From an uncultured delta proteobacterium (GTDB taxonomy: Bacteria > Desulfobacterota > RBG-13-43-22): 64,000 nt of DNA. Positions 1 through 64,000 of this stretch are shown here, piece after piece (within the stretch, counting starts at the first letter, position 1; each line of letters begins with the position of its first letter). A program made the position numbers and the translations under genes. The stretch is taken from the NCBI GenBank assembly GCA_963716045.1, contig CAVQSS010000025.1, positions 772 through 64,771 of the forward strand, in the 5' to 3' direction. The notes under the pieces are model-generated. The model was not told where the DNA came from. It saw only the letters and a program-made list of their open reading frames with translations, and made no database searches.

Positions 1-148
1 CGATACCTGCGAACTGGAAGGGCCGGATTTGCGGGAATACCTGAACGGAATGCAGCTTCCGGTGCTGATGATCGAGGACGATTACTCCACCTCCACCATC
101 GGCCAGCTCCGCACCCGGGTCCAGGCCTTCCTGGAAATGCTGACTTAA
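1..148 (+). CDS. 3' end (partial) of an HGD-D family subunit (BcrC/HgdA-like) of an ATP-dependent acyl-CoA reductase/dehydratase
   Basis: Frame open from the window edge, ending ...LPVLMIEDDYSTSTIGQLRTRVQAFLEMLT* (TAA 146-148). Followed 10 nt later by a second HGD-D type gene and two activase ATPases. Confidence 0.6.
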   Translation, partial: DTCELEGPDLREYLNGMQLPVLMIEDDYSTSTIGQLRTRVQAFLEMLT

Positions 149-157
149 GGGGAATGG

Positions 158-1469
158 ATGGCTATGGAAGAGAAAGAACAAACAAAACCACGGCGGTCAA
201 AGGCACGGATACGGCCCGGCAAGGTGCGGGCCCTGGTGAAGAGCATTTATCGGAACGCCCACGAAGCCAAGGCCCAGGGCAAGAAAGTGGCCTATTTCAT
301 GGTGGCCTCCCAGTACGACGAAATCCTGCGGGCCATGGACATCGTGCCCCTGCCCACGGAAAACTATGCCGGGCTGTGCGCCGCCAAGCGCGACATGGAC
401 CGCTTTCTTCTCCAGGCGGAGGCGGACGGCTACTCCCAGGTGCTCTGCAGCTACGCCCGGATCGGCCTGGGCTTCGACAGCCTGCGAAAAGAGCTGGGCG
501 GCATCCCGGAAAACGCCCCGGACGGCGGGATGCCCGTGCCGGATATGATGCTGGGCAGCAGCGCCGTCTGTGACCCCCGCTTTAAATGGTTCCAGGCGGC
601 CGGGCGCTACCTGGACGTGCCCACTTACAACATCGACGTGGTCGGGCCGCCGGCCTATGCGGACCTGGACCGGGTGCGGGACTACTATATCCAATATCAA
701 AAAGAACAGTTTCAGGGCCTGATCGGGTTTCTCGAGCGGCAGACCGGCCAAAGGCTGGACCGGGAGCGACTCTGGGAGGCCATCCGGCTGAGGTGACGAG
801 GCCTGGCGGCTCTGGTACGAGATCGACCGGCTGCGCACCGCCGTCCCCGGCCCCATGCCGACCCAGGACCACTTCAGCGTCATGGTGGCCGGCCATTATT
901 TCTCCGGCACCCGGGTGGCGGTGGATTTCTACCAGGGGCTTTACGACGAAGTGAAGGCCAAGGCGGAAAACAAAATCGGCGTGATCCCCGAGGAAAAATA
1001 CCGTCTGCTCTACGGCGGCGGCCTGCCTCCCTGGCACACCCTCTGGATCTTCAATTACTTCGAAAGCTTCGGGGCCGTGTTCGTGATTGAAAACGTCTAC
1101 CGGGGCTATGATCCCGTGGAAGTGCCGGCCCGGATCAAAGACCCGGTGGAATACCTGGCCTGGCGGACCTTCCTGCGCTTCACCCAGCGCCACGAACAGG
1201 CCCGGACCCGCAGCGGCCATCCGATCGTGGAAAAATTGCTGGGGATGATCGACGATTACCGGATCGACGGGGTGGTCTTTCACGCCTGCCGTTCCTGCCG
1301 AGCGACCACGGTCGGCCAGGTGCACATCAAAAACCTCTTGGGCCGGTTCAAGGATATCCCCATGATGCAGTTGGTCTCCGACATGGTGGACCTCCGGGAT
1401 TATTCGGAGGCCCAATGGAAGGCCCAGATCGGAGCCTTTATCGAAGCCTTGGCCGCCCGGGTGGGGTAG
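158..1469 (+). pseudogene. HGD-D family subunit (BcrB/HgdB-like) split by a 1-nt frameshift near 789-794
   Basis: ORFs 158-796 and 855-1469 are the N- and C-halves of one ~435-aa protein. The second frame extended upstream reads GDEAWRLWYEIDRLRTAVPGPMPTQDH, directly continuing ...RERLWEAIRL of the first. Skipping one base at ~791 joins them. Confidence 0.8.
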
Positions 1470-1523
1470 AGGCTAAAGTCCGAAGAAGGCTACCGCCAGA
1501 CCTTTACACCGGCGTGATCAATA

Positions 1524-1663
1524 AATTCGAAATGCCGAAACACGACAATTCGAAACAGAGCACAAAGGTCCAAAATCCAAACTGTCCGAAACGAAAACGC
1601 TTTGAATTTTGAAATTTGGTCATTTGAATTTGTTTCGGATTTCGAATTTCGGATTTCGAGTTT
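1524..1663. repeat. Family-1 intergenic palindromic element (MITE/REP-like), copy A, degenerate left arm
   Basis: Right arm CATTTGAATTTGTTTCGGATTTCGAATTTCGGATTTCGAGTTT (1621-1663). A degenerate inverted left arm starts ~1526. Same arms recur at 47344-47513, 57182-57246 and 62342-62546. Confidence 0.85.
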
Positions 1664-1685
1664 AAGCAAATTTAGAGGATAAACT

Positions 1686-2516
1686 ATGCCCTTTGCCGGC
1701 CTCGACATCGGCTCCACCATGACCAAGGCGGTCATCATCGACCGGGAAGGAAAGGTCCTGGGATCGGTCATCGGCCCCACCGGCGCCGAACACCGCCATT
1801 TGGCCCTTCAGGTGATGGCCGAGGCGCTGGATAAAACGGGCCTGGTCCTGGAGGCGCTGGACTTTATCGTGGCCACCGGTTATGGGCGGATCAATGTCCC
1901 CTTTGCCGACAAGCAGATTACGGAGATCACCTGCCACGCCCGAGGCATTCGGGCCCTCTTTCCCACGGCCCGGACCGTCATCGATATCGGCGGGCAGGAC
2001 TCCAAGGGCATCAAACTGGACGCCGGGGGCAAGGTCGTCAACTTTGTCATGAACGACAAGTGCGCCGCCGGGACCGGCCGTTTCCTGGAAGTGATCGCCG
2101 ATACCCTGGGGATTCCCCTGGCCGAAATGGGCGGCCTTTCGCTGACGGCCAAGGAAGCCGTCCCGATTTCCAATACCTGCACCGTCTTTGCCGAGCACGA
2201 GGTAACCTCCCGGCTGGCCGAGGGGGCGGGTGTGCCGGAAATCATCGCCGGGCTGCACGCGGCCATCGCCGGGCGGGTGGTGAATCTGGTCCGGACCCTG
2301 GGGATCCAAAAGGACGTGGCGGTCACCGGCGGCGGGGCCAAGAATATCGGGTTGGTTCGGGCCGTCGAGGATAAAGTCGGTTTTCCGGTACTGGTGCCGG
2401 CCGAACCCCTTCTCACCGGGGCCTTGGGAGCGGCTCTGCTGGGAATGGATTTCATCGCCCGCGGGATGATCTCGAACCGGGCCAGAAAACTGGAAGGGGT
2501 GACCTTCTTCCAATGA
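1686..2516 (+). CDS. BcrA/BcrD/HgdC-type activase ATPase (BadF/BadG/BcrA/BcrD family)
   Basis: 276 aa. Actin-like ATPase start GLDIGSTMTKAVI. Cluster-ligand cysteines in NDKCAAGTGRF and SNTCTVFAE. ATGA overlap with the next gene. Confidence 0.9.
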   Translation: MPFAGLDIGSTMTKAVIIDREGKVLGSVIGPTGAEHRHLALQVMAEALDKTGLVLEALDFIVATGYGRINVPFADKQITEITCHARGIRALFPTARTVIDIGGQDSKGIKLDAGGKVVNFVMNDKCAAGTGRFLEVIADTLGIPLAEMGGLSLTAKEAVPISNTCTVFAEHEVTSRLAEGAGVPEIIAGLHAAIAGRVVNLVRTLGIQKDVAVTGGGAKNIGLVRAVEDKVGFPVLVPAEPLLTGALGAALLGMDFIARGMISNRARKLEGVTFFQ

Positions 2517-3301
2517 ACGGAGACCGTCTTTGTTTCGCCGGGGTGGATATCGGTTCGGCCTTTATCAAAGCCGTTCTGGTGAGCCGACAAAAAATCCTGG
2601 CTTCCGCAATGCTCCCCTCCGGAGGCCGCTACCGGGAAACCGCCGGAGACGTTTTGGAGACGGCGCTGGCCCAAGCCGGTCTGAGCCGGGAACGGCTCGC
2701 CGGCATCGTGGTCACCGGCGTGGGGGCGGAAAGCGCCCCCTTCCCGGCGAGGTCGGTATCCGATATTTCCTGTCAGGCCCGGGGCTGCCGCTTCCATTTT
2801 CCTTCGGCCCGCACCGTGATCGATATCGGCGGGCAGTTCACCAAAGCCGCCAAATTGAACCCCGAGGGTCGGGTGGCCGATTTCCTGATCAGCGAAAAAT
2901 GCGCCGCGGGCTCCGGGCGTTTCTTGCAGATCATGGCTCGCATCCTGCAGATCGAATGGGAGACGATCGGCCCCCTTTCCCTGAAATCAAAAACACCGGT
3001 GGAGTTTTCCACCAACTGCGCCGTCTTTGCCGAATCGGAAACCGTCTCCCGGCTGGCCGAAGGCGCCCGCCCGGAAGACTTGCTGGCCGGCGTGCATCGT
3101 GCCATGGCCGCCAAGGTGGCCATGCTGGCCAAAAGGCTGAAGATGGAGCCGGAAGTGGTCCTTACCGGCGGCGGGGCGGAGGATGCCGGCCTGGTCCGGG
3201 CCGTCAGCGAGGCCCTGGGCCTGGAAGTGCGGGTCCCGGAAAATCCCCGGCTCACGGCCGCCCTCGGCGCCGCCTGCCTGGCCGAGGAGAACCAACCCTG
3301 A
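2513..3301 (+). CDS. Second BcrA/BcrD/HgdC-type activase ATPase
   Basis: 262 aa. Motifs GVDIGSAFIKAVLV, SEKCAAGSGRFL and STNCAVFAESE. The paired paralogous ATPases resemble the alpha/delta pair of class-I benzoyl-CoA reductases. Confidence 0.9.
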   Translation: MNGDRLCFAGVDIGSAFIKAVLVSRQKILASAMLPSGGRYRETAGDVLETALAQAGLSRERLAGIVVTGVGAESAPFPARSVSDISCQARGCRFHFPSARTVIDIGGQFTKAAKLNPEGRVADFLISEKCAAGSGRFLQIMARILQIEWETIGPLSLKSKTPVEFSTNCAVFAESETVSRLAEGARPEDLLAGVHRAMAAKVAMLAKRLKMEPEVVLTGGGAEDAGLVRAVSEALGLEVRVPENPRLTAALGAACLAEENQP

Positions 3302-3484
3302 ATTTCCCGGCCGGTAATTTTCACCCGATAATTCTTGCCAAGCGAAAAATACTTTAGTACCATGAATCTCGGATTTCGTGGGCCGCCACCTTCCATCCGC
3401 CGGCGACCGGAAGGCGCCCCACGGTACGACCTGAACGTCTTGCCGGCATTGGCATCGGGCAACAACCCGGACAGGATTTCGGTG

Positions 3485-4717
3485 ATGAAACGGCTCAGAA
3501 GCGCTCTTGCGATACTTTTCATTCTCTCCTGGTTTTCCGCTTCGGGGTGTGATTGGATGGGGCCGGGAACCGCCCCGACCGAAGCCGTTCCCGGCGTCAG
3601 CGACCAGACCCTGCTTATCGGGTCTTCCATGGCACTGGGAGGCCACGCCAGCTACCTGGGCAAGCAAACCCTGCACGGCGCCCTTTCCTTTATCAATCAA
3701 GTCAACAATGAAGGAGGCATCCACGGCCGAAAAATCAAATTGATCGCCTATGATGACGGCTACGATCCGCAGGTCTGCGTCGCCAATACCCAGCGGTTGA
3801 TCATCCATGACAAGGTCTTCGCCCTTTTTTGCTATGTGGGGACACCCACTACGGTAAAGATTTTGCCCATCCTGGAACAGGCGAAGATCCCCCTGGTGGG
3901 GGTCTTCTCGGGGGCCAACGCCTTGCGGGAACCACTTAACCGGTACATCCTAAACATCCGGGCCTCGTATTACCAGGAAACAAAGAATGCCGTGAAAAAC
4001 CTGGTCGAGGACTTGGGCCTGAAAAAAGTGGCGGTTTTTTATCAATACGACGCCTACGGGTTCGATGGGTTGAAAGGGACAGAACTGGCCCTCAAGGACT
4101 TCGGTTTGACGCCCGTAGCCCGCGGGACCTATACCCGGGGGACCCTGAATGTCGAAGACGGGCTGGGTAAAATCAAAAATTCCGACGCGGAAGCCGTGGT
4201 CATGATCGGGACCTACGAACCCTGCGCCAAATTCATCCGGCTGGCCAAATCCCAGGGTTACCAGCCTATCTTTTATAATGTATCCTTTGTGGGAGCCGAT
4301 GAACTGGCCCGCCGACTGGGGGAAGAAGGGGAAGGCGTGATCGTCAGTCAGGTCGTCCCTTCGCCGGAACCGCCTCAAAACCAGGCGCCGTTAAAAGGGG
4401 TCAAGGATTATGCGGAACTCCACAAAAAGTTTTTCCCCGAGGACAGCCCGAATGTGATTGGCCTGGAGGGGTTTATCAATGCCCGGGTTTTGGTGGAAGG
4501 CTTACTCCGCGCGGGGAAGAATCTCGATCGGGAAAAATTTATTGACGCGCTGGAAACCGTCCGGAATTTTTCCGTGGGCATAGACCAGGAAATCAATTTC
4601 AGCCCGCAGGATCATCAAGGTCTGAAGGCGGTTTATTTTTCCCGGATCCACCGGTTTCGATTCGTCCCTCTCTCGGACTGGAAGGAAATAGGGCGGGTTC
4701 GGGGTGGTCGTTCATAG
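3485..4717 (+). CDS. Periplasmic substrate-binding protein, Leu/Ile/Val-binding (type I PBP) family
   Basis: In-frame ATG at 3485 gives MKRLRSALAILFILSWFSASGC (signal peptide, possible lipobox). LLIGSSMALGGHASYLGKQ...GGIHGRKIKLIAYDDGYDP is typical of LivK-like binding proteins. The ORF-track start at 3335 is rejected. Confidence 0.8.
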   Translation: MKRLRSALAILFILSWFSASGCDWMGPGTAPTEAVPGVSDQTLLIGSSMALGGHASYLGKQTLHGALSFINQVNNEGGIHGRKIKLIAYDDGYDPQVCVANTQRLIIHDKVFALFCYVGTPTTVKILPILEQAKIPLVGVFSGANALREPLNRYILNIRASYYQETKNAVKNLVEDLGLKKVAVFYQYDAYGFDGLKGTELALKDFGLTPVARGTYTRGTLNVEDGLGKIKNSDAEAVVMIGTYEPCAKFIRLAKSQGYQPIFYNVSFVGADELARRLGEEGEGVIVSQVVPSPEPPQNQAPLKGVKDYAELHKKFFPEDSPNVIGLEGFINARVLVEGLLRAGKNLDREKFIDALETVRNFSVGIDQEINFSPQDHQGLKAVYFSRIHRFRFVPLSDWKEIGRVRGGRS

Positions 4718-4749
4718 CCTTAGGCCCGGATTCAAAGCCCGGAGGACCT

Positions 4750-6612
4750 TTGGAACGTTTTAGAAGCCTCAGTTTTAAGAACAAGATACTCTTCTTGACC
4801 ATCGCGGTCATTTTGCTGCTGAGTTTCAGCATCCTGGTGGCCACCCGTTTTATCCTGATCCCGGCGCTCACCGATGAATTGAAGCGGCGGGGAATCGCGA
4901 TCGCCCAGAGCCTGGCCGACCTGGGCAAGAGCTATATCCTCCATGAGGACACCACCAACCTGACGGGGTTGGTCTTTGACACGGCGCTCTTGGGCGAGCG
5001 GCGGCAGTTGGTAGCCTATATTTTTATTTCGGATACCGCCAGCAAGGTGCTGGCCCACAGCTTCATCACCGATTTCCCCGCACAACTGAACGGGATCAAT
5101 CCGGTTAAACCCAATCAGAGCCACGCTATCAGGCAAGTGGATATCCAAGGATACACGTCGTATGACATCGCCGTCCCGATCATGGAGGGCATTTATCAAA
5201 TCGGCACGGCCCATGTGGGTTTGAACAAGAAGCACATCGATCACCTGGTGGATCAGCTTCGGAATGCCTATCTGGGGATCACCTTCGCCATTATTCTGTT
5301 GTTTTTCCTGATCAGTCACTGGCTGTCCCGCTATATCACCCGGCCTATTTCCCAGTTGATCCAGGTCTCAGACGATATCAGCCGCGGGAATTTCAATATC
5401 GAGCCGGCCTTGGCCAAGGTGGTCTATAAAGAGGGGGGCCGTGATGAAATCGTTCAATTGGCCAGCTCCATCAACCACATGGCCGAAAACCTCCAGGTCT
5501 CGCAGAAACAGTTGCGGGAATCCGAGGGGAAATACCGGTCCCTGTTCGATAGCGGACCGAATCCGATTTTTGTCCTGGATGCCGAAACCCAGGAGATCCT
5601 GGACGCCAACCCCAGCGCGGTGGACACCTACGGGTATACCAAGGAAGAATTAAAACAACGTACCTTTACCGAATTGGGCGGGCTGGACAGCGGGGAGACT
5701 TCGTCCTCGATGCTCAATAAGCAGTGCTCCGGGACCGATCATATTGTCATTTCCAACGTGAAACATTTAAAAAAAGGGAACCGGGCCTTCCACGTGAACA
5801 TCCACGGCTGTTCCACGAAATATAAAGAACGCGACGCCCTGATCGTGGCCACGACGGATATTACCGAAATCGTCGAGAAAGAGGCCCAACTGATCCAGGC
5901 CAGCAAGCTGACCACGTTGGGACAGATGTCGGCCGGCATCGCTCACGAACTCAATCAACCCCTGAATGCCATTAAGGTAGGCAACGAGTTCCTAAAGATG
6001 ATGACCCAGGAGGGCCGAGCGATTCCCCAGGAGGACCTGCTTCAGGTGGTCAACGAGGTCAGCAACCAGGTGGACCGAGCCGCCGAGATCATCAATCATC
6101 TGCGGGATTTCAGCCGCAAAGCCGATCAGGTCAAGGAAAAGGTGGACGTCAACCGGTCCATCAAAACGGTCAACAGCCTGTTAAGCCAGCAACTCCATCT
6201 GGAAAACATCGGTCTGGATCTGGAGCTCGACAAGCAGACCCCGCTGATCAGAGCCCAGGCCAACCGGTTCGAGCAGGTCCTTTTCAATTTGGTGACCAAC
6301 GCCCGGGACGCCATCAGTCAAAAGAAGGAAGAGGGAGACAGTCGATCCCGCGGGAACATCCGCATCCGCACCAGCCAGGAAAAGGACCGGGTGATCATCG
6401 AGGTTTCCGATGGCGGGATCGGGATGCCGCCCACGGTGAGGGAACAGATCTTTGAACCTTTTTTTACGACCAAGGAAACCGGGAAAGGCACCGGCCTGGG
6501 GTTGTCTATTGTCTATGGGATCGTCAAGGATTACAATGGCGAGATCGAAGTGGTCAGCCAGGAAGGGGCGGGCACCACCTTCCGATTGTCTTTTCCCGCG
6601 ATAACCACCTGA
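4750..6612 (+). CDS. Sensor histidine kinase (TM - periplasmic domain - TM - HAMP - PAS - HisKA - HATPase_c)
   Basis: TTG start 4 nt after GGAGGA. Two hydrophobic helices. H-box [16 protein letters not shown]-boxes DGGIGMP and GTGLGLSIV. Confidence 0.9.
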
Positions 6613-6634
6613 CCCGAAAAACGAGGATTCCGCC

Positions 6635-7369
6635 ATGAAAAAGATTCTGGTCATCGACGATGAACAGCCCACCCTGGCCATGTTCCGGCTTTTTTTAAAG
6701 GCCTATGGATACGAAGTGCTGCTGGCGGAAAACGGGTTTCAGGGATTGGAAATCTTCCGGAAGGAAGGGCCTCCGATCGTCCTGACGGACATCAAGATGC
6801 CCGGGATGGACGGGCTGGAGGTTCTCCGGCAGGTGAAGGAAATCGCACCCCGGACCGAAGTGATCGTGATTTCCGGCCATGGAGACATGGACCTGGCCAT
6901 GCAGGCTTTGCAGTTGAACGCCTCCGATTTTCTCAGCAAACCGGTTCAGAAATCGGAACTGGACATCGCCCTCAAACGGGCGGAGGAACGAATTGAAAAG
7001 GAGGCGGACCAAGCCAACGAAATCCGGGTAAAGCTTCGGGAGAACCACCTCGCGGTTCTGGAGGTGGAGGGTGACATCTCTTCCCGTTCGGAGCCCATCC
7101 TCAAAGATGCCTTTCAACAGGCCTTGGTCAAGGGGACCCGGAAATTCCTGCTCCGGTTCACCGGAAAAACCTCCGTGAACAGCGCCGGGGTGGCCGTCAT
7201 CATCCAGCTTTTGCTGGAAGCCCATCGCGGTTCGATCCCGGTGGCTATCTGCGGTCTTTCACCGAACTTTAGAAAACTATTCGAAATGGTAGGAGTAAAC
7301 AACTATGCCCGCTCTTTTGAACAGGAAGAGGAGGCCCTCCGGTATCTGGCCGGCGTCTCCGACGCTTAG
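6635..7369 (+). CDS. Response regulator with receiver domain fused to a STAS (anti-sigma-antagonist-like) domain
   Basis: REC motifs ILVIDDE, VLTDIKMPGMDG and SKP. The C-terminal ~110 aa (LEVEGDISSRSEPILKD...VNSAGVAVIIQLL...CGLSPNFRKLFEMVGV) looks like STAS. Confidence 0.8.
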   Translation: MKKILVIDDEQPTLAMFRLFLKAYGYEVLLAENGFQGLEIFRKEGPPIVLTDIKMPGMDGLEVLRQVKEIAPRTEVIVISGHGDMDLAMQALQLNASDFLSKPVQKSELDIALKRAEERIEKEADQANEIRVKLRENHLAVLEVEGDISSRSEPILKDAFQQALVKGTRKFLLRFTGKTSVNSAGVAVIIQLLLEAHRGSIPVAICGLSPNFRKLFEMVGVNNYARSFEQEEEALRYLAGVSDA

Positions 7370-7438
7370 AGAACCGGGCGGTTCCGGGGGAAAACCGTAA
7401 GGACCGAGGGAGGCAAACACCTGGTTTGCCTGATCCTA

Positions 7439-7969
7439 TTGGCCGGCTTGCTCCTGGTCCTTCCCCGGCCCCTGGAGGCCGCGGATAACAGTCTGCCCTT
7501 CGTGGGGTCCGTGCTCCCCCGTTTTCAGATGGAAACCCCGCCCGATGAAGCGGATAAGAAATACCTGGGATTAGGGAAAGGCGGGAGGTTCACCCTTCAG
7601 CAGGTGCAGGGACAGATCTTCCTGGTGGAAATTATCGGGGTTTATTGCCCGCAATGCCACAAACAGGCCCCCGGGTTCAACCGTTTATTTCAACGGATAC
7701 AAAAGGATCCCCGGTTGGGTCCGAAGGTCAGGATGCTGGCCATCGCGGCCGGCGGGTCGGCCACGGAACTCGGCTACGTGAAACAGGAATTCCCTATTCC
7801 CTTCCCGATCATTAAAGATACTCAATATGAAATCCATAAACTACTGGGGGAACCCCGGACCCCTTTCACCATGCTGATCGACCGGAAAGGGAAAGTGCTG
7901 TTTACCCATCTCGGCATTATCGAGGATATGGAATCCTTCTTTAATAAAATCGCCGGTCTGGTGCCCTGA
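7439..7969 (+). CDS. Thioredoxin-fold thiol:disulfide oxidoreductase (TlpA/redoxin-like), exported
   Basis: CxxC motif in VEIIGVYCPQCHKQAP. N-terminal hydrophobic leader. The true start may be CTG at 7421, 7 nt after GAGGGAGG. Confidence 0.7.
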   Translation: MAGLLLVLPRPLEAADNSLPFVGSVLPRFQMETPPDEADKKYLGLGKGGRFTLQQVQGQIFLVEIIGVYCPQCHKQAPGFNRLFQRIQKDPRLGPKVRMLAIAAGGSATELGYVKQEFPIPFPIIKDTQYEIHKLLGEPRTPFTMLIDRKGKVLFTHLGIIEDMESFFNKIAGLVP

Positions 7970-8127
7970 TCGGAACAGACCGGAAAACCGTTTAATGGGG
8001 CCTTCAAAAATACCAGGGGAAGCACCGCGGCCGGAGACGGCCGATCGGTTTTTTCACCTCCTGACGGACCTATCCCGGGAGGCTGGAGAAGGTTCAGGAA
8101 CCGGCCCAGAAGCTGGAGGCCCTGCTG

Positions 8128-9717
8128 TTGGTCGTGCTGGGTTCCCTGGGCGCTTCCTGCGGGTTCCTCTGGACTCGGGAGAGCTCCTCCGGTCGAGAGT
8201 ATTGGATCGACCGGGGGATCCCGCCGGCCGAAGCTGAAAATTGGAAGACCCTTCTCCCCGGGTTCCTCCAGGATCTCCAGCCGCCGCCCCAAACCGGCAG
8301 CCCCTCTCTTTTTTTCGTTCGAAGGGCCGCCCCCCATCCCCGCCACCGGACTGTCCCACTGAACGACAGGATAAGCCTGATGCTCCATTGGGGATCGGGT
8401 CAACAGTTCCAGGGTTTTTTAGGACTGGGGAAGTTGCTCCGGGGCGGGGACTATACTGCCGAAGATCAAGAGCTCTTCCTGGGGCTGGTTTATAATTTTT
8501 TGGGGCGGGAAGGGGGGCCCTCGGTCTTGGCGGCCGAAAAGTCCCGGCAGATGGACCTGGACGAGGCCCGGAAGGAAATCGGGGAACTGCGCCGGCAAAT
8601 GGGGAACCTGGATTCCGATCAGCACCGCCGGATTTTCTATCTAAAAACCCTTTACGATATCTCTTCGGAACTGGCCGCCCAGCAAGACCCCGCCAAGATG
8701 CTGGAGGAGTTCCTGCTGATGGTCATGGGGGCCTTCGGCTTTAAGCAAGGTTTTATCCAGGCCTTCGATCAGGTCTCCAATCGGACCCGAACCTCGCACC
8801 GGGGATTTGGTCCCAGAGGACCCGAACCCCTTTCTCCCGAGAACTTGATGAGCCTGGCCCGCCCGGAGGACCTCTCCGGAAATATCCCTTCCCTTAAGGC
8901 CCTTCTGTCTTCCGAGATCGACCGGACGGCCGGGTTTACCTCCCCGATTCTCAAGGGACTCTTTTATTACTTCTCGCTCCCCGAGGGCGTCTACGGGATC
9001 CTGGGATTGGGAGGCAAGATTACCTCCCGGGAGATCAACCGGGCCGAGCAGGAACTCCTGCAGACGCTGATTTCCCATCTTCTGGCGTCCCTTTCCAAGG
9101 TCAACTACTCGGAAAAAGTTCTGCGATTGAATCGGGACCTGGAGGAAAGGAATGCCCGGCTGGAAGATACCCTGAAGGAGTTGGTTCGCAGCCGGTCGCG
9201 CATCGAGGTTCTGGAAAAGGCCAAGGCGCAGATCCGCTCGGTTATTCGTAAGGAACTGGAGAGAACCCGGCGCGTATCCCTGGCCGATGTTCTTTTCATC
9301 CTCGTTTTGGGTAGTCTGCTGGGTTTGATCTACAACCTGGCCAACCCCGGCGGGATTTCAGTTTTTTCCCAATCCTGGATACGGGATCCGATTCCCCGGC
9401 TGGCGCCGGCCCAGGCCAAAGCGTTCTACGATGCGGGAACAGCCCGATTCATCGACGCCCGGCCGGAACATTTATTCCGGCAGCGGCGTATCCAAGGGTC
9501 CCTTAATCTGCCCTTAACTCTCTTCGATTTCGTTTACCTGATGAAACTCTCTCAGACGTCCCCGGACCAAAATTTGGTGGTCTACGGCCGGAATGTCAGC
9601 CGGCGCTACGATCTGGAAGTCGGCTTGAAATTACGATCCAAAGGACATACGCGGATCACCATCCTGAACGGAGACCTGGAGGCCTGGCGTCGGTCCGGCC
9701 TTCCTTTGGAACCATGA
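8128..9717 (+). CDS. Membrane protein: GAF-like regions and coiled coils, one TM helix, C-terminal Cys-less rhodanese domain
   Basis: 529 aa. TM at VLFILVLGSLLGLIY. Rhodanese-like RFIDARPEHLFRQRRIQGSLNLP...VVYGRNVSRR has Gly where the catalytic Cys sits. The N-terminus is uncertain (see findings). Confidence 0.65.
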   Translation: MVVLGSLGASCGFLWTRESSSGREYWIDRGIPPAEAENWKTLLPGFLQDLQPPPQTGSPSLFFVRRAAPHPRHRTVPLNDRISLMLHWGSGQQFQGFLGLGKLLRGGDYTAEDQELFLGLVYNFLGREGGPSVLAAEKSRQMDLDEARKEIGELRRQMGNLDSDQHRRIFYLKTLYDISSELAAQQDPAKMLEEFLLMVMGAFGFKQGFIQAFDQVSNRTRTSHRGFGPRGPEPLSPENLMSLARPEDLSGNIPSLKALLSSEIDRTAGFTSPILKGLFYYFSLPEGVYGILGLGGKITSREINRAEQELLQTLISHLLASLSKVNYSEKVLRLNRDLEERNARLEDTLKELVRSRSRIEVLEKAKAQIRSVIRKELERTRRVSLADVLFILVLGSLLGLIYNLANPGGISVFSQSWIRDPIPRLAPAQAKAFYDAGTARFIDARPEHLFRQRRIQGSLNLPLTLFDFVYLMKLSQTSPDQNLVVYGRNVSRRYDLEVGLKLRSKGHTRITILNGDLEAWRRSGLPLEP

Positions 9718-10196
9718 AATCTTCCATCTGGATTCGTTTTTTCACCCATCCGTTGGTTGCATTGGTCTTCCGGCTTTATCTGGGGGGTCTGTTCATCTAT
9801 GCCAGTTTATATAAAATCAATTACACCGCCGAGTTTGCGGAAACGATCGCGAGTTATCAACTGGTGCCCTACTGGGGGGTGAACCTGCTGGCCGTCATCC
9901 TGCCCTGGATCGAGCTGATTTCCGGGATTCTGCTGATCATCGGTATCCGGACCCGTACGGTCTCCGCGGTCATCGGCGGCCTGCTGATCCTTTTCACCCT
10001 GGGCATCCTCTACAACCTGGCGCTGGGGTCCGAGATCAGTTGCGGGTGTTTCCAATCACTGGATGACCCCATCAGCGGCTGGACCGTGTTACGGGACCTG
10101 GTCTGGCTGGCTATGGCCGTCCAGGTATTCTTTTTTGACCAAACCTTTCATCTGGAAAGACGGTATATCCCGTCGATCAAGGAAACCCAAGAATGA
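9714..10196 (+). CDS. MauE/DoxX family integral membrane protein
   Basis: 160 aa, four hydrophobic helices. LYLGGLFIYASLYKI ... ISCGCF motif is typical of MauE-like proteins. ATGA overlap with the upstream gene. Confidence 0.75.
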   Translation: MKSSIWIRFFTHPLVALVFRLYLGGLFIYASLYKINYTAEFAETIASYQLVPYWGVNLLAVILPWIELISGILLIIGIRTRTVSAVIGGLLILFTLGILYNLALGSEISCGCFQSLDDPISGWTVLRDLVWLAMAVQVFFFDQTFHLERRYIPSIKETQE

Positions 10197-10528
10197 AAAT
10201 GCTAAACCATGTGCCCTTGGGTTTCCTGGCCTTGGTCCTGTTTTGCCTGGGGAGGTGCGGGGAAGCGGATGGCCTGGAAGGGCGCTATCGGGCTGAATTC
10301 CAGGATAAGGCCCAACTCCAGGTGATCACCCTGGAGTTGGGAAGGACGGGCCAGGGGACCTGGAAGACCGGAGGAGATCAGGTCTCTTTTAAATGGGAGG
10401 TCAAGGGGACGGGGGTTCGCCTGCACACCCGGGAGGGAGGGGTGCTCGCCGGCAGGGTGGGAAACAACACCATTGATCTGCAGCTTCCGGGAATGCCTTC
10501 CCTGACTTTTAATAAAATGGCTCGTTGA
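10193..10528 (+). CDS. Small exported hypothetical protein
   Basis: 111 aa. Signal-like MKMLNHVPLGFLALVLFCLGRCGEA. ATGA overlap with the MauE-like gene. Confidence 0.5.
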   Translation: MKMLNHVPLGFLALVLFCLGRCGEADGLEGRYRAEFQDKAQLQVITLELGRTGQGTWKTGGDQVSFKWEVKGTGVRLHTREGGVLAGRVGNNTIDLQLPGMPSLTFNKMAR

Positions 10529-10544
10529 CTGGCCTGAATTTTTC

Positions 10545-10678
10545 GCGGCGGGAAGGAAGACACCGGCCCGGTCCGGTCCGTCAGCGAAGCCCTGGGCCTG
10601 GAAGTACGGGTCCCGGAAAATCCCCGGCTCACCGCCGCCCTCGGCGCCGCCTGCCTGGCGGAGGAAAATCAACCCTGA
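10545..10678 (+). pseudogene. Orphan 3'-terminal remnant of an activase ATPase gene (duplicate of 3170-3301)
   Basis: ~90% nucleotide identity by eye to the last ~125 nt of gene 2513-3301. It encodes ...VRSVSEALGLEVRVPENPRLTAALGAACLAEENQP*, identical in its last 30+ residues. There is no upstream gene body. Confidence 0.85.
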
Positions 10679-10781
10679 GCTTTGCCTGGAAATCTTTCCC
10701 ACTCCTGGATTATCCTTCACTGTTTTATTTTTTGTTTTATAATGGACCGAATTCTGGTCAACCATAAAAGAGGTCTTTTTA

Positions 10782-10960
10782 ATGAAAACCTTGTCTTTAT
10801 CCGAAGTGAAGATGAAGTTGAGCGGTCTGGTCGAGATGGAAGACCGGCCGCCGTGCTCGTGAGTCCGGATGAGTTTGATAGTTGGCGGGAAACCAACGCG
10901 GTCCGCTCCGACTCCGCCTTAATGGATGAAATACGATCCGGGCTGAATGCAAAGCATTTA
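10782..10960 (+). pseudogene. Phd/YefM-type antitoxin relic (internal deletion plus frameshift)
   Basis: ATG 10782 after AAAAGAGG gives MKTLSLSEVKMKLSGLVE, then a stop. Another frame continues RPAAVLVSPDEFDSWRETNAVRSDSALMDEIRSGL. The ~15 aa normally between these motifs are missing. No toxin gene follows. Confidence 0.6.
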
Positions 10961-11025
10961 AAAATTCCCTTCATCTACCCCCTCAATTGTTTTTTTTCTC
11001 GGGCATTGCCGACAGGAGACACTCC

Positions 11026-11908
11026 ATGGAACTGAATTCAGACCTGGTCGGAACGGCACTAAAACCCTACCAAAGGGAAATTACCTGGCGGGAGACCATG
11101 AATTATGCCGCCGCCGTGGGGGATGACAACCCCTGGTATTTTGACGACGAGCAGGATCCGGGGGTTGTCGCCCCGCCCCTGTTCAGCGTGGCCGTTACCT
11201 GGCCTATCCTGGAGCGGATCTGGGAATTTATCGACACCGACCGGTTCCCGCCGGAGGTCCTCTTCACCCAGGTCCACTATACCGAACACCTGGTCTTCCA
11301 TCGCCCCCTCCGTCCCGGCGATCATTTGACCCTACAAGGCAAGATCGCCGCCATACTGCCCCATCGGGCCGGGACCCAGGTGGTGATCTGCTTTGAGGCT
11401 TTGGACCGGGAGGGCCAAAGAGTTTTTACGGAGCACACCGGGGCGTTGATGCGGGGAGTGTCCTGCACCGGGGGTGGGCAGGGGCAGGAGGCCCTCCCGA
11501 TTATCCCTTCCTGCCCGGCAGAGGACCGGTCCCTTTGGGAAACGACCCTCCCCATCGACCCCCTGCTGCCTTTCCTCTACGACGGCTGTGCCAACATCTA
11601 TTTCCCCATCCACACCTCCAGGAGTTTCGCCCACCAGGTCGGGCTGCCCGGGATCATCCTCCAGGGGACCGCCACCCTGGCCCTGGCCGCCCGGGAGATC
11701 CTCAACCGGGAGGCCGGTCGGGATCCCTGGAGGCTACAGGCCTTCTCCGGTCGCTTTACCGGGATGGTCCTGCCCGGAACCTCGATCCGGGTCGGATTAG
11801 TGGGTAAAAATCCCCAACCCGAGGGGACCGATCTGCACTTTGTGGTCTACAACGCGGAAGGACATGCAGGCCATCAGCAAAGGACACGCCTTCATAAAAA
11901 CCTATTAG
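11026..11908 (+). CDS. Double hot-dog MaoC-like (R)-specific enoyl-CoA hydratase/dehydratase; 3' end apparently frameshifted
   Basis: ATG 11026, 7 nt after AGGAG. The body shows MaoC_N-like and MaoC-like halves. The shifted frame after ~11866 gives ...DMQAISKGHAFIKTY* with TAG at 11906-11908. In the given sequence the frame instead runs on into the next gene. Confidence 0.7.
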
Positions 11909-11916
11909 GAGGAAAC

Positions 11917-13623
11917 ATGAGCACTCCCTTCGTTAAACTCCCCTTGATCAATTCCTATATCGAGCATTGGGCGAAAATTTTTCCGGATAAGCCGGCCATG
12001 ATCCAGCACGAGGACGGGAAAACCTTAACCTATAAACGGTTTCTTTCCCTGATCGACTTCTTCGCGCTGCGCCTGCTGGATATGGGTGTCCGGGAGGGAG
12101 ACCGCGTGGCCACCCAACTGGTGTTGATCCCGGAACACCTGATGCTGATCTATGCCTGCTTCAAGATCGGGGCCATTGTTTCTCCCCTGGACCTGCGCCT
12201 CAAGGATGAAGAGGTCGTCCGGGACCTGAACAAGATCAATCCCAAGGTCTTTTTCTTCCTGGGAGAGACCCCGGTCAGGGATTTCCGTCAGGTCGGCCAG
12301 GCGGTTAAAACGCACTGTCCTTCCGTTGAATTTCTGGTGCAGTTTACGGCCGACCCGAAGCCCGGGGAACTCCTGGACGGGGCCTGGTCGATCACCGGGA
12401 TGATGGACAAAAAGAAGCTCCTGGTTTTGAAAATCAAGAACCTCTTTACCCGAAGGCTGGAAAAGGCCTACGGACAGGTCAAACCCCGGACCCCGGCCTT
12501 GATCATCTATACCACCGGGACCACCGGCGATCCCAAGCCGGCCCTGCTCTGCCACGAGAACATCATCACCCAGAACGAAATTCTGGCCCGGGGAATGGAC
12601 GTGGGCCTGGGCAGCGATCTGCGTATTCTGATCAACCTGCCTCCCAGCCATGTGGGCTGTCTGACCGAATGCTTCATGACCACCATGGCCCTGGGAGGTA
12701 CGACCATCCTGCTGCGAATCTTTGATGTCAAAATGACCCTGGAGGCCATTCCGAAGCACCGGGTCAATGTCCTGGGGCAGATTCCCACCCAATACCGGAT
12801 GCTCTGGAACCATCCGGACTATCCGGGCCTTGATCTGAGCAGCCTGCGTTTCGTGGCCTATGCCGGGTCGGCGGTGGATCTAAGTTTTCTGAAGAAACTC
12901 TCCGGAATGGCCCCTGATTTCGGCACCGGCATCGGCATGACCGAAAATGCCGGTTTCGCCACCTTTACCCCTGTGGGGATCCCGCCGGAGGAAATGGTCG
13001 GTCAGGTGGGACGGGCCTTTCCCGATCTGGCCGAGGTGACCGTCCGCCAATCCATGAATCCGGACGGGAGCGCCGGGGAAGAAGTCCCCGACGGGGAGAT
13101 CGGGGAGATCTGCTATCATCCGCCTATAGTTTTCCTGGGGTATTTCAACCTGCCCCTGGAAACAGCCAAGACCATTTCAAAAGAAGGGATACTCTATACC
13201 GGGGACCTCGGCTCCTTCAAAAATCTGGGAACCTACCGGGCCCTCTTCCTGGCCGGTAGGCGGAAGTTCGTGATCAAGCAAAAAGGCTATAACGTCTTCC
13301 CGGACGAAGTCGAAGCCCATATCGGTCGGCTGCCCGGGGTGGAGGTGGCGGAAGTGGTGGGGTTGGAACACCGGATTTTCGACGAGGGGATCTTCGCCTT
13401 TGTGCGCACCCTACCGGGGGCAACGTTGACCGCCGAGGAGGTGCTGGCCCACTGCCGGGACATCGCCTCCTACAAGCGGCCCCAGCATGTGGAGCTCTGG
13501 CCCGCCGGCCGGGAATTCCCGATCACCCGCAGCACTAAGGTGGACAAGCTGGCCTTGCAAAAGCTGGCCCAACCTATCGTGGAACAACTGCGCCGGGAAG
13601 GGAAGTGGGACTCTCCCGCCTAA
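11917..13623 (+). CDS. AMP-forming acyl-CoA synthetase/ligase
   Basis: ATG 11917, 6 nt after TAGGAGG. AMP-binding motif IIYTTGTTGDPKPALLCHENI, plus YTGDLG and the C-terminal KVDK lysine region. Confidence 0.9.
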   Translation: MSTPFVKLPLINSYIEHWAKIFPDKPAMIQHEDGKTLTYKRFLSLIDFFALRLLDMGVREGDRVATQLVLIPEHLMLIYACFKIGAIVSPLDLRLKDEEVVRDLNKINPKVFFFLGETPVRDFRQVGQAVKTHCPSVEFLVQFTADPKPGELLDGAWSITGMMDKKKLLVLKIKNLFTRRLEKAYGQVKPRTPALIIYTTGTTGDPKPALLCHENIITQNEILARGMDVGLGSDLRILINLPPSHVGCLTECFMTTMALGGTTILLRIFDVKMTLEAIPKHRVNVLGQIPTQYRMLWNHPDYPGLDLSSLRFVAYAGSAVDLSFLKKLSGMAPDFGTGIGMTENAGFATFTPVGIPPEEMVGQVGRAFPDLAEVTVRQSMNPDGSAGEEVPDGEIGEICYHPPIVFLGYFNLPLETAKTISKEGILYTGDLGSFKNLGTYRALFLAGRRKFVIKQKGYNVFPDEVEAHIGRLPGVEVAEVVGLEHRIFDEGIFAFVRTLPGATLTAEEVLAHCRDIASYKRPQHVELWPAGREFPITRSTKVDKLALQKLAQPIVEQLRREGKWDSPA

Positions 13624-13716
13624 CGAATTACGGTCTTGTTTCACGATTGGTACGGTTCCCGGGCGTGGTCCGGTTCCCACCATGGTCGCCGGGTCTCGGC
13701 GCCCATTGTAGTTACA

Positions 13717-13905
13717 ATGGCCTTTGAATGGGACGAAAACAAGACCCTGCCAGTCCGGCCTCATTCGCCCCGGCAGGGGGGCAGCGGCCGGCCCGGAGCA
13801 GATTTAATGGCCTCGATCCCCGGATCTTTAGCGTGATGGAGGGTCACGAAGGCATCCTGCCGCGGCTCTCGTATCCCCCCATACGGTTTTCCTCGGGTGA
13901 GTGAT
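13717..13905 (+). pseudogene. Possible BrnT (DUF497) toxin relic
   Basis: Starts MAFEWDENK (the FEWDxxK signature). Later motif-like pieces (LDP..., IRFSSGE) appear only in another frame. No intact ORF. Confidence 0.3.
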
Positions 13906-14146
13906 GAGTTACCCCCCTTGCGCCCTCGCTCCTGACAACGTACATCCCCATTCGGAAAGGAGTGATAGGCAGGCAGCAATTCAACCAATTCACGAACGTC
14001 CCCAAAGTTCTCCTCTTGCTCCTCCTCGGCGGATTCTTTTCTGCCCATTGGATGGCCTCATCGAGATCTCTGTAGTTTCCCTACAGAGGAATTCCTCCAA
14101 AGAGACCCCATTATCCAAATAAAAGTTCGGGTTGTTTTTCCGGCTA

Positions 14147-14677
14147 TCAGACTTTGCCGCTTTCGACCGGGGTCGAAAGACCCAGAAATTCCCTCCTGGA
14201 AAGGTTCAATTCCTCCGGTTTGCCGTGGGGCGTTGTCACTATCAGCACCGGGATGGGCGCAAGCCGGACGACCTTTTCGGCAACCGAACCGAAGAGGAAA
14301 TGCGGCAGTCCGGTACGTCCGTGCGTGGCGATCACGATAAGATCCATTGTTTGATCCTGGGCGAGTCGAAGGATTTCCTCGACGGGATGGCCGAGCGCTA
14401 CCAGGGGATAGACCGAAAGGCCTTTGGGTAACCTTTGCTCGATTACCTCCTGCAGGATTTTTTTAGAGCCCTTTTTCAGTTCTTCCTGGTAGAGGGAAAT
14501 GTCCAAGGCCGGCGTCGTTTCCGGACTCAAAAAATTAGAGAGCGGGATCGGCGAGATGACGTGCACCAGATACAGATCGGCCGAAAAATGACCGGCCAGC
14601 TCGGCTGCCGCTTTCAACGATTCGTAAGAGGGATCGCTGAAATCGGTCGGGGATAAGATTTTTTTAAAGGGCAGCAT
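14147..14677 (-). CDS. Universal stress protein (UspA family)
   Basis: Start MLPFKKILSPTDFSDPS. Motif DLIVIATHGRTGLPHFLFGSVAEKVVRLAPIPVLIV. Confidence 0.85.
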   Translation of the reverse strand: MLPFKKILSPTDFSDPSYESLKAAAELAGHFSADLYLVHVISPIPLSNFLSPETTPALDISLYQEELKKGSKKILQEVIEQRLPKGLSVYPLVALGHPVEEILRLAQDQTMDLIVIATHGRTGLPHFLFGSVAEKVVRLAPIPVLIVTTPHGKPEELNLSRREFLGLSTPVESGKV

Positions 14678-14690
14678 TTCTCTTCTTCCC

Positions 14691-14966
14691 CTATTTGTAA
14701 TAACAGATATAAGCCACGTCGGCCGGGGCGTCGATATCGAAAGAGGCCTGGGGCGGAACAACGAAGGAGTCGTTCCGGGTGACCAGCCGCCAGGAGCTGC
14801 CCGGCAGCTTCACCTTCATGGAACCGGCGATAATAGATAGATGCTCTTCGGAATCGGTGGAAAAGGTATATTGCCCGGGCTCGATGACCCCGACGGTGGC
14901 GCAGCCTTCCGGCGTAGTGAGGCCCAGGCTTTGGACCTTTCCGTCAAAATAGGAATTATGCTTCAT
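14691..14966 (-). CDS. ppnP: Pyrimidine/purine nucleoside phosphorylase PpnP (DUF1255, cupin)
   Basis: 91 aa. MKHNSYFDGKVQSLGL...GVIEPGQYTFSTDSEEHLSIIAGSMKVKLPG matches the YaiE/PpnP pattern. Confidence 0.8.
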   Translation of the reverse strand: MKHNSYFDGKVQSLGLTTPEGCATVGVIEPGQYTFSTDSEEHLSIIAGSMKVKLPGSSWRLVTRNDSFVVPPQASFDIDAPADVAYICYYK

Positions 14967-15175
14967 GAGGATCTTTTCTCCTTTCCACGCTGATTTTTAG
15001 GCAGCGTTCTGGCAATCAGGATAGCAGAAGCGGCAGTTAAAGACAAGGTCCGGCCAGGGATTAAATAAGAGAACTTAATCGCCGAGGAATTTAAGAGAAG
15101 TCCCGGACTTCCCTTTCTGCCACCCAAAAAGTGTTCCCGCACTCCCTACCCCCTGAAACCTATCCCCTTTTTTTG

Positions 15176-15203
15176 TTGACTTCCTACAAAACCTTTCTAT
15201 ATA
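15176..15203 (+). promoter_or_regulatory. Candidate sigma-70 promoter
   Basis: TTGACT (15176-15181), 16 nt spacer, TATATA (15198-15203). Lies in an AT-rich gap ~150 nt upstream of the DUF4388 gene. Confidence 0.45.
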
Positions 15204-15350
15204 CCTATACCTGTTCGGCGATTATCGGGCGCTCTTTTCTGAAATTCCCTTCCTTAACTTAATACGATAATAAATACGAATTCGGAGTCTTTCGCAGGGT
15301 TGGCGCTCCCGCCGGCCAGGCCTGGGCTCGCAGCGGGAAAGGATACACCT

Positions 15351-16160
15351 GTGTTCAAGGATTTGATCGGAGATCTTTCGGAAATAAGATTATTCAACCT
15401 GGTAAAAAACCTGGTGGACGGAAAAAAGTCCGGACTGATGGCGGTCAAGGGTAAAGAGGCGGCGGAGTTATATCTTGAGGGGGGCCAGATCGTCCACGCC
15501 CGGACCGACACCCTGAACGGAGAAGAAGCGATCCGGCCCATTATGGACCTGGACAACGGACGGGTCACCTTCAATTGGCGGACGTCGCCCGAGGAACGCA
15601 CGGTGCGCCTGCCCACCGAGCAGATCATGTTGAATTGGTCCCAACGGGAGGAGGAGTGGAAGAGGATCAGGCAAACGGTGCCTTCCGCCGAGTGCGTCTT
15701 CCGCCTGGTGGTAGATAGCGGCGGCGAAGACCGGATGATTCCGGCCGGACAATGGGGCGTGCTGGCCCTGTGCAACGGGAGGCGAACCGTCTCCGAAATG
15801 GCCGGTCGGCTCGAGCGACCCGTATTGGATGTTTCGGGCACCCTCTGCGCTCTGGTGGAAAGAAGTCTGGTCGAAAGAACAGCGGCCGCCGATATTCCCC
15901 CAGCGGAGCTGAGGACCACGGTTGACGAGGCTTTTTTCGAGGCCGCCGAGACGGAACTCAAGAAGGTGGTGGGACCCATCGCTCGGATCATCCTGAACGA
16001 TACCCTGGCGGCATTTGAGGAATCCCGGGAGGCCTTCCCGAAGGATCGGGTGAAGAGTTTCATTTCCACGGTCTGCGACCAGATCGCGGAGGAGCCGAAA
16101 CGGGAAAAGTTCGGCAAGGCCATTTATGTCGCCTGGCTTTCTTCCTTTGAAACCAGTTAA
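15351..16160 (+). CDS. DUF4388 (PatA-N-like) domain protein
   Basis: GTG 15351 gives MFKDLIGDLSEIRLFNLVKNLVDGKKSGLMAVKG...LYLEGGQIVHA...GEEAI, the DUF4388 pattern. The ORF-track TTG start at 15300 is also possible. Confidence 0.7.
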   Translation: MFKDLIGDLSEIRLFNLVKNLVDGKKSGLMAVKGKEAAELYLEGGQIVHARTDTLNGEEAIRPIMDLDNGRVTFNWRTSPEERTVRLPTEQIMLNWSQREEEWKRIRQTVPSAECVFRLVVDSGGEDRMIPAGQWGVLALCNGRRTVSEMAGRLERPVLDVSGTLCALVERSLVERTAAADIPPAELRTTVDEAFFEAAETELKKVVGPIARIILNDTLAAFEESREAFPKDRVKSFISTVCDQIAEEPKREKFGKAIYVAWLSSFETS

Positions 16161-16185
16161 GCACTCAAAACCAGGAGGATCGATC

Positions 16186-17190
16186 ATGACGGAAATATCG
16201 AAGGGCGAGGGGGGCATTCCGGACCAAATCATGGGACCATTCAGACAGCGGATCGACCGGTTAGGGTTAAAGGGGACCCTGCTGCTGGGGATCTTCGTCC
16301 CCATTCTGATCGCCTTCCTGGTCATCTCAGTTCTGCTTTTCGTCGATGTGGGCCCGTTGGTCAGCATCCGGGCCCTCGGGTCCAACAGTCTGAAGGAACT
16401 GGGCGCCGCCAGTATCAAAGAATCCGTCGCTTCCCTCAACAAGCTGGGAGAGAAGATCATTCAGGAAAAAGCCGAGGGGGTGGCCCGCCAGATTGACATC
16501 TATCTCGAATCCCATCCGGGCCTGCCGGAGGCGGCCCTGGCCAACCAGACGCGCCTCCAGGAGATCGCCATCCAGCGGGTCGGTGAAACCGGCTATACGG
16601 CGGTTCACAACAATAGAGGGATCAACTATTTTCACGTCAACCCGAAAATCGTGGGAACCGACCTGCATAAGCTGGCCGGTAAAATGCCGGAATTCGTCAA
16701 GGTCATGGAAACGGGACTGAAAGGGGCTTCGGGCGGCTATTACCAATGGACGGACATCGATGGAAAGGTGCGGCCCAAGTACATGTTCAGCGCCCCGGTG
16801 GAAGGCACAAATCTGATCGTGGCCGCCACGACCTACATAGATGAATTCGGAAAACCGGCCGGCGCCATCCTGGCCAAGGTGGACCGGATGCAGGCCGCGT
16901 ACGCAGAGCGGTACAGAAACCGGTTCCTGATTTTCCTGGCCATCGTTCTGATCGACCTGGCCGTGCTGCTGGTGGTCATCTACGTCTTTTCGTCTTCCCT
17001 GGTCCGGCCGATCCGCCGCTTATCGGAGGCGGCCGATCGGATCAGTATGGGGGACCTGGAGGCGACCGTGAACGTGGAGGGGGAAGGAGAGGTCGCCCGG
17101 TTGGGACAGTCGATCGAGCGGATGCGGACCAGCGTTAAAACCGCCCTGGAGCGGCTGGAGAACCGACGACCGATAACCATTCGCAAATAA
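16186..17190 (+). CDS. Membrane sensor with Cache-like extracytoplasmic domain and a HAMP domain but no output domain
   Basis: ATG 16186 after AGGAGGA. TM1, a ~250-aa periplasmic region (YTAVHNNRGINYFH...YYQWTDIDGKVRPKYMF), then TM2. HAMP LVRPIRRLSEAADRISMGDLEATV. The protein ends ~40 aa later. Confidence 0.7.
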   Translation: MTEISKGEGGIPDQIMGPFRQRIDRLGLKGTLLLGIFVPILIAFLVISVLLFVDVGPLVSIRALGSNSLKELGAASIKESVASLNKLGEKIIQEKAEGVARQIDIYLESHPGLPEAALANQTRLQEIAIQRVGETGYTAVHNNRGINYFHVNPKIVGTDLHKLAGKMPEFVKVMETGLKGASGGYYQWTDIDGKVRPKYMFSAPVEGTNLIVAATTYIDEFGKPAGAILAKVDRMQAAYAERYRNRFLIFLAIVLIDLAVLLVVIYVFSSSLVRPIRRLSEAADRISMGDLEATVNVEGEGEVARLGQSIERMRTSVKTALERLENRRPITIRK

Positions 17191-17203
17191 AAGGAGGAAG
17201 GTT

Positions 17204-17818
17204 ATGAAAGGGCGTAACGGGCCGAAGTGGGCACTCCCCTTACTCGGGCTGACAGTCTTCCTGTTCTGTTTCTGTTTCGATGAACTGGTTTTCGGTCAGG
17301 GAAACCCCAAAGCCGCACAGGATACCCGGCCGGACCTTCCGTCCGACACGGATCAGCCACCGGCCATACCGGTGGGTGCCCTGACGATCCTCCGAACCGG
17401 GAACGGACGGGGGAAGGTGACAACCAGTCCCGCCGGGCCCTTCTTTAAGAAAGGGACGCTGGTGACCCTGTTAGCGCTTCCCGCCCCGAATTCCGTATTC
17501 GAGGGCTGGAGCGGAAACTGCACAGGATTCTCCCGCACCTGTACGGTCATCCTGTCAACCGAACGGACTGTCACCGCCAACTTTTCCCTGAAAACCTACA
17601 CGATCCAAGTCCGCCCCTCGATTAACGGGGTCATTTATCCATACGGGAATATAAAAGCAGGTCACGGGGAGAAGCGAAGGTTCCAGATTATCCCCCTGCC
17701 CGGCTACCGGGTTTCCGAGGTCCTCGTGGACAAGGTGGCGCAGGGGCCCATAAACTCCTATACTTTCAAGGAGGTCACGACCGACCATGTCCTGGAAGCG
17801 ATTTTTATAAAACAATAG
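17204..17818 (+). CDS. Secreted protein with divergent InlB B-repeat type domains
   Basis: Signal peptide present. GRGKVTTSPAG..FKKGTLVTLLALPAPNSVFEGWSGNCTG..RTCTVILSTERTVTANF, followed by a second repeat-like unit. Confidence 0.65.
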   Translation: MKGRNGPKWALPLLGLTVFLFCFCFDELVFGQGNPKAAQDTRPDLPSDTDQPPAIPVGALTILRTGNGRGKVTTSPAGPFFKKGTLVTLLALPAPNSVFEGWSGNCTGFSRTCTVILSTERTVTANFSLKTYTIQVRPSINGVIYPYGNIKAGHGEKRRFQIIPLPGYRVSEVLVDKVAQGPINSYTFKEVTTDHVLEAIFIKQ

Positions 17819-17836
17819 GGGGACCATCGGAAGAGG

Positions 17837-18032
17837 TCATAGGCTTCCGCACCAAACTTCCTGCCCCTGTTGAAAGGAGGCCGTTAGGACTTTTTGAGAT
17901 TCAACCGTGGCCATAACATTAGGAATTGGATTCCCCGCGATCAGTTCAAAGCCCGGTGGAACGTAAAAGGCAAAATCCAATTCTTTTTCTTTGTTGGATG
18001 ACACCTCGGAAAAAGAAGGGTTCGGTTTTCAT
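17837..18032 (-). pseudogene. Small ORF (~65 aa) broken at a T/C-rich run
   Basis: ATG 18032 preceded by AGGAGAACATC. MKTEPFFF then shifts. The other frame continues SEVSSNKEKELDFAFYVPPGFELIAGNPIPNVMATVESQKVLTASFQQGQEVWCGSL*. Confidence 0.3.
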
Positions 18033-18057
18033 GATGTTCTCCTAATTCCGATTGATC

Positions 18058-19195
18058 AACTAAGTTTTTTGGCCAGCCTCTTGGCCATGGCCACCACGGT
18101 AACCGACGGAGGCAGTCCCCAGGGTTCTGGTATGACCGTGGTGTCCATGCAATAGCAATTCTCTATCGGCGTCGACAGTTTCCGTCCAGGAGGCTGCCGA
18201 TCCGCACCGTCCCGCCGGGATGGGCGGCTATGGTGGTAGTCTTGAATAGTTTTTTCCGGTTAACCCCGGCCTTGACCAGGATTTCTTCGGCCAGGGCCGC
18301 CCCTTGGTCCAGTTTCTTTCGGGTTTCGGAATCGATGGGCTTGGAAAAGGAACCGTCGGGATTGATTTGACCGTCCAGACCGTCCCGCACCTTGATCATG
18401 ATGATCAGCGTCTTGTTGATTCCCGCCACCCTCGGGAGGGAAGCGATTCCTTTCGCGCCTGCGTGGGCCAAAAAACCGGCCAGGATGGTGGGCGAAAGGG
18501 TGAAGTCGGTCATCACGATCCCTTCTTCTTCCAGGTGAGCGCCGGCCGTCATGGGAATGTCGTGAATGGAACCCGGGATATTCGGAGGGTCCGCCGACAA
18601 ACCACAAGGGATCCGCAAAAAATCCTTGTCCGGCTTTATCCAGGCCGGCCCGCTGCAGGATGAAGCGGGTTGGCTTTCCCTCCGCCAGATAAAACAACTG
18701 TCTGGGCATGTATGTTCAACCGCCCTACAGAAGATTCGGCTTCGACCCCCACCGCCTTCCCGCCATCGACCAGCAGGCGGGTTACCCGGGTGTTGGTCAA
18801 TAGCTCCGCCCCCTGTTTCCGGGCCTCTTCCACAAATTCCCGCGCGGTCCACTTGGCCCCTTCCACAGGGCACCCCAGGGAGCACTTGCCGCAATTCGGC
18901 CGGCACTTTTCCGGACGAATCCATTTGTCCAGGGGTTTCCAGTCCAAGCCGGTTGCCACGGCGCCTTCCATTATTTTACGGGCGGCCGTCCCGATCAAAC
19001 GGTCCGGCAGGGGCTGAATGGGGATCTCCCTGAAAATTTCCTCAACTTCCTCGGTCAAGTCGATCCCGTATTTTTCTTTCAACCAGAGGGGAGGCTTAAA
19101 AGCCGTACCGCAGAAGACGACCGATGCTCCCCCCACAGTCTTGGGATGAAAGACCCAGGTGCCTTCTTGAGAAAAGGTGCAGTTTTTTTCATAAA
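18058..19195 (-). pseudogene. GMC-type FAD oxidoreductase pseudogene (5'-truncated, at least 3 frameshifts)
   Basis: Homologous segments lie in three frames:
- GGASVVFCGTAF...CGKCSLGCP...AQTVVLSGGG
- KPTRFILQRAGLDKAGQGFFADPLWFV
- HPGGTVRIGSLLDGNC
- IENCYCMDTTVIPEPWGLPPSVTVVAMAKRLAKKLS*
The N-terminal FAD-binding GxGxxG region is absent. Confidence 0.75.
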
Positions 19196-19450
19196 AATCC
19201 CCTTTAGGTTATTCTAATTAAGGCGATTTCTTGGTCAGCCTGCTGAAATCCCCCCTATATGATTCTGAATAGATCAGGGATTCAGATTTTCCAGGCTTAG
19301 GCGGTAAACCACACCTCCAATACCGCCGTCCTCCAAGCCTGGATCGAGGCAGCGGACATGACGGAAAGGGTGTGAAGTTCTCGATGCTACACGAAATACC
19401 ATGCCAGGGGCGGGCACCCTTGAAGCTTGAAAATCCACTTGGCCAAGTGA

Positions 19451-19515
19451 CTGTCATCTCAAGCGTTTCGTCAGCCTGTCATTCTGAGTGAAACGAAGAA
19501 TCTCGTCCTTCAAGG
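19451..19515. repeat. Family-2 repeat units (GTCAYYCTGAG core)
   Basis: CTGTCATCTCAAGCGTTTCGTCAGC followed by CTGTCATTCTGAGTGAAACGAAGAATCTCGTCCTTCAAGG. Related to the elements at 55131, 58469 and 60188. Confidence 0.7.
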
Positions 19516-19774
19516 AACCTGTTGTCGGTCCCTGACCGTTTTTTCTATTTTGGGAGGGTGGATTAAAAAGGGTTAACCGGCCGACATGGGTCCTTAGACG
19601 CCTGGGTGAAACTTTATTCCAGAAGGAGCGGGAGGAGGAGGTTACTTTCTCAGTTCACGGGACGGGATTAAAATGTTTTTATGTCTTCTATCAAAAATCT
19701 ATTAATAAGTCAAGATAAATTTACACAGGAAAGACATTTTATCCTACAGATTGGGGTTGGCCTGAACGATCCGA

Positions 19775-19862
19775 TCACCGGGGAGTCACGGGCAGGTGCA
19801 GCAGGTAGGCGGTGGGATGTGGGATGGTTTGAGGGTTACTGAAAAGTTCCTGTGATCGGGGG
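19775..19862 (-). pseudogene. Orphan remnant of a secreted-protein C-terminus carrying the AYLLHLPV..R* tail
   Basis: Encodes PRSQELFSNPQTIPHPTAYLLHLPVTPR*. About 80% nt identity over ~45 nt to the 3' end of the beta-helix gene (24335-24380). Lies in the same frame immediately after the TGA stop of gene 19863-20054. Confidence 0.55.
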
Positions 19863-20054
19863 TCAGCGCTGTTCCGCCAAGGAATTGTTCGCCGAAACGG
19901 AACTTCTGATCAATTCGATCTTCCGGGGTAAAAAGGACTTGATATCCTCCCTGGTCTTCTCATAACAGGGGCGACAGATCCCATGGGAGATCTTATCCTC
20001 TCCGGGAACCCGGCTGATCTCCCGATTGCACCAGGAACATATTACGATAAACAT
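19863..20054 (-). CDS. Small zinc-ribbon-like protein (CxxC...CxxC)
   Basis: 63 aa. MFIVICSWCNREISRVPGEDKISHGICRPCYEKT. Confidence 0.5.
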   Translation of the reverse strand: MFIVICSWCNREISRVPGEDKISHGICRPCYEKTREDIKSFLPRKIELIRSSVSANNSLAEQR

Positions 20055-20332
20055 GATACTTGCTCTTTCCCTCCGGGTCTCAATTTAACAGCATATAGGG
20101 GTAAATAAATAAAATCATACTACATATAGCGTTTTTTTACCAGAAAAAAGCAAGATCGATGCCAGCAACACATTTTACTTTAAAAAGGAGTTAACTGCCT
20201 GATCCGCTTAAAGTAAAAACACTATTCGGTTCATCCGGCCCTGATTTTCCCCGGATGGAATGTATGGTTGTTCCTCCAGGGGGTGATGTCAAAATTATGC
20301 TTCTTGGGGAGAAAACGGAAGGATCTACTGTT

Positions 20333-23300
20333 TCAGTGGGCGCGGGGCTGTCGGTAGTACCACTGGAGTTGTCCGGGGCTGCTGTCTTCGTCCACGTTTT
20401 CCTGGTCAACAGTCTTCTTTCCCCGGCCCGGAGGCAGAACCTCTTTCAGTTTCCACTGCCCGTCCAGGCGGCCGAAGGTCCAGTATTCTTCGAAGGGCGT
20501 GACGTATTCCTGTTCACTCAGGGCCTGATCGCCTTTGCGGATGAAACGCTGGGCATGAGCGCTGATCCGCACCGTAAATTCATCCCGGGTGCTGTCCCCG
20601 AAGTTGCGGACCAGGAGCAGTTCCACCTTACGAACGCAGAGGTTGCGGTATTCCACGCGGACGCCCTCACTCTTCCAGTAATTCACCTGGGTTTTCAGAT
20701 CCTCGGCCACCTTTGGGAAAAGCTCGGCGGCGGCGACCCGGGCCGGATCGCCGGTTTCGCGGGCCAGGTAAATATCGAGGAAAACTTGACGAGCCCTTTC
20801 AAGCATCCCGTTTCGATTCCAGAGTTTGTCGGTCTGAGACAAGAAGTTTATCATTCGGTCGATGCGGGTGGCTTTCTGTTCCACCTCTTTTTCCAGCCAG
20901 GGACCCGCCTTCCCTTGGGGGACAGCCTCTTCTCCATAAATACCTTTCAGCGTTTCGTCGGTCAGCATCTCGGCAAAGTTCTCATCCTTAAGGATATCCG
21001 ATTCTCCGGCCTGCTCGATCTCCCGGAGCAGCCAGCGTCCGTTCATCATCTGAAAGGTCCAGAACTCTTGAAAAGGGGCCGGGGTCTGATCCCCCCGAAG
21101 GAATTTTCCCGAGCGGTCGTCCTGATAGTAATCCCGAGCCGAGGCGGTGATTAGGGCGGTGAACTCCCTTTGATCCGCCTTCTCCGCGTAGCGGACATTC
21201 ACCAGGTCGATCCCTGCCACCTTCAGGTCGTCGATTCGGTTGATCTCGTGGTTCCGGGCCAGCCCCTGGAGCTGGGCCGTGTGCTGGGTAAAAAGGTCCG
21301 GCAGCAGTAGTGCCCCCATGGGTCCGTATTCGCGCTTTCCCCAACACTCCTGCAGCTTGAGAAACGTGGCTTCAGCCAGATGGCGCAGCGTTTCCGGGGA
21401 GACGGTGGAGTCCTGCCGGCTCAGGAAAGCCAGCAGTTTTTCGGTCTTCTCCGCCTTGGGGGTGATTTGATTGCGCGGGTAGACGAAATCGAGGTTTTCA
21501 CCTTTCTTCTTGGATATCGAGAATTTGATGGCATGAATTATAATTGGCAATAGGATCATAAAAAAAATAAGAGCAAAACAGAACAGAAAAAATCCCGTCC
21601 AAGTGAGATCTTGGCCGCTGCCCCCGGAGGATGAGCTGGACCCCGAGCTGCGGGACCCGCCCCCCCCTTTGTTATGAGTCACAAACCCGGCGGCCAGAAA
21701 CGTATTCGGCCAGCCGACGGACAGATTGAAGACCGGCTGCGGACGCTCCTCCCAGCGGGTTCTGAGTACCGTGGCCGCCTGGAGGGCGTCGTTTTTCCAG
21801 ACGAGGACCTGCTGTCCGGGATACAGCCTCCCGGCGGGAACGAAGGCTCCGTCGGGGCAACCCACCGGATGATCCACCGTGGCCCGCAGGAGTCCGGCAT
21901 CGGTTTCAACGGTCCGAACTAAAGCCCGCGTGCTGAAGATTTTCGCTATCCGGGTAAATACCATCTTTCCCTGGGGATCTACGGCCTGCACGTGACTCGC
22001 TTTAGAAAGTCGCTCGATGGGGATCAGGCCCTGAAGAGTGCCGATCGGGGTCCCGGACGGCAGGCAGCCGCCCCCCTTGTTGTGGACCACCACGCCTTCG
22101 GCGATGAAAGTATGGGGACCGGCAACCTCGAGATTGAAGACGAGTCCTTCCTTAGGGCCGGAATCCACCCCCCGAACTTTTTGGGCGACCAATCGGCCTT
22201 CTTTCCAGCGGGTGATCCGGTCTCCCGGACGGAGATCCCCGGCCGGGCGGAAACGCCCTTCTCCCAGGCTTATGGGGTGGTCTTCGGTGGCCGGGAGGGA
22301 ACCCCCGGGGGTCTTTATTATCAGCAGGGGGCTTTTATTTATCAGGATGGTTTTCACCAGGCTTCGCACCGTACGCCCTTCCGGGTCAATGGAGAGGACT
22401 TCGTCTCCGGCAGCCAGCGCTTCGATGGGCCGCCGTCCTTTTGGAGTGGCAATCCCGGTTCCGGCCGGGAAGCATCCCCCGCCCTTATTATGGACGGCCA
22501 GGCCGCCGGCGAAAAAGGTATGGGGTTGATCGGTCTGGAGATTATAAACCTGGACCCGTTCCCGGACCCGCTCCAGGGAGACGATCCGCTGTTCAGCCAG
22601 CCACTTCCCGTCAAAAGCCAGAATGGTGTCGCCCGGGGTGAGGGCTTCGACCGTCTTGAAAGTCCCCCGGCCGACATAGAAAGGATGCTCCGCGGTCACC
22701 CGCAGGGTGACCCGATCGGTTCTCATCAGGAAATATTCGTCCGCCTGGAGGCGAAGCACGGACAGGGTGCGGGTGGGTACCAGGTGTCCATCGGGTTTGA
22801 AGGCCCAAAGGGCATCACCCGGCTTCACGGCACTGATGCGCGTTTCCGTGCCGTCCGCTCTAAGGATGGGGCTGTCGGGCAGGAAACAGCCCTTGTTGTG
22901 CAGGACCAGATCCCCGGAGATAAAGGTCCCTCCCGGGCTGACCAAAAGATTGTAAGCCGGGCGCTTTCCCTGAAAACGATGAATCGATTGGACCGCCTCG
23001 GCCTTTAGCGCTCCGGCGCTGAACAGGAAAACCCGGTCCCCCGGAAAAAGGAAACCGGCCTGACGATAGGTTCCGGGGGCCACCATGATCGGATGTTCGG
23101 GGGTAACCCGCACCCGGGTTCCCCCCGCGGATAGCTCCAGGTATTCTTCGGGGACCACCCGGACAACCGCCCGGACTTTCGCTTCCCGGAGTCGGCCGGA
23201 AGCTACAGTCCAGACCGGGTCGTCCACCCCCAGCCTTTCAATGGCCACCGGACCTTTCAGGGTCCTAATCGGAGTGCCCTCTTCCAGGCAGCCGCCCCCG

Positions 23301-23371
23301 CCCCGGGCCCAGGAAAGAGCCGGGCTGAGCAACAGGAGAAACAACCCCGCCAGTCCGATAAGCCGGTTCAT
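20333..23371 (-). CDS. Signal peptide + four tandem Hint (Hedgehog/intein-type) domains + TM helix + two Tim44-like domains
   Basis: 1012 aa.
- Hint modules: nt 22895-23290, 22487-22888, 22079-22474 and 21671-22066.
- Each module starts G-C-(L/F), has T-x-x-H-P (TPEHP/TAEHP/TEDHP/TVDHP) and ends (L/V/T)HN.
- Linkers are K-G(1-3).
- TM helix WTGFFLFCFALIFFMILLPIIIHAI at 21527-21601.
- The C-terminal ~380 aa has two units ending ...F.E.WTF.....W.L.E (Tim44/NTF2-like pattern). Confidence 0.85.
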   Translation of the reverse strand: MNRLIGLAGLFLLLLSPALSWARGGGGCLEEGTPIRTLKGPVAIERLGVDDPVWTVASGRLREAKVRAVVRVVPEEYLELSAGGTRVRVTPEHPIMVAPGTYRQAGFLFPGDRVFLFSAGALKAEAVQSIHRFQGKRPAYNLLVSPGGTFISGDLVLHNKGCFLPDSPILRADGTETRISAVKPGDALWAFKPDGHLVPTRTLSVLRLQADEYFLMRTDRVTLRVTAEHPFYVGRGTFKTVEALTPGDTILAFDGKWLAEQRIVSLERVRERVQVYNLQTDQPHTFFAGGLAVHNKGGGCFPAGTGIATPKGRRPIEALAAGDEVLSIDPEGRTVRSLVKTILINKSPLLIIKTPGGSLPATEDHPISLGEGRFRPAGDLRPGDRITRWKEGRLVAQKVRGVDSGPKEGLVFNLEVAGPHTFIAEGVVVHNKGGGCLPSGTPIGTLQGLIPIERLSKASHVQAVDPQGKMVFTRIAKIFSTRALVRTVETDAGLLRATVDHPVGCPDGAFVPAGRLYPGQQVLVWKNDALQAATVLRTRWEERPQPVFNLSVGWPNTFLAAGFVTHNKGGGGSRSSGSSSSSGGSGQDLTWTGFFLFCFALIFFMILLPIIIHAIKFSISKKKGENLDFVYPRNQITPKAEKTEKLLAFLSRQDSTVSPETLRHLAEATFLKLQECWGKREYGPMGALLLPDLFTQHTAQLQGLARNHEINRIDDLKVAGIDLVNVRYAEKADQREFTALITASARDYYQDDRSGKFLRGDQTPAPFQEFWTFQMMNGRWLLREIEQAGESDILKDENFAEMLTDETLKGIYGEEAVPQGKAGPWLEKEVEQKATRIDRMINFLSQTDKLWNRNGMLERARQVFLDIYLARETGDPARVAAAELFPKVAEDLKTQVNYWKSEGVRVEYRNLCVRKVELLLVRNFGDSTRDEFTVRISAHAQRFIRKGDQALSEQEYVTPFEEYWTFGRLDGQWKLKEVLPPGRGKKTVDQENVDEDSSPGQLQWYYRQPRAH

Positions 23372-23402
23372 AAATGCCTTCGCACCGATTGAATCACCGG
23401 GA

Positions 23403-23672
23403 TCAATGCAAGGCGGCCAGGATCCCGCCCAGTACCGCGGCGGCGATGACGATACTCACCCCCAGGATGGCCGAGCCCACGATACGCCCATAGTATTCCC
23501 CCACCGCGCCATTGCCGCGGACAATTTCCTTCTGTTCGTCGATGTTGGGGGTCAGTCGATCGATGAGCCCCGGGAGAATCAGCGAGGAGGCGATCACCAG
23601 CGCCATCCCGATCACGCCCCCGATTACTGAAAAAACCATTGACCAGCCGATATTCTGCAGCGTTTCAACCAT
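23403..23672 (-). CDS. DUF350 family small membrane protein
   Basis: 89 aa, 3 hydrophobic helices. IVRGNGAVGEYYGRIVGSAILGVSIVIAAAV resembles the DUF350 motif. Confidence 0.65.
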   Translation of the reverse strand: MVETLQNIGWSMVFSVIGGVIGMALVIASSLILPGLIDRLTPNIDEQKEIVRGNGAVGEYYGRIVGSAILGVSIVIAAAVLGGILAALH

Positions 23673-23748
23673 GGCAGTCCCTTTCCTAATCAGCTACCTC
23701 CGGCGATGCCGGAGGCTTGAAATTTACCGCCTGACAACAAAGCCCCCG

Positions 23749-24303
23749 TTAAAACTTCCCTTGAGGAACCACGCGTTCCGCGGCGGCTTCCACCTGAAAA
23801 AAAGGCTCGGCCTGAAAACCGAAAATACTGGCCACGATATTGCTTGGGAACATCTCCACCCGGTTCTTGTAGCGCATGGCGGCGTCGTTATAGTACTGCC
23901 GGGAAAAGCCGATTTTGTTCTCGGTGTTGGAAAGCTCCTCCTGCAGGGCCAGGAAGTTCTGATTGGCCTTGAGGTCCGGGTAGGCCTCGGCCACGGCAAA
24001 AAGGGAACGCAGGGCCGAGGTCAAGACATTTTCGACCTCGGCCCGTTGCGCCACCCCGCCGGTGAAGTCGACGGCCTGCTGCCGGGCCTGGACCACCGCC
24101 TCCAGGGTCTGTCTTTCGTGGCCCGCGTAGCCCTTTACCGTTTCAATCAAGTTGGGGATCAGGTCATAACGCCGCTTGAGCTGGACGTCGATCGAACTCC
24201 AGGCGCTCTTGACCTCGTTCCTTCCCCGGACCAGCGCGTTGTAAGGAGCGATCACCAGGAAACCCAGGACAACCAACAATACCAGGATAACGATAAGAGA
24301 CAT
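23749..24303 (-). CDS. LemA family protein
   Basis: N-terminal TM. YNALVRGRNEVKSAWSSIDVQLKRRYDLIPNLIETVKGYAGHERQTLEAVVQAR is the LemA signature. Confidence 0.9.
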   Translation of the reverse strand: MSLIVILVLLVVLGFLVIAPYNALVRGRNEVKSAWSSIDVQLKRRYDLIPNLIETVKGYAGHERQTLEAVVQARQQAVDFTGGVAQRAEVENVLTSALRSLFAVAEAYPDLKANQNFLALQEELSNTENKIGFSRQYYNDAAMRYKNRVEMFPSNIVASIFGFQAEPFFQVEAAAERVVPQGKF

Positions 24304-24334
24304 CAGGGGCCCTCCTCTTACGTAAAATTACTCT

Positions 24335-26494
24335 TTATCGGAGAATCACGGGCAGATGGAGCAGGTAGGCGGTGGAAGTGAAAACCGCCGAAAATTCCGA
24401 CGTGCCCCGGGCATCGGAGGAGGTGGCCGTCAGGTAGGGGTAAGCCAGGCCGCTTATCTCCAAAACATAATTTCCGGCAGCGTCGGCCACGGTGCCCCCC
24501 ACATAGACTTCCCCTTCCCCGTCGGGGACCCGGCTGTTGAAGATCTGCACCGCGCAGCCGTAGCAGGCCTTCCCTGAAATACGGATGGAACCGAAGGTGG
24601 TGCTTTGGATGACCGGGGCCGGGATGCCGCTGTTGGCCCCGTTGGTCAGGTGGATGCCCAGGCCGCTGTTGGCGTAGATGCGGTTGCGGGTGATCAGGTT
24701 GCCGGTGGCGTTCGGGGTGTCCACCTGCACGCCGTCTCCGCCGTTGAAGGCGATGATGTTGTTGGGGCCGACGAAATTCGATTGGGCCACTGGGCCGAAA
24801 TAGATTCCGTCATCCAGGTTGCCCAAGGGATTCAGCCCCAGATGATCCGTTCCGATATAATTCCCTTTGATCGTGTAAAACCGGCAGATATCGGGCCCGC
24901 CCTCCAGCCATATCCCAACAAATTGATTCCCCGATATAAGGTTGGCCGTACCGGGTGCGTCCCCCCCAATCAGGTTGTTGGCAGCCCGCGGGCCTAGAAA
25001 GAGGCCCGTCTGGTTGCCCACGGCTGTCTTTCCGCCGGCATCGGTCCCGATGTAGTTTCCGGAGATGACGTTATTGGTGACGTCCGCGCCGGTTCCCCAG
25101 ATTATAATGCCTTGGAGGAGATTGCCGGATATGATATTCCTGTGGGCCGGCAGGGCGCCCCCAATGGTGTTGTGGCTGCTGCTGATGTCGATTCCTCTCT
25201 GGTTGGGCAGGGGCGTTACCCCGTCGGCTGCCAGGCCGATGGTATTTCCCCGGATGGTGTTGGTATCGGCAGCGAGGGTGATTCCGACCTGATTTCCAGA
25301 AATGATATTGCCTGACCCCGGGCTGTCCCCTCCGATTACATTGTCGCCGCCGGGCGCCTCCAGGAAAATTCCTGTGTTATGTCCCCGGGCCTCCCGACCT
25401 TCAGGATCTGTGCCGATATAATTGCCGGAAATGAAATTGGAATTGGCTCCATTTGAAATAATACCGATGACGCTATTGCCGGATATTATGTTTCTTTCCC
25501 CCGGGGTCCCCCCTCCAATTACGTTGTGATTGGCCCCGTCCAGGAGGTAAATACCGACATCCTGATTCCCCACGCCTCCCAATCCGGAACCGGTCAGGCC
25601 GATAAAATTCCCCTGGATCAAATTCCTGCTGGTCTCGACCCCCTCCAGGAGAATGCCCAATTGTCCATTTCCCGAGATGAGGTTCCGCTCCGCTTCGGTA
25701 CCACCGCCGATCCTGCTGTGCTGCGCGCCGCCGAAAATGTGAATGCCGTGATTCGTGTTAGCGAGGGAGACCCCGCCGCCGGCATTGACGCCGATATAGT
25801 TCCCGGAAACGGTGTTCGTATCCGTACCGGTTCCGTCGATGCGAATTCCCGACTGGTTGTTCCCGGAAATGATGTTCCTATCGGCGGGGCTCTTCCCGCC
25901 GATAACATTTGCCGAGGCTCCTGAAGCAATGGAAATTCCATTACCACCGTTACCCAGATCGGCATTGCCGGTGGAATCCGTTCCAATGTAATTGCCGGAA
26001 ATGATATTGCCGGTGGCTCCGGCCCCGGTAATGATAATCCCGTGCAGAGCAAAATTGTTGATGATCAGTCCTTTGATCGTATTCCCGGAAGAGGTTATAT
26101 TTAACCCGACACTAACGCCTGCACTAGACCCGTTTATCCTGACCCGCAGCACGGCCGGGGAACCTGCCGTAGCCGGCGAGGCCCCGCTTTGGGTATAGCC
26201 GTCTATGGTGGTGCCGTTGTCTGTTAACGCCGGAAGGGAAGAAGTAGGGGTTATAGTTTTTATAAATAAGGGATCGGGGATATTGAACGTAATCGTATCG
26301 GGTCCGGGGTTATCATTGGCATTGATGATGGCTTGCCGGAGGGAACCTGCCCCGCTGTTGAGGAGGGTTGTTACCACGTAATTAGCCGACCAGGCGTTTG
26401 GGCAATAAGACAGGAAAGAGAAGATTAGACCAGAAAACAGGAAAAACCCAAACGAAGAAGATCGTTCTGCAGCAGAATTTCGGAACCGAAACAT
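24335..26494 (-). CDS. Secreted right-handed parallel beta-helix repeat protein (PbH1/NosD-like)
   Basis: ATG 26494 after GGAGG. Signal peptide present. N-terminal NSGAGSLRQAIINANDNPGPDTITFNI. More than 15 repeats of the ISGNYIGTD..G....GN..GI type. C-terminal ...TSEFSAVFTSTAYLLHLPVILR*. Confidence 0.85.
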   Translation of the reverse strand: MFRFRNSAAERSSSFGFFLFSGLIFSFLSYCPNAWSANYVVTTLLNSGAGSLRQAIINANDNPGPDTITFNIPDPLFIKTITPTSSLPALTDNGTTIDGYTQSGASPATAGSPAVLRVRINGSSAGVSVGLNITSSGNTIKGLIINNFALHGIIITGAGATGNIISGNYIGTDSTGNADLGNGGNGISIASGASANVIGGKSPADRNIISGNNQSGIRIDGTGTDTNTVSGNYIGVNAGGGVSLANTNHGIHIFGGAQHSRIGGGTEAERNLISGNGQLGILLEGVETSRNLIQGNFIGLTGSGLGGVGNQDVGIYLLDGANHNVIGGGTPGERNIISGNSVIGIISNGANSNFISGNYIGTDPEGREARGHNTGIFLEAPGGDNVIGGDSPGSGNIISGNQVGITLAADTNTIRGNTIGLAADGVTPLPNQRGIDISSSHNTIGGALPAHRNIISGNLLQGIIIWGTGADVTNNVISGNYIGTDAGGKTAVGNQTGLFLGPRAANNLIGGDAPGTANLISGNQFVGIWLEGGPDICRFYTIKGNYIGTDHLGLNPLGNLDDGIYFGPVAQSNFVGPNNIIAFNGGDGVQVDTPNATGNLITRNRIYANSGLGIHLTNGANSGIPAPVIQSTTFGSIRISGKACYGCAVQIFNSRVPDGEGEVYVGGTVADAAGNYVLEISGLAYPYLTATSSDARGTSEFSAVFTSTAYLLHLPVILR

Positions 26495-26631
26495 ACGCAC
26501 CTCCGGGAAAAGATGGCTGTTAATCCGCAATAAAACCTCAAAGCAAAGCTTTTTCAGGGAAGGATGGGTGAAATCATATCAGGAAAGGGGATTTTAGGTC
26601 AAAGGTTTCCTTTGATTGCGGCAGTGTCGGA

Positions 26632-26826
26632 TTACAGTTCGAATCTTTTCCCGGTGATCGGCCTTTTTGGGGCGGAGGTGGGTTTGAGGTTCCCAAACAG
26701 TTCCTGCGAAAATTTAAGAAATTCCAGGTATTCATCCATGGAGAGGGGACGGCGCTCCCTCCTCAGGCGGTTCTGGATTTCGATATCCTCGGAAGTGATT
26801 TTGATATCCCGTTCGAAATCAATCAC
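26632..26826 (-). CDS. Small hypothetical protein (64 aa)
   Basis: GTG start overlaps the stop of the upstream small ORF (GTGATTGA). MIDFERDIKITSEDIEIQNRLRRERRPLSMDEYLEFLKF. No family recognised. Confidence 0.4.
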   Translation of the reverse strand: MIDFERDIKITSEDIEIQNRLRRERRPLSMDEYLEFLKFSQELFGNLKPTSAPKRPITGKRFEL

Positions 26827-26974
26827 TAGATCTTCCCTCCAGCTCGTTGAGTAGATCCAGGGACGAATATTTCAGAAAATAACTTCGGATTTCCTCCCGA
26901 TCCAATCCCCTTTGCCTTAACAGATGGACGAGGTCTTCCCGGTCCAGCGCAGACCTTTCGGGGTTGGCAGTCAT
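26819..26974 (-). CDS. Small hypothetical protein (51 aa)
   Basis: MTANPERSALDREDLVHLLRQRGLDREEIRSYFLKYSSLDLLNELEGRSSD*. Found by hand (below the ORF-track cutoff). Weak RBS. Confidence 0.3.
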   Translation of the reverse strand: MTANPERSALDREDLVHLLRQRGLDREEIRSYFLKYSSLDLLNELEGRSSD

Positions 26975-27067
26975 GATCTTGGATTGTTTGATGATAAAGA
27001 AACCGATTTACCTTTCAAATGAGAAGAGTATAGAATAAGCCAAATGAGGGGGCAAGGAGAAAACGCC

Positions 27068-28195
27068 ATGGAAGATTCGAACGTCTATCAAAGGTTGGCC
27101 GAACACTTGGGGAATGTCGGCATGGGCTACCCCATCCGGGAGACCCTGCTGGAAATCCTGAAAGAGAATCTTAACCCGGCCGAAGCGGAAATCGCTCTGG
27201 CGCTTCCTGCCGGGGTGATCCCTTTTTCGACTGTCAGTGTTTCCGAAATAAAGACCCGAGTGGCCATGTCTCCGGAGGAACTGGAATCGGCCCTGGACCG
27301 TCTGGCCGAAAAAGGGCTTTTGTATTTGGGGCCGACCGCGACCGGTGAAAAGGGGTACGCCCTGTTGCAGGTGGGATTCGGGTTCCCTCAGACCTTTTTC
27401 TGGAAAGGTGAAGACACGCCGCACGCCCGCAAGATGGCGCTCCTGGTGGCGAAGTACTTTAACCGGGAGGTTACCTCGGAGGCCTACGGCAGCCGAAGCA
27501 AGCATTACCGCTACATCCCGGTTGCCAAAGCGATCAAGCCTGATCTGCAGGCGGTCTTCCCGGTTCAACTTATGGAGCAGGTCATAACCAAGGCCAGGCG
27601 TATCGCCGTGGCGCACTGTCCCTGCCGCGTCTCGTATCGACTGGTGGGTCGAGGCTGCGAGCATCCCACCGAAGTCTGCCTGAAATTCGACGAGTTGGCC
27701 GACTTCGTCATCGATAAAGGTCTGGCCCGTGAGCTCACCAGGGAAGAGGCGCTCGAAGTGATCCGGGTAAGCGAGGAGGCCGGACTGGTTCATTTCGTGG
27801 ACAATGCCGAAGGCGAAATCAAGCACAACTGCAACTGTTGCGGCTGCGCCTGCTGGAATGTGGGCAACATTCGGAGGAGAAAAATTCCGCGGGATGCCAT
27901 CATGGCCACGTACTTTATGAGGGAAACCGAATCCGGGGGATGTTCGGGTTGCGGCGAGTGCGCTACCCTTTGTCCGGTCGAGGCCGTGCGAATGGAAGAC
28001 GGCGTACCGATCATCGATCCCGATTGGTGCATCGGTTGCGGTGTCTGCGCCACGGTGTGCCCCTCCGAGTCCGTGATCTTAAAGGGGAGAGAGGACCGGA
28101 TCGGGGTCAAGCCCGCCTCAACTTTCCGAGAATTGCATCAAAGGATATTGGAGGAGAAAAAGGCGAAGACCCAACAAGGGCCTGCTGGAAAATAA
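27068..28195 (+). CDS. Fe-S protein with Cys-rich motifs and a C-terminal 2x[4Fe-4S] ferredoxin domain
   Basis: ATG 27068, 7 nt after AGGAGA. Motifs HCPCR, CNCCGCACW, CSGCGECATLCP and CIGCGVCATVCP. Confidence 0.75.
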   Translation: MEDSNVYQRLAEHLGNVGMGYPIRETLLEILKENLNPAEAEIALALPAGVIPFSTVSVSEIKTRVAMSPEELESALDRLAEKGLLYLGPTATGEKGYALLQVGFGFPQTFFWKGEDTPHARKMALLVAKYFNREVTSEAYGSRSKHYRYIPVAKAIKPDLQAVFPVQLMEQVITKARRIAVAHCPCRVSYRLVGRGCEHPTEVCLKFDELADFVIDKGLARELTREEALEVIRVSEEAGLVHFVDNAEGEIKHNCNCCGCACWNVGNIRRRKIPRDAIMATYFMRETESGGCSGCGECATLCPVEAVRMEDGVPIIDPDWCIGCGVCATVCPSESVILKGREDRIGVKPASTFRELHQRILEEKKAKTQQGPAGK

Positions 28196-28704
28196 CTCAA
28201 GCAAGATCTTTATAACAGTCTCATATTGTATTACACGGGGTGTTCTTTTCCGCCCGCTTCGCTCGAGTTCTCCGAGGGCGCAGAAAGAGATTAGTTTTTG
28301 AAAATCGCTGAGACGCCGATTTTTCAAGAACTCACGCCTCCGGCGGGGTCTTTTCGCGGAGCGGGAGATTTTTTTGATTGCCGGCCTCTCAGCGGCATCA
28401 AAAATTATTTATTCTCTGCTCTCTGTGTGCTCTGTGAGAGATCGTCTTTGTCTTCGGTTGTGGCTGGGCAGGTTAAGAAATCCTGTCAATATTACTTTGA
28501 GCCCGTTACTGATTCGCCCGCGGCAGCTTATTGAAATGCCCTCGCCGCTGCCCCGTTCGATGGTCGTCTGGATCCGGGGTTTGCTTCACCAGCTCCAGAT
28601 ACTTCCGGATGAGGATTTTCCCGTTCATAGGGGATGTTCCAGTCCGACAGGAAGGGCGGGCCTCCCCAGACTCCAACAATGCCTTCGAGGCGTCCAATCC
28701 TTCA

Positions 28705-29247
28705 TTAAAGGTCGGTGGACTTTTGCCTTAGCGCTTCAAATTCAAACAAGGGATCAAATTTTTCCTCAACCCACCGCTCGTTTTTCAGCCAGTAATCGGA
28801 AAGCCTTTTCAGTTCACCTGTCCCCTGAAGGATTTTGAGAAAATTTTCCATCCAGTTGATCAGCAGCGGATCCGTGCCCTGAAGGGCTATTCCCAATGGT
28901 TCGAAGGAAAAAGCTTTAAGCGAAGTCAGCAACCCCCGGTTGGGATGGCGGATCACGGCCATGACACAGCTCAAAAAATCAGCGATCATGGCGTCCGCCT
29001 GGTCTTCCAGAACCAGGCGAATGGCCTCGTCATAATCCCGGGCCGGGATCGACCGGGCTTTGGGGATCATTTTTTCGGTAAAAGACTGACTGGTGGAACC
29101 TTTAAGGAAGGTCAGGGTAGTTTGCGGGCTGTCGATATCGCAGAGTTCCTGGCACTTGACAATGTGATCGGCTTTGGTCAGAAAAGCCTTGCCGGTGAGG
29201 AAGTACGGGCCCACAAAGGCCATTTTCAGATCTCCTTTTTGGGTCAA
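28705..29247 (-). pseudogene. N-terminally truncated type-3 (polar amino acid) substrate-binding protein
   Basis: Begins at the mid-domain motif ...KMAFVGPYFLTGKAFL. The usual signal peptide and first ~90 aa are absent. Only 8 nt separate it from the stop of the upstream mltB-like gene. Confidence 0.55.
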
Positions 29248-29255
29248 TTCTTATG

Positions 29256-30089
29256 CTAACCCTGTTTCCTTAATGCCCGCGCATAGGCAAAGACGGCCTG
29301 GACATAATTTTCGCAGTGGTTGTAGGCGTATACGGCTTCCGTCTTTTTAACGGGATCTTTCGGGGACCAGCCGAAGGACTTCAGGTAGTTGGCCATGCTG
29401 GCGAAGGCATCGGCCAGGTTATAGAGGTCAACCTCCCCGTCGCCGTTGCCGTCCGCCCCGTATTTTCTGAAGGAGGAAGGCACAAACTGCGGTATGCCGA
29501 AGGCCCCGGCCCAGGAGCCCTTCACCGCGAGCGGGTCTTTTTTCTGTTCCCGGCACATGAGCAGCAGATGACCGAGTTCTCCTTCGGCCCAGGCGGAACG
29601 CCGGTTCTCGATGAGGGCCATGGTGAGCAGGCTGTTGAAAACGGAATGGTTTCCCGTAAACCGGCCGAAATTGGTCTCGATGCGGAGAATGGACACCAGG
29701 ATCTCCCGGCCCACCCCGGAGGCGGCTTCGATTTTCTGGAGGATATGCCGGTTGTCGCGGAGCACAACCTTGCCCTGCTTCACCGACTTTTGGGTGAGCA
29801 GCCCAAATCCCCGTCCCGTGTAGTTCAGGCCCTTCCCCTTACGCTCGACGATCTCCGGGTAGAGCGTCACCCGGTTGTCTGAAAAAACTTGGGAAAGTTC
29901 CTTTTCCGACAGGCCGCGGGCCTGGAGCCTTAACCGCAGTTCGTCCAGCTTTTCGCCGTAAGGCTGAACCGCACTCGCCAGAGTGGAAGTACCGGTAGCG
30001 ACCAGCAGGGAAATGCCCAGCAAAAAACCGACGATTCGAGATGTCCTCAGCAATGAACCCTCCTTTTTCTGAAAATGCCGGCCGATCAA
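29256..30089 (-). CDS. Lytic murein transglycosylase (MltB/SLT_2 family)
   Basis: GSWAGAFGIPQFVPSSFRKYGADGNGDGEVDLYNLADAFASMANYLKSFGW. N-terminal signal/anchor present. Confidence 0.85.
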   Translation of the reverse strand: MIGRHFQKKEGSLLRTSRIVGFLLGISLLVATGTSTLASAVQPYGEKLDELRLRLQARGLSEKELSQVFSDNRVTLYPEIVERKGKGLNYTGRGFGLLTQKSVKQGKVVLRDNRHILQKIEAASGVGREILVSILRIETNFGRFTGNHSVFNSLLTMALIENRRSAWAEGELGHLLLMCREQKKDPLAVKGSWAGAFGIPQFVPSSFRKYGADGNGDGEVDLYNLADAFASMANYLKSFGWSPKDPVKKTEAVYAYNHCENYVQAVFAYARALRKQG

Positions 30090-31264
30090 GAAAGCGTGAA
30101 ATATCCGTCGGGGGCCAGGCTGGTGGCCAGCATGACCATGTTGATTTCCCGATGGTCCGTCCAGCTTGGAACCGCGCGGTTCCGGCGGTCGAGCCAGAAA
30201 GACTCGATCTCTCCCCGGAAAGACCCGTAGGCGGCGAGCCGTTCGATCCGGGTGCGCAGTGAAGGCTCCGTTCTTAGCGGCCTCTGCTGGTTTTTTGTGA
30301 ATTCCTCGAGTTTTTCGATGGCTCGGAACCCGATGGACAATCCCAGCTCCCGGAAAGCCAACCGGTGGGCGGCGGGGTAATCCCAGGGATTTTTCCGGGC
30401 CAAAGCGGCTAAGCCGGAGAGGGAGGCATCCAGCAGGTTGATCGGCAGATCGGGAGGGAGATCCTTTCCCGACGCTGAAAGTTGGGCGGCCCGATAGGCG
30501 TCGGTCATCAGGCCTCCGAGCCCCAGGGGATCATCCGTTTCCCAATCCTGTTGCTGGCACATGCGGGCCATCTCGGCCAACTCCGCCGTGAGGTCCTGAC
30601 CCGGGTTTTTCAGGGGATCTTTTTCCCCGGTTTCCCTTAGTTGCGCCTGAGTAATGAACCCGTCCAGCGGATCATGGTGCCCCATGGAAGGGACCAGGGG
30701 AAAGGAAAGGTCGATGCTCATTTTCCAATACATCCGGTTTCGGATCCCGGACGGGGAAACGGTGACAAACCGGGCCTGGGCCGTTCGAGCCAATTCCAGG
30801 GCCCAGCGGTTATATTGCCAGTCAGCGGTGGCCCGGCTGACCTGGTTGAGGGCCTGCATCCATTTGGTCAAGTAATGGAAGTATTGGCCATCCCGGTCCC
30901 ATTCCAGTTCCGCGTCGTAGGCCTCGACAATCCGGCGCTCGGGCAATGGCTTGCCTATCCGAAGTCCTCCGAGGGTGGGGTGTCCGGCGCCTTCCTCTTC
31001 CCCCAAGCCGCTGATCCAGCCGGTCCGGGAGTCATCGGGCCGGTGCCGGCCGAGAATTTGATGAACCTGAACCACCAACCGCAGGGCCAGGTCCCGGAAT
31101 TTCTCTTCCCGGGTTTGTCGGTAGAGTTCCAGATAGTTGCAGACGGCAAAGGCGTCCGTCCATAAATAACGCTTCGGGGACTTCCCGGATCCCGAGAGCC
31201 CGGTCAGGTCGGAAAACTCCAGCATGATTTCCCGAACCTTATCCAATAAAATGCTTTCTTTCAT
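30086..31264 (-). CDS. Conserved-looking hypothetical protein (392 aa)
   Basis: Long ORF with good coding character. ATGA overlap with the downstream mltB-like gene. No family recognised by eye. Confidence 0.6.
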   Translation of the reverse strand: MKESILLDKVREIMLEFSDLTGLSGSGKSPKRYLWTDAFAVCNYLELYRQTREEKFRDLALRLVVQVHQILGRHRPDDSRTGWISGLGEEEGAGHPTLGGLRIGKPLPERRIVEAYDAELEWDRDGQYFHYLTKWMQALNQVSRATADWQYNRWALELARTAQARFVTVSPSGIRNRMYWKMSIDLSFPLVPSMGHHDPLDGFITQAQLRETGEKDPLKNPGQDLTAELAEMARMCQQQDWETDDPLGLGGLMTDAYRAAQLSASGKDLPPDLPINLLDASLSGLAALARKNPWDYPAAHRLAFRELGLSIGFRAIEKLEEFTKNQQRPLRTEPSLRTRIERLAAYGSFRGEIESFWLDRRNRAVPSWTDHREINMVMLATSLAPDGYFTLS

Positions 31265-31473
31265 TCATTCGTCCCGGTCTTCCTTGAAATTATAACACGG
31301 CGGTGAGAGACAATCGAATATTTTTTCTCCACCCCGTACAGCTTCCGTCTCTCCATGGGGGTGCGCAGGGACTGGCCGGAATTGGGGCCGATTTTACGAA
31401 GCCGGTCTTTAAAGAAGCCTTCGAGACCGAATACCTCCAGCGACTTAAATGGAATCATATCAGGAAGGTGCAT
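31261..31473 (-). CDS. Possible small ORF (70 aa)
   Basis: 4-nt overlap with the downstream gene. No recognisable motifs. Confidence 0.2.
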   Translation of the reverse strand: MHLPDMIPFKSLEVFGLEGFFKDRLRKIGPNSGQSLRTPMERRKLYGVEKKYSIVSHRRVIISRKTGTNE

Positions 31474-31616
31474 TCAGGTTAAAATTTTCCTTTAGGATGG
31501 TCTGATTCGTGTTTGTCAATCGATATTGACCCATAGTCATGAAACATGATAATTTTACCCAGCCGATTTGTATTGCAGTGAACGAAGTGAACCCTCTTTT
31601 CTTAAAGGAGATTCTG

Positions 31617-32414
31617 ATGAAACGGAATCGGTCTTCACTGGGAATGCCATTGGTCCCCTGGCTGCTCTTCGCGCTTATTCTCCACACCCCGACGGCTGCT
31701 GTTGCCCTGGCCGATGGCGGGTCAGTTCAATCTTTCGAGCCTGCGGCAGTCCTGAAAGGGGGGGGCCTGTTTTTCATCCCCAACCGGGGTCAGCTCGATC
31801 CCGAGGCCCACTATGTCTTGCGGGGGGGCGACAAGACCCTTTTCTTCACCTCCCAAGGGGTGACCCTGCTCCTGAAAGGGCCGCGGCCGGCCGTGGCGGG
31901 CCGGAAGGAGCGGGCCGCCCTTATCGACGAAAACAACCTCTCCCGAAACTGGGCGGCGCGGTTGGAATTTGTCGGCGCCGAACCGGTGATTCCCCGGGGC
32001 CGTCTGAGCACCCCGACTCAAATCAGCTTTTTCAAGGGAACACCCGACCAGTGGCGGACAGGTCTTCCCACCTATGCCGAACTGATCTACGAAGGGCTTT
32101 GGCCGGGTGTGGACCTGGTTTTCAGCGGGGCCGCCGGCCGTATCAAATACGCTTTTATCGTTCATCCCGGGGCTGATCCGGAACGAATCCGCCTGGTCCA
32201 TAGCGGCCTCCTCGGCGGGAGCGACTACGATTACGGTTACGGCATCGCCGTGGATGGCTTAGGCCAGGCCTATGTTACCGGAGCCACCTATTCCGCGAAC
32301 TTTCCCCGGACCGTGGGGTTCCCTCATGCCGGGGGGGGAGAGGGATGTATTCGTGGCCAAGGTGCGGTCTATCTGGTCCATCTTACTCCCTGTCATCCTG
32401 AGGTGAGGAACTGA
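31617..32414 (+). CDS. Secreted SBBP (beta-propeller repeat) family protein, short, with an ambiguous or frameshifted 3' end
   Basis: ATG 31617 after AAAGGAG. Signal peptide present. FFIPNRGQLDPEAHYVLRG..., then a single SBBP unit GGSDYDYGYGIAVDGLGQAYVTGATYSANFP. A G8 tract sits at 32331-32338. Alternative frames restore RDVFVAKV and the PVILR* ending (stop 32404-32406). Confidence 0.65.
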   Translation: MKRNRSSLGMPLVPWLLFALILHTPTAAVALADGGSVQSFEPAAVLKGGGLFFIPNRGQLDPEAHYVLRGGDKTLFFTSQGVTLLLKGPRPAVAGRKERAALIDENNLSRNWAARLEFVGAEPVIPRGRLSTPTQISFFKGTPDQWRTGLPTYAELIYEGLWPGVDLVFSGAAGRIKYAFIVHPGADPERIRLVHSGLLGGSDYDYGYGIAVDGLGQAYVTGATYSANFPRTVGFPHAGGGEGCIRGQGAVYLVHLTPCHPEVRN

Positions 32415-32553
32415 TGACCTATTCCATGCTCATAAGTAAAGGATTACGAAAAGAAATGTTATGAGATGAAACCTGAAGGAAGAAGATTTTAGAGAAGCGG
32501 GACCAAAGACGCCCCAGACCTGGTCTTCCTTCCGAGGCTTCATTTTCACAACA

Positions 32554-34509
32554 TTAGAGTCCAAACTCAAGAACGAACCGTGTCCCTTTCCCACGTTCAA
32601 TCTTAATGGTTCCACCAATCTGTTTTGTCAGTATACCAACCAGTCTAAGCCCAAACCCGCTGGGATGTTCGATATCCGGGGTCCCCGGAATACCGTTCCC
32701 GTTGTCCTCGACAACCAACGTCGCCCGTTGGCCTTGGATCGTGGCCGCTACGGTGATCAGTCCCTCGTCCCGGCCAATGAAGGCGTATTTCATGGCGTTC
32801 GTCAGGAGTTCGTTGACGATCATCCCCACGAGAGACAATAGATTAACACCAAGCACGAAATCATCGATCCGTGTTTCGATTGTAATCGAAGACTGCTTGG
32901 GGAACAGGCCGATGAGCTCCTCGACCAGGGCCGGGAGGTATTCCCGGATCGACATCTCTCGCAAGTTCTCGGGGCGGTACAATCTGTCGTACAACACCTC
33001 CATGCTCTTCAAACGGCCCTTGGCGTCCTCTAATGCGGCGGCGGCTTTCGGGTCTTCCAACGTTCTTGATTGCAGTGGGAGCAAGCTCACCATAGTATTC
33101 ATGTTGTTTTTGATGCGTTGGCGGACCTCCCGAAAAAAAATTTTTCTCTCTTTCAGGAGGTGATTGATTTTCTCCTCGGCTTGCTTGCGTTCGGTGATGT
33201 CTTCGATGGCAGCCACCATTCCATATCCCTTTCCGTTCGGACCTAAGATCGGCGTCGCATTGATTGAGAGTGATACCCGTCGTCCGTCAGACCATTCAAT
33301 GGCATGTTCTACCTCAAAAACCGGTTGCCCAGCGGCCATCACTCGTCGGAAAGGCAGATCCTCATCAGGGAAAGGCCTGCCATCAAAATGAGTGATATGC
33401 CTGTCCGGGGCGTTATAAGTAAGTTGTGTGATTTGTTTTTTTGACAATCCCAATATCGATTCAGCCCTTGGGTTGGCAAAGGTGATTTTTCCTTCCCGAT
33501 CCAAAACCACAATTCCCACCGGGCTGGTGTTGGCAATGGAGTTCAAGAGGTTGTGATCCCGGCGCAACGATTCCTGGGCCTTTTTGAGTTCCGCGGTACG
33601 GATTTCAACCTGCTCTTTTAAATAATTACCGAAGAAACCGGACAGGATATTTTCAATGTATAGGTTGAACTCCCCTTTTCGATAAACCAAAACCACTGAG
33701 GCCAGAAAATAGATGGCCCCAGCGTATTGAGAAGATCTTCCTAACCAACCTATCGGAGAACCGACCCCTTTTTGAAACCAGACGCCGAGGAGACCGGTCC
33801 CTATCAAACTCAAGGCGATGGCATAAATTAAAATGAATAATTGACGGCTTCGTGTATAGAGTAAGATGAACAGGATGATCGTTATTTCATAGAACAGCAC
33901 AGCCCCACCCAGAACCCATTGTCTTATGAGTGTCGGCCCCACCCGCGAGGTGAAAGATTTGGGGACCATATGCGCCCAGGACCCCCAAAAGAGAAAAATC
34001 AAACCGGCGGCAATAATGGAATATACCGCAATAAGCTTTATCCTCCTGTTCCTGACGGTCAAACGCTGTTCCGTGAAGGAAAACGATAATACGGCGCAAA
34101 TAAAATGAAACAGGCCACCAAGGAGGCTCCCGGTATTGTGAAGGATAACAGTGATATTCGAGATATAATCGATGGCTATGCCGCTTAGAAAACTACCCAA
34201 CCCGTAAGAGATCATACCGGAACCTAATAAGAGAAAGGTCAACACGCCTGTCTTTAAAAACATTATCGATACTGGTACGGCTATGAGCAAAGGGATGATG
34301 ATAAGAAAGATTAAATTAAGGATAGGCAGCAGCCAAACCGGTTCATATGCCTTATCCGGAAAAACAACCGAGGATAGGATGAACAGGACGCCAAAAATGA
34401 AAACAGGTGAAACAAGGAGGCCAATTTTTAAGAGAGAAATTTTATCAGGTATTGGTCGTTCAGCCTGTTCCGATGTCGTAAAAAGAGGACTTAGTTTCAT
34501 GACGTTCAT
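32554..34509 (-). CDS. Multi-TM sensor kinase-like protein (PAS - HisKA_2 - HATPase_c) lacking the phospho-acceptor His
   Basis: About 8 N-terminal TM helices. PAS region present. The dimerisation motif reads REVRQRIKNNMNTMVSLL where the family has E-x-H-H-R-V-K-N-N-L. ATPase motifs NELLTNAMKYAF, DNGNGIP and GFGLRLV are intact. Confidence 0.8.
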   Translation of the reverse strand: MNVMKLSPLFTTSEQAERPIPDKISLLKIGLLVSPVFIFGVLFILSSVVFPDKAYEPVWLLPILNLIFLIIIPLLIAVPVSIMFLKTGVLTFLLLGSGMISYGLGSFLSGIAIDYISNITVILHNTGSLLGGLFHFICAVLSFSFTEQRLTVRNRRIKLIAVYSIIAAGLIFLFWGSWAHMVPKSFTSRVGPTLIRQWVLGGAVLFYEITIILFILLYTRSRQLFILIYAIALSLIGTGLLGVWFQKGVGSPIGWLGRSSQYAGAIYFLASVVLVYRKGEFNLYIENILSGFFGNYLKEQVEIRTAELKKAQESLRRDHNLLNSIANTSPVGIVVLDREGKITFANPRAESILGLSKKQITQLTYNAPDRHITHFDGRPFPDEDLPFRRVMAAGQPVFEVEHAIEWSDGRRVSLSINATPILGPNGKGYGMVAAIEDITERKQAEEKINHLLKERKIFFREVRQRIKNNMNTMVSLLPLQSRTLEDPKAAAALEDAKGRLKSMEVLYDRLYRPENLREMSIREYLPALVEELIGLFPKQSSITIETRIDDFVLGVNLLSLVGMIVNELLTNAMKYAFIGRDEGLITVAATIQGQRATLVVEDNGNGIPGTPDIEHPSGFGLRLVGILTKQIGGTIKIERGKGTRFVLEFGL

Positions 34510-34753
34510 TGTCTTTCTTTAAGGAATCTCGCGGAAACTTTTGGATTTGTAGTTATATCGTAGATTATTAAGGGAAAAAGTAAATTGAAAAACAACGATT
34601 AGCGTTTGGAATGCCGTCTCTTTTCAAAAATGGAAGCTTGAAGGGTACAGGAAGAAGCCGAAATAAAAAAGGATGGAGGGACCGGTTTAAAAAAAGAAAA
34701 GAATATCTACCCTGGATTGGTATCGAAGTCTTGCCGATGTCAACCGACAGAGC

Positions 34754-35371
34754 CTATTTGGCCTTGCCGCCAGCCGGCTTGTAGAAGACGTGCTCTCCGA
34801 CCTCGACCGTCCTGATATATTTGTTGGACCAGTCTGGGGTTACTTTCCGATGGTGGAAATACAAAGCTCCATCGCTTCGGTCCTTGAGTTGCCGGTTGAG
34901 GGCCTTGCGGGCGATTTCCTTGGCGTGCGAGTACGGCTCATCCTCCTTGGCGTCATCCGAATGGCCATCGCACCACCATGAGAACTGGCAGGCACCCTGT
35001 TCGTGGCCTTGCTTGACAACTCCACAGATGGTCTGTGGGAAGCCCTTATGGCCAATCCGGTTCATAACGACATTGGCGATGGCTTCCATCTCGGCATCAT
35101 CCTTGCGATTGGCCTCCCAGTAAATGGAGCGGGCAAGACAGGTGATCGCATCGTCCAAGGGTTCTTCGCCGGTCGGATCGACCGACTGTGCTTGGGGCTT
35201 ACTGATTTTCTCGGTCGGAGTGGGTAGCGCCTTACTGCCCTTGGCCGAGGCCTTGTCCTCTAATACCTCCGCCTTGCCCTTGACGTTCTCCTTTTGCGCT
35301 TGGTCAGCCGCGTTAGCCAAGCCCACCAGAAGGAATATCGAAAGATAAGTCGCAGCCCATATCTGACGCAT
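34754..35371 (-). CDS. Cell-wall hydrolase, SleB-like (Hydrolase_2 family), exported
   Basis: Signal peptide present. CLARSIYWEANRKDDAEMEAIANVVMNRI...CQFSWWCDG...ALYFH. Confidence 0.8.
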   Translation of the reverse strand: MRQIWAATYLSIFLLVGLANAADQAQKENVKGKAEVLEDKASAKGSKALPTPTEKISKPQAQSVDPTGEEPLDDAITCLARSIYWEANRKDDAEMEAIANVVMNRIGHKGFPQTICGVVKQGHEQGACQFSWWCDGHSDDAKEDEPYSHAKEIARKALNRQLKDRSDGALYFHHRKVTPDWSNKYIRTVEVGEHVFYKPAGGKAK

Positions 35372-35500
35372 AATCTAACCTCCCCGGTACCTTGCTGTTC
35401 TAACCTTTGAATGGACCACATTATACATATTTTTGGGAATACTAAATAGGATGTTTTTCGTTAGGCTGGAACCACTAATCCGGATGACTTCCGACTTAAA

Positions 35501-35707
35501 TTAATAGGGTTTCCGACAAACGATCTGGGCCAGGGCTCTTCTGGGGGTTTCCAAAAGGCCCTCTAAATAATGGATCACTTCCCAGTCCTTGAACCAGTCG
35601 TGCAGCTCCCCGGGCTTAAGCAGAAAATCAGGATTGTGCGGGCGGCCATATTGGGCCTGTTCGGTGGTGAAGGTTTCATAGATAAGAATTCCCCCTTTCG
35701 CACAAGA
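35501..35707 (-). pseudogene. 3' remnant of a class-I SAM-dependent methyltransferase
   Basis: Stop-to-stop frame with no start codon: AKGGILIYETFTTEQAQYGRPHNPDFLLKPGELHDWFKDWEVIHYLEG...CRKPY*. Confidence 0.6.
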
Positions 35708-35804
35708 TTAGGCCTACTTGCAATCAGGACGTACTGACCTTATTATAAGGAAGCAGTATAAAGGATCAAGTCTGAAAATGGCTGGAGATCCAGAGGAGAT
35801 TAGG

Positions 35805-36677
35805 ATGAACTCAATCCGCAACATTAACAAAGTCTGGACGAGCAGGCCGACGATAGAAGGGGCCGGCGTGCATCTCAAGCGGGTATTCGGCAACAATGAA
35901 GTGTCCCTCTTCGACCCCTTTCTAATGCTCGACGATTTCCGTTCCAACCATCCCGACCATTATCTGGCCGGCTTCCCCTGGCACCCGCATCGTGGGATCG
36001 AAACGATCACCTATATGATGAACGGGGAGGTGGAGCACGGGGACAGCATGGGGAATAAGGGCGTCATCTCCTCCGGCGATACGCAGTGGATGACCGCGGG
36101 GAGCGGTATCATTCATCAGGAAATGCCCCGGGGAGATGCCCAAGGCAGGATGGGGGGGTTCCAGCTCTGGGCGAACCTGCCGAGGTCCCAGAAGATGATG
36201 GAGCCCCGCTATCGCGATATCAAAAGCGCCCAGGTCCCGGAAGTTACGCTCGATAACGGCACTAAAATCAAGATCATCTGCGGCCGGGTCGGGGAGCACG
36301 AAGGTCCGGTTAAAGATATCATCATTGACCCCGAGTACCTCGATGTGACGGTTCCCGCTAAGGTTGAGTTCAAACACCCGACCAAACGCGGCCACACCTT
36401 ATTCGCCTACGTCATCGAGGGACAGGGGTATTTTGATGAAACGAAAAAGCCCCCGATCGGGAACGGCACGGTTTGTCTCTATACTGACGGCGACCACTTG
36501 ATGGTCACGACCGCGGGAGAACCGGTCCGGTTCCTGCTTGTCTCGGGCAAACCCATCGGCGAGCCGGTAGCCTGGTATGGTCCGATCGTGATGAACAGCG
36601 AGGAAGAGCTGCAACTGGCGTTTAATGAGTACCGGGAGGGGACGTTCATAAAGCATAAAAAGCCGTCGCGGATATAG
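35805..36677 (+). CDS. Pirin family protein
   Basis: ATG 35805 after GAGGAG. FPWHPHRGIETITYMMNGEVEHGDSMGNKGVISSGDTQWMTAGSGIIHQEMP. Confidence 0.9.
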   Translation: MNSIRNINKVWTSRPTIEGAGVHLKRVFGNNEVSLFDPFLMLDDFRSNHPDHYLAGFPWHPHRGIETITYMMNGEVEHGDSMGNKGVISSGDTQWMTAGSGIIHQEMPRGDAQGRMGGFQLWANLPRSQKMMEPRYRDIKSAQVPEVTLDNGTKIKIICGRVGEHEGPVKDIIIDPEYLDVTVPAKVEFKHPTKRGHTLFAYVIEGQGYFDETKKPPIGNGTVCLYTDGDHLMVTTAGEPVRFLLVSGKPIGEPVAWYGPIVMNSEEELQLAFNEYREGTFIKHKKPSRI

Positions 36678-36725
36678 CTTCTAATACCATGTGCACCCTG
36701 GGACACTGGAAGGACGGCTTTATGA

Positions 36726-36911
36726 TCAAGGAATGGTTGTTCTAGGACAAGGCGACCTACCTGAAGCAAATCGGAATCGGGCCATAGAGCAGTTTCCGGC
36801 GGTAATATCGATATGCCCGCCGATTTCTTTCATGGCCGTCAGGACGTCCTCATCGGAAAGATCCAGGGGCTTCGGGGTCTCCAGGGCGGCATCCGGCAGT
36901 GGTTTTTCCAT
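36726..36911 (-). pseudogene. Short ORF resembling the 5' fragment of a CBS-domain-type protein
   Basis: TAATG overlap with the CoA-transferase B stop. MEKPLPDAALETPKPLDLSDEDVLTAMKEIGGHIDIT, then low-complexity junk that overlaps the pirin 3' flank. Confidence 0.3.
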
Positions 36912-37744
36912 TAAGGATCGCCTCCTCCGGCACGTTCCTGAGCCTTTTTGGCCAGATGGATCAGGCTGAGTTCCAGGCGCAGCGCTCTGCCGACCACTTC
37001 GGCGGGGGCAAAGCGCCGGATGAATTTGACTTCCTCCGCGGTCGGAGGCACGGTCTTCGTAAGATCCTGGGCGATCTTGAGGTCCCAGGGAATATCCTTC
37101 CGCACCTCCTCGACGCTGACGCCGGGGTGGACCTGGGCCAGGTAGAGCTCTTTGGTTTCCGAGTGGAACTTGAAGACCCCTTTGGTGGTAACCAGCAGGG
37201 TAGGCCCCGTCCCTTGGGGAAAGAGCCCTGATCGGTCCCGGCTGTCGCCTCCCTCGAGATAACCTGGGGAGGTGAGGTAGTCGAGTTGCTCCACGAACTG
37301 CCCGCCCCGCATGGTGAGGATGGTTCGCCTGGCGTAGGAGATGAAATCGGCCGCGCCGCCTGATCCGGGGAGCCGCAGAGAGGGATGGTAATAGTCCCCG
37401 ATGACCGTGGTGTTCACGTTTCCAAATTTGTCCACCTGACCAACCCCCAGAAAGCAGACATCCACGAACCCCCGGTAGGTCATGGTGAAAGTGGAAAAGA
37501 GGTCGGTGGCATAGGAGAACCCCCGGCAGGCATGGGCGTCGGCAATGTGATTCAGCGGGACCAGAGGCTCGAAATCGATGATCCCGGACTCCATCATCAG
37601 CACCGCCTGGGGGGCGTGCAGGGCCTTGGCCAAAGCGCCGGCCGTGGTCGGCAGACCCACGCCGAGGATGACCCGGTCGTGATTGTGAATCTCCCGAGCC
37701 ACGATGATGATGAGCAGTTCGTTGAGGGTGTAGGGCTTACTCAT
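36911..37744 (-). CDS. CoA-transferase subunit B (GctB / 3-oxoacid CoA-transferase B-like)
   Basis: Start MSKPYTLNELLIIIVAREI at 37744, overlapping the subunit A stop. ESGIIDF, LRLPGSGGAADF. Confidence 0.85.
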   Translation of the reverse strand: MSKPYTLNELLIIIVAREIHNHDRVILGVGLPTTAGALAKALHAPQAVLMMESGIIDFEPLVPLNHIADAHACRGFSYATDLFSTFTMTYRGFVDVCFLGVGQVDKFGNVNTTVIGDYYHPSLRLPGSGGAADFISYARRTILTMRGGQFVEQLDYLTSPGYLEGGDSRDRSGLFPQGTGPTLLVTTKGVFKFHSETKELYLAQVHPGVSVEEVRKDIPWDLKIAQDLTKTVPPTAEEVKFIRRFAPAEVVGRALRLELSLIHLAKKAQERAGGGDP

Positions 37745-38783
37745 ACAATAATCCTTTTTCCTGGAGGAGTTGGTCCAGCTCTTCCAGGGTAAGGCCGATG
37801 GACCGCTCCCGGCCGTTATCATCCCAGACGGAGGCGAAGGCCGACCCGTAGTTGGCCGGCGCCGACCAATAAGGTTGGGCTTTGATGCTGTCGAGGAGAT
37901 CGCTGCCGTAGATCCGGCTATAGTGACTGAGGTAGGCCTGCCGGTCCTCGCACCCAAAGACCCATTCATCCAACCAGGCCTTCAGGCCGTCTCTCGTGGC
38001 GGCGGCGGCCATGAACAACCCGTACATGAAGCGATCCATATTGTAATGTCCGAGGACCTCCGTGGGGTGGGCCCCCCAGGGGACCTCCACGACCGCCGCC
38101 ACCCGGTGGGCGGGAATGATGGTCAAGTGGGGGCTGGAGCGGATCACTTCATGATCGACGATCTCCTCGCAGGAAACGACGATCCGCTTGCTGCACAACG
38201 CGGCGGCGGCCACGCTCCCCATGGACCCCCAGTATTGGGCGTTTCCGAACCGGTCGGCCCGTTGCACATGGACGATGCAGACCTCCGGGTTGGCGGCCGG
38301 TACCGTGAGGACGTCCTTTCCCGTATAGGGGCAGCGGATCACCCGGTATTTATTTTCCCCCAGAAAGGTGCGCTTCCGGAAGAGATCGGTGGCCATGACC
38401 CCTTCAAAGACCTGCATGAACGAGAAACCGTGCAGGCCCGCCACGAGACGGGCGTTGTAGTTGAAATTGGTGTAATCCTCCATCTCCAGCGTGCCGCCCT
38501 GCAAGGCCCGCTCCACCGCCGAGCCCCCGGCCTTTCCACCGGAGCGAAGAACATAGGTGGTTACCAGACGATCCACACATCCGGCGGCGACCAGAACCTC
38601 CACGTCCAGGATCCCCGACTGGGAGTAGAGGGTGAGATTCTTTTTCTTCTGGCGAGCCACTTCGTACACCAGTTCGGTGCAGGTACCCACGGTATAGTTG
38701 CCGATGATCAGTTCATCGCCATCGTGGACCAATTTTTCGATGGCCTCCCGGGAACTCATAACCTTGTCTCTTGCTTCCGCCAT
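37737..38783 (-). CDS. CoA-transferase subunit A (GctA-like)
   Basis: 348 aa. MSSREAIEKLVHDGDELIIGNYTVGTC... is family I CoA-transferase alpha-like. Translationally coupled to subunit B. Confidence 0.85.
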   Translation of the reverse strand: MAEARDKVMSSREAIEKLVHDGDELIIGNYTVGTCTELVYEVARQKKKNLTLYSQSGILDVEVLVAAGCVDRLVTTYVLRSGGKAGGSAVERALQGGTLEMEDYTNFNYNARLVAGLHGFSFMQVFEGVMATDLFRKRTFLGENKYRVIRCPYTGKDVLTVPAANPEVCIVHVQRADRFGNAQYWGSMGSVAAAALCSKRIVVSCEEIVDHEVIRSSPHLTIIPAHRVAAVVEVPWGAHPTEVLGHYNMDRFMYGLFMAAAATRDGLKAWLDEWVFGCEDRQAYLSHYSRIYGSDLLDSIKAQPYWSAPANYGSAFASVWDDNGRERSIGLTLEELDQLLQEKGLLYE

Positions 38784-38795
38784 GTCTGTTTTCCT

Positions 38796-38978
38796 TTAGA
38801 CCTCCAAATACTTCTCGCGAGCCTGCGGGTTGGCCTTTAGCTCCTCGACGGAACCGGAAAAACCTACGTGCGCCTTGCCCATCAGATAGACGCGATTGGC
38901 CAAGGACAAGGCCACTTTAATGTTATGTTCCACTCTGACAAAAATCTCCTCAGGTCTTTCAATCGGTAATCGGGACAA
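38796..38978 (-). pseudogene. 3' remnant of a livF-type ABC ATPase gene
   Basis: ...EEIFVRVEHNIKVALSLANRVYLMGKAHVGFSGSVEELKANPQAREKYLEV* matches only the last ~50 aa of LivF (compare the intact copy at 62552-63301). Walker motifs are absent. Confidence 0.7.
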
Positions 38979-39288
38979 GGGACCCCCCTGTAGGTCAGAC
39001 CGAAGCCTACTGCCCAGAGGACCATGATCGCCGAAAAATGAATTTTAGGGGGGATTTATTGATAAGGTGCTTTGAAGTCGGCTGCCAGGACAGTAGAAAA
39101 ATTTTTCAACCCTCCTTCCCGAAACCCTGAAACCCTACCAAAGGTCTTGATTTTTTGCGTGATGTGGGGCGTACGTTGATATCTTTAGGTGAACTTAAAT
39201 TTATGTCAAGGGAAATATTGGCCCGGACGATCAACCGGCTCCAGATTTTTCCCTCCCGATAGATAACAATTTGTGGTAAGGAGTCCAG

Positions 39289-39485
39289 ATGAAATTGTTA
39301 ATGTTTCAGGCCAAACGGTTTCGCTTCCGAACTTTTGAAAAAACCCTGAGCAGATCCCCGATCTGGATCTGGAAGAGAAAGTCCACGAAGCCGCCGTTAT
39401 CTTCCTGCAGGCGGAAGGCCGGGATGAGGAAAACCCGGATTCCATCTATGGGGAATCCCTGGCCAAGGTTTTCAAGGCTCTGTAA
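39289..39485 (+). pseudogene. Truncated, frameshifted archaeal-type ThrRS editing-domain (tRNA-Thr_ED) like gene
   Basis: MKLLMFQAKRFRFRTFEK, then an A6 run at 39338-39343. The shifted frame continues NPEQIPDLDLEEKVHEAAVIFLQAEGRDEENPDSIYGESLAKVFKAL*. Only the first half of the ~140-aa domain is present. Confidence 0.5.
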
Positions 39486-39505
39486 ATCGGCCTGTTCTTC
39501 GGCGG

Positions 39506-40324
39506 GTGACTTCGGTGTGGGAAACTAAGGATCTTCAGGACCTCAAATCGGCCGTTCTATGGCTGGAACATCCCGGCTGGGCCATTCGCCTGATCAATTT
39601 TCTCGGGGCCCCCATCGAAGCCCTGATCCGGGTCCTGCCCAGACCGCTGTCCCTGATGATCCGCTGGTTGACGGAAAGGGCCCTGGGTCGATTCCTGGGA
39701 TGGGCGATTGATTCCCTTGGAAAAGGGGCTGCAGCCGGATCTTCGAAGGGAACCCATCGCGGCCTGGTCATGGCCAGCGGGGCGTTCGGCGGCTTTTGGG
39801 GGCTGCCGGGTCTGCTCGTTGAACTGCCGGTCTCGACGGTCTTGATGCTCCGGGCCATCGCCGCCGTGGCCCAAGGGGAGGGAGAGGACCTGGAAACCGC
39901 CGAGGCCCGCTGGGCCTGCCTGGAGGTTTTTACCCTGGGAGGATCCCGGTCGGGTGATGATGCCGCAGAAACCGGGTATTACGCGGTGCGGGCTTCGCTG
40001 GCCCGGCTGGTATCCGAAGCGGCAGAGTTCCTGGTCGGTCGGGAGGCGGTCCAGGAGGGGGCCCCCTTTCTGATCCGCCTGATGACGGCAGTCTCGTCAC
40101 GTTTCGGAGTGGTGGTTTCGGAAAAGGCCCTGGCCGAAATGGTCCCGCTGATCGGCGCTCTGGGCGGAGCACTGGTCAACCTGCTGTTTGTCTCCCATTT
40201 TCAGGCCATGGCCAGCGGCCACTTCATCGTCCGGCGGCTGGAACGCAAATACGGACCGGAGGCGGTCCAAAAGGAATATGAGCGGCTGGCCAGTGTGACT
40301 CAACAGAGAAGGGCCGGGCGGTGA
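39506..40324 (+). CDS. EcsC family protein
   Basis: 272 aa. LEHPGWAIRLINFLGAPIE...LPVSTVLMLRAIAAVAQGEGEDL...VPLIGALGGALVNLLFVSHFQ is the typical EcsC pattern. Confidence 0.8.
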   Translation: MTSVWETKDLQDLKSAVLWLEHPGWAIRLINFLGAPIEALIRVLPRPLSLMIRWLTERALGRFLGWAIDSLGKGAAAGSSKGTHRGLVMASGAFGGFWGLPGLLVELPVSTVLMLRAIAAVAQGEGEDLETAEARWACLEVFTLGGSRSGDDAAETGYYAVRASLARLVSEAAEFLVGREAVQEGAPFLIRLMTAVSSRFGVVVSEKALAEMVPLIGALGGALVNLLFVSHFQAMASGHFIVRRLERKYGPEAVQKEYERLASVTQQRRAGR

Positions 40325-40414
40325 GTCCCGCCCGAGATAGGAACGGCAGGTCTTCTGGGTTGAAGGGGTCTATCCTTTCTACAGTATTTTTTTTCAAAAA
40401 ATACCGGGTAGACC

Positions 40415-40444
40415 TTATTCCCATTTTCGGCCGGATCGTATAAT
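40415..40444 (+). promoter_or_regulatory. Candidate sigma-70 promoter
   Basis: TATAAT at 40439-40444 with a weak -35 TTATTC 18 nt upstream. About 40 nt before the Spy/CpxP-like gene. Confidence 0.3.
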
Positions 40445-40480
40445 GTTAGAAAATATTAAAAAACAGATAGGAGGTTTTAA

Positions 40481-41068
40481 ATGAATAAAATTATCACTAC
40501 CGGGATCATCGCTTTAGTTTCCATTATGGCTTTAGCCGTCCTGGCTTATGGTCAGCCAAGCGGGCATGGATCGAGAAACGATATGCCGGGCGCCCATGAC
40601 AAGGACGGTCCGGGTATGGGACATGGTAAGATGGAAGGATGCTGCCTGGGCGGTCAGGGGATGATGGGTGGCCAAGGCATGGGGTCCGGCATGATGGGTG
40701 GTCACGGCCCTGGCGGTCGGATGATGGAAGCCGAGCATCACCTGGCGATGCTTTTTGATAGTCTGGCACTTGACGAGCAGCAAAAAAAAGTGATCGGCGA
40801 GATCAAGAGCACCATTAAGAAGGATACGATCCGGAGGATGGCGGACATCAGCATTGCTCGCATAGAACTCAAGGATCTCCTCCTCCAGGACCCTCTGGAT
40901 ATGAAGGCCGTTGAAGCCAAAGTAAGGCAATTAGGATTGTTGAGGACCGAAATGCACCTTGCCCACATAAAGGCCCTCGAAATGATTAAGGCCAAATTGA
41001 CCCCTGAACAGCGCAAAAAAATAGTAGAGAGGATGAAGACCGGGCCGATGATGATGATGCACGAATAA
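40481..41068 (+). CDS. Periplasmic Spy/CpxP/ZraP-family protein with Met/Gly/His-rich region
   Basis: Signal peptide present. GMGHGKMEGCCLGGQGMMGGQGMGSGMMGGHGPGGRMM. LTPEQRKKI (LTxxQ-type) motif. Confidence 0.75.
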   Translation: MNKIITTGIIALVSIMALAVLAYGQPSGHGSRNDMPGAHDKDGPGMGHGKMEGCCLGGQGMMGGQGMGSGMMGGHGPGGRMMEAEHHLAMLFDSLALDEQQKKVIGEIKSTIKKDTIRRMADISIARIELKDLLLQDPLDMKAVEAKVRQLGLLRTEMHLAHIKALEMIKAKLTPEQRKKIVERMKTGPMMMMHE

Positions 41069-41102
41069 AGGGTCAGACTGGCGAAATCATATGACCGCCT
41101 AT

Positions 41103-41154
41103 AAAAAAGGGGGGGAACCGGTTCCCGAATAAACTTGCAGGTTCCCCCCTTTTG
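41103..41154 (+). terminator. Rho-independent terminator candidate (bidirectional form)
   Basis: AAAAAAGGGGGGGAACC ... GGTTCCCCCCTTTT. G/C stem flanked by an A-run and a T-run. Confidence 0.55.
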
Positions 41155-41159
41155 ACATC

Positions 41160-41375
41160 ATGCGAATTGCCCGAAACCCTTTCTCCGGGGGGCCTCTTGT
41201 CTTTTCAGCGATTGTCCTTTTTCCCCAGGCTTTTCTCGCGGAGGCCGCTACTGACACCGGGATCGATCCCCTCGACCTCTCGAAGAAGGTGGAGGCCGCT
41301 TATGCCCGGGTGAAAGATTACCGGATCCGGACGGCCGCCGAGAAGACTTCCGACGAAGCCGGTATGCGGGAATGA
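41160..41375 (+). CDS. Small exported ORF, possibly an N-terminal fragment of a LolA-like protein
   Basis: 71 aa with a signal-like start. ATGA overlap with the next gene. Confidence 0.3.
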   Translation: MRIARNPFSGGPLVFSAIVLFPQAFLAEAATDTGIDPLDLSKKVEAAYARVKDYRIRTAAEKTSDEAGMRE

Positions 41376-42106
41376 GAAAACCGATGGAGAGTCCCCCCGC
41401 TGACAGAAAATCGGAATGGTTTGTCCCCCGGTTCGGGTCGGAAAGATTCCGGTCTCTGGTGGGCCTCCTTTTTCTCCCCTACACCGGGATGGTGCTTTCG
41501 TTCGTGGTTATCGGGTCGATGGTGGCCGAACCCATTCATTGGGACCGGGTCCTGGCCCTAAACGTCATCTATTTCCTCGGCCTGGGGATCGGTGCCCATG
41601 CCCTGGATGCCCTGGGGAGCCAGGGGGTCAAACCCTGGGGAACGGTCTTTTCCCGGTCCCAACTGTGGCTCCTGGCCGTCGGTTCCCTGGTCCTGGCCTA
41701 CGGCCTGGCCGGCTATTACATCGTTCAATTTGTACCCCGGCTCGCCATCCTGGCCCTCCTGGAAGGCTTTTTCGTTTTCGCCTACAACCTGGAATGGTTT
41801 CAGGGCCGGTTTCATACGGATAGATGGTTCGCCTTTTCCTGGGGATTTCTGCCGGTCCTGGCGGGAAACATCATGCAGACCAATACGATTTCCTTGGGGG
41901 CCATGATCCTGGCTGCCGCCATGGCCTTGTTCAGCCTCGTCGAAATCAAGGCCTCCCGTCCCTATAAGGACCTCAAGAGAACCCCGGGTCCGGTGCGGGA
42001 AGAAGACCTATGGCTCCTGGCCCGGTACGAAACGATACTGAAGAGCATCAGCCTGGGGGTGATTCTCCTGGGAGGAGGATTATTGATTTGGCGAATGTTC
42101 CCCTGA
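41372..42106 (+). CDS. Integral membrane protein (about 6-7 TM), unknown family
   Basis: 244 aa, hydrophobic. TGATG overlap with the polyprenyl synthase gene. Confidence 0.65.
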   Translation: MRKPMESPPADRKSEWFVPRFGSERFRSLVGLLFLPYTGMVLSFVVIGSMVAEPIHWDRVLALNVIYFLGLGIGAHALDALGSQGVKPWGTVFSRSQLWLLAVGSLVLAYGLAGYYIVQFVPRLAILALLEGFFVFAYNLEWFQGRFHTDRWFAFSWGFLPVLAGNIMQTNTISLGAMILAAAMALFSLVEIKASRPYKDLKRTPGPVREEDLWLLARYETILKSISLGVILLGGGLLIWRMFP

Positions 42107-43110
42107 TGGTATTCCCAGACTTCCGGAAATACTGGGAGCAGCGAAGGCCCCTCGTGGAGGAACCCTTCAAAGAAAAATTGTCCGGCCTGTTAGACGGTAT
42201 CCCGCTCAGGGACAGCGTTTCCCTGCGGGCCGCGCTGGAAGCGGGGAAAAAAATAAGGGGGTGCCTCGCCTGCCTGGTCAGCGAAGCCCTGGGAGGGGAC
42301 CTCCAATCCGCGGTGCCCCGGGCGGTGGCCATTGAACTGGTCCAGGCGGCTACCTTAATTCATGATGATTTTGTCGACCAGGACACGATGCGGGGAAACC
42401 GGCCCGCGGCCTGGATCATCGAAGGGCCCCGGCGGGCGGTCTTGATTGGAGATGTCCTGTTCGCCACGGCCATTCAAATGATGAGCGACCTGAGCCGGGA
42501 AGACGGCTTGACCATTTCCGGGGCCATCGCCCAGGTATCGCAGGGGGCCCTGCGCGAACCGCTCGATCCATTAAACCTCTCCCGGGAGCTGGTCGCTGAC
42601 CGGGATGGGGGCGGGCTCTACGAAAAAATCATCCGCCTCAAAACAGGCGTCCTCTTCGGCGCCGCCTGTCATCTGGGGGCCATCGCGGCCGGGGCCGACC
42701 TGAGGGTCAGACAAAAGGCTTTTCGTTTCGGAGTACAAATCGGGGAGGCCTATCAGATTGCCGATGACCTGAGCGAGGTCCGGCGTCACCTGCAGCACCC
42801 GGCCATTACGCCGAGACAGGCGCTGGCCCTGGCACCGGCCTGCTTCCACTTTGTGAGCGGGATGCGCCCCTATCTGAACGAGATCCTGACCGAAAGGTCC
42901 ACGACCTTCAATGGGCCGGCGCTGGAAGGTCTGGCGGCGGCCGCCGGGCTCATGAAGGAGGCCATCAAATACCGCCTAGAAGGCGCGCTGGCGGAAATGG
43001 AAGGCGTTTTTTCCGAAAACCCCTGGAGCGAACTGATCAGGAATACCCCCGGGGATATCATACGGATGTTTAACGCCTCCCAGGAAATGTCCGTTCCTTT
43101 CGGGCTGTAA
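42106..43110 (+). CDS. Polyprenyl diphosphate synthase (trans-isoprenyl diphosphate synthase family)
   Basis: First Asp-rich motif LIHDDFVDQDTMRGNRP. Second motif YQIADDLSE. Confidence 0.85.
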   Translation: MVFPDFRKYWEQRRPLVEEPFKEKLSGLLDGIPLRDSVSLRAALEAGKKIRGCLACLVSEALGGDLQSAVPRAVAIELVQAATLIHDDFVDQDTMRGNRPAAWIIEGPRRAVLIGDVLFATAIQMMSDLSREDGLTISGAIAQVSQGALREPLDPLNLSRELVADRDGGGLYEKIIRLKTGVLFGAACHLGAIAAGADLRVRQKAFRFGVQIGEAYQIADDLSEVRRHLQHPAITPRQALALAPACFHFVSGMRPYLNEILTERSTTFNGPALEGLAAAAGLMKEAIKYRLEGALAEMEGVFSENPWSELIRNTPGDIIRMFNASQEMSVPFGL

Positions 43111-43789
43111 TAATGGCCGAAGTTCCCCAGGTGAACGAGGTCAGGGTGATCCTCGAAAAGCCGTTTTTTTGCAGAGAGAGAACCAGGTCCCGGGTCCATT
43201 GGGTTTCCCGGAGAAACCCGGGCAGCTCATCAAAAACGGTTTTCCATTGGGAATATTTCCAGGTCCCGATGGTCTGCAGGAGCTTAAAATAAAATTCCCA
43301 GACCCGGGCAAAGACCGGACCCGCGGGATAGGTGAAATCATGCATGATCAGGACCCCTCCGTCCCGGAGCAGGTACTTACTATTATCGACCAATCGTTGG
43401 AGGTCGGCATATTTGGCCAGATAGGAGGAAGTAATGCAGTCGAAAATCAGATCCGGACGGACCTCTTCAGCCCGGCCCGAAATGAATTCGAGGTGGATCA
43501 AGCCCAGTGCCTCGGCCTTTTTTCGGGCCACCCGGAGGTATTCTTCGGTGAGGTCAACGCCCACGATCCGGGCGTGAGGAAACTGGCGGGCGATCTTCAG
43601 GGTCAGGATTCCGGTCCCGCAGGCCTGGTCCAGGATCCGGCAAGACCCTTTCGGGATCGCCCGCAGGATTTGTTGTTTCCATAACCGATCGAATCCTAGG
43701 GTACAGAGGTTGACGATCCGGTCATAGGTGGTACCCGTTCCGGAAAAGAATCGCCGGACCCGGTCGGTTGAGGATTCCGGGGAGATCAT
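43070..43789 (-). CDS. Class-I SAM-dependent methyltransferase (UbiE/MenG-like)
   Basis: Motif I ILDQACGTGILT. YDRIVN... N-terminal pattern. 4-nt overlap with the upstream oxidoreductase gene. Confidence 0.8.
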   Translation of the reverse strand: MISPESSTDRVRRFFSGTGTTYDRIVNLCTLGFDRLWKQQILRAIPKGSCRILDQACGTGILTLKIARQFPHARIVGVDLTEEYLRVARKKAEALGLIHLEFISGRAEEVRPDLIFDCITSSYLAKYADLQRLVDNSKYLLRDGGVLIMHDFTYPAGPVFARVWEFYFKLLQTIGTWKYSQWKTVFDELPGFLRETQWTRDLVLSLQKNGFSRITLTSFTWGTSAIITARKERTFPGRR

Positions 43790-44757
43790 CTCAGGCGCAG
43801 CAACAAGGCGGCCGCCTCCTTAAGCCCCACCCGCATGCCCATTCTTCGGGAGTTTCTTTTCAATACCCGGGCGTCATTCAACCCGAGAGCCCGGTCTTCC
43901 CTGAGTTTGTCGATCACGGCCCGCTCCGGTTTCATCCAGTCAAACTCCTTCAAAACGGCCCGGGTATATCCCGAAGGGTCGTCCCACCATCTCAGCAACA
44001 ACTGAACGCTCCTCATTCCCGGAACAATGCCGTCTCCGGCCAGGGGGGCCACGCAGCCGATCGCTTCACCCACCCCCCAGACCTCACCGGCGGCCCCGGC
44101 GGCTACAAAAGGCTGTGAGTAATGCGGGGCCGTGAGACGTATGCTTCCTTCACAGGCGCACAGGATCTTTTGACGATCCCGGTCATCCATCCAGTTCAGC
44201 CCCTTCAAAACGGGCCGCGGCTCCGAAAGAAGACTGCCGCAGCCCAGGTGAACTTCCCGGTCGGAGAGGGGAAAACACCAGGCATACCCGATGCGGCCCA
44301 GTTTAATCTGATTATCCAAGGGGATCTCCGTTTCCAGCCGGTATTGGATGCAGGGCAGAATAAGGTCTTCGGCCAGGGGAGGCAACAGGGCCCGCGCCAC
44401 CCCGGTGGCATCGATGACCCGATCGAATCCCCCGATGTCCGGGGGTGAGTATTGGACCTCGGCGCCTTGGAGCAGGTCCTGAATCAACCGATGTTTGTCG
44501 AAGGTCATGAGGTCGGCCTTCAGCCTTAACCCCTCCATGAGGATATAGTCAAAACGTTGAAGAATATACTGGGAGGGATCCAATCCGGAATCCGTCACCA
44601 GTTCCCGGAACCCCCTGGAAGTTCCCCAGGCACAGGGGGTTAGCCCGCACCGGGTCCCCGGGCGCTTATCGAAGATCGAGACCTTATGGTTCCGCCCCTG
44701 CAGGAGGCGGAAAAGATAAGCGCCGGTCATCCCGGCCCCTATGATAGCTATTTTCAA
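43786..44757 (-). CDS. FAD-dependent oxidoreductase, geranylgeranyl-reductase-like
   Basis: MKIAIIGAGMTGAYL dinucleotide-binding motif. 323 aa. Confidence 0.7.
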   Translation of the reverse strand: MKIAIIGAGMTGAYLFRLLQGRNHKVSIFDKRPGTRCGLTPCAWGTSRGFRELVTDSGLDPSQYILQRFDYILMEGLRLKADLMTFDKHRLIQDLLQGAEVQYSPPDIGGFDRVIDATGVARALLPPLAEDLILPCIQYRLETEIPLDNQIKLGRIGYAWCFPLSDREVHLGCGSLLSEPRPVLKGLNWMDDRDRQKILCACEGSIRLTAPHYSQPFVAAGAAGEVWGVGEAIGCVAPLAGDGIVPGMRSVQLLLRWWDDPSGYTRAVLKEFDWMKPERAVIDKLREDRALGLNDARVLKRNSRRMGMRVGLKEAAALLLRLR

Positions 44758-44796
44758 TCGGTTTCCCCTTTCTGTTGGTTCAGGAGAAAAGCCGCA

Positions 44797-44838
44797 TAAA
44801 AAAAGGGATCCGGACCGCAGGTCCTGACCCCTTTTTTA
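44797..44838 (-). terminator. Rho-independent terminator candidate downstream of cooS
   Basis: AAAAAAAGGGATCCGGACC-GCAG-GTCCTGACCCCTTTTTT. Imperfect 11-bp stem with flanking A- and T-runs. Confidence 0.55.
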
Positions 44839-44853
44839 TCTCCCTTCAAAGGA

Positions 44854-46728
44854 CTAAAGAGGTAACCCCAAGCCCTTCCGCTTTTCCAGAATGTGATTGG
44901 TAATCAACGCGGCGGCCTTAATGGGGTCCGGTTCCACGGCGAAGCAGGCCCCGAAGACGTCGTTAAGCCCTTTCGTGGCTAGTTCGGTGACATTTTTACT
45001 CCCTAAGATGGGAGGCATGACCCCGAGGTGGGTGAAGATCCCGCTGGCCATGACATAGAAGGCGATCGTCGCCGCCTTTTCGGAATACCACTCCGGGGCG
45101 GAACCGGCCAGGGGCAGTTGGTCGATGTCCACTCCGAGGGCCTTGGCCAGGGCGCAGGCGATGACCAGGATCCGCGAGTTGTCCACGCAGGAGCCCACAT
45201 GGAGCGAGGGCGGAATCCCCAGGGCGCCGCAGATTTCCTTCAGGCCCGGTCCGGCCAGTTCCTTAGCTTCAGGCACCTGGAGCCCGGCCTTGCCGGCGGC
45301 CACGTTGACGCAGCCGGTGGTCAGGACCAGGATATCGTTGGCGATCAGACGCTTGATCAATTCCACATGGCCGTAGTCCTGTTTGATCTTGGGATTGTTG
45401 CAGCCCACCACCCCCACGGCGCCCTTGATCTTGCCGGCCTTGATGGCCTCGATCAGCGGCGTAAGCGTCCCGCCCAGGGCGCCAACGATGGCCTCTACCG
45501 AAAAGCCGGTCATGGTCTTGACCGGCTGAACCGGGATATTGACCTTCTCCTTGATCCGCCGGCTGAAATTTTCGATGGACTCCCGGACGATTCGGTAGGC
45601 CTGTTCTTTGGCGTTCTCGGGATTGAATTCCACGTGTTCCATGAAGGGGAATTTCGCCTTGTCGGAGGTGGAATACATCCGGGTATGATAACACTGGGCC
45701 ACTTGTCCCAGGGAGGGCATGATGCACTGGTAGTCGACCACCATAGACTCGACCGCCCCGGTGACCAGGGTCAGTTCGGTCATGAGATGGTTGCCGGCCA
45801 TGGGGATCTTACGGCGCATCATCAGCTCGTTCCCCGTACAGCAGAGGCCGGCGATATTGATGCCCTGGGCCCCCTTGGACTTGGCCAGGGCGATCATCTC
45901 CGGATCGTCGGCCGCCAGGCAGATCATCTCGGAGACGACGGGGCTGTGGCCGTGGACCAGGATGTTGACCCGGTCTTCCTTGAGTACCCCCAGGTTCACC
46001 TCGGACATTCCCGGCTGGGGGGTGCCGAAGATGATATCCGACACCTCGGTGCCGATCATGGCCCCGCCGTAGCCGTCGGAAAGGCTGTTGCGGACCGCCT
46101 GCAAAAGCAGAGAGACCCAGTCATTGTCCACGCCCATGTGGGTCCGGTGCATCATCTCCGAGGTCTCCCGGTCAATTCCCCGGGGCAGGACCCGGAGTTT
46201 TTTCCATAGATCGAGGCGCTGCTGCGGGGCCCGGCCGGTGAGAGTGATCTGGTCTTTCTTCATCCCGTAGTCTTCCATCATGGCCTCGGCCAGGTCCAGG
46301 GCGATGGCCGCGGTCTCCCGATTGTCCGTCGGGACACCGTACTCCAAGGCCAGGCGTTTCATTTTTTCCGGGTCCTTGATTTCATAACCCGGGGCCCGGC
46401 CCTGGCCGATCTTATGTAACACCTCCACCAGGTCGCGCCCGTGGTCGGAATGGGAGGCCGCCCCGGCGGCGATCATCCGGGACAGGTTGCGGGCCACGAT
46501 AATATCGGCATCGGCGCCGCAAACGCCCTGCTGCGGGCCTTCCCCGAAGGGATCGATCCGGCAGGGGCCCATGACGCAGTTGCGGCAGGAGAGCCCCAGT
46601 TCGCAATAGCCGCAGGGGGGCTGCTGTTTCAAATAGCGGTCCCAGACTGTCTCGACGTTGTCCTCGACCGCCTTCTTCAGCATAAGCTGGGCATCTTTAC
46701 AGATGGAAAGATCTTGATAGTCGCGCAT
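44854..46728 (-). CDS. cooS: Anaerobic Ni-Fe carbon monoxide dehydrogenase catalytic subunit
   Basis: 624 aa. N-terminal cluster motif CGYCELGLSCRNCVMGPCRI. Length and body match the CooS/HCP superfamily. Confidence 0.9.
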   Translation of the reverse strand: MRDYQDLSICKDAQLMLKKAVEDNVETVWDRYLKQQPPCGYCELGLSCRNCVMGPCRIDPFGEGPQQGVCGADADIIVARNLSRMIAAGAASHSDHGRDLVEVLHKIGQGRAPGYEIKDPEKMKRLALEYGVPTDNRETAAIALDLAEAMMEDYGMKKDQITLTGRAPQQRLDLWKKLRVLPRGIDRETSEMMHRTHMGVDNDWVSLLLQAVRNSLSDGYGGAMIGTEVSDIIFGTPQPGMSEVNLGVLKEDRVNILVHGHSPVVSEMICLAADDPEMIALAKSKGAQGINIAGLCCTGNELMMRRKIPMAGNHLMTELTLVTGAVESMVVDYQCIMPSLGQVAQCYHTRMYSTSDKAKFPFMEHVEFNPENAKEQAYRIVRESIENFSRRIKEKVNIPVQPVKTMTGFSVEAIVGALGGTLTPLIEAIKAGKIKGAVGVVGCNNPKIKQDYGHVELIKRLIANDILVLTTGCVNVAAGKAGLQVPEAKELAGPGLKEICGALGIPPSLHVGSCVDNSRILVIACALAKALGVDIDQLPLAGSAPEWYSEKAATIAFYVMASGIFTHLGVMPPILGSKNVTELATKGLNDVFGACFAVEPDPIKAAALITNHILEKRKGLGLPL

Positions 46729-46731
46729 GGC

Positions 46732-47325
46732 TTATCTCCTCCTTAATTGATCCAGCGAATAGCGATAACGGGTCAAGGTATCAAAAGAATTCGCGGCCCT
46801 GGCTTTTTCCCGGATCCCCAGGTAGACCAGGGAAGCCATCTCCTCCGTCTCCCGATCCATGACCCGGTTGGGTTCCTCAAAAAGCAGGGCGCCGGATTTA
46901 CAGACCTCCACGCAGGCCGGCCTTTTTCCTTCACGCTGACGGGCGGCACACTGGTCGCACTTGTGGGCCGCTTCTTTATGGCTGGGATAGGTATGATACC
47001 GGATCACGCCAAAGGGGCAGGCCATGGCGCACATGCCGCAGTTGATGCAGCGGTCGGCATTGATCATCACGGCCCGGGCCTTATCCTCACGGAAGATGGC
47101 CTTGGTCAGGCAGGCCATCTCGCAGGGGGCCGGGTCGCAGTGCCGGCACTTGTTGGGAAAAGGCTCCTTTTGTTGGGACAGGCCGATGTGGATCCGGGGC
47201 TTGGACAGAACCGCCTCATAGGGCGCCGCGTAGAGGGACTGGCTCAGCGAGTGGGCCACCGCGCAGGCCACGCGGCACTGTAGGCAGCCGACGCAACGCT
47301 CGGGCCTGACTACCACCGTTTTCAT
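46732..47325 (-). CDS. cooF: CooF-like polyferredoxin (4x[4Fe-4S])
   Basis: ATG 47325 after AGGAGG. CVGCLQCRVAC, CRHCDPAPC, CINCGMCAMACP, CDQC...C. Confidence 0.85.
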   Translation of the reverse strand: MKTVVVRPERCVGCLQCRVACAVAHSLSQSLYAAPYEAVLSKPRIHIGLSQQKEPFPNKCRHCDPAPCEMACLTKAIFREDKARAVMINADRCINCGMCAMACPFGVIRYHTYPSHKEAAHKCDQCAARQREGKRPACVEVCKSGALLFEEPNRVMDRETEEMASLVYLGIREKARAANSFDTLTRYRYSLDQLRRR

Positions 47326-47343
47326 AGGGACCTCCTTTTGGGA

Positions 47344-47513
47344 TAAACTCGAAATACGAAACACGAAATCCGAAACAAATTCAAATGACCAAAATTCAAA
47401 TCACTGAAACGGCGTCCTTTCCTTGACCGGTGCTGGAATCCTTGCATGTTTCGATCATTTGGATTTTGAATATTGTTTTTTGTTTCGGATTTCGTGCTTC
47501 GAATTTCGGATTT
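47344..47513. repeat. Family-1 palindromic element, copy B (complete)
   Basis: Left arm CTCGAAATACGAAACACGAAATCCGAAACAAATTCAAATGA. Inverted right arm TCATTTGGATTTTGAATATTG...TGTTTCGGATTTCGTGCTTCGAATTTCGGATTT. Fills the cooF-flavoprotein spacer. Confidence 0.85.
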
Positions 47514-47525
47514 AACCCATGTTTT

Positions 47526-48749
47526 TTAGAATAGGTTCTTTAACAAATCATATAGGGAGGCTTCTCCGCTGACGATCGCTTCCGGCATGCCGGGAGATAA
47601 AGGTTTGCCGCGGCGGATCAGGTTCACCACCGGCCCGGCTCCCTCCGGGGCATTATAAAACATCATCCCGACGGGGATGTTGTCGCGCATGGCCAGCATC
47701 CGGAACTGATTTTTACCGGGAGTCTGCCGCTCGTGAAAGGTGACCCCTTCCGCGGTTTTCAAAAGCCCGGCGTTGATGAGATGGGAACGAGGCGTTTTCA
47801 GGCTGTTCAGGCCGATACTGCCCGGATAGGAAGCGGGGATACCGGCCAGGTTCAGACCCGCAAAGTATCCCTGTTCCACCGCCACCGGCCAAACAGCGTT
47901 GATCCAGGACCGCCCTCGGGTCACGTCCAGGGCCTGGCAGCAGTCCCCGGCGGTATAAATGTCCGCTTCCGAGGTTTCCAGAAATTCATTGGCCAGGATA
48001 CCGGCATCGACAGCCAAACCGGCGCTTCGGGCCAGCTCCAGCCGGGGGATGACCCCTTTGCCTACCACCAGGACATCGCTGCGGATCTCCTTCCCGGACG
48101 TTAACACGGCCAGAAGCTGTTGGTCCTCGGAGTTGATTTCGGAAATATCGTCACTTCGGTTCAGGACCACGCCCAGAGATTGGAGATCCTTTTCCACCCA
48201 GACCGCCGCCCGTTCGTTCATGACCATGGACAGCAGGTGCGGGGAGGAGACGACCATTTCCACCTCCAGTCCTCGGTCCTTCAACCCATAGGCCGTCTTG
48301 AGGCCCACAAAACCGCCGCCGGCTACGATTCCTTTCCCGGTGGCCAAGGTTTCGATCTTCAGGGCGTCTTCCAAAAAACGCAAGGTATGGGCCCGGTTTT
48401 CGGCCCGGCAGTATTCGGGCTGGACGGCGCCGGCGCCGACGGAGATCAGCAGTTTATCGTAGGAGAGGGTTTGACCGGAAGCACAGGCTATTGATTTATT
48501 TCGCGGGTCGATCTGCGAGACCCGCTCCCCGAGAAGCCAGGTCACGTTTTTCGGGTAGCGGTTGGTCTCCCGGATGGTCAGGAAATCCTGGTGGACTTCA
48601 CGGCCGAGGTACTGGGTAAGCAGGCAGCGGCAGTAGGGTTGCCGGTTTTCCTCGGAGATCGCCGTGATCTCGGCTTCCGGGGCAAACCGAAGAATTGTTT
48701 CCAAGGCCGAAAGGCCGGCGGCACTCAGACCAACGATCACTAACTTCAT
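47526..48749 (-). CDS. FAD/NAD(P)-dependent pyridine nucleotide-disulfide oxidoreductase (CODH-associated type)
   Basis: ATG 48749 after GAGGGAGG. MKLVIVGLSAAGLSA and GGGFVGLKTA dinucleotide motifs. Confidence 0.8.
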   Translation of the reverse strand: MKLVIVGLSAAGLSALETILRFAPEAEITAISEENRQPYCRCLLTQYLGREVHQDFLTIRETNRYPKNVTWLLGERVSQIDPRNKSIACASGQTLSYDKLLISVGAGAVQPEYCRAENRAHTLRFLEDALKIETLATGKGIVAGGGFVGLKTAYGLKDRGLEVEMVVSSPHLLSMVMNERAAVWVEKDLQSLGVVLNRSDDISEINSEDQQLLAVLTSGKEIRSDVLVVGKGVIPRLELARSAGLAVDAGILANEFLETSEADIYTAGDCCQALDVTRGRSWINAVWPVAVEQGYFAGLNLAGIPASYPGSIGLNSLKTPRSHLINAGLLKTAEGVTFHERQTPGKNQFRMLAMRDNIPVGMMFYNAPEGAGPVVNLIRRGKPLSPGMPEAIVSGEASLYDLLKNLF

Positions 48750-48995
48750 TCCGCCCTCCCTCATGGGGATTTGTTTGCCCGGACTGGATTGGTCTCCACT
48801 GAAGAAACCAAACAGCCGGTTCCCGTTGAAACCATCCCAATTTGATATTAAACCCATTTGAATTTCAAGAAAAAAATCGCCTCACCTGGATATTTTCGGA
48901 TTGGAAACAGCCCGACATCCTGATCTCCCCCTCCGCGATAAGTGCAACGAGGATTTGTCTGTAGCTTTTTATCGGCGCGGTTTATAATCTCCGGA

Positions 48996-49583
48996 ATGAA
49001 AGCGATCGCGTCCATTGTTCCAAGGGAAATCAGGCTGACCCTCCCACCCTGGGTGAATCACTTTTTGCAGAAAATCCCGCCCTGCCGGACCGATGAGGAA
49101 AAGATGCGTTTGGCCATTTCCCTGGCCCGGGAGAACGTGATCCGGGGAACGGGCGGCCCTTTCGGCGCCGCAGTCTTCCGGGAACCGGACCATGAAATGG
49201 TTTCGGTCGGGGTGAACGGCGTGGAGAGGTTGAACAATTCCGTGGCCCATGCCGAGATGATGGCCATCATGGCCGCGGAAACGCGGCTGGGATCCTACAC
49301 GCTCCGGACACCGACCGGGGGACTTTACGAGCTGTTCACTACTTGCGAGCCCTGTGCCATGTGCCTGGGGGCCGTTCTCTGGAGCGGCCTCACCCGCCTG
49401 GTCTGCGGCGCGGGCCGGCAGGATGCCCTGGCCCTGGGTTTCGAAGAAGGGCCGGTATTCCCTGAATCCTATCGATATCTGAAAGATCGGGAGGTGAAAA
49501 TCGTTCGCGGGTTCCTGGCCGGGGAAGCCCGGGCCGTGCTCCGTCTGTACCAGGAACGGAGCGGGCGGATCTACAACAGGTAA
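48996..49583 (+). CDS. Zinc-dependent nucleoside/nucleotide deaminase (CDA fold)
   Basis: HAEMMAI ... TCEPCAMCLGAV zinc motif. Confidence 0.8.
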   Translation: MKAIASIVPREIRLTLPPWVNHFLQKIPPCRTDEEKMRLAISLARENVIRGTGGPFGAAVFREPDHEMVSVGVNGVERLNNSVAHAEMMAIMAAETRLGSYTLRTPTGGLYELFTTCEPCAMCLGAVLWSGLTRLVCGAGRQDALALGFEEGPVFPESYRYLKDREVKIVRGFLAGEARAVLRLYQERSGRIYNR

Positions 49584-49615
49584 GAAACAGGTGGATTATC
49601 CGTATTCGTTATTGG

Positions 49616-49945
49616 CTAGTATCCGCGATGATAGGGATAAGGCCGGGGCGCCGGAGGTCCATAGTGCCAGCGGGCCGGGAACGGCCTCGGGGCATGATAA
49701 TGGGGAGCATATAGAACCGGCCGGGGATGATGCCACCGTACGGGAGCATAATGATACGGATAGGGTCGGGGATAATGCCCAACCGCATATCCATGTCCGG
49801 CTGGAGGGAAAGGCCCATATCCTCTGAGGTGGGCGTCGGTTCTTTGGTTCACTACTTGATTGGCGGCGGCTTGATCCCCGGTGAAGGCCATCCACCCCAA
49901 AAAAATGGTTCCTGCCAGCAATAAGGTCATAAACGGTTTTAACAT
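49616..49945 (-). CDS. Small secreted Pro/Tyr/His-rich protein
   Basis: ATG 49945 after AGGAG. Signal MLKPFMTLLLAGTIFLGWMAFTG. Mature part HYPRPYPYHYAPVRWHHPRPVLYAPHYHAPRPFPARWHYGPPAPRPYPYHRGY*. Confidence 0.6.
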   Translation of the reverse strand: MLKPFMTLLLAGTIFLGWMAFTGDQAAANQVVNQRTDAHLRGYGPFPPAGHGYAVGHYPRPYPYHYAPVRWHHPRPVLYAPHYHAPRPFPARWHYGPPAPRPYPYHRGY

Positions 49946-50019
49946 GATGAGCGCTCCTTTCGTTGCTTTTTGTTGATTAGATGAAAGGAGTCCCGTACAG
50001 GTTAAAAAAAAATATAAAG

Positions 50020-51735
50020 TTATTCGTTCATGGCGTACTCCCCGTTGAGAGGGAGGACAACCCCATCCCAAACCCGCCGGTACTGGGCCTCATCTCCGGC
50101 AGGCCGGATCAGCATGATCTCCCGGCAGAGGTCCCGCTGTGCATCCCGGGTTCCGGGCAGCCCGTAGATCTGCAGAGCGAACCGCGCGAAATCCCGCACC
50201 ATAAAATCGAAGATCTGGCTGAGAATGTCCGGGTCCAGGTGCTCAAGCTGCGCCTGCTCCAAAATAAGCTGGCCGTAGACCACGATGGAGAACATCTCTC
50301 CCAAGGGAAGCGAGAAGACGGGGTCCAGGTCTTGGATCTTGTCCGGCCCGGCCTTTTCCAGCAGCTCCCGGAAGATCTCGGTCTGGCGGATGAAACGGCC
50401 TACGTTGGGGAGATCCCGGAAGGCTTCGAATATCGGCCGGTAGTCGTGAAACCGGACCGCGCCCAGACCCTTGGTCGGCCCCTGGTTGAACAGGAAGCCG
50501 TCGTCGTTCAGGGAAAAGTCGGGGCGCACCGGGGCATATTCCGCGGGGCTGAAAAAATAGTTTTTCATGAACTTGCGGATAAGCTGGACATTCACGTGAA
50601 CGGTGCCTTCGAGCTTCGACGGGCCCCGGACGTCGGCGGACGCCATGTGGAAGTAAGTATCCTTTTCAAAACCCTTGGCGGCAATCACCTCCCAGAGCAG
50701 GTTGACCACCTCTTCGGACTGTAGCGTGACCTTCATCTTGCTGGTGGGATTGTAGAGCAGGTAGCGGCGGTCATTTTCCCCGGCTTGCCGGAAATAGTCG
50801 GTGGCCCGGCGATGATAGGCCTTCATGGCCACCAGCCGCAGCCAGGCGTCCATGAAGTTCCGGCGCACATGGGGCATATCGCTGACGCGAACCCCGTAAA
50901 GGATGCGGTTGGCGGCATGGGTAATAGCCTCGTAAAAGCAGTGTTCTGCCATGCCGATGGAGGCCGGGCCGATATTGAACTTGCCGATGTTCACCGTATT
51001 CAGCGCCGAATCCCAAGCGTGGGAGCCGCGGGAAAGGATGTCTTCCTCGGTGACGGGATAGTCATGCAGGGCGAAGTTGGAGACGTACTCCTGGTGGGAG
51101 ATGACGTTTTTTTTCAACTCATAGGCCTTATGGCGGTAGTTGGTGACGAAGAAGACAAAATCGTCCGTTCCGTCCTTGACCTTGCCGAGGGTTGAAACCA
51201 TCTCCGCCTCGTTGCCGTTGCCGATGTAATATTTCTCACCGTTGGCCTTCCAGGTGCCTTCGCCCTGGAGGGTCAGGGTGGTTTCGGTGGCATAGATATC
51301 CGCCCCATGGGCCCGTTCGGAAAGGCCGAAGGCGAAGATGGCGCCTTCCCGGAGGAGCCGGGCCGCCTTCCGCTTGGCCTTATCGTTGGGGCTCATCCAG
51401 ATGGGGCCCAGCCCCAGAATGGTTACCTGGAAACAATACCAGTAGCCCAGGCCGTAGAAAGCCAACAATTCGCTGTACTCGTTGTTGCGCGCCGTGTCCC
51501 AACGGCAGTCCGGGTCGCCGCCGGCATATTCCTTGGGCGTAAGCAGTTTGGCGAAGATTTGCTCCCGCCCGATGAAGTCGACGAATTCCCGGTACCAGAC
51601 TTTTTTATTGTAATCGTCGAGGAGTCGGACCTTCCCCATGTTCTCGAAAAAGGTGATGGTCTTTTCCATGAGGGCTCGGGAGCCGGCATCGGTCATCAGA
51701 CTGGTATATTTCTTCGGTTGAATAAAAAAATTCAT
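50020..51735 (-). CDS. Acyl-CoA dehydrogenase family protein (long form, 571 aa)
   Basis: AFGLSERAHGADIY, KYYIGNGNEA, NIGKFNIGPASIGMAEHCFYEAITHA. Confidence 0.75.
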   Translation of the reverse strand: MNFFIQPKKYTSLMTDAGSRALMEKTITFFENMGKVRLLDDYNKKVWYREFVDFIGREQIFAKLLTPKEYAGGDPDCRWDTARNNEYSELLAFYGLGYWYCFQVTILGLGPIWMSPNDKAKRKAARLLREGAIFAFGLSERAHGADIYATETTLTLQGEGTWKANGEKYYIGNGNEAEMVSTLGKVKDGTDDFVFFVTNYRHKAYELKKNVISHQEYVSNFALHDYPVTEEDILSRGSHAWDSALNTVNIGKFNIGPASIGMAEHCFYEAITHAANRILYGVRVSDMPHVRRNFMDAWLRLVAMKAYHRRATDYFRQAGENDRRYLLYNPTSKMKVTLQSEEVVNLLWEVIAAKGFEKDTYFHMASADVRGPSKLEGTVHVNVQLIRKFMKNYFFSPAEYAPVRPDFSLNDDGFLFNQGPTKGLGAVRFHDYRPIFEAFRDLPNVGRFIRQTEIFRELLEKAGPDKIQDLDPVFSLPLGEMFSIVVYGQLILEQAQLEHLDPDILSQIFDFMVRDFARFALQIYGLPGTRDAQRDLCREIMLIRPAGDEAQYRRVWDGVVLPLNGEYAMNE

Positions 51736-51958
51736 AGGATTACTCCTCCATTCTAAAGATTTGCGTCAGGTCACAAAATTAACATGCCGACAGGCCAACT
51801 TGCAACCTGTAAGTGGATTGCCTAAAGTCTGGGAAAACCGACCGGGATCTCCGCTCGTTAGGCAGAGACTTGAAATCTGCCGCATCCCTTTGGACTTGCG
51901 GTGGGGACTATGCTAGGATAGCGTTCTTAAATCCTGAAAACTCAAAGGAAGTGCCGAT

Positions 51959-54811
51959 ATGAAGCTGCTGCGATTGAACATGGAAACGGGAAAGATTGAG
52001 TTTGAGCCCCTCCGCGAGGACTGGCTGCCCATCGGCGGCAGCGCTTTGCTGGCCCGCATCATGAACCGGGAAGTTCCGCCGGCGGCGGATCCCCTGGGTC
52101 CCAAGAATGCCTTCATCATAGCCGTCGGCCCGTTGGCCGGCACCGGGGCCCCTCAGCTCGGGCGCATCTCCGTGGGGGCCAAGAGTCCCCTGACCCTGGG
52201 AATAAAAGAGGCCAACGCCGGAGGCCCGGCCGGGCAATTCCTCGACCGGTTGGGGATTCGCGCTATTATTGTTCAGGGCACCCCGCCGGAAGACCGTCTG
52301 ACTTGTTTGTTGATTTCAGGGGACCGGGTGGAGTTGATCCCAGCGGAGGAATATCGGGGACAAAAAAATTATGAACTGGCAGGACGACTGAGGGAAAAAT
52401 ACGGGGAGAAGGCGGCGGTCATCTCTACCGGTTCGGCCGGGGAGCGGAAATACCGGGGGGCCTCGGTTTCTTTTACCGATCTGTTCGGGGACCCTTCACG
52501 GAATGCCGCCCGGGGGGGGCTCGGGGCCGTGATGGGGTCCAAGGGACTCAAGGCTATTATCATCGACCCCGGAAAAACCGGCCCGGTGGAGACGGCCGAT
52601 CCGGAGGCCTTTCGCCGGCTGGTGAAATCCTGGGTCAATACCCTTAAGCACGATGTGAGTTGCAGCCTTTATTCCCGCTTCGGCACGCCTTTCGCCGTTT
52701 CCAATTCAGCCAGCCAGGGGACCCTGCCGACCCTGAACTACCGTTCGGGTCGGCCGGAAGACTTTATCGCCGTGAGCGGCAACAGCATCCAAAAGATCCT
52801 TTTTGAACGGGGCGGCCGGATGCACGGCTGCATGCCCGGATGCGTGGTCCGCTGTTCCATCATCTATCCCGATAAAGAGGGGCAGCGGATCTGCTCGGCT
52901 TATGAATATGAAACCATCGCCCTGCTGGGAACCAATCTGGGCATCACCGATCCGGATGCCATTGCCCGGCTCAAGTTTCTCTGTGATGATCTGGGGGTCG
53001 ATGCCATCGAAACCGGCAGCGCCTTGGGCCTGGCAGCCGAGGCCGGAAAAATGACCTTCGGCGATTGGTCCTCGGCCGCGCGGTTGCTGGAAGAAATGGA
53101 ACGGGAAACGCCGTTGGGCCGGGCCCTGGGGAACGGGGTGGTGGCCACTGCCCAATACCTGGGTGTCAGCCGGGTGCCCGCTTATAAAGGACAGGCTCTG
53201 CCCGGCCATGATCCCCGTTCGACCAAGGGAACCGGGGTGACCTATTACACCAGCCCCATGGGCGCGGATCACACGGCGGGGCTGACCTACCGGATTCCCC
53301 TAAGCCGAACGAAACAGGCGGAGAATTCGCTGAAGGCCCAGATCCAGGCCGCCGTCTGCGACGCTTTCGGCTATTGCCTGAATGCTGTTCCCGGCGGTCG
53401 GGCTTCCTTGAATGTCTTCCTGGCCGAGCTGTTGAACGCTCGCTACGGGGGCCGGTGGACTGCTGAAGATGTCCTGAAGATCGGCAAGCAGACCCTGCGG
53501 GATCAGCTCGCTTTCAATGAAAAGGCCGAATTCAGCCAGGGGGATACCGGGGAGGCCGCCTTTATTCGGCAGGAGGCGATTGCCCCCACTCACCAGGTTT
53601 TTGATGTGGAGGAGGCCGAGATCAAGCATTTCTGGGCCGGGCTGGATTCCTTTCAGGAGAAGGAAAAGGTCTGGGAGATCCGTATCCCGCCCTTGCCGGA
53701 AACGCTGTTCGGCGCCGGGGTGTCCGGAAAGATGGGGGAAGCCCTGAAGCGTCTTCAGGTCAGGAAATTGTTTATCGTTACCGATCCGGTCATGTTTTCC
53801 CTGGGGCGGGCGGAGGAGATCCGCCGGATCGTGGAGCGCAGCGGTTTGCAAACGGTTATTTTTTCGGAAGTGGAACCCGATCCCCCCATCGAACTCATCG
53901 AACGGGCCGGGCGACTGTATACCGATGCGGGCTGTGACGGCATTCTCGGCCTGGGCGGCGGCAGCTCGATGGATACGGCCAAGGCCCTCGGGTTGCGGGT
54001 GACTCACGCCGGGGACTTGAGGGAATTCGAAGGCCTGGTGGGCGGAGGCGGCAAAATCAAGCCGATTCTCCCGCCGATCATCTGCCTGCCGACCACCTCC
54101 GGGACGGGCAGCGAGGTCAACCCCTGCGCGGTGATCACCGATACGGAGCGGGACCTGAAGCTGGTTTTGATGAGCAATCACCTGATCCCCAAAATGGCGG
54201 TCATCGATCCCCTTTTCTGCCGGACCATGCCGCGCGGCCTGACCATCGCCTCCGGTATCGACGCCCTGGCCCACTGCATCGAGGGCTATGTTTCCCTGGC
54301 CACCCCTTACCATCCCTATTTCGAGTCCATGGCGGTTTACGGGGTAAAACTGATCGGGCGCAGCCTGCCCCGGGCCTACCAAGACGGGGAGGATATCGCC
54401 GCCCGGACCGACATGTGCATGGCGGCCCTCTGCGGCGGCCTGGCCTTCCTGAAAGGCCTGGGGATCGGCCATGCCCTTACCCACGTGCTGGGCGCCCACT
54501 ACCATCTGCCCCACGGCCGGGCGGCCATTTATGGGCTCCTGTGCTTTGTCAGAGCCAACCGGGAAACCTGTAAGGACCCCTTTACCGATCTGGCCCAAAT
54601 GCTGAATCGCTCGAACGATCTCGAGGCAAGCCTGCTGGCCTTCTACGGGAAGCTGGATATCCCCATCAGCCTGAGAGCCGAGGGAATTCCCAAAGAGGAC
54701 CTGGAGAAAATCGCCTTTTTCACTTCCCGCGACGCGGTGAATATGGCCACCGACCCCACCACCCCCAGTCGGCGGAAAATTTTGGAGCTGCTGGAAGCGA
54801 TGTACGATTGA
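51959..54811 (+). CDS. Fusion protein: aldehyde:ferredoxin oxidoreductase (AOR family) + iron-containing alcohol dehydrogenase
   Basis: 950 aa.
- AOR part (to ~53650): GGSALLARIM, cluster motif HGCMPGCVVRC, FLCDDLGVDAIETG, PMGADHTAG, CDAFGYC.
- Fe-ADH part (from ~53660): LFGAGVSGKMGEALKRLQVRKLFIVTD, GLGGGSSMDTAKA, HxxxH region GIGHALTHVLGAHYHLPHG.
- No stop, start codon or convincing RBS at the junction. Confidence 0.85.
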   Translation: MKLLRLNMETGKIEFEPLREDWLPIGGSALLARIMNREVPPAADPLGPKNAFIIAVGPLAGTGAPQLGRISVGAKSPLTLGIKEANAGGPAGQFLDRLGIRAIIVQGTPPEDRLTCLLISGDRVELIPAEEYRGQKNYELAGRLREKYGEKAAVISTGSAGERKYRGASVSFTDLFGDPSRNAARGGLGAVMGSKGLKAIIIDPGKTGPVETADPEAFRRLVKSWVNTLKHDVSCSLYSRFGTPFAVSNSASQGTLPTLNYRSGRPEDFIAVSGNSIQKILFERGGRMHGCMPGCVVRCSIIYPDKEGQRICSAYEYETIALLGTNLGITDPDAIARLKFLCDDLGVDAIETGSALGLAAEAGKMTFGDWSSAARLLEEMERETPLGRALGNGVVATAQYLGVSRVPAYKGQALPGHDPRSTKGTGVTYYTSPMGADHTAGLTYRIPLSRTKQAENSLKAQIQAAVCDAFGYCLNAVPGGRASLNVFLAELLNARYGGRWTAEDVLKIGKQTLRDQLAFNEKAEFSQGDTGEAAFIRQEAIAPTHQVFDVEEAEIKHFWAGLDSFQEKEKVWEIRIPPLPETLFGAGVSGKMGEALKRLQVRKLFIVTDPVMFSLGRAEEIRRIVERSGLQTVIFSEVEPDPPIELIERAGRLYTDAGCDGILGLGGGSSMDTAKALGLRVTHAGDLREFEGLVGGGGKIKPILPPIICLPTTSGTGSEVNPCAVITDTERDLKLVLMSNHLIPKMAVIDPLFCRTMPRGLTIASGIDALAHCIEGYVSLATPYHPYFESMAVYGVKLIGRSLPRAYQDGEDIAARTDMCMAALCGGLAFLKGLGIGHALTHVLGAHYHLPHGRAAIYGLLCFVRANRETCKDPFTDLAQMLNRSNDLEASLLAFYGKLDIPISLRAEGIPKEDLEKIAFFTSRDAVNMATDPTTPSRRKILELLEAMYD

Positions 54812-54848
54812 ACATGAGATTCCGGCTATAATAAGTATTGAGTTTAAA

Positions 54849-55100
54849 ACGAAAGGCCGCATTGGTTTTGGTCAATTCCTCATAGACCAGACATTCGCCG
54901 AAGGTCCCCAGATCCAATCCCCCATATTCCTCCGGGATGGAAAGGCCGAACAGCCCTAATTCCCGCATCTTTTGGACGACCCCTTCCGGGATGTGATCCT
55001 CGTCCTCCACTTGCTGGGAAAGGGGTCCCAGGTCCTGATTTACGAAGCGGCGGATCGTTTCCTGCATCAGGCGCAGGCTTTCCGGGATCTCATAGTCCAC
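54849..55100 (-). pseudogene. 5' remnant (~84 aa) of an acyl-CoA dehydrogenase gene
   Basis: MDYEIPESLRLMQETIRRFVNQDLGPLSQQVEDEDHIPEGVVQKMRELGLFGLSIPEEYGGLDLG... is an ACAD N-domain. Homology stops at ~54849 and the ORF then runs as junk into the AOR-ADH 3' end. Confidence 0.7.
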
Positions 55101-55130
55101 ATCGCTCTCCTTCCTTCAAAACTTCCCAAA

Positions 55131-55379
55131 CTGTCACCTTGAGCCCTCGCCGGACTGTCACCCTGAACCCTTCGCCTGTCACCCTGAGCCCTTGGCCTGT
55201 CACCCTGAGCCCTTCGCCTGTCACCCTGAGCGAAGCGAAGGGTCTGGGTCTTTGGCTCAGGATAAACTCCGCGAAGGTCTCGTCTTCCGGTCCAGGGTAA
55301 ATTCCCCGAAGGATCTGGGGATCTGTTGAAAAAACGAGATTCTTCGTCCCGCGCTATCGCGGGACTCAGAATGACAAGC
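55131..55379. repeat. Family-2 composite repeat with five tandem ~21-nt units
   Basis: CTGTCACCYTGARCCCTTSGC x5 (55131-55238), then GAGCGAAGCGAAGGGTCT, GGCTCAGGATAAACTCCGCGAAGGTCTCGTCTTCC, and an inverted terminal arm ...GAGATTCTTCGTCCC...CTCAGAATGACAAG. Confidence 0.85.
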
Positions 55380-55447
55380 ACTCTCTGGTGGACTTTTTGC
55401 GAGTCTATCAAGTGTTCCCAAAGCTTGCACTAAACACCAAGCCGGGA

Positions 55448-57031
55448 TCAAGGCCGCATCCCCCGTTTTTTCGGTCCCAACTGGCTGGGCAGCAGGCGGT
55501 AGGCATTTTCAACCCATTCGCAGAGAAGGGGCCGGGTATCGCGGGGGTCGATGATCTCCTCGATTCCAAACCGTTCGGCCGTCAGGAAGGGGGAGGTGAA
55601 TTTGGACAAACGCTGCTCGATCTCTTGGCGCAAGGCCTGGGGATCTTCGGAGGCTTCAATTTGGCGGCGGTAGGCGGCCTGCACGCCTCCTTCGATAGGG
55701 AGGGATCCCCATTCCCCGGAAGGCCAGGCGTAGCGCAGGTTCAGTCGGGAGTGGTTCCCGTGGGCCGCACCGGCCACGCCGTAGACCCGCCGCAGGATGA
55801 CGGAACACCAGGGGACCGTGGCCTGGTAGACGGCGAAGATGTAGCGGGCACCGAAGCGGATGGTACCCTGTTTCTCGGCCTCCACGCCGATCATAAAACC
55901 CGGGTTGTCGACAAAATTGACCACCGGCAAATGGAACGTGTCGCAGAGATCGATAAAGCGGGTCAGTTTGTCGGCCCCCTGGGCGGTAATGGCGCCGCCG
56001 AAAAAATTGGAATCGTGGGCGAAAACCCCCACCGGACGACCGGACAGCCGCGCCAGGCCGGTGACCACCGAGCGCCCATGTTGGGCCCCGATTTCAAAAA
56101 ATGACCCCTGATCCAGGACCAGTGAGAGGATACGGCGCACCGGATAAGGACGGCGTTTGTTTTTAGGAATGATGCGGACCAGTTCCTCCTCGCGGCGGTC
56201 GGCCGGGTCGGCAGTCTCTTTGACCGGGGGAAGTTCATAAACCGAATCGGGCAGGTAGGAGAGAAAACGGCGGATGTGATCAAAGGCTTCTTCCTCGGAG
56301 CCCACCTCATTGTCCACGGCGCCGAAACCACCGGTCTGAATTTGGGACCCGCCAAGTTCCTCCTTGCCCACCTTCCGATTCAGGGCCGGTTCCACCACCG
56401 GAGGACCGGCCACAAAGAGCTGGGCCGTTTTCCGGGGCATGACCGAGAAATGGGAAAAGACCACTCGGGCCGCACCCAGGCCGGCCACCGATCCGAGGGC
56501 GGCGCTCACCACCGGTACGGTGGAAAGCAGCGCGGCCATGGTGTCCATGCCCGGGTTGTAGGGCACATAGGTGCGATCCATCTGCTCCAGAAATTTGACG
56601 CTTCCGCCTCCTCCGGTACCGTCCACCAGCCGGACTATGGGCAAACGAAGCTCCAGGGCCATCCGTTCGGCATAGGCCGCCTTCTGCCCGATGGCGGCAT
56701 CGGCTGCCCCGCCGCGGATGGTGAAGTCGTCGGCCCCCACCACCACCCGACGCCGATCGATCCGGCCGGTCCCCAGGATAAAATTGGAAGGGAATAATTG
56801 AACCAGGCGGTCGTCGTCAAAGGTAGGGATCCCGGTGATGGCCCCGGTTTCGTGGAAGCTGCCCTTATCGAGCAAATGATCGATCCGCTCCCGGACGTTC
56901 AGACGGCCGGCCGCCCTATGGCGGGCCAGGTTTTCCTCTCCCCCCATCTGGGCCGCCAGGCTTTCCCGGAGGCGCAGTTCCTCTACCTCCGGCAACCAGC
57001 CCGGGTCCAGGTCGGTTTTTTCTTTATCCAT
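55448..57031 (-). CDS. Acyl-CoA carboxyltransferase (PccB/MmdA/GcdA family)
   Basis: ATG 57031. GRLNVRERIDHLLDKGSF, RLVDGTGGGGS, FFGGAITAQGADKLTRFIDLCDTFHLPVVNFVDNPGF. Confidence 0.85.
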   Translation of the reverse strand: MDKEKTDLDPGWLPEVEELRLRESLAAQMGGEENLARHRAAGRLNVRERIDHLLDKGSFHETGAITGIPTFDDDRLVQLFPSNFILGTGRIDRRRVVVGADDFTIRGGAADAAIGQKAAYAERMALELRLPIVRLVDGTGGGGSVKFLEQMDRTYVPYNPGMDTMAALLSTVPVVSAALGSVAGLGAARVVFSHFSVMPRKTAQLFVAGPPVVEPALNRKVGKEELGGSQIQTGGFGAVDNEVGSEEEAFDHIRRFLSYLPDSVYELPPVKETADPADRREEELVRIIPKNKRRPYPVRRILSLVLDQGSFFEIGAQHGRSVVTGLARLSGRPVGVFAHDSNFFGGAITAQGADKLTRFIDLCDTFHLPVVNFVDNPGFMIGVEAEKQGTIRFGARYIFAVYQATVPWCSVILRRVYGVAGAAHGNHSRLNLRYAWPSGEWGSLPIEGGVQAAYRRQIEASEDPQALRQEIEQRLSKFTSPFLTAERFGIEEIIDPRDTRPLLCEWVENAYRLLPSQLGPKKRGMRP

Positions 57032-57181
57032 ATTGAAATCCTTAAATTCGAAACAATCCCTCTTCTCTGAGCGTCCAGTTCGTGGTCCCAATTGAGACTA
57101 ACATCGGGCCTCACCAACCATCTATTAACCACTGGAGTCTGTTTTGCCCGCGCGCGAGATCAAAGGAGGGGTAGTTATTTT

Positions 57182-57246
57182 GATCATTTGGATTTTGGTG
57201 ATTTGAATTTGTTTCGGATTTTGGATTTCGAGTTTCGAATTTTGAA
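57182..57246. repeat. Family-1 element, copy C (single arm)
   Basis: GATCATTTGGATTTTGGTGATTTGAATTTGTTTCGGATTTTGGATTTCGAGTTTCGAATTTTG. No partner arm nearby. Confidence 0.8.
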
Positions 57247-57275
57247 AAAACGGTCATAAGAAGAAAGAGCCTCGG

Positions 57276-58394
57276 TTACCGCCCCGTCTCCTGGTGATAA
57301 ACGCAATGCAATGTCTCCCCTTTCAGCAGGGCCTCGAAGCATTTGTTGCAGGAGATGCAGGTAGCCCGGTGTCGATCGCCCTGCTGCCAGTCCCGGATAA
57401 GTGCCGGTTCTTTGATCAGCGGGCGGCTGAGGGAGATCAGATCGGCTTCACCGTTCTGGATGACTTCCTCCATGAGCGCCGGCGTCCGCAATCCGCCGAC
57501 CATCATGACCGGGATCGTTACCTCCGGCTTTATTTCCCGGCACCAGGATCTGAAGTAGGCCTCGCGGTCCAGCCGGTTGACGCGGGTCTTGAATTCGGCA
57601 TTTTCGTATCCCGGACCCCTTAAACCGGAGCTGATCTCCAGGGCATCATAACCCCACTGAGCCAGGCGTTGGGCGGCTTGTTTCCCCTCACTAAATTCGA
57701 ATCCCCCAGGAAATCCGTCCTGGACCCCGATCTTTATCATTACCGGATATTCCTCCCCCACTTTCGACTGAATGGACCGGAAAATTTCATGATGGAGGCG
57801 AAGCCGGTTTTCGAGCGTACCTCCCCAGGCGTCGATCCGGCGGTTGGTGAAGGGAGATAGAAACTGGCTCAGCAGATAGGCGTGGGCCCCGTGGACCTGA
57901 ACCGCGTCCAGTCCGGCTTCTTTGGCCCGACCGGCGGCCTCGCCAAAGTCTCGAATCACTTGTTGGATTTCCGTCTCGGTGATCTCCCGATGAGGGTACT
58001 GGAAAAAAGTGTCATCCGGGACATAGGACGGGGCCAGGGCCTGCTTGCGGTGGGGGTTAAAGGCCTTGGCCGTTTCCCTGCCGGCATGAAACAACTGGAC
58101 GGCAATTTTAGTGCCGTGCTCATGGGCGGTCTCAGCCAGGTTCCGGAAACCGGGAATACAATCGTCGTCGGCCATTGAATTTTGAAAGACGGAAATCTGG
58201 CCGGAAGCGTGCACATAGGCAATACCCAAAATGATCAGGCCCACTCCGCCCTTGGCCAGTTCCTCCACCATCCGGATTTGTCCGGAGGAAACCCGGCCGT
58301 TTTTTTCGGCCATTCCATCATAGGTGGCGGACCGGACGAAGCGGTTCGGGAGGATCAGGTTTTTTATGGAATAAGGTTCAAAGAGAAGGTTCAT
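57276..58394 (-). CDS. Old-Yellow-Enzyme family NADH:flavin oxidoreductase with C-terminal Cys cluster
   Basis: ATG 58394. PNRFVRSATYDGMA, QLFHAGR, HGAHAYLLSQFLSP. C-terminal CISCNKC...C. Confidence 0.85.
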   Translation of the reverse strand: MNLLFEPYSIKNLILPNRFVRSATYDGMAEKNGRVSSGQIRMVEELAKGGVGLIILGIAYVHASGQISVFQNSMADDDCIPGFRNLAETAHEHGTKIAVQLFHAGRETAKAFNPHRKQALAPSYVPDDTFFQYPHREITETEIQQVIRDFGEAAGRAKEAGLDAVQVHGAHAYLLSQFLSPFTNRRIDAWGGTLENRLRLHHEIFRSIQSKVGEEYPVMIKIGVQDGFPGGFEFSEGKQAAQRLAQWGYDALEISSGLRGPGYENAEFKTRVNRLDREAYFRSWCREIKPEVTIPVMMVGGLRTPALMEEVIQNGEADLISLSRPLIKEPALIRDWQQGDRHRATCISCNKCFEALLKGETLHCVYHQETGR

Positions 58395-58468
58395 AGAGGC
58401 CTTTATTCTCGTACTAAACGCCCATGGTCGTCTGAGCCGCCTACGAAGCATGAAAATGGATATCCCAG

Positions 58469-58615
58469 CTTGTCATCCTGAGCCCTTCGCCTTCCTGTCA
58501 TCCTGAGTGAAACGAAGGATCTCGCTTCGGCTCAGGGTAAACTCAGCGAAGGATCTCGTCTTCCAAGCCTACGGTGGATAAGGGGATTCTTCAGTCGCTT
58601 CGCTCCTTCAGACAG
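58469..58615. repeat. Family-2 composite repeat
   Basis: CTTGTCATCCTGAGCCCTTCGCC, CTGTCATCCTGAGTGAAACGAAGGATCTCGCTTCGGCTCAGGGTAAACTCAGCGAAGGATCTCGTCTTCC, and a degenerate inverted arm ending at 58615. Confidence 0.8.
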
Positions 58616-58638
58616 TTCCAGATTATTTTCGTATTAAA

Positions 58639-60087
58639 TTACCTTATTCCCAATAAGTGCTCGACCTGGCTGATCTTGCCATCCAGATCGGCCTGACGGC
58701 CGATCATGATCCGCTGGGCCATGGGCGGGCCGGCCCCGTGCATGGACTCGATGAGGTAGCCCACCGCCCCGGCGCCGGCCACCAGGTTTTCGATCAGGCG
58801 CAGCACCTTCATGCGATCAACCACCCGGCTGTCCGGGGAGGCGGCCAGGTATTTTTGAATGTACGGTCCGGTGACCGGGTCCTCCAGGTCGGCGGCCGAA
58901 GGCATGGTGCCCAACAGGCCGCCGGCAATGTCCGTGGCCAGCCGGGCCAGCTCAAAGGGAAAACGGGTGACATTCAGCTTGCAGACGTTGGCCAGCAGCA
59001 GATTCACCTGGTAATTCCCGGCCGGGGTCTTCTCCCCGGTGGCGGAACAGGCCAGCCCGCAGGCATAGATCGTTTCGTTGAGATGGATCATCTCCACGAT
59101 TTTGTCCTTAATGTGGCCGGCCTCGGCCACGCCGTTCATCCGGGCGATCAAGGCCGCGGCCCCGATGAGGACGTCGCCCACTCCGACCTTGCAGCCGCCG
59201 TAGCTCTGCCGGTGGTAGGAGGCGAACCGCTCGACCAGGATCCCGGAGAAATCAACTTCCCCGTTCAGGAAAAGACGTTCGTTGGGGATAAACACATCCT
59301 CAAAAACGGTCATCACTTCCTGTCCGCCATAGGTGGGGTTGCCCTTGTCCAGTGGAAAGGCTTCCAGTTTCCGGGTGTCGCTGCTCTGCCGGCCGTAGAT
59401 GTGCCTGACGCCCTCGGCATTGGTGGGAACCGCGCAGCAGACCGCCCAGTCCTCTTCCCCCTTCCTCATGGTCAGGGTGGGCATGACCAGTATCTCGTGG
59501 GAGTTGAGCATGCCGGTCTGATGAAGCTTGGCCCCGCTGATCACCACGCCCCCCGGCCGGCGTTCCTTGACCCGCAGATACAGGTCGGGGTCCTTTTGGT
59601 CTTTGGGGCGCTTCCCTCGATCCCCTTTGGGATCGGTCATGGCCCCGTCCACCAGGAGGTCCTGCTGCTGTATCCATTTCCAGTATTCCCTGAACCGCTG
59701 GTGATAGGAAGTCTCCTGTTTCCGGTCGCAGTCAAAGGTGGTGCTGAAGATGGCATTGGCCGCGTCCAGCCCGACGCAGCGCTGGAAGCAGCACGCGGTC
59801 TGGACGCCGCAATAGCGCTGCATGTTGACCTTGTTGATCAGATCCTCCCGGCTTTGATGAAGGTGGGTGAAGCGATTGACCGGTTCATTCGTCAGGTTCG
59901 ATTCCACGCAGAACAAATCCCGGGTTTCCGGGTTGCAGGCGCAGTCATAGGTGAAGGCCACCGCCTGCCGGGAGGGTTGGACCAGACCGTGTTCAGGCAG
60001 GTCGCCGGTCTTTTGTCCCAGGATGTGGGCCTCTAAGCCATAGGATTCAATCGAATCGAGGTATTCCGCTCCTGTTTTCAAGGCCAT
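58639..60087 (-). CDS. 4-hydroxybutyryl-CoA dehydratase / vinylacetyl-CoA isomerase (AbfD) family protein
   Basis: 482 aa. MALKTGAEYLDSI start. TACCFQRCVG cluster motif. HpaB/AbfD-like body. Confidence 0.8.
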   Translation of the reverse strand: MALKTGAEYLDSIESYGLEAHILGQKTGDLPEHGLVQPSRQAVAFTYDCACNPETRDLFCVESNLTNEPVNRFTHLHQSREDLINKVNMQRYCGVQTACCFQRCVGLDAANAIFSTTFDCDRKQETSYHQRFREYWKWIQQQDLLVDGAMTDPKGDRGKRPKDQKDPDLYLRVKERRPGGVVISGAKLHQTGMLNSHEILVMPTLTMRKGEEDWAVCCAVPTNAEGVRHIYGRQSSDTRKLEAFPLDKGNPTYGGQEVMTVFEDVFIPNERLFLNGEVDFSGILVERFASYHRQSYGGCKVGVGDVLIGAAALIARMNGVAEAGHIKDKIVEMIHLNETIYACGLACSATGEKTPAGNYQVNLLLANVCKLNVTRFPFELARLATDIAGGLLGTMPSAADLEDPVTGPYIQKYLAASPDSRVVDRMKVLRLIENLVAGAGAVGYLIESMHGAGPPMAQRIMIGRQADLDGKISQVEHLLGIR

Positions 60088-60187
60088 GGCATTTTCCCTT
60101 TCCAGCTAAGCGTTACGAGATGTTTCTTGGATTTCGTACAAAACTCCCGGGCCCCCGGCACCCGCGAAGCCTGAAAATATCGCCATC

Positions 60188-60416
60188 GTGTCACCCTGAG
60201 ACCTGCGCCGGCTTGTCATTATGAGCCCTTCGCCTCCTGTCATCCTGAACGAAGTGAAGGATCTCGTCTTTCAGCTCAGGATAAACTCCGCGAAGGGTTC
60301 CGGTTTTTATCGCATGGCGAACTTCTGGGTTTCGTCATCCGTTGACCGGACAGGAAGCTGAACTTGTTGAAAGACGAGATCCTTCGTTCCCTTCGGTCTC
60401 TCAGGATGACAGGAAG
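60188..60416. repeat. Family-2 composite repeat (complete, inverted ends)
   Basis: GTGTCACCCTGAG..., TTGTCATTATGAGCCCTTCGCC, CTGTCATCCTGAACGAAGTGAAGGATCTCGTCTTTCAGCTCAGGATAAACTCCGCGAAGGG ... inverted GAAAGACGAGATCCTTCG...CTCAGGATGACAGGAAG. Confidence 0.85.
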
Positions 60417-60516
60417 AAGTAACTTGCTGAGCATAGGTATTTCATAAATAGCTTTTTTTGTTCTTATTAGGCATCTGTTTATGCCGGCAACCAGTAACCT
60501 GCAACCGGCAACGCCT

Positions 60517-62301
60517 CTAAAACCCCCCATCCGGCATTTCCACCACTTCCCGGCCGGCCCGCAGGCAGGTCTCCATCCGGGCCAGAGTCAAAGGCAGGGT
60601 TGTTCCGGTGAAGTAAGTGGCTTGAAGTACCTTGCCGGAGAGAAAATCATTGCCGCTCCCGGCTTCTATCCGTTCATGAGCGATGACCGCCAGATCCAGC
60701 AGCCGCCAGACCATAGTGATATCGCCGAAGCACAGCAGTGCCGGGTAGGTATAGGACGCCCACTGCAGGGGGTCCGATTTCATTTTTTCAGACAGGGTCC
60801 GGGCCATGGTTTCCAATCGGTCGACGGCCTCGGACAGGGCCCGGATTTCCGGCCCCAACCGGGGTTGATCGGCCTGTTTTCGGCAGAAGGTCTGAATCTC
60901 GGCCAGGTACGAATTAAAGAGTGCCCCGCCGTTCAGCCGCATTTTTCTTCCCAGCAGGTCGATGGACTGGATGCCGTTGGTGCCTTCATAGAGGGACATG
61001 ATCTTCGAATCGCGCAGGTATTGCTCCAGGGGGTATTCCCGGCAGAACCCGTACCCGCCCAGGCACTGGATGGCCGTTTCGCAGACCTTAAAACCCATGT
61101 CCGAACAATAGGCCTTGATGATCGGAGTCAGGAAATCGACCAGGGACTGGTAGTGGTTTTTCTCTTCTCCCGGGGGCAGCTCCAGGGCCAGTTCCGACCA
61201 GAAGGCCCCGGTATAAATCATGGAACGCATCCCGTCCACCGTGGCCTTCATCCAGAGCAGCATACGCCGAACATCGGGGTGATCGATGATCGGGACATAG
61301 CCGGGTTTCCGGCCGGCCTGGTCCGAGCCCTGGATCCGCTCTTTGGCATAGGCCAGGGCGTTGAGATAGGCGGTACCGGCCAGGGTCATGCCGCTGACCC
61401 CGGTATTGATGCGAGCGGCATTCATCATCTGGAACATATGGGCCAGGCCGCTGTTGGCTTCGCCGCACAGGTAGCCAATACAGCCGTCCTGGTCCCCGAA
61501 ATTCAGCAGACAAGTGGGGGAGGCGTGGAGTCCCAGTTTCTTTTCCACCCCGCCGCAGCGCACGTCGTTGGGTTCCCCCAGGCTGCCGTCCGGATTGATC
61601 CGGATCTTAGGCACTACGAAGAGGGATATGCCCTTGACGCCCTCGGGTGCCCCCTCGATGCGGGCCAATAACAGGTGGATGATATTTTCGGCCAGATCGT
61701 GATCGCCCCAGGAAATGAAGATCTTGGAACCCTTGATCCGGTAGTGGTCTCCTTCCGGGTCGGCGCTGGTCCGGATGGCGGCCAGGTTGGAACCGGCCTG
61801 GGGCTCGGTGAGGGCCATAGTCCCGGCCCATTGCCCGCTGAACATGTTGGGGATGAAACGTTCCTTGAGTTCACGGGTCCCGAAGCTTTCGATCAGATGG
61901 GCCGCCCCGTGGGTCAGGCTGGGGGCCATGTTAAAGGCTTGGCAGGCCCCGTACATCAGGTCATTGATGACGATGCGCATCATATGGGGGAAACCCTGGC
62001 CGCCGTATTCCGGGTCCCGGGCCGCGGAGGTCCAGCCGTTTTCGCCGTAAAGCCGAAAGGCCGCTTGGAACTCGGGGGCGCAGCGGACCTCGCCGTTATC
62101 CAGGACCACCCCCCATTTTTCCCCGATCTCCTGGAGGGGAGCGATCTCCGTCCGGGCAAATTTCATGGCCTCTTTGACCAGCAGGTCCAGGGTTTCCTCG
62201 TCGAGTTCCCGGTAGCGGTCCAGCTTACAAAGGCTTCCGTAATTCAATTGATTTTTTAAAATAAAAAATAGGTCGTCTTCGTTTACTTTAAAATGAGACA
62301 T
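60517..62301 (-). CDS. Acyl-CoA dehydrogenase (long form, 594 aa)
   Basis: GGQGFP, GTMALTEPQAGSNLAAIRTSA, KIFISWGDHD. C-terminal extension domain. Confidence 0.85.
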   Translation of the reverse strand: MSHFKVNEDDLFFILKNQLNYGSLCKLDRYRELDEETLDLLVKEAMKFARTEIAPLQEIGEKWGVVLDNGEVRCAPEFQAAFRLYGENGWTSAARDPEYGGQGFPHMMRIVINDLMYGACQAFNMAPSLTHGAAHLIESFGTRELKERFIPNMFSGQWAGTMALTEPQAGSNLAAIRTSADPEGDHYRIKGSKIFISWGDHDLAENIIHLLLARIEGAPEGVKGISLFVVPKIRINPDGSLGEPNDVRCGGVEKKLGLHASPTCLLNFGDQDGCIGYLCGEANSGLAHMFQMMNAARINTGVSGMTLAGTAYLNALAYAKERIQGSDQAGRKPGYVPIIDHPDVRRMLLWMKATVDGMRSMIYTGAFWSELALELPPGEEKNHYQSLVDFLTPIIKAYCSDMGFKVCETAIQCLGGYGFCREYPLEQYLRDSKIMSLYEGTNGIQSIDLLGRKMRLNGGALFNSYLAEIQTFCRKQADQPRLGPEIRALSEAVDRLETMARTLSEKMKSDPLQWASYTYPALLCFGDITMVWRLLDLAVIAHERIEAGSGNDFLSGKVLQATYFTGTTLPLTLARMETCLRAGREVVEMPDGGF

Positions 62302-62341
62302 GGATAACGTCCTTGATAAAATGATTTATTCGGTTAACCAT

Positions 62342-62546
62342 CAAAATCCGAAACTCGAAATCCGAAATCCGAAACAAATTCAAATGATCTAAATTCGAAA
62401 TTCAAAACGTACCGCCCCTAAATCAACAAGGTCAGTCCAATAGAAAAACTCTACTGTGTGTTTCCTTCAACCCTTGGGGGGAATCCTTTTTCGGTCATTT
62501 GAATTTTGACTATTTGAATTTGTTTCGGATTTCGGATTTCGAATTT
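62342..62546. repeat. Family-1 palindromic element, copy D (best preserved, MITE-like)
   Basis: About 31-nt perfect terminal inverted repeat TCGAAATCCGAAATCCGAAACAAATTCAAAT / ATTTGAATTTGTTTCGGATTTCGGATTTCGA flanking a ~85-nt unique core. Confidence 0.9.
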
Positions 62547-62551
62547 AGCTT

Positions 62552-63301
62552 CTAAAACCCCAGGTAGGTTTTGCGGAGGACCTCGTCTTCGAGGAGTTGG
62601 ACCCCGGAACCCTCGGCGATGATCTTGCCCGAGGAGAGTACGTAGTTGCGGACGGCCATCTGGAAGACGGTGCTGACCTCCTGCTCGACCAGCAAAACGG
62701 TAATCCCCAGGCGGTTGATTTCGGTGATTTTGTCAAAGACCTCCTTGCGCATCAACGGCGCCAGGCCGGTAGAGGGTTCGTCGATGCACAGCAGCTTGGG
62801 TTCGGACATGAGCGCCCGGCCGATGGCCAGCATCTGCTGTTCCCCTCCGGAGAGGGTCCCGGAAATCTGGCCGGAGCGGGTCTTCAGGACCGGGAACATG
62901 GTGTAAATCTTCTCCAAATCTTCCTGGGTTTTCTTCTTATCCTTCTGCAGATAGGCCCCGGCCAGCAGGTTGTCCAGGACGCTCATTTCCCGGAATGGTC
63001 TTCGCCGTTCCGGACACAGCACGAGTCCTCGGCGGACGATTTCATGGGCCGGTACCTGATCGATCCGTTCCCCGTTGAAGGTCACCGAACCTTCCAGAAA
63101 GATGTCCCCGGCCGTGGAGCGGCGCTTGAGTTCTCTTTCCCAAGCCACCAGCCCGGTGATGGCCCGCAGGGTGGTGGATTTGCCGGCCCCGTTGGGACCC
63201 ACCAGGCTGACCAGTTCCCCCGTGTCTACGGACAGGTTCAGGTCATTGATGAGCACGGCCTTTTCATAGCGCACACTCAGATGTTCAACTTCCAGCAGCA
63301 T
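62552..63301 (-). CDS. livF: Branched-chain amino acid ABC transporter ATP-binding protein (LivF type)
   Basis: MLLEVEHLSVRYEK start (alternative start at 63343). Walker A GPNGAGKST, signature LSGGEQQML, Walker B LLCIDEPS. Ends KTYLGF*. Confidence 0.85.
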   Translation of the reverse strand: MLLEVEHLSVRYEKAVLINDLNLSVDTGELVSLVGPNGAGKSTTLRAITGLVAWERELKRRSTAGDIFLEGSVTFNGERIDQVPAHEIVRRGLVLCPERRRPFREMSVLDNLLAGAYLQKDKKKTQEDLEKIYTMFPVLKTRSGQISGTLSGGEQQMLAIGRALMSEPKLLCIDEPSTGLAPLMRKEVFDKITEINRLGITVLLVEQEVSTVFQMAVRNYVLSSGKIIAEGSGVQLLEDEVLRKTYLGF

Positions 63302-63363
63302 GTCTTTTCCCAGTATCCCTTCCAGATTCTTAAACCATGGCATTCAAAAGAGTTATTATTCTA

Positions 63364-63436
63364 CTGGAGTACTGGAGTGATGGAGTACTGATCTTAGAAA
63401 CAATGCTCCATTACTCCAGTACTCCATCACTCCAAG
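63364..63436. repeat. Inverted repeat built from TGGAGTRM octamers (18-bp perfect stem)
   Basis: TGGAGTGATGGAGTACTG (63373-63390) is the exact reverse complement of 63417-63434. Extra octamer copies flank both arms. Lies between livG and livF. Confidence 0.8.
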
Positions 63437-63449
63437 ACACCAAACAAGA

Positions 63450-64000
63450 TTACTCCCCTCCCTGGCCCAGATAGGCCTCGATGACCTGCGGGTTGTTCAC
63501 CACTTCCTGGGGCGTCCCTTCGGCCAGGAGGGTGCCGAAATTAAGGACAATGATGCGGTCCACGATCTTCATCAACTGCTGCAGCTTGTGCTCGACAATA
63601 ATCATGGCCGGCCCTTCACTGTGCAGACGGCCGAAGCGCCCGCCCTTGTGGAGTCGACGGATAGACTTGGCCATCAAATCGGTTTCCGCCGGGCTGAGCC
63701 CGCCGAAAGGCTCGTCCAGGAGAAGCAGTTCCGGATCCGTAGCCACGGCCCGGGCCACTTCCAGCCGCTTCAAGTCGCCCTGGGACAGGGTGGACGCCTT
63801 TTCCAGCGCCATGTCCGAGATGCCGGCAAATTCCAGGGCATCCATGGCCTTGGCCTCCACTTTCTTCACCCATTCTCCCCGTTTCATAGACCGGGGCGAT
63901 AGGCAGGAGACCATGACATTGGCGATGATAGGCAGCCGGCGGAAAGGCCGCATATTCTGAAAGGTGCAGGCCACCCCCAGGTTGACGATATCCCAGGTTT
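63450..64000 (-). CDS. livG: Branched-chain amino acid ABC transporter ATP-binding protein (LivG type), 5' end beyond window
   Basis: Frame open to the window edge. ...GVACTFQNMRPF, signature LSQGDLKRLEVARA, Walker B LLLLDEPFGG. Ends IEAYLGQGGE*. Confidence 0.85.
   Translation of the reverse strand, partial: TWDIVNLGVACTFQNMRPFRRLPIIANVMVSCLSPRSMKRGEWVKKVEAKAMDALEFAGISDMALEKASTLSQGDLKRLEVARAVATDPELLLLDEPFGGLSPAETDLMAKSIRRLHKGGRFGRLHSEGPAMIIVEHKLQQLMKIVDRIIVLNFGTLLAEGTPQEVVNNPQVIEAYLGQGGE

Follow-up and report, generated by a model that had tools for sequence, protein, structure and literature searches.

A natural fusion of an aldehyde:ferredoxin oxidoreductase with an iron-containing alcohol dehydrogenase, a predicted bifunctional enzyme of syntrophic Thermodesulfobacteriota

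Free acids, aldehydes and alcohols are known to be interconverted by the AOR-ADH pathway, in which an aldehyde:ferredoxin oxidoreductase (AOR) and an alcohol dehydrogenase (ADH) act as separate enzymes and the acid/aldehyde couple has an E0' of -520 to -560 mV (PMC10816221). Ferredoxin is the redox partner for the acid/aldehyde step and NAD(P)H for the aldehyde/alcohol step. The pathway is found in P. furiosus, Thermoanaerobacter sp. X514 and Clostridium autoethanogenum and, for the oxidation of ethanol, in Pelobacter and Desulfovibrio; syntrophic ethanol oxidation by Pelobacter involves an NAD-dependent ADH plus a tungsten-dependent AOR (PMC4275255). One passage of PMC9295118 describes AORs as the sole known reducers of non-activated carboxylic acids, and a tungsten-enzyme review published in 2025 suggests that syntrophs be screened for natural combinations of an AOR and an ADH (PMC12096430). 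No publication on a natural AOR-ADH fusion was found among open-access papers and preprints, although this absence is not proof; an earlier note on the DNA described here had likewise known of no characterisation of this architecture.

Here, we describe a single polypeptide that joins both enzymes, encoded in a 64,000-nucleotide stretch of DNA (the window) from an uncultured delta proteobacterium. The two predicted reactions, their cofactors and their redox partners are those of the AOR-ADH pathway (PMC10816221), in agreement with the earlier proposal that the two activities are consecutive steps. These steps are already known, and the natural single-polypeptide version is a new variation. It differs from the separate enzymes in being one chain and in having an AOR of a shorter (~570 aa) subfamily with a C-x3-C-x3-C cluster motif.

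The fusion can also be compared with the spirosome-forming AdhE, in which an aldehyde-producing enzyme and a C-terminal Fe-ADH similarly have a free aldehyde in common and to whose ADH domains the ADH half aligns. In AdhE, however, the N-terminal enzyme is a CoA-acylating aldehyde dehydrogenase that uses acyl-CoA and NADH, whereas the fusion carries a pterin/Fe-S AOR that is predicted to use a free acid and ferredoxin. A Pfam search detected no Aldedh domain in the 950-aa protein, and the NCBIfam AdhE model matched the ADH part alone (model positions 476-759; 204 bits against a cut-off of 951). The fusion is AdhE-like in logic, yet it is not a member of AdhE. The clostridial 4-hydroxybutyrate pathway, which employs a succinic semialdehyde reductase/4-hydroxybutyrate dehydrogenase, is similar in that genes for an Fe-ADH-family dehydrogenase and a bona fide 4-hydroxybutyryl-CoA dehydratase (AbfD) occur together, as they do in the window and at some of the related loci. 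Its aldehyde is derived from succinyl-CoA or GABA, whereas the fusion would use free succinate via the AOR; it also includes a 4-hydroxybutyrate CoA-transferase (AbfT), whereas none was conserved near the fusion in 72 related loci and the window, and the ADH half scores below the cut-off for 4-hydroxybutyrate dehydrogenase. Finally, AorABC of Aromatoleum aromaticum and the electron-bifurcating AOR (PDB 8c0z, 9mqx) couple AOR-family catalytic subunits to NAD(H), as the fusion is predicted to do. These complexes pass electrons to NAD via Fe-S and FAD subunits, whereas in the fusion a separate ADH site would act on the aldehyde and there is no electron-transfer module.

The fusion gene (Table 1) has zero in-frame stops, and the encoded protein contains four Pfam domains in the order AFOR_N, AFOR_C, Fe-ADH and ADH_Fe_C, confirming that one 950-aa reading frame holds both enzymes, as had been claimed from the letters. 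In the window, the gene forms a transcription unit by itself. A promoter and terminator scan of positions 51650-55500 gave nothing beyond shuffle expectation and revealed no convincing sigma-70 promoter ahead of the gene.

Table 1. Positions in the window of the fusion gene, its parts and two context genes
Feature	Position	Strand	Basis or remark
Whole fusion gene	51959..54811	+	ATG at 51959; 950 codons then TGA (54809-54811)
Shine-Dalgarno-like AAGGAAG	51945..51951	+	7 nt 5' of ATG; read from sequence
AOR N-terminal domain AFOR_N, residues 2-203	51962..52567	+	Pfam E 6e-58; 1aor alignment
AOR domains 2 and 3, residues 223 to ~565	52625..53653	+	Pfam (223-530) and standalone relatives
[4Fe-4S] motif CMPGCVVRC, Cys291/Cys295/Cys299, C-x3-C-x3-C; fourth ligand Cys473	52829..52855	+	Alignment, conservation
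Connector, residues ~566-580 (QEKEKVWEIRIPPLPE)	53654..53698	+	Fixed length; conserved W-E-[IV]-R-[IM]-P-P-x-P
Fe-ADH nucleotide-binding domain, residues 581-751	53699..54211	+	Pfam E 1.5e-46; 8zrl alignment
ADH_Fe_C helical domain, residues 762-949	54242..54805	+	Pfam E 8e-38
AbfD orthologue, context gene outside fusion	58639..60087	-	608 bits to 1u8v
Long (~600 aa) acyl-CoA dehydrogenase	60517..62301	-	Pfam; commonest conserved neighbour of fusion

Scores for the AOR half were 196 bits (AFOR_N) and 166 bits (AFOR_C), both above the gathering scores of 30 and 27 bits. P. furiosus AOR (PfAOR; 1aor) aligns with residues 3-534, and the predicted model of this half gave target-normalised TM scores of 0.80-0.83 against the full-length AOR structures 1aor, 9g7j, 1b25 and 8c0z. 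The AFOR_C match (residues 223-530, E 2e-48) ends at profile position 334 of 385, as might be expected of a truncated AOR; this explanation was rejected, because standalone relatives are equally short at the C terminus and the fold is complete. These relatives (557-580 aa, 40-45% identity) cover residues 1 to ~560 and stop at the junction. As standalone AORs of ~570 aa terminate exactly there, the AOR half is complete, with its natural C terminus at about residue 565, and the connector comprises just ~15 residues.

Loss of cofactor-binding residues had been raised as a possible flaw in the AOR half, but the counterparts of PfAOR Arg76, Asn93, Arg182, Glu313 and His448 are all found when the two proteins are aligned. 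The AFOR_N cofactor contacts Arg69, Asn86 and Arg181 are unchanged in 73 of 73 family sequences, and E316-Y317-E318, D343-x-x-G-x-D348, His438 and D468-x-x-G-x-C473 of domains 2 and 3 are equally invariant. The two motifs already noted as pterin binding, DDLGVD (343-348) and DAFGYC (468-473), align to those of PfAOR. Invariance extends to the cluster ligands Cys291, Cys295, Cys299 and Cys473 (73/73), which match PfAOR Cys288, Cys291, Cys295 and Cys494. The earlier note had located the cluster correctly at HGCMPGCVVRC but gave its spacing as C-x2-C-x3-C; it reads as C-x3-C-x3-C, with one residue more between the first two cysteines than in FOR and AOR. This spacing, seen in 79 of 95 representatives, characterises the AOR subfamily to which the fusion belongs, no member of which is among the solved AOR structures matched. 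Judged by its domains, predicted fold, cluster cysteines and pterin motifs, the N-terminal half is a complete AOR-family protein, as had been suggested.

The second half scored 158 bits for Fe-ADH and 130 bits for ADH_Fe_C, again above the gathering scores; the E values of all four domains lie well outside the range of chance. Solved Fe-ADHs (8zrl, FucO and others) align with residues 577-950, and the predicted model has a target-normalised TM score of ~0.89 against FucO, MDH and DhaT. The nucleotide-binding residues are Asp609, GGGS (666-669), Asp672 and TTSGTGSE. The GGGS-x-x-D motif is invariant in all 73 family members, as are the metal ligands Asp768, His772, His838 and His852, while Ser714 of TTSGTGSE is serine in 71 and alanine in two. 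Thus, the complete Fe-ADH with a His-rich metal site that had been recognised by eye is upheld, and on domain, fold and motif grounds this half is a group III iron-containing ADH. Asp609 occupies the NAD-preference position and is conserved in 72 of 73 sequences, which, if this residue acts as it presumably does in FucO-type enzymes, suggests a preference for NAD(H). No NCBIfam model reached its equivalog cut-off for either half; hence, homology does not identify a substrate.

The connector has a pLDDT below 50 at residues 568-575 of the AF2 model, and the model as a whole (pTM 0.63) places the two halves relative to each other with low confidence. After the junction, in-frame ATG codons begin with that of Met592, and the earliest alternative start in frame is a TTG at Leu579; neither lies at a suitable distance behind the purine-rich QEKEK codons. 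The junction sequence is as previously quoted, and the description of it as having no stop, no start and no spacing for a ribosome-binding site holds. Across 73 full-length sequences from independent assemblies, one frame is kept with zero indels over residues 501-869, an interval that includes the junction. A relative with 54% identity, P0123, has a genuine stop at the junction position.

The domain-architecture search suggested at the outset yielded a large family and several separate families of AOR/Fe-ADH fusions. More than 120 clusters at 90% identity (ENA, JGI, NCBI and Logan) contain the ~950-aa fusion, as do 72 species-level genome loci with 56-92% identity, mostly in Syntrophales, Smithellaceae or Desulfobacterales MAGs. 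The architecture is neither rare nor confined to the window, and public databases list it under generic names. Conservation at the sequence level shows a genuine fusion that is maintained by selection. The same domain pair occurs in the order AOR-ADH in the P0125 (Desulfobacterota, 977 aa) and P0129 families and in the reverse order in the P0205/P0227 (Bacillota) and P0239 families, which differ from the window fusion in their independent origin and unrelated junctions. These fusions have 28-39% identity to the halves of the window fusion, their AOR halves are nearer to standalone AORs than to other fusions (64% for P0125 and 62% for P0205), junction sequences are unrelated among families, and some ADH-AOR fusions carry the canonical C-x2-C-x3-C. 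A single shared origin is excluded by the identity matrix and the unrelated junctions; by these comparisons, AOR/Fe-ADH fusions have at least four origins, which cover both domain orders and two phyla. The standalone relative P0127 has no ADH gene downstream and gave no sign of fusion from an adjacent gene pair.

The fusion is most likely a bifunctional oxidoreductase with two active sites, comparable to AdhE but serving non-activated acids. We infer its catalysis, bound metal, direction and substrate from sequence and gene context. The N-terminal ~565 residues are a complete AOR that would carry a bis-pyranopterin site for tungsten or molybdenum, which sequence does not distinguish, and one [4Fe-4S] cluster, and would interconvert free acid and aldehyde via ferredoxin; the C-terminal ~370 residues are a complete group III ADH that would interconvert aldehyde and primary alcohol via NAD(H). 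The two sites would share nothing but the aldehyde, with no additional redox domain connecting them. Fusion would fix a 1:1 stoichiometry and hold both sites near each other, and the reactive, thermodynamically awkward aldehyde could be kept very scarce whichever way the reactions run; channelling of the aldehyde between the sites may reasonably be inferred. The enzyme would thus follow AdhE in its logic, except that a pterin enzyme replaces the CoA-acylating aldehyde dehydrogenase and makes thioester and ATP unnecessary. In the oxidative direction, NADH and reduced ferredoxin would each receive two electrons, a mix that syntrophs consume with their confurcating hydrogenases and formate dehydrogenases.

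The predicted products of neighbouring genes link the fusion to CoA-ester metabolism. In the window family, neighbourhoods are heterogeneous and many loci lack an informative neighbour, with acyl-CoA dehydrogenases, thiolases, ECH and HADH being the commonest; the long acyl-CoA dehydrogenase is near the fusion in 21 of 72 loci and adjoins it in 16, while an AMP-forming ligase is near it in only 4. No genes for tungstate transport, pterin synthesis, a ferredoxin partner or a CoA-transferase were found near the fusion in the window. A cluster of HCP, Fe-S and flavoprotein genes at 44.8-48.9 kb appears unrelated to the fusion.

It is plausible, though far from assured, that the fusion is a general entry module that oxidises simple or fatty primary alcohols (ethanol, propanol, butanol or longer chains) via the aldehyde to the acid, followed by activation and beta-oxidation, with no special link to C4 hydroxy acids. 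The beta-oxidation genes among its neighbours would fit, as would the two contexts of the P0125 family (ACAD-SDR-SDR-fusion-AMP ligase-ECH and MMPL-fusion-alkyl sulfatase-type gene), both of which read as alcohol to acid to acyl-CoA to beta-oxidation; the Bacillota ADH-AOR genes are solitary, beside DNA ligase, SDR or prophage, and their context is uninformative. Pelobacter and Desulfovibrio oxidise ethanol with an NAD-ADH and a W-AOR, and propanol or propionate would suit the methylmalonyl-CoA pathway genes held by one set of loci (group B). However, these organisms have very many copies of beta-oxidation genes, whose proximity therefore tells little, and such a general role leaves the recurring adjacency of AbfD, in several arrangements, unexplained.

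This adjacency points to a second, tentative reading, in which the fusion is specific for C4 compounds and interconverts succinate and 4-hydroxybutyrate without CoA or ATP, in place of succinyl-CoA reductase and 4-hydroxybutyrate dehydrogenase upstream of AbfD. The Cys/His cluster ligands of AbfD in the window align with 1u8v. Members of the AbfD family lie in the flanks of 15 of 72 related loci and directly adjoin the fusion on the same strand in 12, in at least five arrangements that span the whole 56-92% identity range and include one Dehalococcoidales-labelled MAG. SucCD and SdhAB are beside the fusion in 4-5 group-B loci. In clostridia, a 4-hydroxybutyrate dehydrogenase of the Fe-ADH type belongs to the AbfD pathway, and this enzyme (NF058672) is the second-best NCBIfam match of the ADH half, but its 246.6 bits are well under the cut-off of 500. 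In addition, no CoA-transferase is conserved nearby, AbfD is absent within ~15 kb in ~80% of loci, and AbfD synteny lies largely within Smithellaceae and is thus partly inherited rather than independent. Because AbfD, acyl-CoA dehydrogenases and succinate enzymes are nearby, the series succinate, succinic semialdehyde and 4-hydroxybutyrate is our leading guess at the substrates. The stricter proposal, a CoA- and ATP-independent succinate reductase that converts free succinate to succinic semialdehyde and 4-hydroxybutyrate with reduced ferredoxin and NADH and so feeds AbfD and crotonyl-CoA, is rather doubtful.

Use of the fusion as a reductive electron sink, spending surplus reduced ferredoxin and NADH on the conversion of fatty acids to alcohols, seems unlikely. 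The usual outlet for electrons in syntrophs is H2 or formate held at low partial pressure, a situation that disfavours acid reduction, and the gene contexts appear catabolic, even though the chemistry is reversible and such a route is established with separate enzymes in acetogens and Thermoanaerobacter (PMC10816221, PMC12096430). That the ADH half is non-catalytic, with a regulatory or NAD-sensing role like that of ErcA, is highly improbable: ErcA (NF041833) tops its NCBIfam matches, but at 258 bits it is far under the cut-off of 550, every NAD- and metal-binding residue is invariant, and separate fusions of AORs with different Fe-ADH lineages favour catalytic coupling. An artefact, in which a sequencing or assembly indel joined two neighbouring genes, could draw on the stop in P0123 but is effectively refuted by an identical frame and length, shared by over 120 clusters and by 72 genomes produced with various assemblers and technologies, with an indel-free junction and a conserved connector.

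The AOR-ADH route is under engineering for acid-to-alcohol conversion, and a natural single-polypeptide version is a ready catalyst to try; repeated independent fusion is also a natural experiment in aldehyde channelling, comparable to AdhE. In uncultured Smithellaceae and Syntrophaceae, groups important to the methanogenic breakdown of fatty acids and hydrocarbons, the fusion is widespread, and current pathway models do not include a role for it. In syntrophic Thermodesulfobacteriota, it would join free acids and alcohols to CoA-ester metabolism, by way of crotonyl-CoA and beta-oxidation. If the link to AbfD is functional, there would be a new connection between succinate and crotonyl-CoA. 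Were the fusion indeed a succinate reductase, the 4-hydroxybutyrate route would have a variant that has so far gone unrecognised, joining the succinate/methylmalonyl-CoA branch of propionate and hydrocarbon metabolism to crotonyl-CoA in syntrophic Syntrophia and bypassing succinate oxidation, the energetically hardest step.

The fusion of an aldehyde:ferredoxin oxidoreductase (AOR) with an iron alcohol dehydrogenase (Fe-ADH) is real, conserved and uncharacterized. As the earlier note had proposed, both enzymes are encoded by one in-frame ORF of 950 codons. The ORF has no internal stops, and an AAGGAAG ribosome-binding site lies 7 nt 5' of the ATG. Four Pfam domains were found in the protein: AFOR_N (residues 2-203; E 6e-58), AFOR_C (223-530; 2e-48), Fe-ADH (581-751; 1.5e-46) and ADH_Fe_C (762-949; 8e-38). 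Among solved structures, the AOR of P. furiosus (PfAOR; 1aor) aligns with residues 3-534, and residues 577-950 align with Fe-ADHs, for example methanol dehydrogenase, FucO, DhaT and the ADH part of AdhE.

The view that each half is complete is borne out by the individual residues. Alignment to PfAOR places E316-Y317-E318 and His438 as equivalents of Glu313 and His448, and shows retention of the pterin and Mg contacts Arg69, Asn86 and Arg181; both D-x-x-G-x-(D/C) motifs (343-348 and 468-473) and four cluster cysteines (291, 295, 299 and 473) are present. None of these cofactor residues and cysteines varies among the 73 sequences aligned. The cluster motif HGCMPGCVVRC had been read as C-x2-C-x3-C, but the same alignment corrects this to C-x3-C-x3-C, the usual spacing in the short AOR subfamily (79 of 95 representatives). 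The AFOR_C match lacks the last ~50 profile positions. A truncated AOR half was nevertheless rejected, as the nearest unfused relatives, standalone AORs of 557-580 aa with 40-45% identity that align to residues 1 to ~560, stop exactly at the junction between the halves. The standalone AOR P0127 has the C terminus FWSFLDES at the junction, and in another, P0123, a TAG stop falls at this position of the alignment. At L088, the locus of P0123 (228-1934; 54% identity), TAG TAG occurs exactly at the junction position, and the contig terminates 12 nt past this stop.

In the ADH half, GGGS-x-x-D (666-672), TTSGTGSE and the metal ligands Asp768, His772, His838 and His852 are retained without variation. 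Of the 73 sequences, 72 conserve Asp609, at a position that in FucO-type enzymes favors NAD over NADP. This half scores below the equivalog cut-offs for both 4-hydroxybutyrate dehydrogenase and ErcA. Every feature by which the AOR and Fe-ADH families can be judged from sequence is found in the fusion. An AlphaFold2 model (mean pLDDT 84) folds both halves confidently; the modelled AOR half superposes on full-length AOR structures (target-normalized TM 0.80-0.83) and the ADH half on Fe-ADHs (~0.89), while no solved structure among the matches to the model spans both. A short connector of about 15 residues joins the halves, and pLDDT falls below 50 only at residues 568-575; at a pTM of 0.63, the relative domain orientation is not predicted. 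As judged from sequence and model, both halves are intact.

A search of 5.8 billion proteins found more than 120 clusters at 90% identity, all of ~950 aa with all four domains and 75-93% identity, from ENA, JGI, NCBI and Logan assemblies. When one genome per GTDB species was scanned, 138 relatives were confirmed; 80 loci were fetched, and in these the fusion has 56-92% identity. Almost all come from MAGs with the labels Syntrophaceae, Smithellaceae or Smithella, Syntrophales, Syntrophobacteraceae, Desulfobacterales or Desulfomonilaceae, and a few bear the label Chloroflexota or Dehalococcoidales. Among 73 aligned full-length sequences there are no indels in residues 501-869, junction included, and the connector motif W-E-[IV]-R-[IM]-P-P-x-P is conserved. 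An assembly artefact is rejected by the number of clusters and assemblies, the indel-free junction and the conserved connector. These observations show that the fused state is under selection. Clustering at 50% collapses the relatives to a single representative, and the window's fusion is therefore one coherent family. Three loci from Smithellaceae and Syntrophaceae MAGs carry two tandem paralogous copies side by side, the extra copy having the connector variant HEIRIPPSP rather than WEIRIPPMP.

The domain-architecture search suggested earlier returned, besides this large family, further fusions in both domain orders. Those with the AOR first are the P0125 family (Desulfobacterota, 977 aa) and P0129 (949 aa); those with the ADH first are the Bacillota family P0205/P0227 (at least 65 clusters, Oscillospiraceae and Anaerovoracaceae) and P0239. 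The fusions are independent, at least four in number, because their AOR halves are nearer to standalone AORs (64% identity for P0125, versus 39% to the window's AOR half; 62% for P0205, to a Desulfosporosinus AOR), because the ADH-first proteins have a canonical C-x2-C-x3-C and a full-length AFOR_C, and because the junction sequences of different families are unrelated. Such recurrence is strong "Rosetta-stone" evidence for cooperation of the two activities.

In the window the fusion gene is a solitary unit (see the table). The nearby 4-hydroxybutyryl-CoA dehydratase (AbfD) conserves the Cys/His cluster ligands of 1u8v. The region downstream of the fusion is rearrangement-prone, since it holds a remnant of an acyl-CoA dehydrogenase (ACAD) gene and, in the equivalent region of L083, a 93%-identical relative, HepT/CopG toxin-antitoxin genes and another ACAD fragment. 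The prismane cluster showed no link to the fusion in related loci. Two ORFs lie farther away: one of 878 aa is probably the fusion that the earlier note placed at 11866, and one of 1012 aa has an unusual combination of domains.

Features of the window, in window coordinates
Feature	Position	Strand	Remarks
Double hot-dog MaoC/FAS1-type dehydratase region + AMP-forming acyl-CoA ligase	10987-13623	+	878-aa ORF
Hint/intein-like domains (PT-HINT, Hint_2, Intein_splicing), then two Tim44-like stretches	20333-23371	-	1012-aa ORF
Hybrid-cluster (prismane) protein, 4Fe-4S dicluster protein, pyridine-nucleotide-disulfide oxidoreductase	44854-48857	-	upstream of fusion
ACAD-like gene	50020-51735	-	divergent from fusion
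AOR/Fe-ADH fusion	51959-54811	+	950 aa
ACAD gene remnant	54870-55100	-	first ~77 codons only; Acyl-CoA_dh_N profile positions 2-71 of 113; end ~60 bp from fusion stop codon
21-bp tandem repeat	55131-55231		4.7 copies, 87% matches, consensus CTGTCACCCTGAGCCCTTCGC; intergenic, between ACAD remnant and carboxyltransferase gene
Carboxyltransferase	55448-57091	-	convergent with fusion
OYE-type flavin oxidoreductase	57276-58451	-	downstream of fusion
AbfD, bona fide 4-hydroxybutyryl-CoA dehydratase/vinylacetyl-CoA isomerase	58639-60087	-	608 bits to 1u8v
Long ACAD	60517-62301	-	flanks AbfD

Neighbors were clustered without prior assumptions at 72 loci (mean flanks, 15 kb). A long ACAD was found at 21 loci (directly adjacent on the same strand at 16), thiolase at 18 (0), AbfD at 15 (12), an SDR at 10 (7), a Na+-decarboxylase beta subunit at 6 (5), SucC at 5 (0) and SdhA at 5 (1). 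These surroundings show that the fusion is linked to CoA-ester metabolism. At six loci it lies on one strand amid SucCD, a carboxyltransferase and a Na+-translocating decarboxylase beta subunit, together with ACAD, enoyl-CoA hydratase, succinate dehydrogenase/fumarate reductase, Rieske and cytochrome b genes. After the fusion/ACAD genes, eight others have a ThDP enzyme whose annotation is acetolactate-synthase-like (NF005760, 633 bits), together with a PIG3-type quinone oxidoreductase; the aldehyde used by the fusion could come from a ThDP decarboxylase or lyase.

The protein has two catalytic modules, each complete and with every ligand in place, and no additional redox domain. NAD(H) would serve the Fe-ADH site in converting alcohol to aldehyde and back, and ferredoxin would serve the AOR site in converting aldehyde to free acid and back. 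The redox potential is near -200 mV for the aldehyde/alcohol couple. For the acid/aldehyde couple it is -520 to -560 mV (PMC10816221). In either direction one step would be uphill and pulled by the other, and fusing the sites would hold the steady-state concentration of the toxic aldehyde very low. Oxidation would yield NADH and reduced ferredoxin, the pairing used by the confurcating hydrogenases and formate dehydrogenases of syntrophs (compare Pelobacter; PMC4275255).

Two roles are about equally likely. One is a C4 role, involving succinate, its semialdehyde and 4-hydroxybutyrate. AbfD, normally a low-copy gene, has at least five different placements near the fusion, and these span the full range of identities; this speaks for a functional link. 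AbfD is absent from four fifths of the 72 loci, and no conserved 4-hydroxybutyrate CoA-transferase was found in their flanks. The other is general alcohol oxidation. In the P0125 family, the fusion occurs in the order ACAD-SDR-SDR-fusion-acyl-CoA ligase-enoyl-CoA hydratase, or with an MMPL transporter on one side and an alkyl-sulfatase-type gene on the other; both contexts read as alcohol to acid to acyl-CoA to beta-oxidation. At L082, a locus of this family, the alkyl-sulfatase-type gene (11028-12968; Lactamase_B + Alkyl_sulf_dimr) is directly 3' of the fusion and MMPL, DUF1302 and DUF1329 genes are 5', which suggests oxidation of primary alcohols freed by the sulfatase. A reductive sink is less likely than either role.

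The chemistry of the fusion is already known from the AOR-ADH pathway. AdhE is analogous in architecture and logic, but the fusion would act on non-activated acids; it has no Aldedh domain in Pfam, so it is not an AdhE. Public databases hold many copies under the generic names "iron-containing alcohol dehydrogenase" or "aldehyde:ferredoxin oxidoreductase." In agreement with the earlier note, no description or characterization of a natural AOR-ADH fusion was found in open-access papers and preprints; a 2025 review of tungsten enzymes mentions none and proposes that syntrophs be screened for such enzyme pairs (PMC12096430). For enzymology and biocatalysis the fusion holds moderate interest, which would rise if the link with AbfD represents a CoA-independent route from succinate to 4-hydroxybutyrate.

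Follow-up and report, generated by a model that had tools for sequence, protein, structure and literature searches.

Heptamer-armed hairpin repeats in the gene spacers of an uncultured delta proteobacterium and their probable origin from a four-helix-bundle gene cassette

A stretch of 64,000 nucleotides from an uncultured delta proteobacterium (the window, C25:772-64771 of an assembly with 31 contigs, 3.86 Mb and 55% G+C) was found to carry a palindromic sequence in four of its gene spacers. The question was what kind of element this was, how it had come to lie there and whether it acted at the RNA level. The original prediction described it as a dispersed element of the MITE or REP type, here called family 1, in four copies A-D. 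All four copies were real and lay close to where they had been placed, each between two genes of the same strand.

Copy A (1522..1663, + strand) was a gene-less, two-armed element of a compact 143-nt type, with 89% identity to positions 1-138 of the 143-nt consensus. It was flanked by a HGD-D-type dehydratase gene (855-1469) and a BcrAD-type ATPase gene (1686-2516). Copy B (47342..47516, − strand), also gene-less and two-armed, measured 175 nt; its 72-nt arms were 78% complementary and enclosed an unrelated core. Its neighbors were a Pyr_redox_2 gene (47526-48749, −) and a 4Fe-4S gene (46732-47325, −). Copy C (57178..57245, no strand assigned) consisted of one surviving arm between an Oxidored_FMN gene (57276-58451, −) and a carboxyltransferase gene (55448-57031, −). 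It was regarded as a decayed copy, since the orthologous site in the congener G001 held a complete two-armed element of 138 nt. Copy D (62341..62556, − strand) was a gene-less, two-armed element of 216 nt with arms at 62351-62399 and 62498-62546, located between an ABC ATPase gene (62552-63343, −) and an acyl-CoA dehydrogenase gene (60517-62301, −). These Pfam assignments were concordant with the gene pairs named originally, i.e., bcrB-like/activase, flavoprotein/cooF, OYE/carboxyltransferase and livF/ACAD.

The perfect terminal inverted repeat of about 31 nt that had been announced for copy D was located. The sequence TCGAAATCCGAAATCCGAAACAAATTCAAAT occupied positions 62358-62388 and its reverse complement positions 62512-62542, and the arms could be extended to 49 nt at 90% complementarity. 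The core was longer than the ~85 nt predicted and measured about 100-120 nt, namely ~123 nt with the 31-nt arms and 98 nt with the 49-nt arms.

The whole genome was searched with an HMM of the arm (E<0.01). A total of 148 arms were detected at 102 loci, which bore out the prediction of a dispersed palindromic family. There were 46 two-armed and 56 one-armed loci, the former number being an underestimate because a more diverged arm type was missed, as in copy A. The 143-nt consensus matched other copies at E values down to 1e-64. The arms formed a mirror-image pair of ~45-65 nt each and, as had been proposed, were built of heptamers. The 7-nt units NNNCGAA gave an autocorrelation of 0.53 at lag 7, compared with 0.16-0.44 at lags 1-6, and the number of units differed from copy to copy. 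The termini of the element were conserved (AAAT.CGAA ... TTCG.ATTT), and many copies had AT-rich ends of the TTAAAT...ATTTAA type. Gene-less copies ranged from 79 to 427 nt, the commonest size being the hairpin of 143 nt. The longer copies of 175-427 nt had unrelated cores, some of which were other repeat families.

Further, the placement of the family was determined by using our own rough gene calls, on which the following counts rest. Of 93 intergenic loci, 78 were found between co-directional, 12 between convergent and 3 between divergent genes, hence the preference for spacers following a gene was genome-wide. Divergent gaps were depleted: the gap count predicted ~11.5 loci there, and 3 were observed (binomial p = 0.002; 5e-7 when gap length was used). 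The seven loci that were called genic proved to be ORF ends running into an arm, and no gene was interrupted. Upstream, the stop codon was separated from the element by a median of 19 nt, and downstream, the start codon by a median of 26 nt. The elements occupied nearly the whole spacer. Family 1 is a hairpin repeat of ~100 loci that fills the gaps after genes.

A particular arm had been said to precede the downstream start codon by ~20 nt in copies A and B and by ~60 nt in copy D. The distance was correct for A and B and amounted to ~40 nt in D. The choice of a particular arm was not upheld: no preference in orientation was recorded overall, the better arm being located at the upstream stop in 20 cases and at the downstream start in 19. 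The arm seen before the start codon was explained by the mirror symmetry of the two arms. A hand tally of the copies of 133-150 nt gave the better arm at the upstream stop in a ratio of 14:4 (binomial estimate p≈0.03, uncorrected), or 14:5 when copy A was included. The ratio was 17:11 for the class of copies ≤170 nt (p = 0.34) and 8:3 in the opposite direction, not significant, for the long copies.

The origin of the family was sought between the arms. ORFs of ≥90 aa from 120 cross-phylum arm loci were clustered, and the only recurrent clusters were repeat read-through, generic ABC transporters and a gene of a four-helix-bundle protein. This small recurrent protein matched both PF05635 ("23S rRNA-intervening sequence protein") and TIGR02436 ("four helix bundle protein"), and its nearest solved structure was 2RLD. 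Four unrelated MAG contigs (L083, L102, L103 and L124) carried such ORFs inside two-armed elements that measured 467-612 nt. The full-length cassette was about 470-520 nt long and comprised two mirror-image arms around a gene of ~120 codons.

In the genome under study, nine PF05635 matches were detected. One of them, at C13:55573-55767, was a truncated gene tightly bracketed by family-1 arms (C13:55557-55800). The survey of homologues covered 20 genomes from the taxonomic family. In related genomes there were seven close homologues (≥59% identity), of which six were likewise tightly bracketed by family-1 arms; the exception was G020, where the gene was present without arms. None of 20 distant PF05635 paralogues was bracketed in this way. 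The bracketed gene copies shared one orthologous site that spanned three genera and followed a gene ending in ...VDGGWTAW and a stop codon. Of the six genomes, G001 and G007 had an intact gene at this site, and in the other four (G000, G002, G003 and G005) it was decayed. Several genomes had many arms while the gene was decayed or missing; in the relative G009, which carried many arms, the cognate gene was not found.

The association was also examined starting from the protein. An alignment of seven cargo proteins was searched against metagenome contigs, which returned >586 stretches. Among the best 80 of these loci, family-1 arms were present on both sides in 45, on at least one side in 72 and on neither side in 8. 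The inner portion of the left arm contained the ATG of the gene, within 'CAAATGACC'. In gene-less copies, CAAATGACCAAAATTCAAAAC was retained, that is, the ATG and the first codons (about six), the gene body being gone. In the metagenome set, a long ORF on the same strand preceded the gene and had its stop codon ≤100 nt away in 31 of 39 cases; in 21 of 39 this stop codon was at -9 to +6 nt from the terminus (median 5 nt). It was concluded that family 1 very probably derives, with loss of the gene and amplification, from an IVS-type cassette of the S23p (PF05635) gene.

The full-length form had the plan of the ORF-containing intervening sequences (IVSs) of 23S rRNA from Leptospira and Coxiella burnetii: a TIR stem, adjoining heptamers and a PF05635 gene in the loop. 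The window copies A-D had the stem and the heptamers and no ORF. The two systems also shared a gene that was often decaying and the lack of a transposase. The IVS in helix 45 of the C. burnetii 23S rRNA has a TIR stem of 28 bp, an S23p ORF and tandem GACAGAT heptamers, at the first of which RNase III cuts (PMC4990558). Family 1 differed from the 23S IVSs in being located in mRNA spacers after protein genes instead of rRNA, in having nearly all copies without the gene, in reaching ~100 loci per genome and in its heptamer, which was NNNCGAA rather than GACAGAT. No copy was found in 23S rRNA, all of them being located between protein genes, and no Rfam family or rRNA was matched in the window or in 10 copy-bearing loci.

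The other PF05635 genes of the genome had inverted, 7-nt-periodic arms of other sequences, i.e., GGCGTGA/GAGCGCA, GGGGTAG, TGCTGGT/TACTGGT, AATTAAG and GATGACA/GACAGAT. These arm types occurred at 3-15 loci each, compared with about 96 for family 1. In the literature searched, no paper was found that printed the arm sequence or linked the PF05635 family to heptamer arms outside rRNA. The present locus adds to this the amplification of the arms of one cassette to ~100 gene-less loci, and the finding that a single arm type travels with a single protein subfamily across phyla.

That travel was traced as follows. Matches to the 143-nt consensus were obtained in each of the three congeners, in three other genera of the family and, outside it, in some families of the same phylum. 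When a 22-nt arm pattern was searched in species-representative genomes, >120 contigs were matched. The 80 matches listed came from MAGs that belonged, by record title, to at least ten groups at the phylum level: ~30 Desulfobacterota/'delta', 24 Planctomycetota, 6 Acidobacteriota (Aminicenantes), 5 Patescibacteria, 3 Verrucomicrobiota, 3 Pseudomonadota, 2 Omnitrophota, 2 Nitrospirota, 2 Binatia and 1 Clostridia. Some of the cross-phylum matches were on contigs of 0.7-2.6 Mb, and the cross-phylum arm loci included 93 two-armed copies. Such similarity of a non-coding sequence across phyla pointed to horizontal spread. Carriage by phages as the vector was considered and rejected, as only 12 viral contigs held the arm pattern.

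Among close relatives, 390 kb of syntenic contigs from two congeners were compared. No movement was observed directly: all 8 elements on two of the syntenic contigs were at sites also occupied in the genome under study, hence many insertions predate the genus. Some sites differed among congeners. The site at C25:79445 was filled in G000 and G002 and empty in G001, and the site of copy D was filled in G000, G002 and G007 and contained unrelated sequence in G001. The former was the single near-clean case; no clean empty site giving exact boundaries was obtained, because the spacers were too diverged (72% identity at four-fold degenerate sites).

The copies were then considered as RNA. Copy D was computed to fold into a stem with 37 uninterrupted pairs (MFE -84 kcal/mol, z = -8.1), and the 143-nt consensus gave -58.6 kcal/mol (z = -10.2). 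The computed stems of the copies were 40-65 bp long with z values of −8 to −10. No promoter or terminator consensus was detected on the gene strand in copies A and D. From this and from the tight same-strand gene pairs we inferred that the copies would be co-transcribed with the flanking genes. The transcript would, according to the computed fold, form a long and nearly perfect duplex. It was proposed that the host RNase III, whose gene (rnc) is encoded in the genome, might cut this duplex as it does the stems of 23S rRNA IVSs. Such a cut would divide the polycistronic transcript between its two cistrons, each new end bearing half of the stem. RNase III processing of family-1 stems was considered about as likely as not. 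The RNA-level role as a processing site, which was part of the original prediction, was plausible, given the length and perfect pairing of the stems and the cleavage of the related 23S IVSs by RNase III (PMC4990558).

An alternative explanation was considered, in which family 1 would be an intercistronic RNA element (a stabilizer, insulator or processing site) selected by the host, its link to the cassette being merely historical. The placement strongly biased to transcribed spacers following genes was consistent with it, and the transcribed heptamer arrays of Xanthomonas and Nostoc are placed alike (PMC4692102). A selected structure was not evident in the arms, however: the pairable fraction was 0.854 for the arms of one element and 0.870 for arms of different elements, and 0.812 and 0.826, respectively, in other phyla. 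No compensatory covariation between the arms of one element was found in the genome under study or in other phyla. As the arms of an element paired no better with each other than with foreign arms, the complementarity was attributed to both arms matching the family consensus, and no evidence of selected RNA structure came from compensatory changes. Sites were occupied across genera with conserved arms and diverged cores, as at the site of copy D, where arms were kept in another genus and the core was unalignable. Yet orthologous arms were 79% identical, compared with 72% at four-fold degenerate sites and 77% for non-orthologous arms, hence no closer than paralogues, and any constraint or homogenization of the arms would probably be weak or modest. 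At the site of copy B, the arm adjoining the downstream ribosome-binding site survived in three genomes: it was the sole surviving arm in G001 and G002, which had lost the distal arm, and of G000, G001 and G002 only G000 retained the latter. This too would be expected of a host-selected element, whereas the common one-armed remnants (56 of 102 loci), the overall balance of orientations and the differences in site occupancy among congeners would not. This alternative was considered unlikely, and the origin from the S23p cassette was retained.

The MITE or REP label itself failed, as no target-site duplication, transposase or RAYT partner was found for the family; it was replaced by that of a gene-less, IVS-type, heptamer-armed four-helix-bundle cassette. 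Terminal inverted repeats, small size and the lack of a transposase are MITE-like traits, and a classical MITE would be a deletion derivative of a DDE insertion sequence (e.g., of the IS630 or IS5 family) mobilized in trans. The long TIRs, the many copies, the AT-rich termini and the nesting of family 1 with other repeats were in line with such a derivation. The insertion of a DDE element should have left target-site duplications, and no direct repeats abutting the termini were found in 36 well-bounded gene-bearing cassettes or in the 46 two-armed copies of the genome under study, the flanks outside the termini showing only mild A-richness. The statement that no transposase accompanied the family was correct. 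No DDE transposase partner recurred among the ORF clusters of the 120 loci from many phyla, no transposase ORF was present inside any element, and the four-helix-bundle gene was the only recurrent cargo between the arms. Descent from a DDE insertion sequence was hence judged very unlikely.

An explanation without any mobile history was weighed too, in which the arms would be arrays of protein-binding sites or heptamer microsatellites made by slippage (non-B DNA). The 7-nt periodicity and the varying unit number agreed with this, and the heptanucleotide families of Geobacter metallireducens have been proposed as sites of a global regulator (PMC2700814). This explanation left unaccounted for the mirror-image arms with their conserved, non-repetitive inner part (CAAATGACCAAAATTCAAAAC), the near-identity of arms in at least ten phyla and the linkage to one protein subfamily. 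Independent origins predict arms that differ between phyla, and the arms did not differ. It was held to be highly improbable.

The least probable explanation, scarcely credible to us, was a REP/BIME-type element kept by a RAYT (Y1) protein, or by the Ssn GIY-YIG nuclease like the NTS/SRM hairpins: the extragenic, palindromic copies after stop codons in operons, their mosaics with other hairpin modules and the 10 Y1_Tnp matches in the genome spoke for it, but none of these matches was within 6 kb of a family-1 arm, no RAYT or Ssn gene bracketed by such arms was seen, neither a GTAG or CGTC tag nor a 20-40-nt palindrome was present in the 45-65-nt heptamer arms, and the published SRM consensus (HGTCWY...-type, CGTCAT-tagged) was unrelated to them. 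A SRM-like hairpin was present only once, in the core of the copy at C13:17357, where it formed an insert of its own.

For the cassette derivative, a mode of spread was proposed. The family would have multiplied through self-copying and passed between genomes by horizontal transfer, in a way that would use no DDE or HUH transposase and make no target duplication. The four-helix-bundle protein would be the only candidate specificity factor for this; to our knowledge the S23p protein has no known activity and is non-enzymatic. Its role in the spread was proposed tentatively. The link to the cassette, the placement and the breadth across phyla were observed directly, and the explanation as a whole, i.e., a cassette derivative that forms a co-transcribed hairpin and spreads, was regarded as probable. 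It is conceivable, with somewhat greater weight on the side of doubt, that the S23p gene and its cognate heptamer arms constitute a mobile element that propagates itself by a mechanism of a new class. Such an element would have no DDE or HUH enzyme and no target duplication, cross phyla, insert behind stop codons and spawn bursts of gene-less copies (~100 loci) in the manner of IS/MITE pairs, its protein recognizing its own arms. If this were true, the origin of the 23S rRNA IVSs and of the abundant bacterial heptamer arrays would be explained.

Three old puzzles that have been described separately are joined at this locus: the rRNA IVSs with an S23p gene, the function of PF05635/TIGR02436, a very large family, and the heptamer arrays that are abundant in the spacers of many bacterial genomes. 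A single arm family was tied to a single subfamily of the protein, and the two travel together in at least ten phyla. With the arms and the 120-codon gene, a testable system is available for the movement of the cassette and for the possible splitting of operon transcripts by RNase III.

Several known repeats resemble family 1 in part. The Correia elements of Neisseria, ERIC, RUP and BOX are likewise palindromic, intergenic, multi-copy repeats of 100-200 nt that are co-transcribed with their neighbors, and RNase III cleaves the Correia hairpins. Correia elements produce a TA duplication and are restricted to a single genus, whereas family 1 showed no duplication, occurred in many phyla and was distinguished by its heptamer arms and by the four-helix-bundle gene of its full-length form. 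The cyanobacterial STRR are further heptamer repeat arrays comparable to family 1. The REP/BIME elements with RAYT and the NTS/SRM elements with Ssn (PMC11893778) share with it a small gene bracketed by its own hairpins, many orphan repeats and an arrangement in extragenic mosaics. They differ in their partner, which is a Y1 or GIY-YIG nuclease and not a four-helix bundle; the repeats of family 1 were also much longer and periodic.

The heptamer arrays of Xanthomonas and Nostoc (GGGAATC / GGGGAYT) are often convergent pairs and are transcribed; they are found between aligned ORFs, ≤50 bp from stop codons, and are rare between divergent ORFs (PMC4692102). The tandem 7-nt units were common to family 1, the Xanthomonas and Nostoc arrays and those of G. 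metallireducens, the placement being shared with the first two genera. No gene family was linked to the arrays in the respective papers, which proposed G-quadruplexes or regulator sites (PMC4692102, PMC2700814). Family 1 differed from these arrays in being A/T-rich and in having a conserved, non-repetitive inner arm that holds the start codon. Elsewhere, PF05635 genes have been described as wedged between cas genes (PMC3936711).

With respect to annotation, the family explains spurious ORFs such as '...KSEIRNPKSETN...' as well as the long, AT-rich spacers in these MAGs.

Half-copies of a 56-nt near-perfect palindrome (GTTAGAGATAAATTCTCAGA...) adjoined many compact copies of the family-1 hairpin repeat, on the flank facing the downstream gene, and these family-1 copies with their abutting half-palindromes are BIME-like mosaics. 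The palindrome itself, GATTCTTACATCCATTGTTAGAGACAAATTCTCAGAACAATGGATGTAAGAATC, was located in the source genome at C12:94301, C15:37846, C18:40928 and C27:18246 (contig:position) and at no fewer than eight loci more. A small hairpin, CTAACCAAAAATATTTGAATTTTTGGTTAG, occurred directly 3' of stop codons (C4:35488-35520, C26:210684-210712, C16:64560-64594 and others); it frequently lay between the stop codon and a family-1 arm and was found without family 1 as well.

Other repeats were carried inside family-1 copies. The tandem 'family 2' repeats, composed of TGTCA(T/C)CCTGAGC... and ...GAAGGATCTCG units in steps of 21 nt and ~36 nt, were recorded in the window at 55150-55325, 58465-58565, 60183-60406 and 19452-19505, and one block was nested within the core of the family-1 copy at C7:237935-238361. 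The 378-nt core of the copy at C13:17357-17734 included CGTCATTCCCGCAGCG...GGGCGGGAATCC, which is an NTS/SRM-like hairpin; NTS/SRM hairpins have been linked to Ssn nucleases (PMC11893778).

The arms were also interrupted by a 24-nt mini-hairpin, GACTCGACTGAGCTCGTCGCAGGC, whose insertion point was constant (CGAAATC|...|CGAAAC). In the source genome it was present at C5:167769, C14:9008, C13:81245, C11:10834 and C13:17357, and symmetrically in both arms of the element at C1:48025-48215. The same mini-hairpin was observed in the D-site copies of a congener (G002) and a related genome (G007) and in the arm-bearing locus L138. Other GC-rich mini-hairpins occupied comparable places in the arms of Planctomycetota copies (L039, L064) and of L114. 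Such arm-inserted mini-hairpins are reminiscent of a class of very small dispersed repeats known from cyanobacteria.

At C25:79445-79512 the source genome was compared with its congener G001 (C10:113647-113650), where the flanking genes abutted and the aligned blocks were 3 nt apart. In contrast, the source genome and G002 held inserts of 160-200 nt that supplied a new stop codon to the upstream gene, and the C-terminus of the upstream protein was thereby replaced.

Five further PF05635 genes or pseudogenes of the source genome (C6:128288, C6:87915, C25:110320, C20:31403 and C7:254033) each lay between inverted arms built from a different heptamer: GGCGTGA/GAGCGCA, GGGGTAG, TGCTGGT/TACTGGT, AATTAAG and GATGACA. 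Read in another register, GATGACA is identical to GACAGAT, the unit repeated in the Coxiella IVS.

A second heptamer hairpin beside the livF-like gene was located in its upstream spacer (window 63365-63442), with CTGGAGTACTGGAGTGATGGAGTACTG opposite CAATGCTCCATTACTCCAGTACTCCATCACTCCA (26-nt arms, 88% complementarity, 10-26 nt separation). It appears to be a gene-less array belonging to an arm family other than family 1. The window also held a 134-nt direct repeat of 90% identity (3168-3301 and 10545-10678), the copies being 7.4 kb apart.
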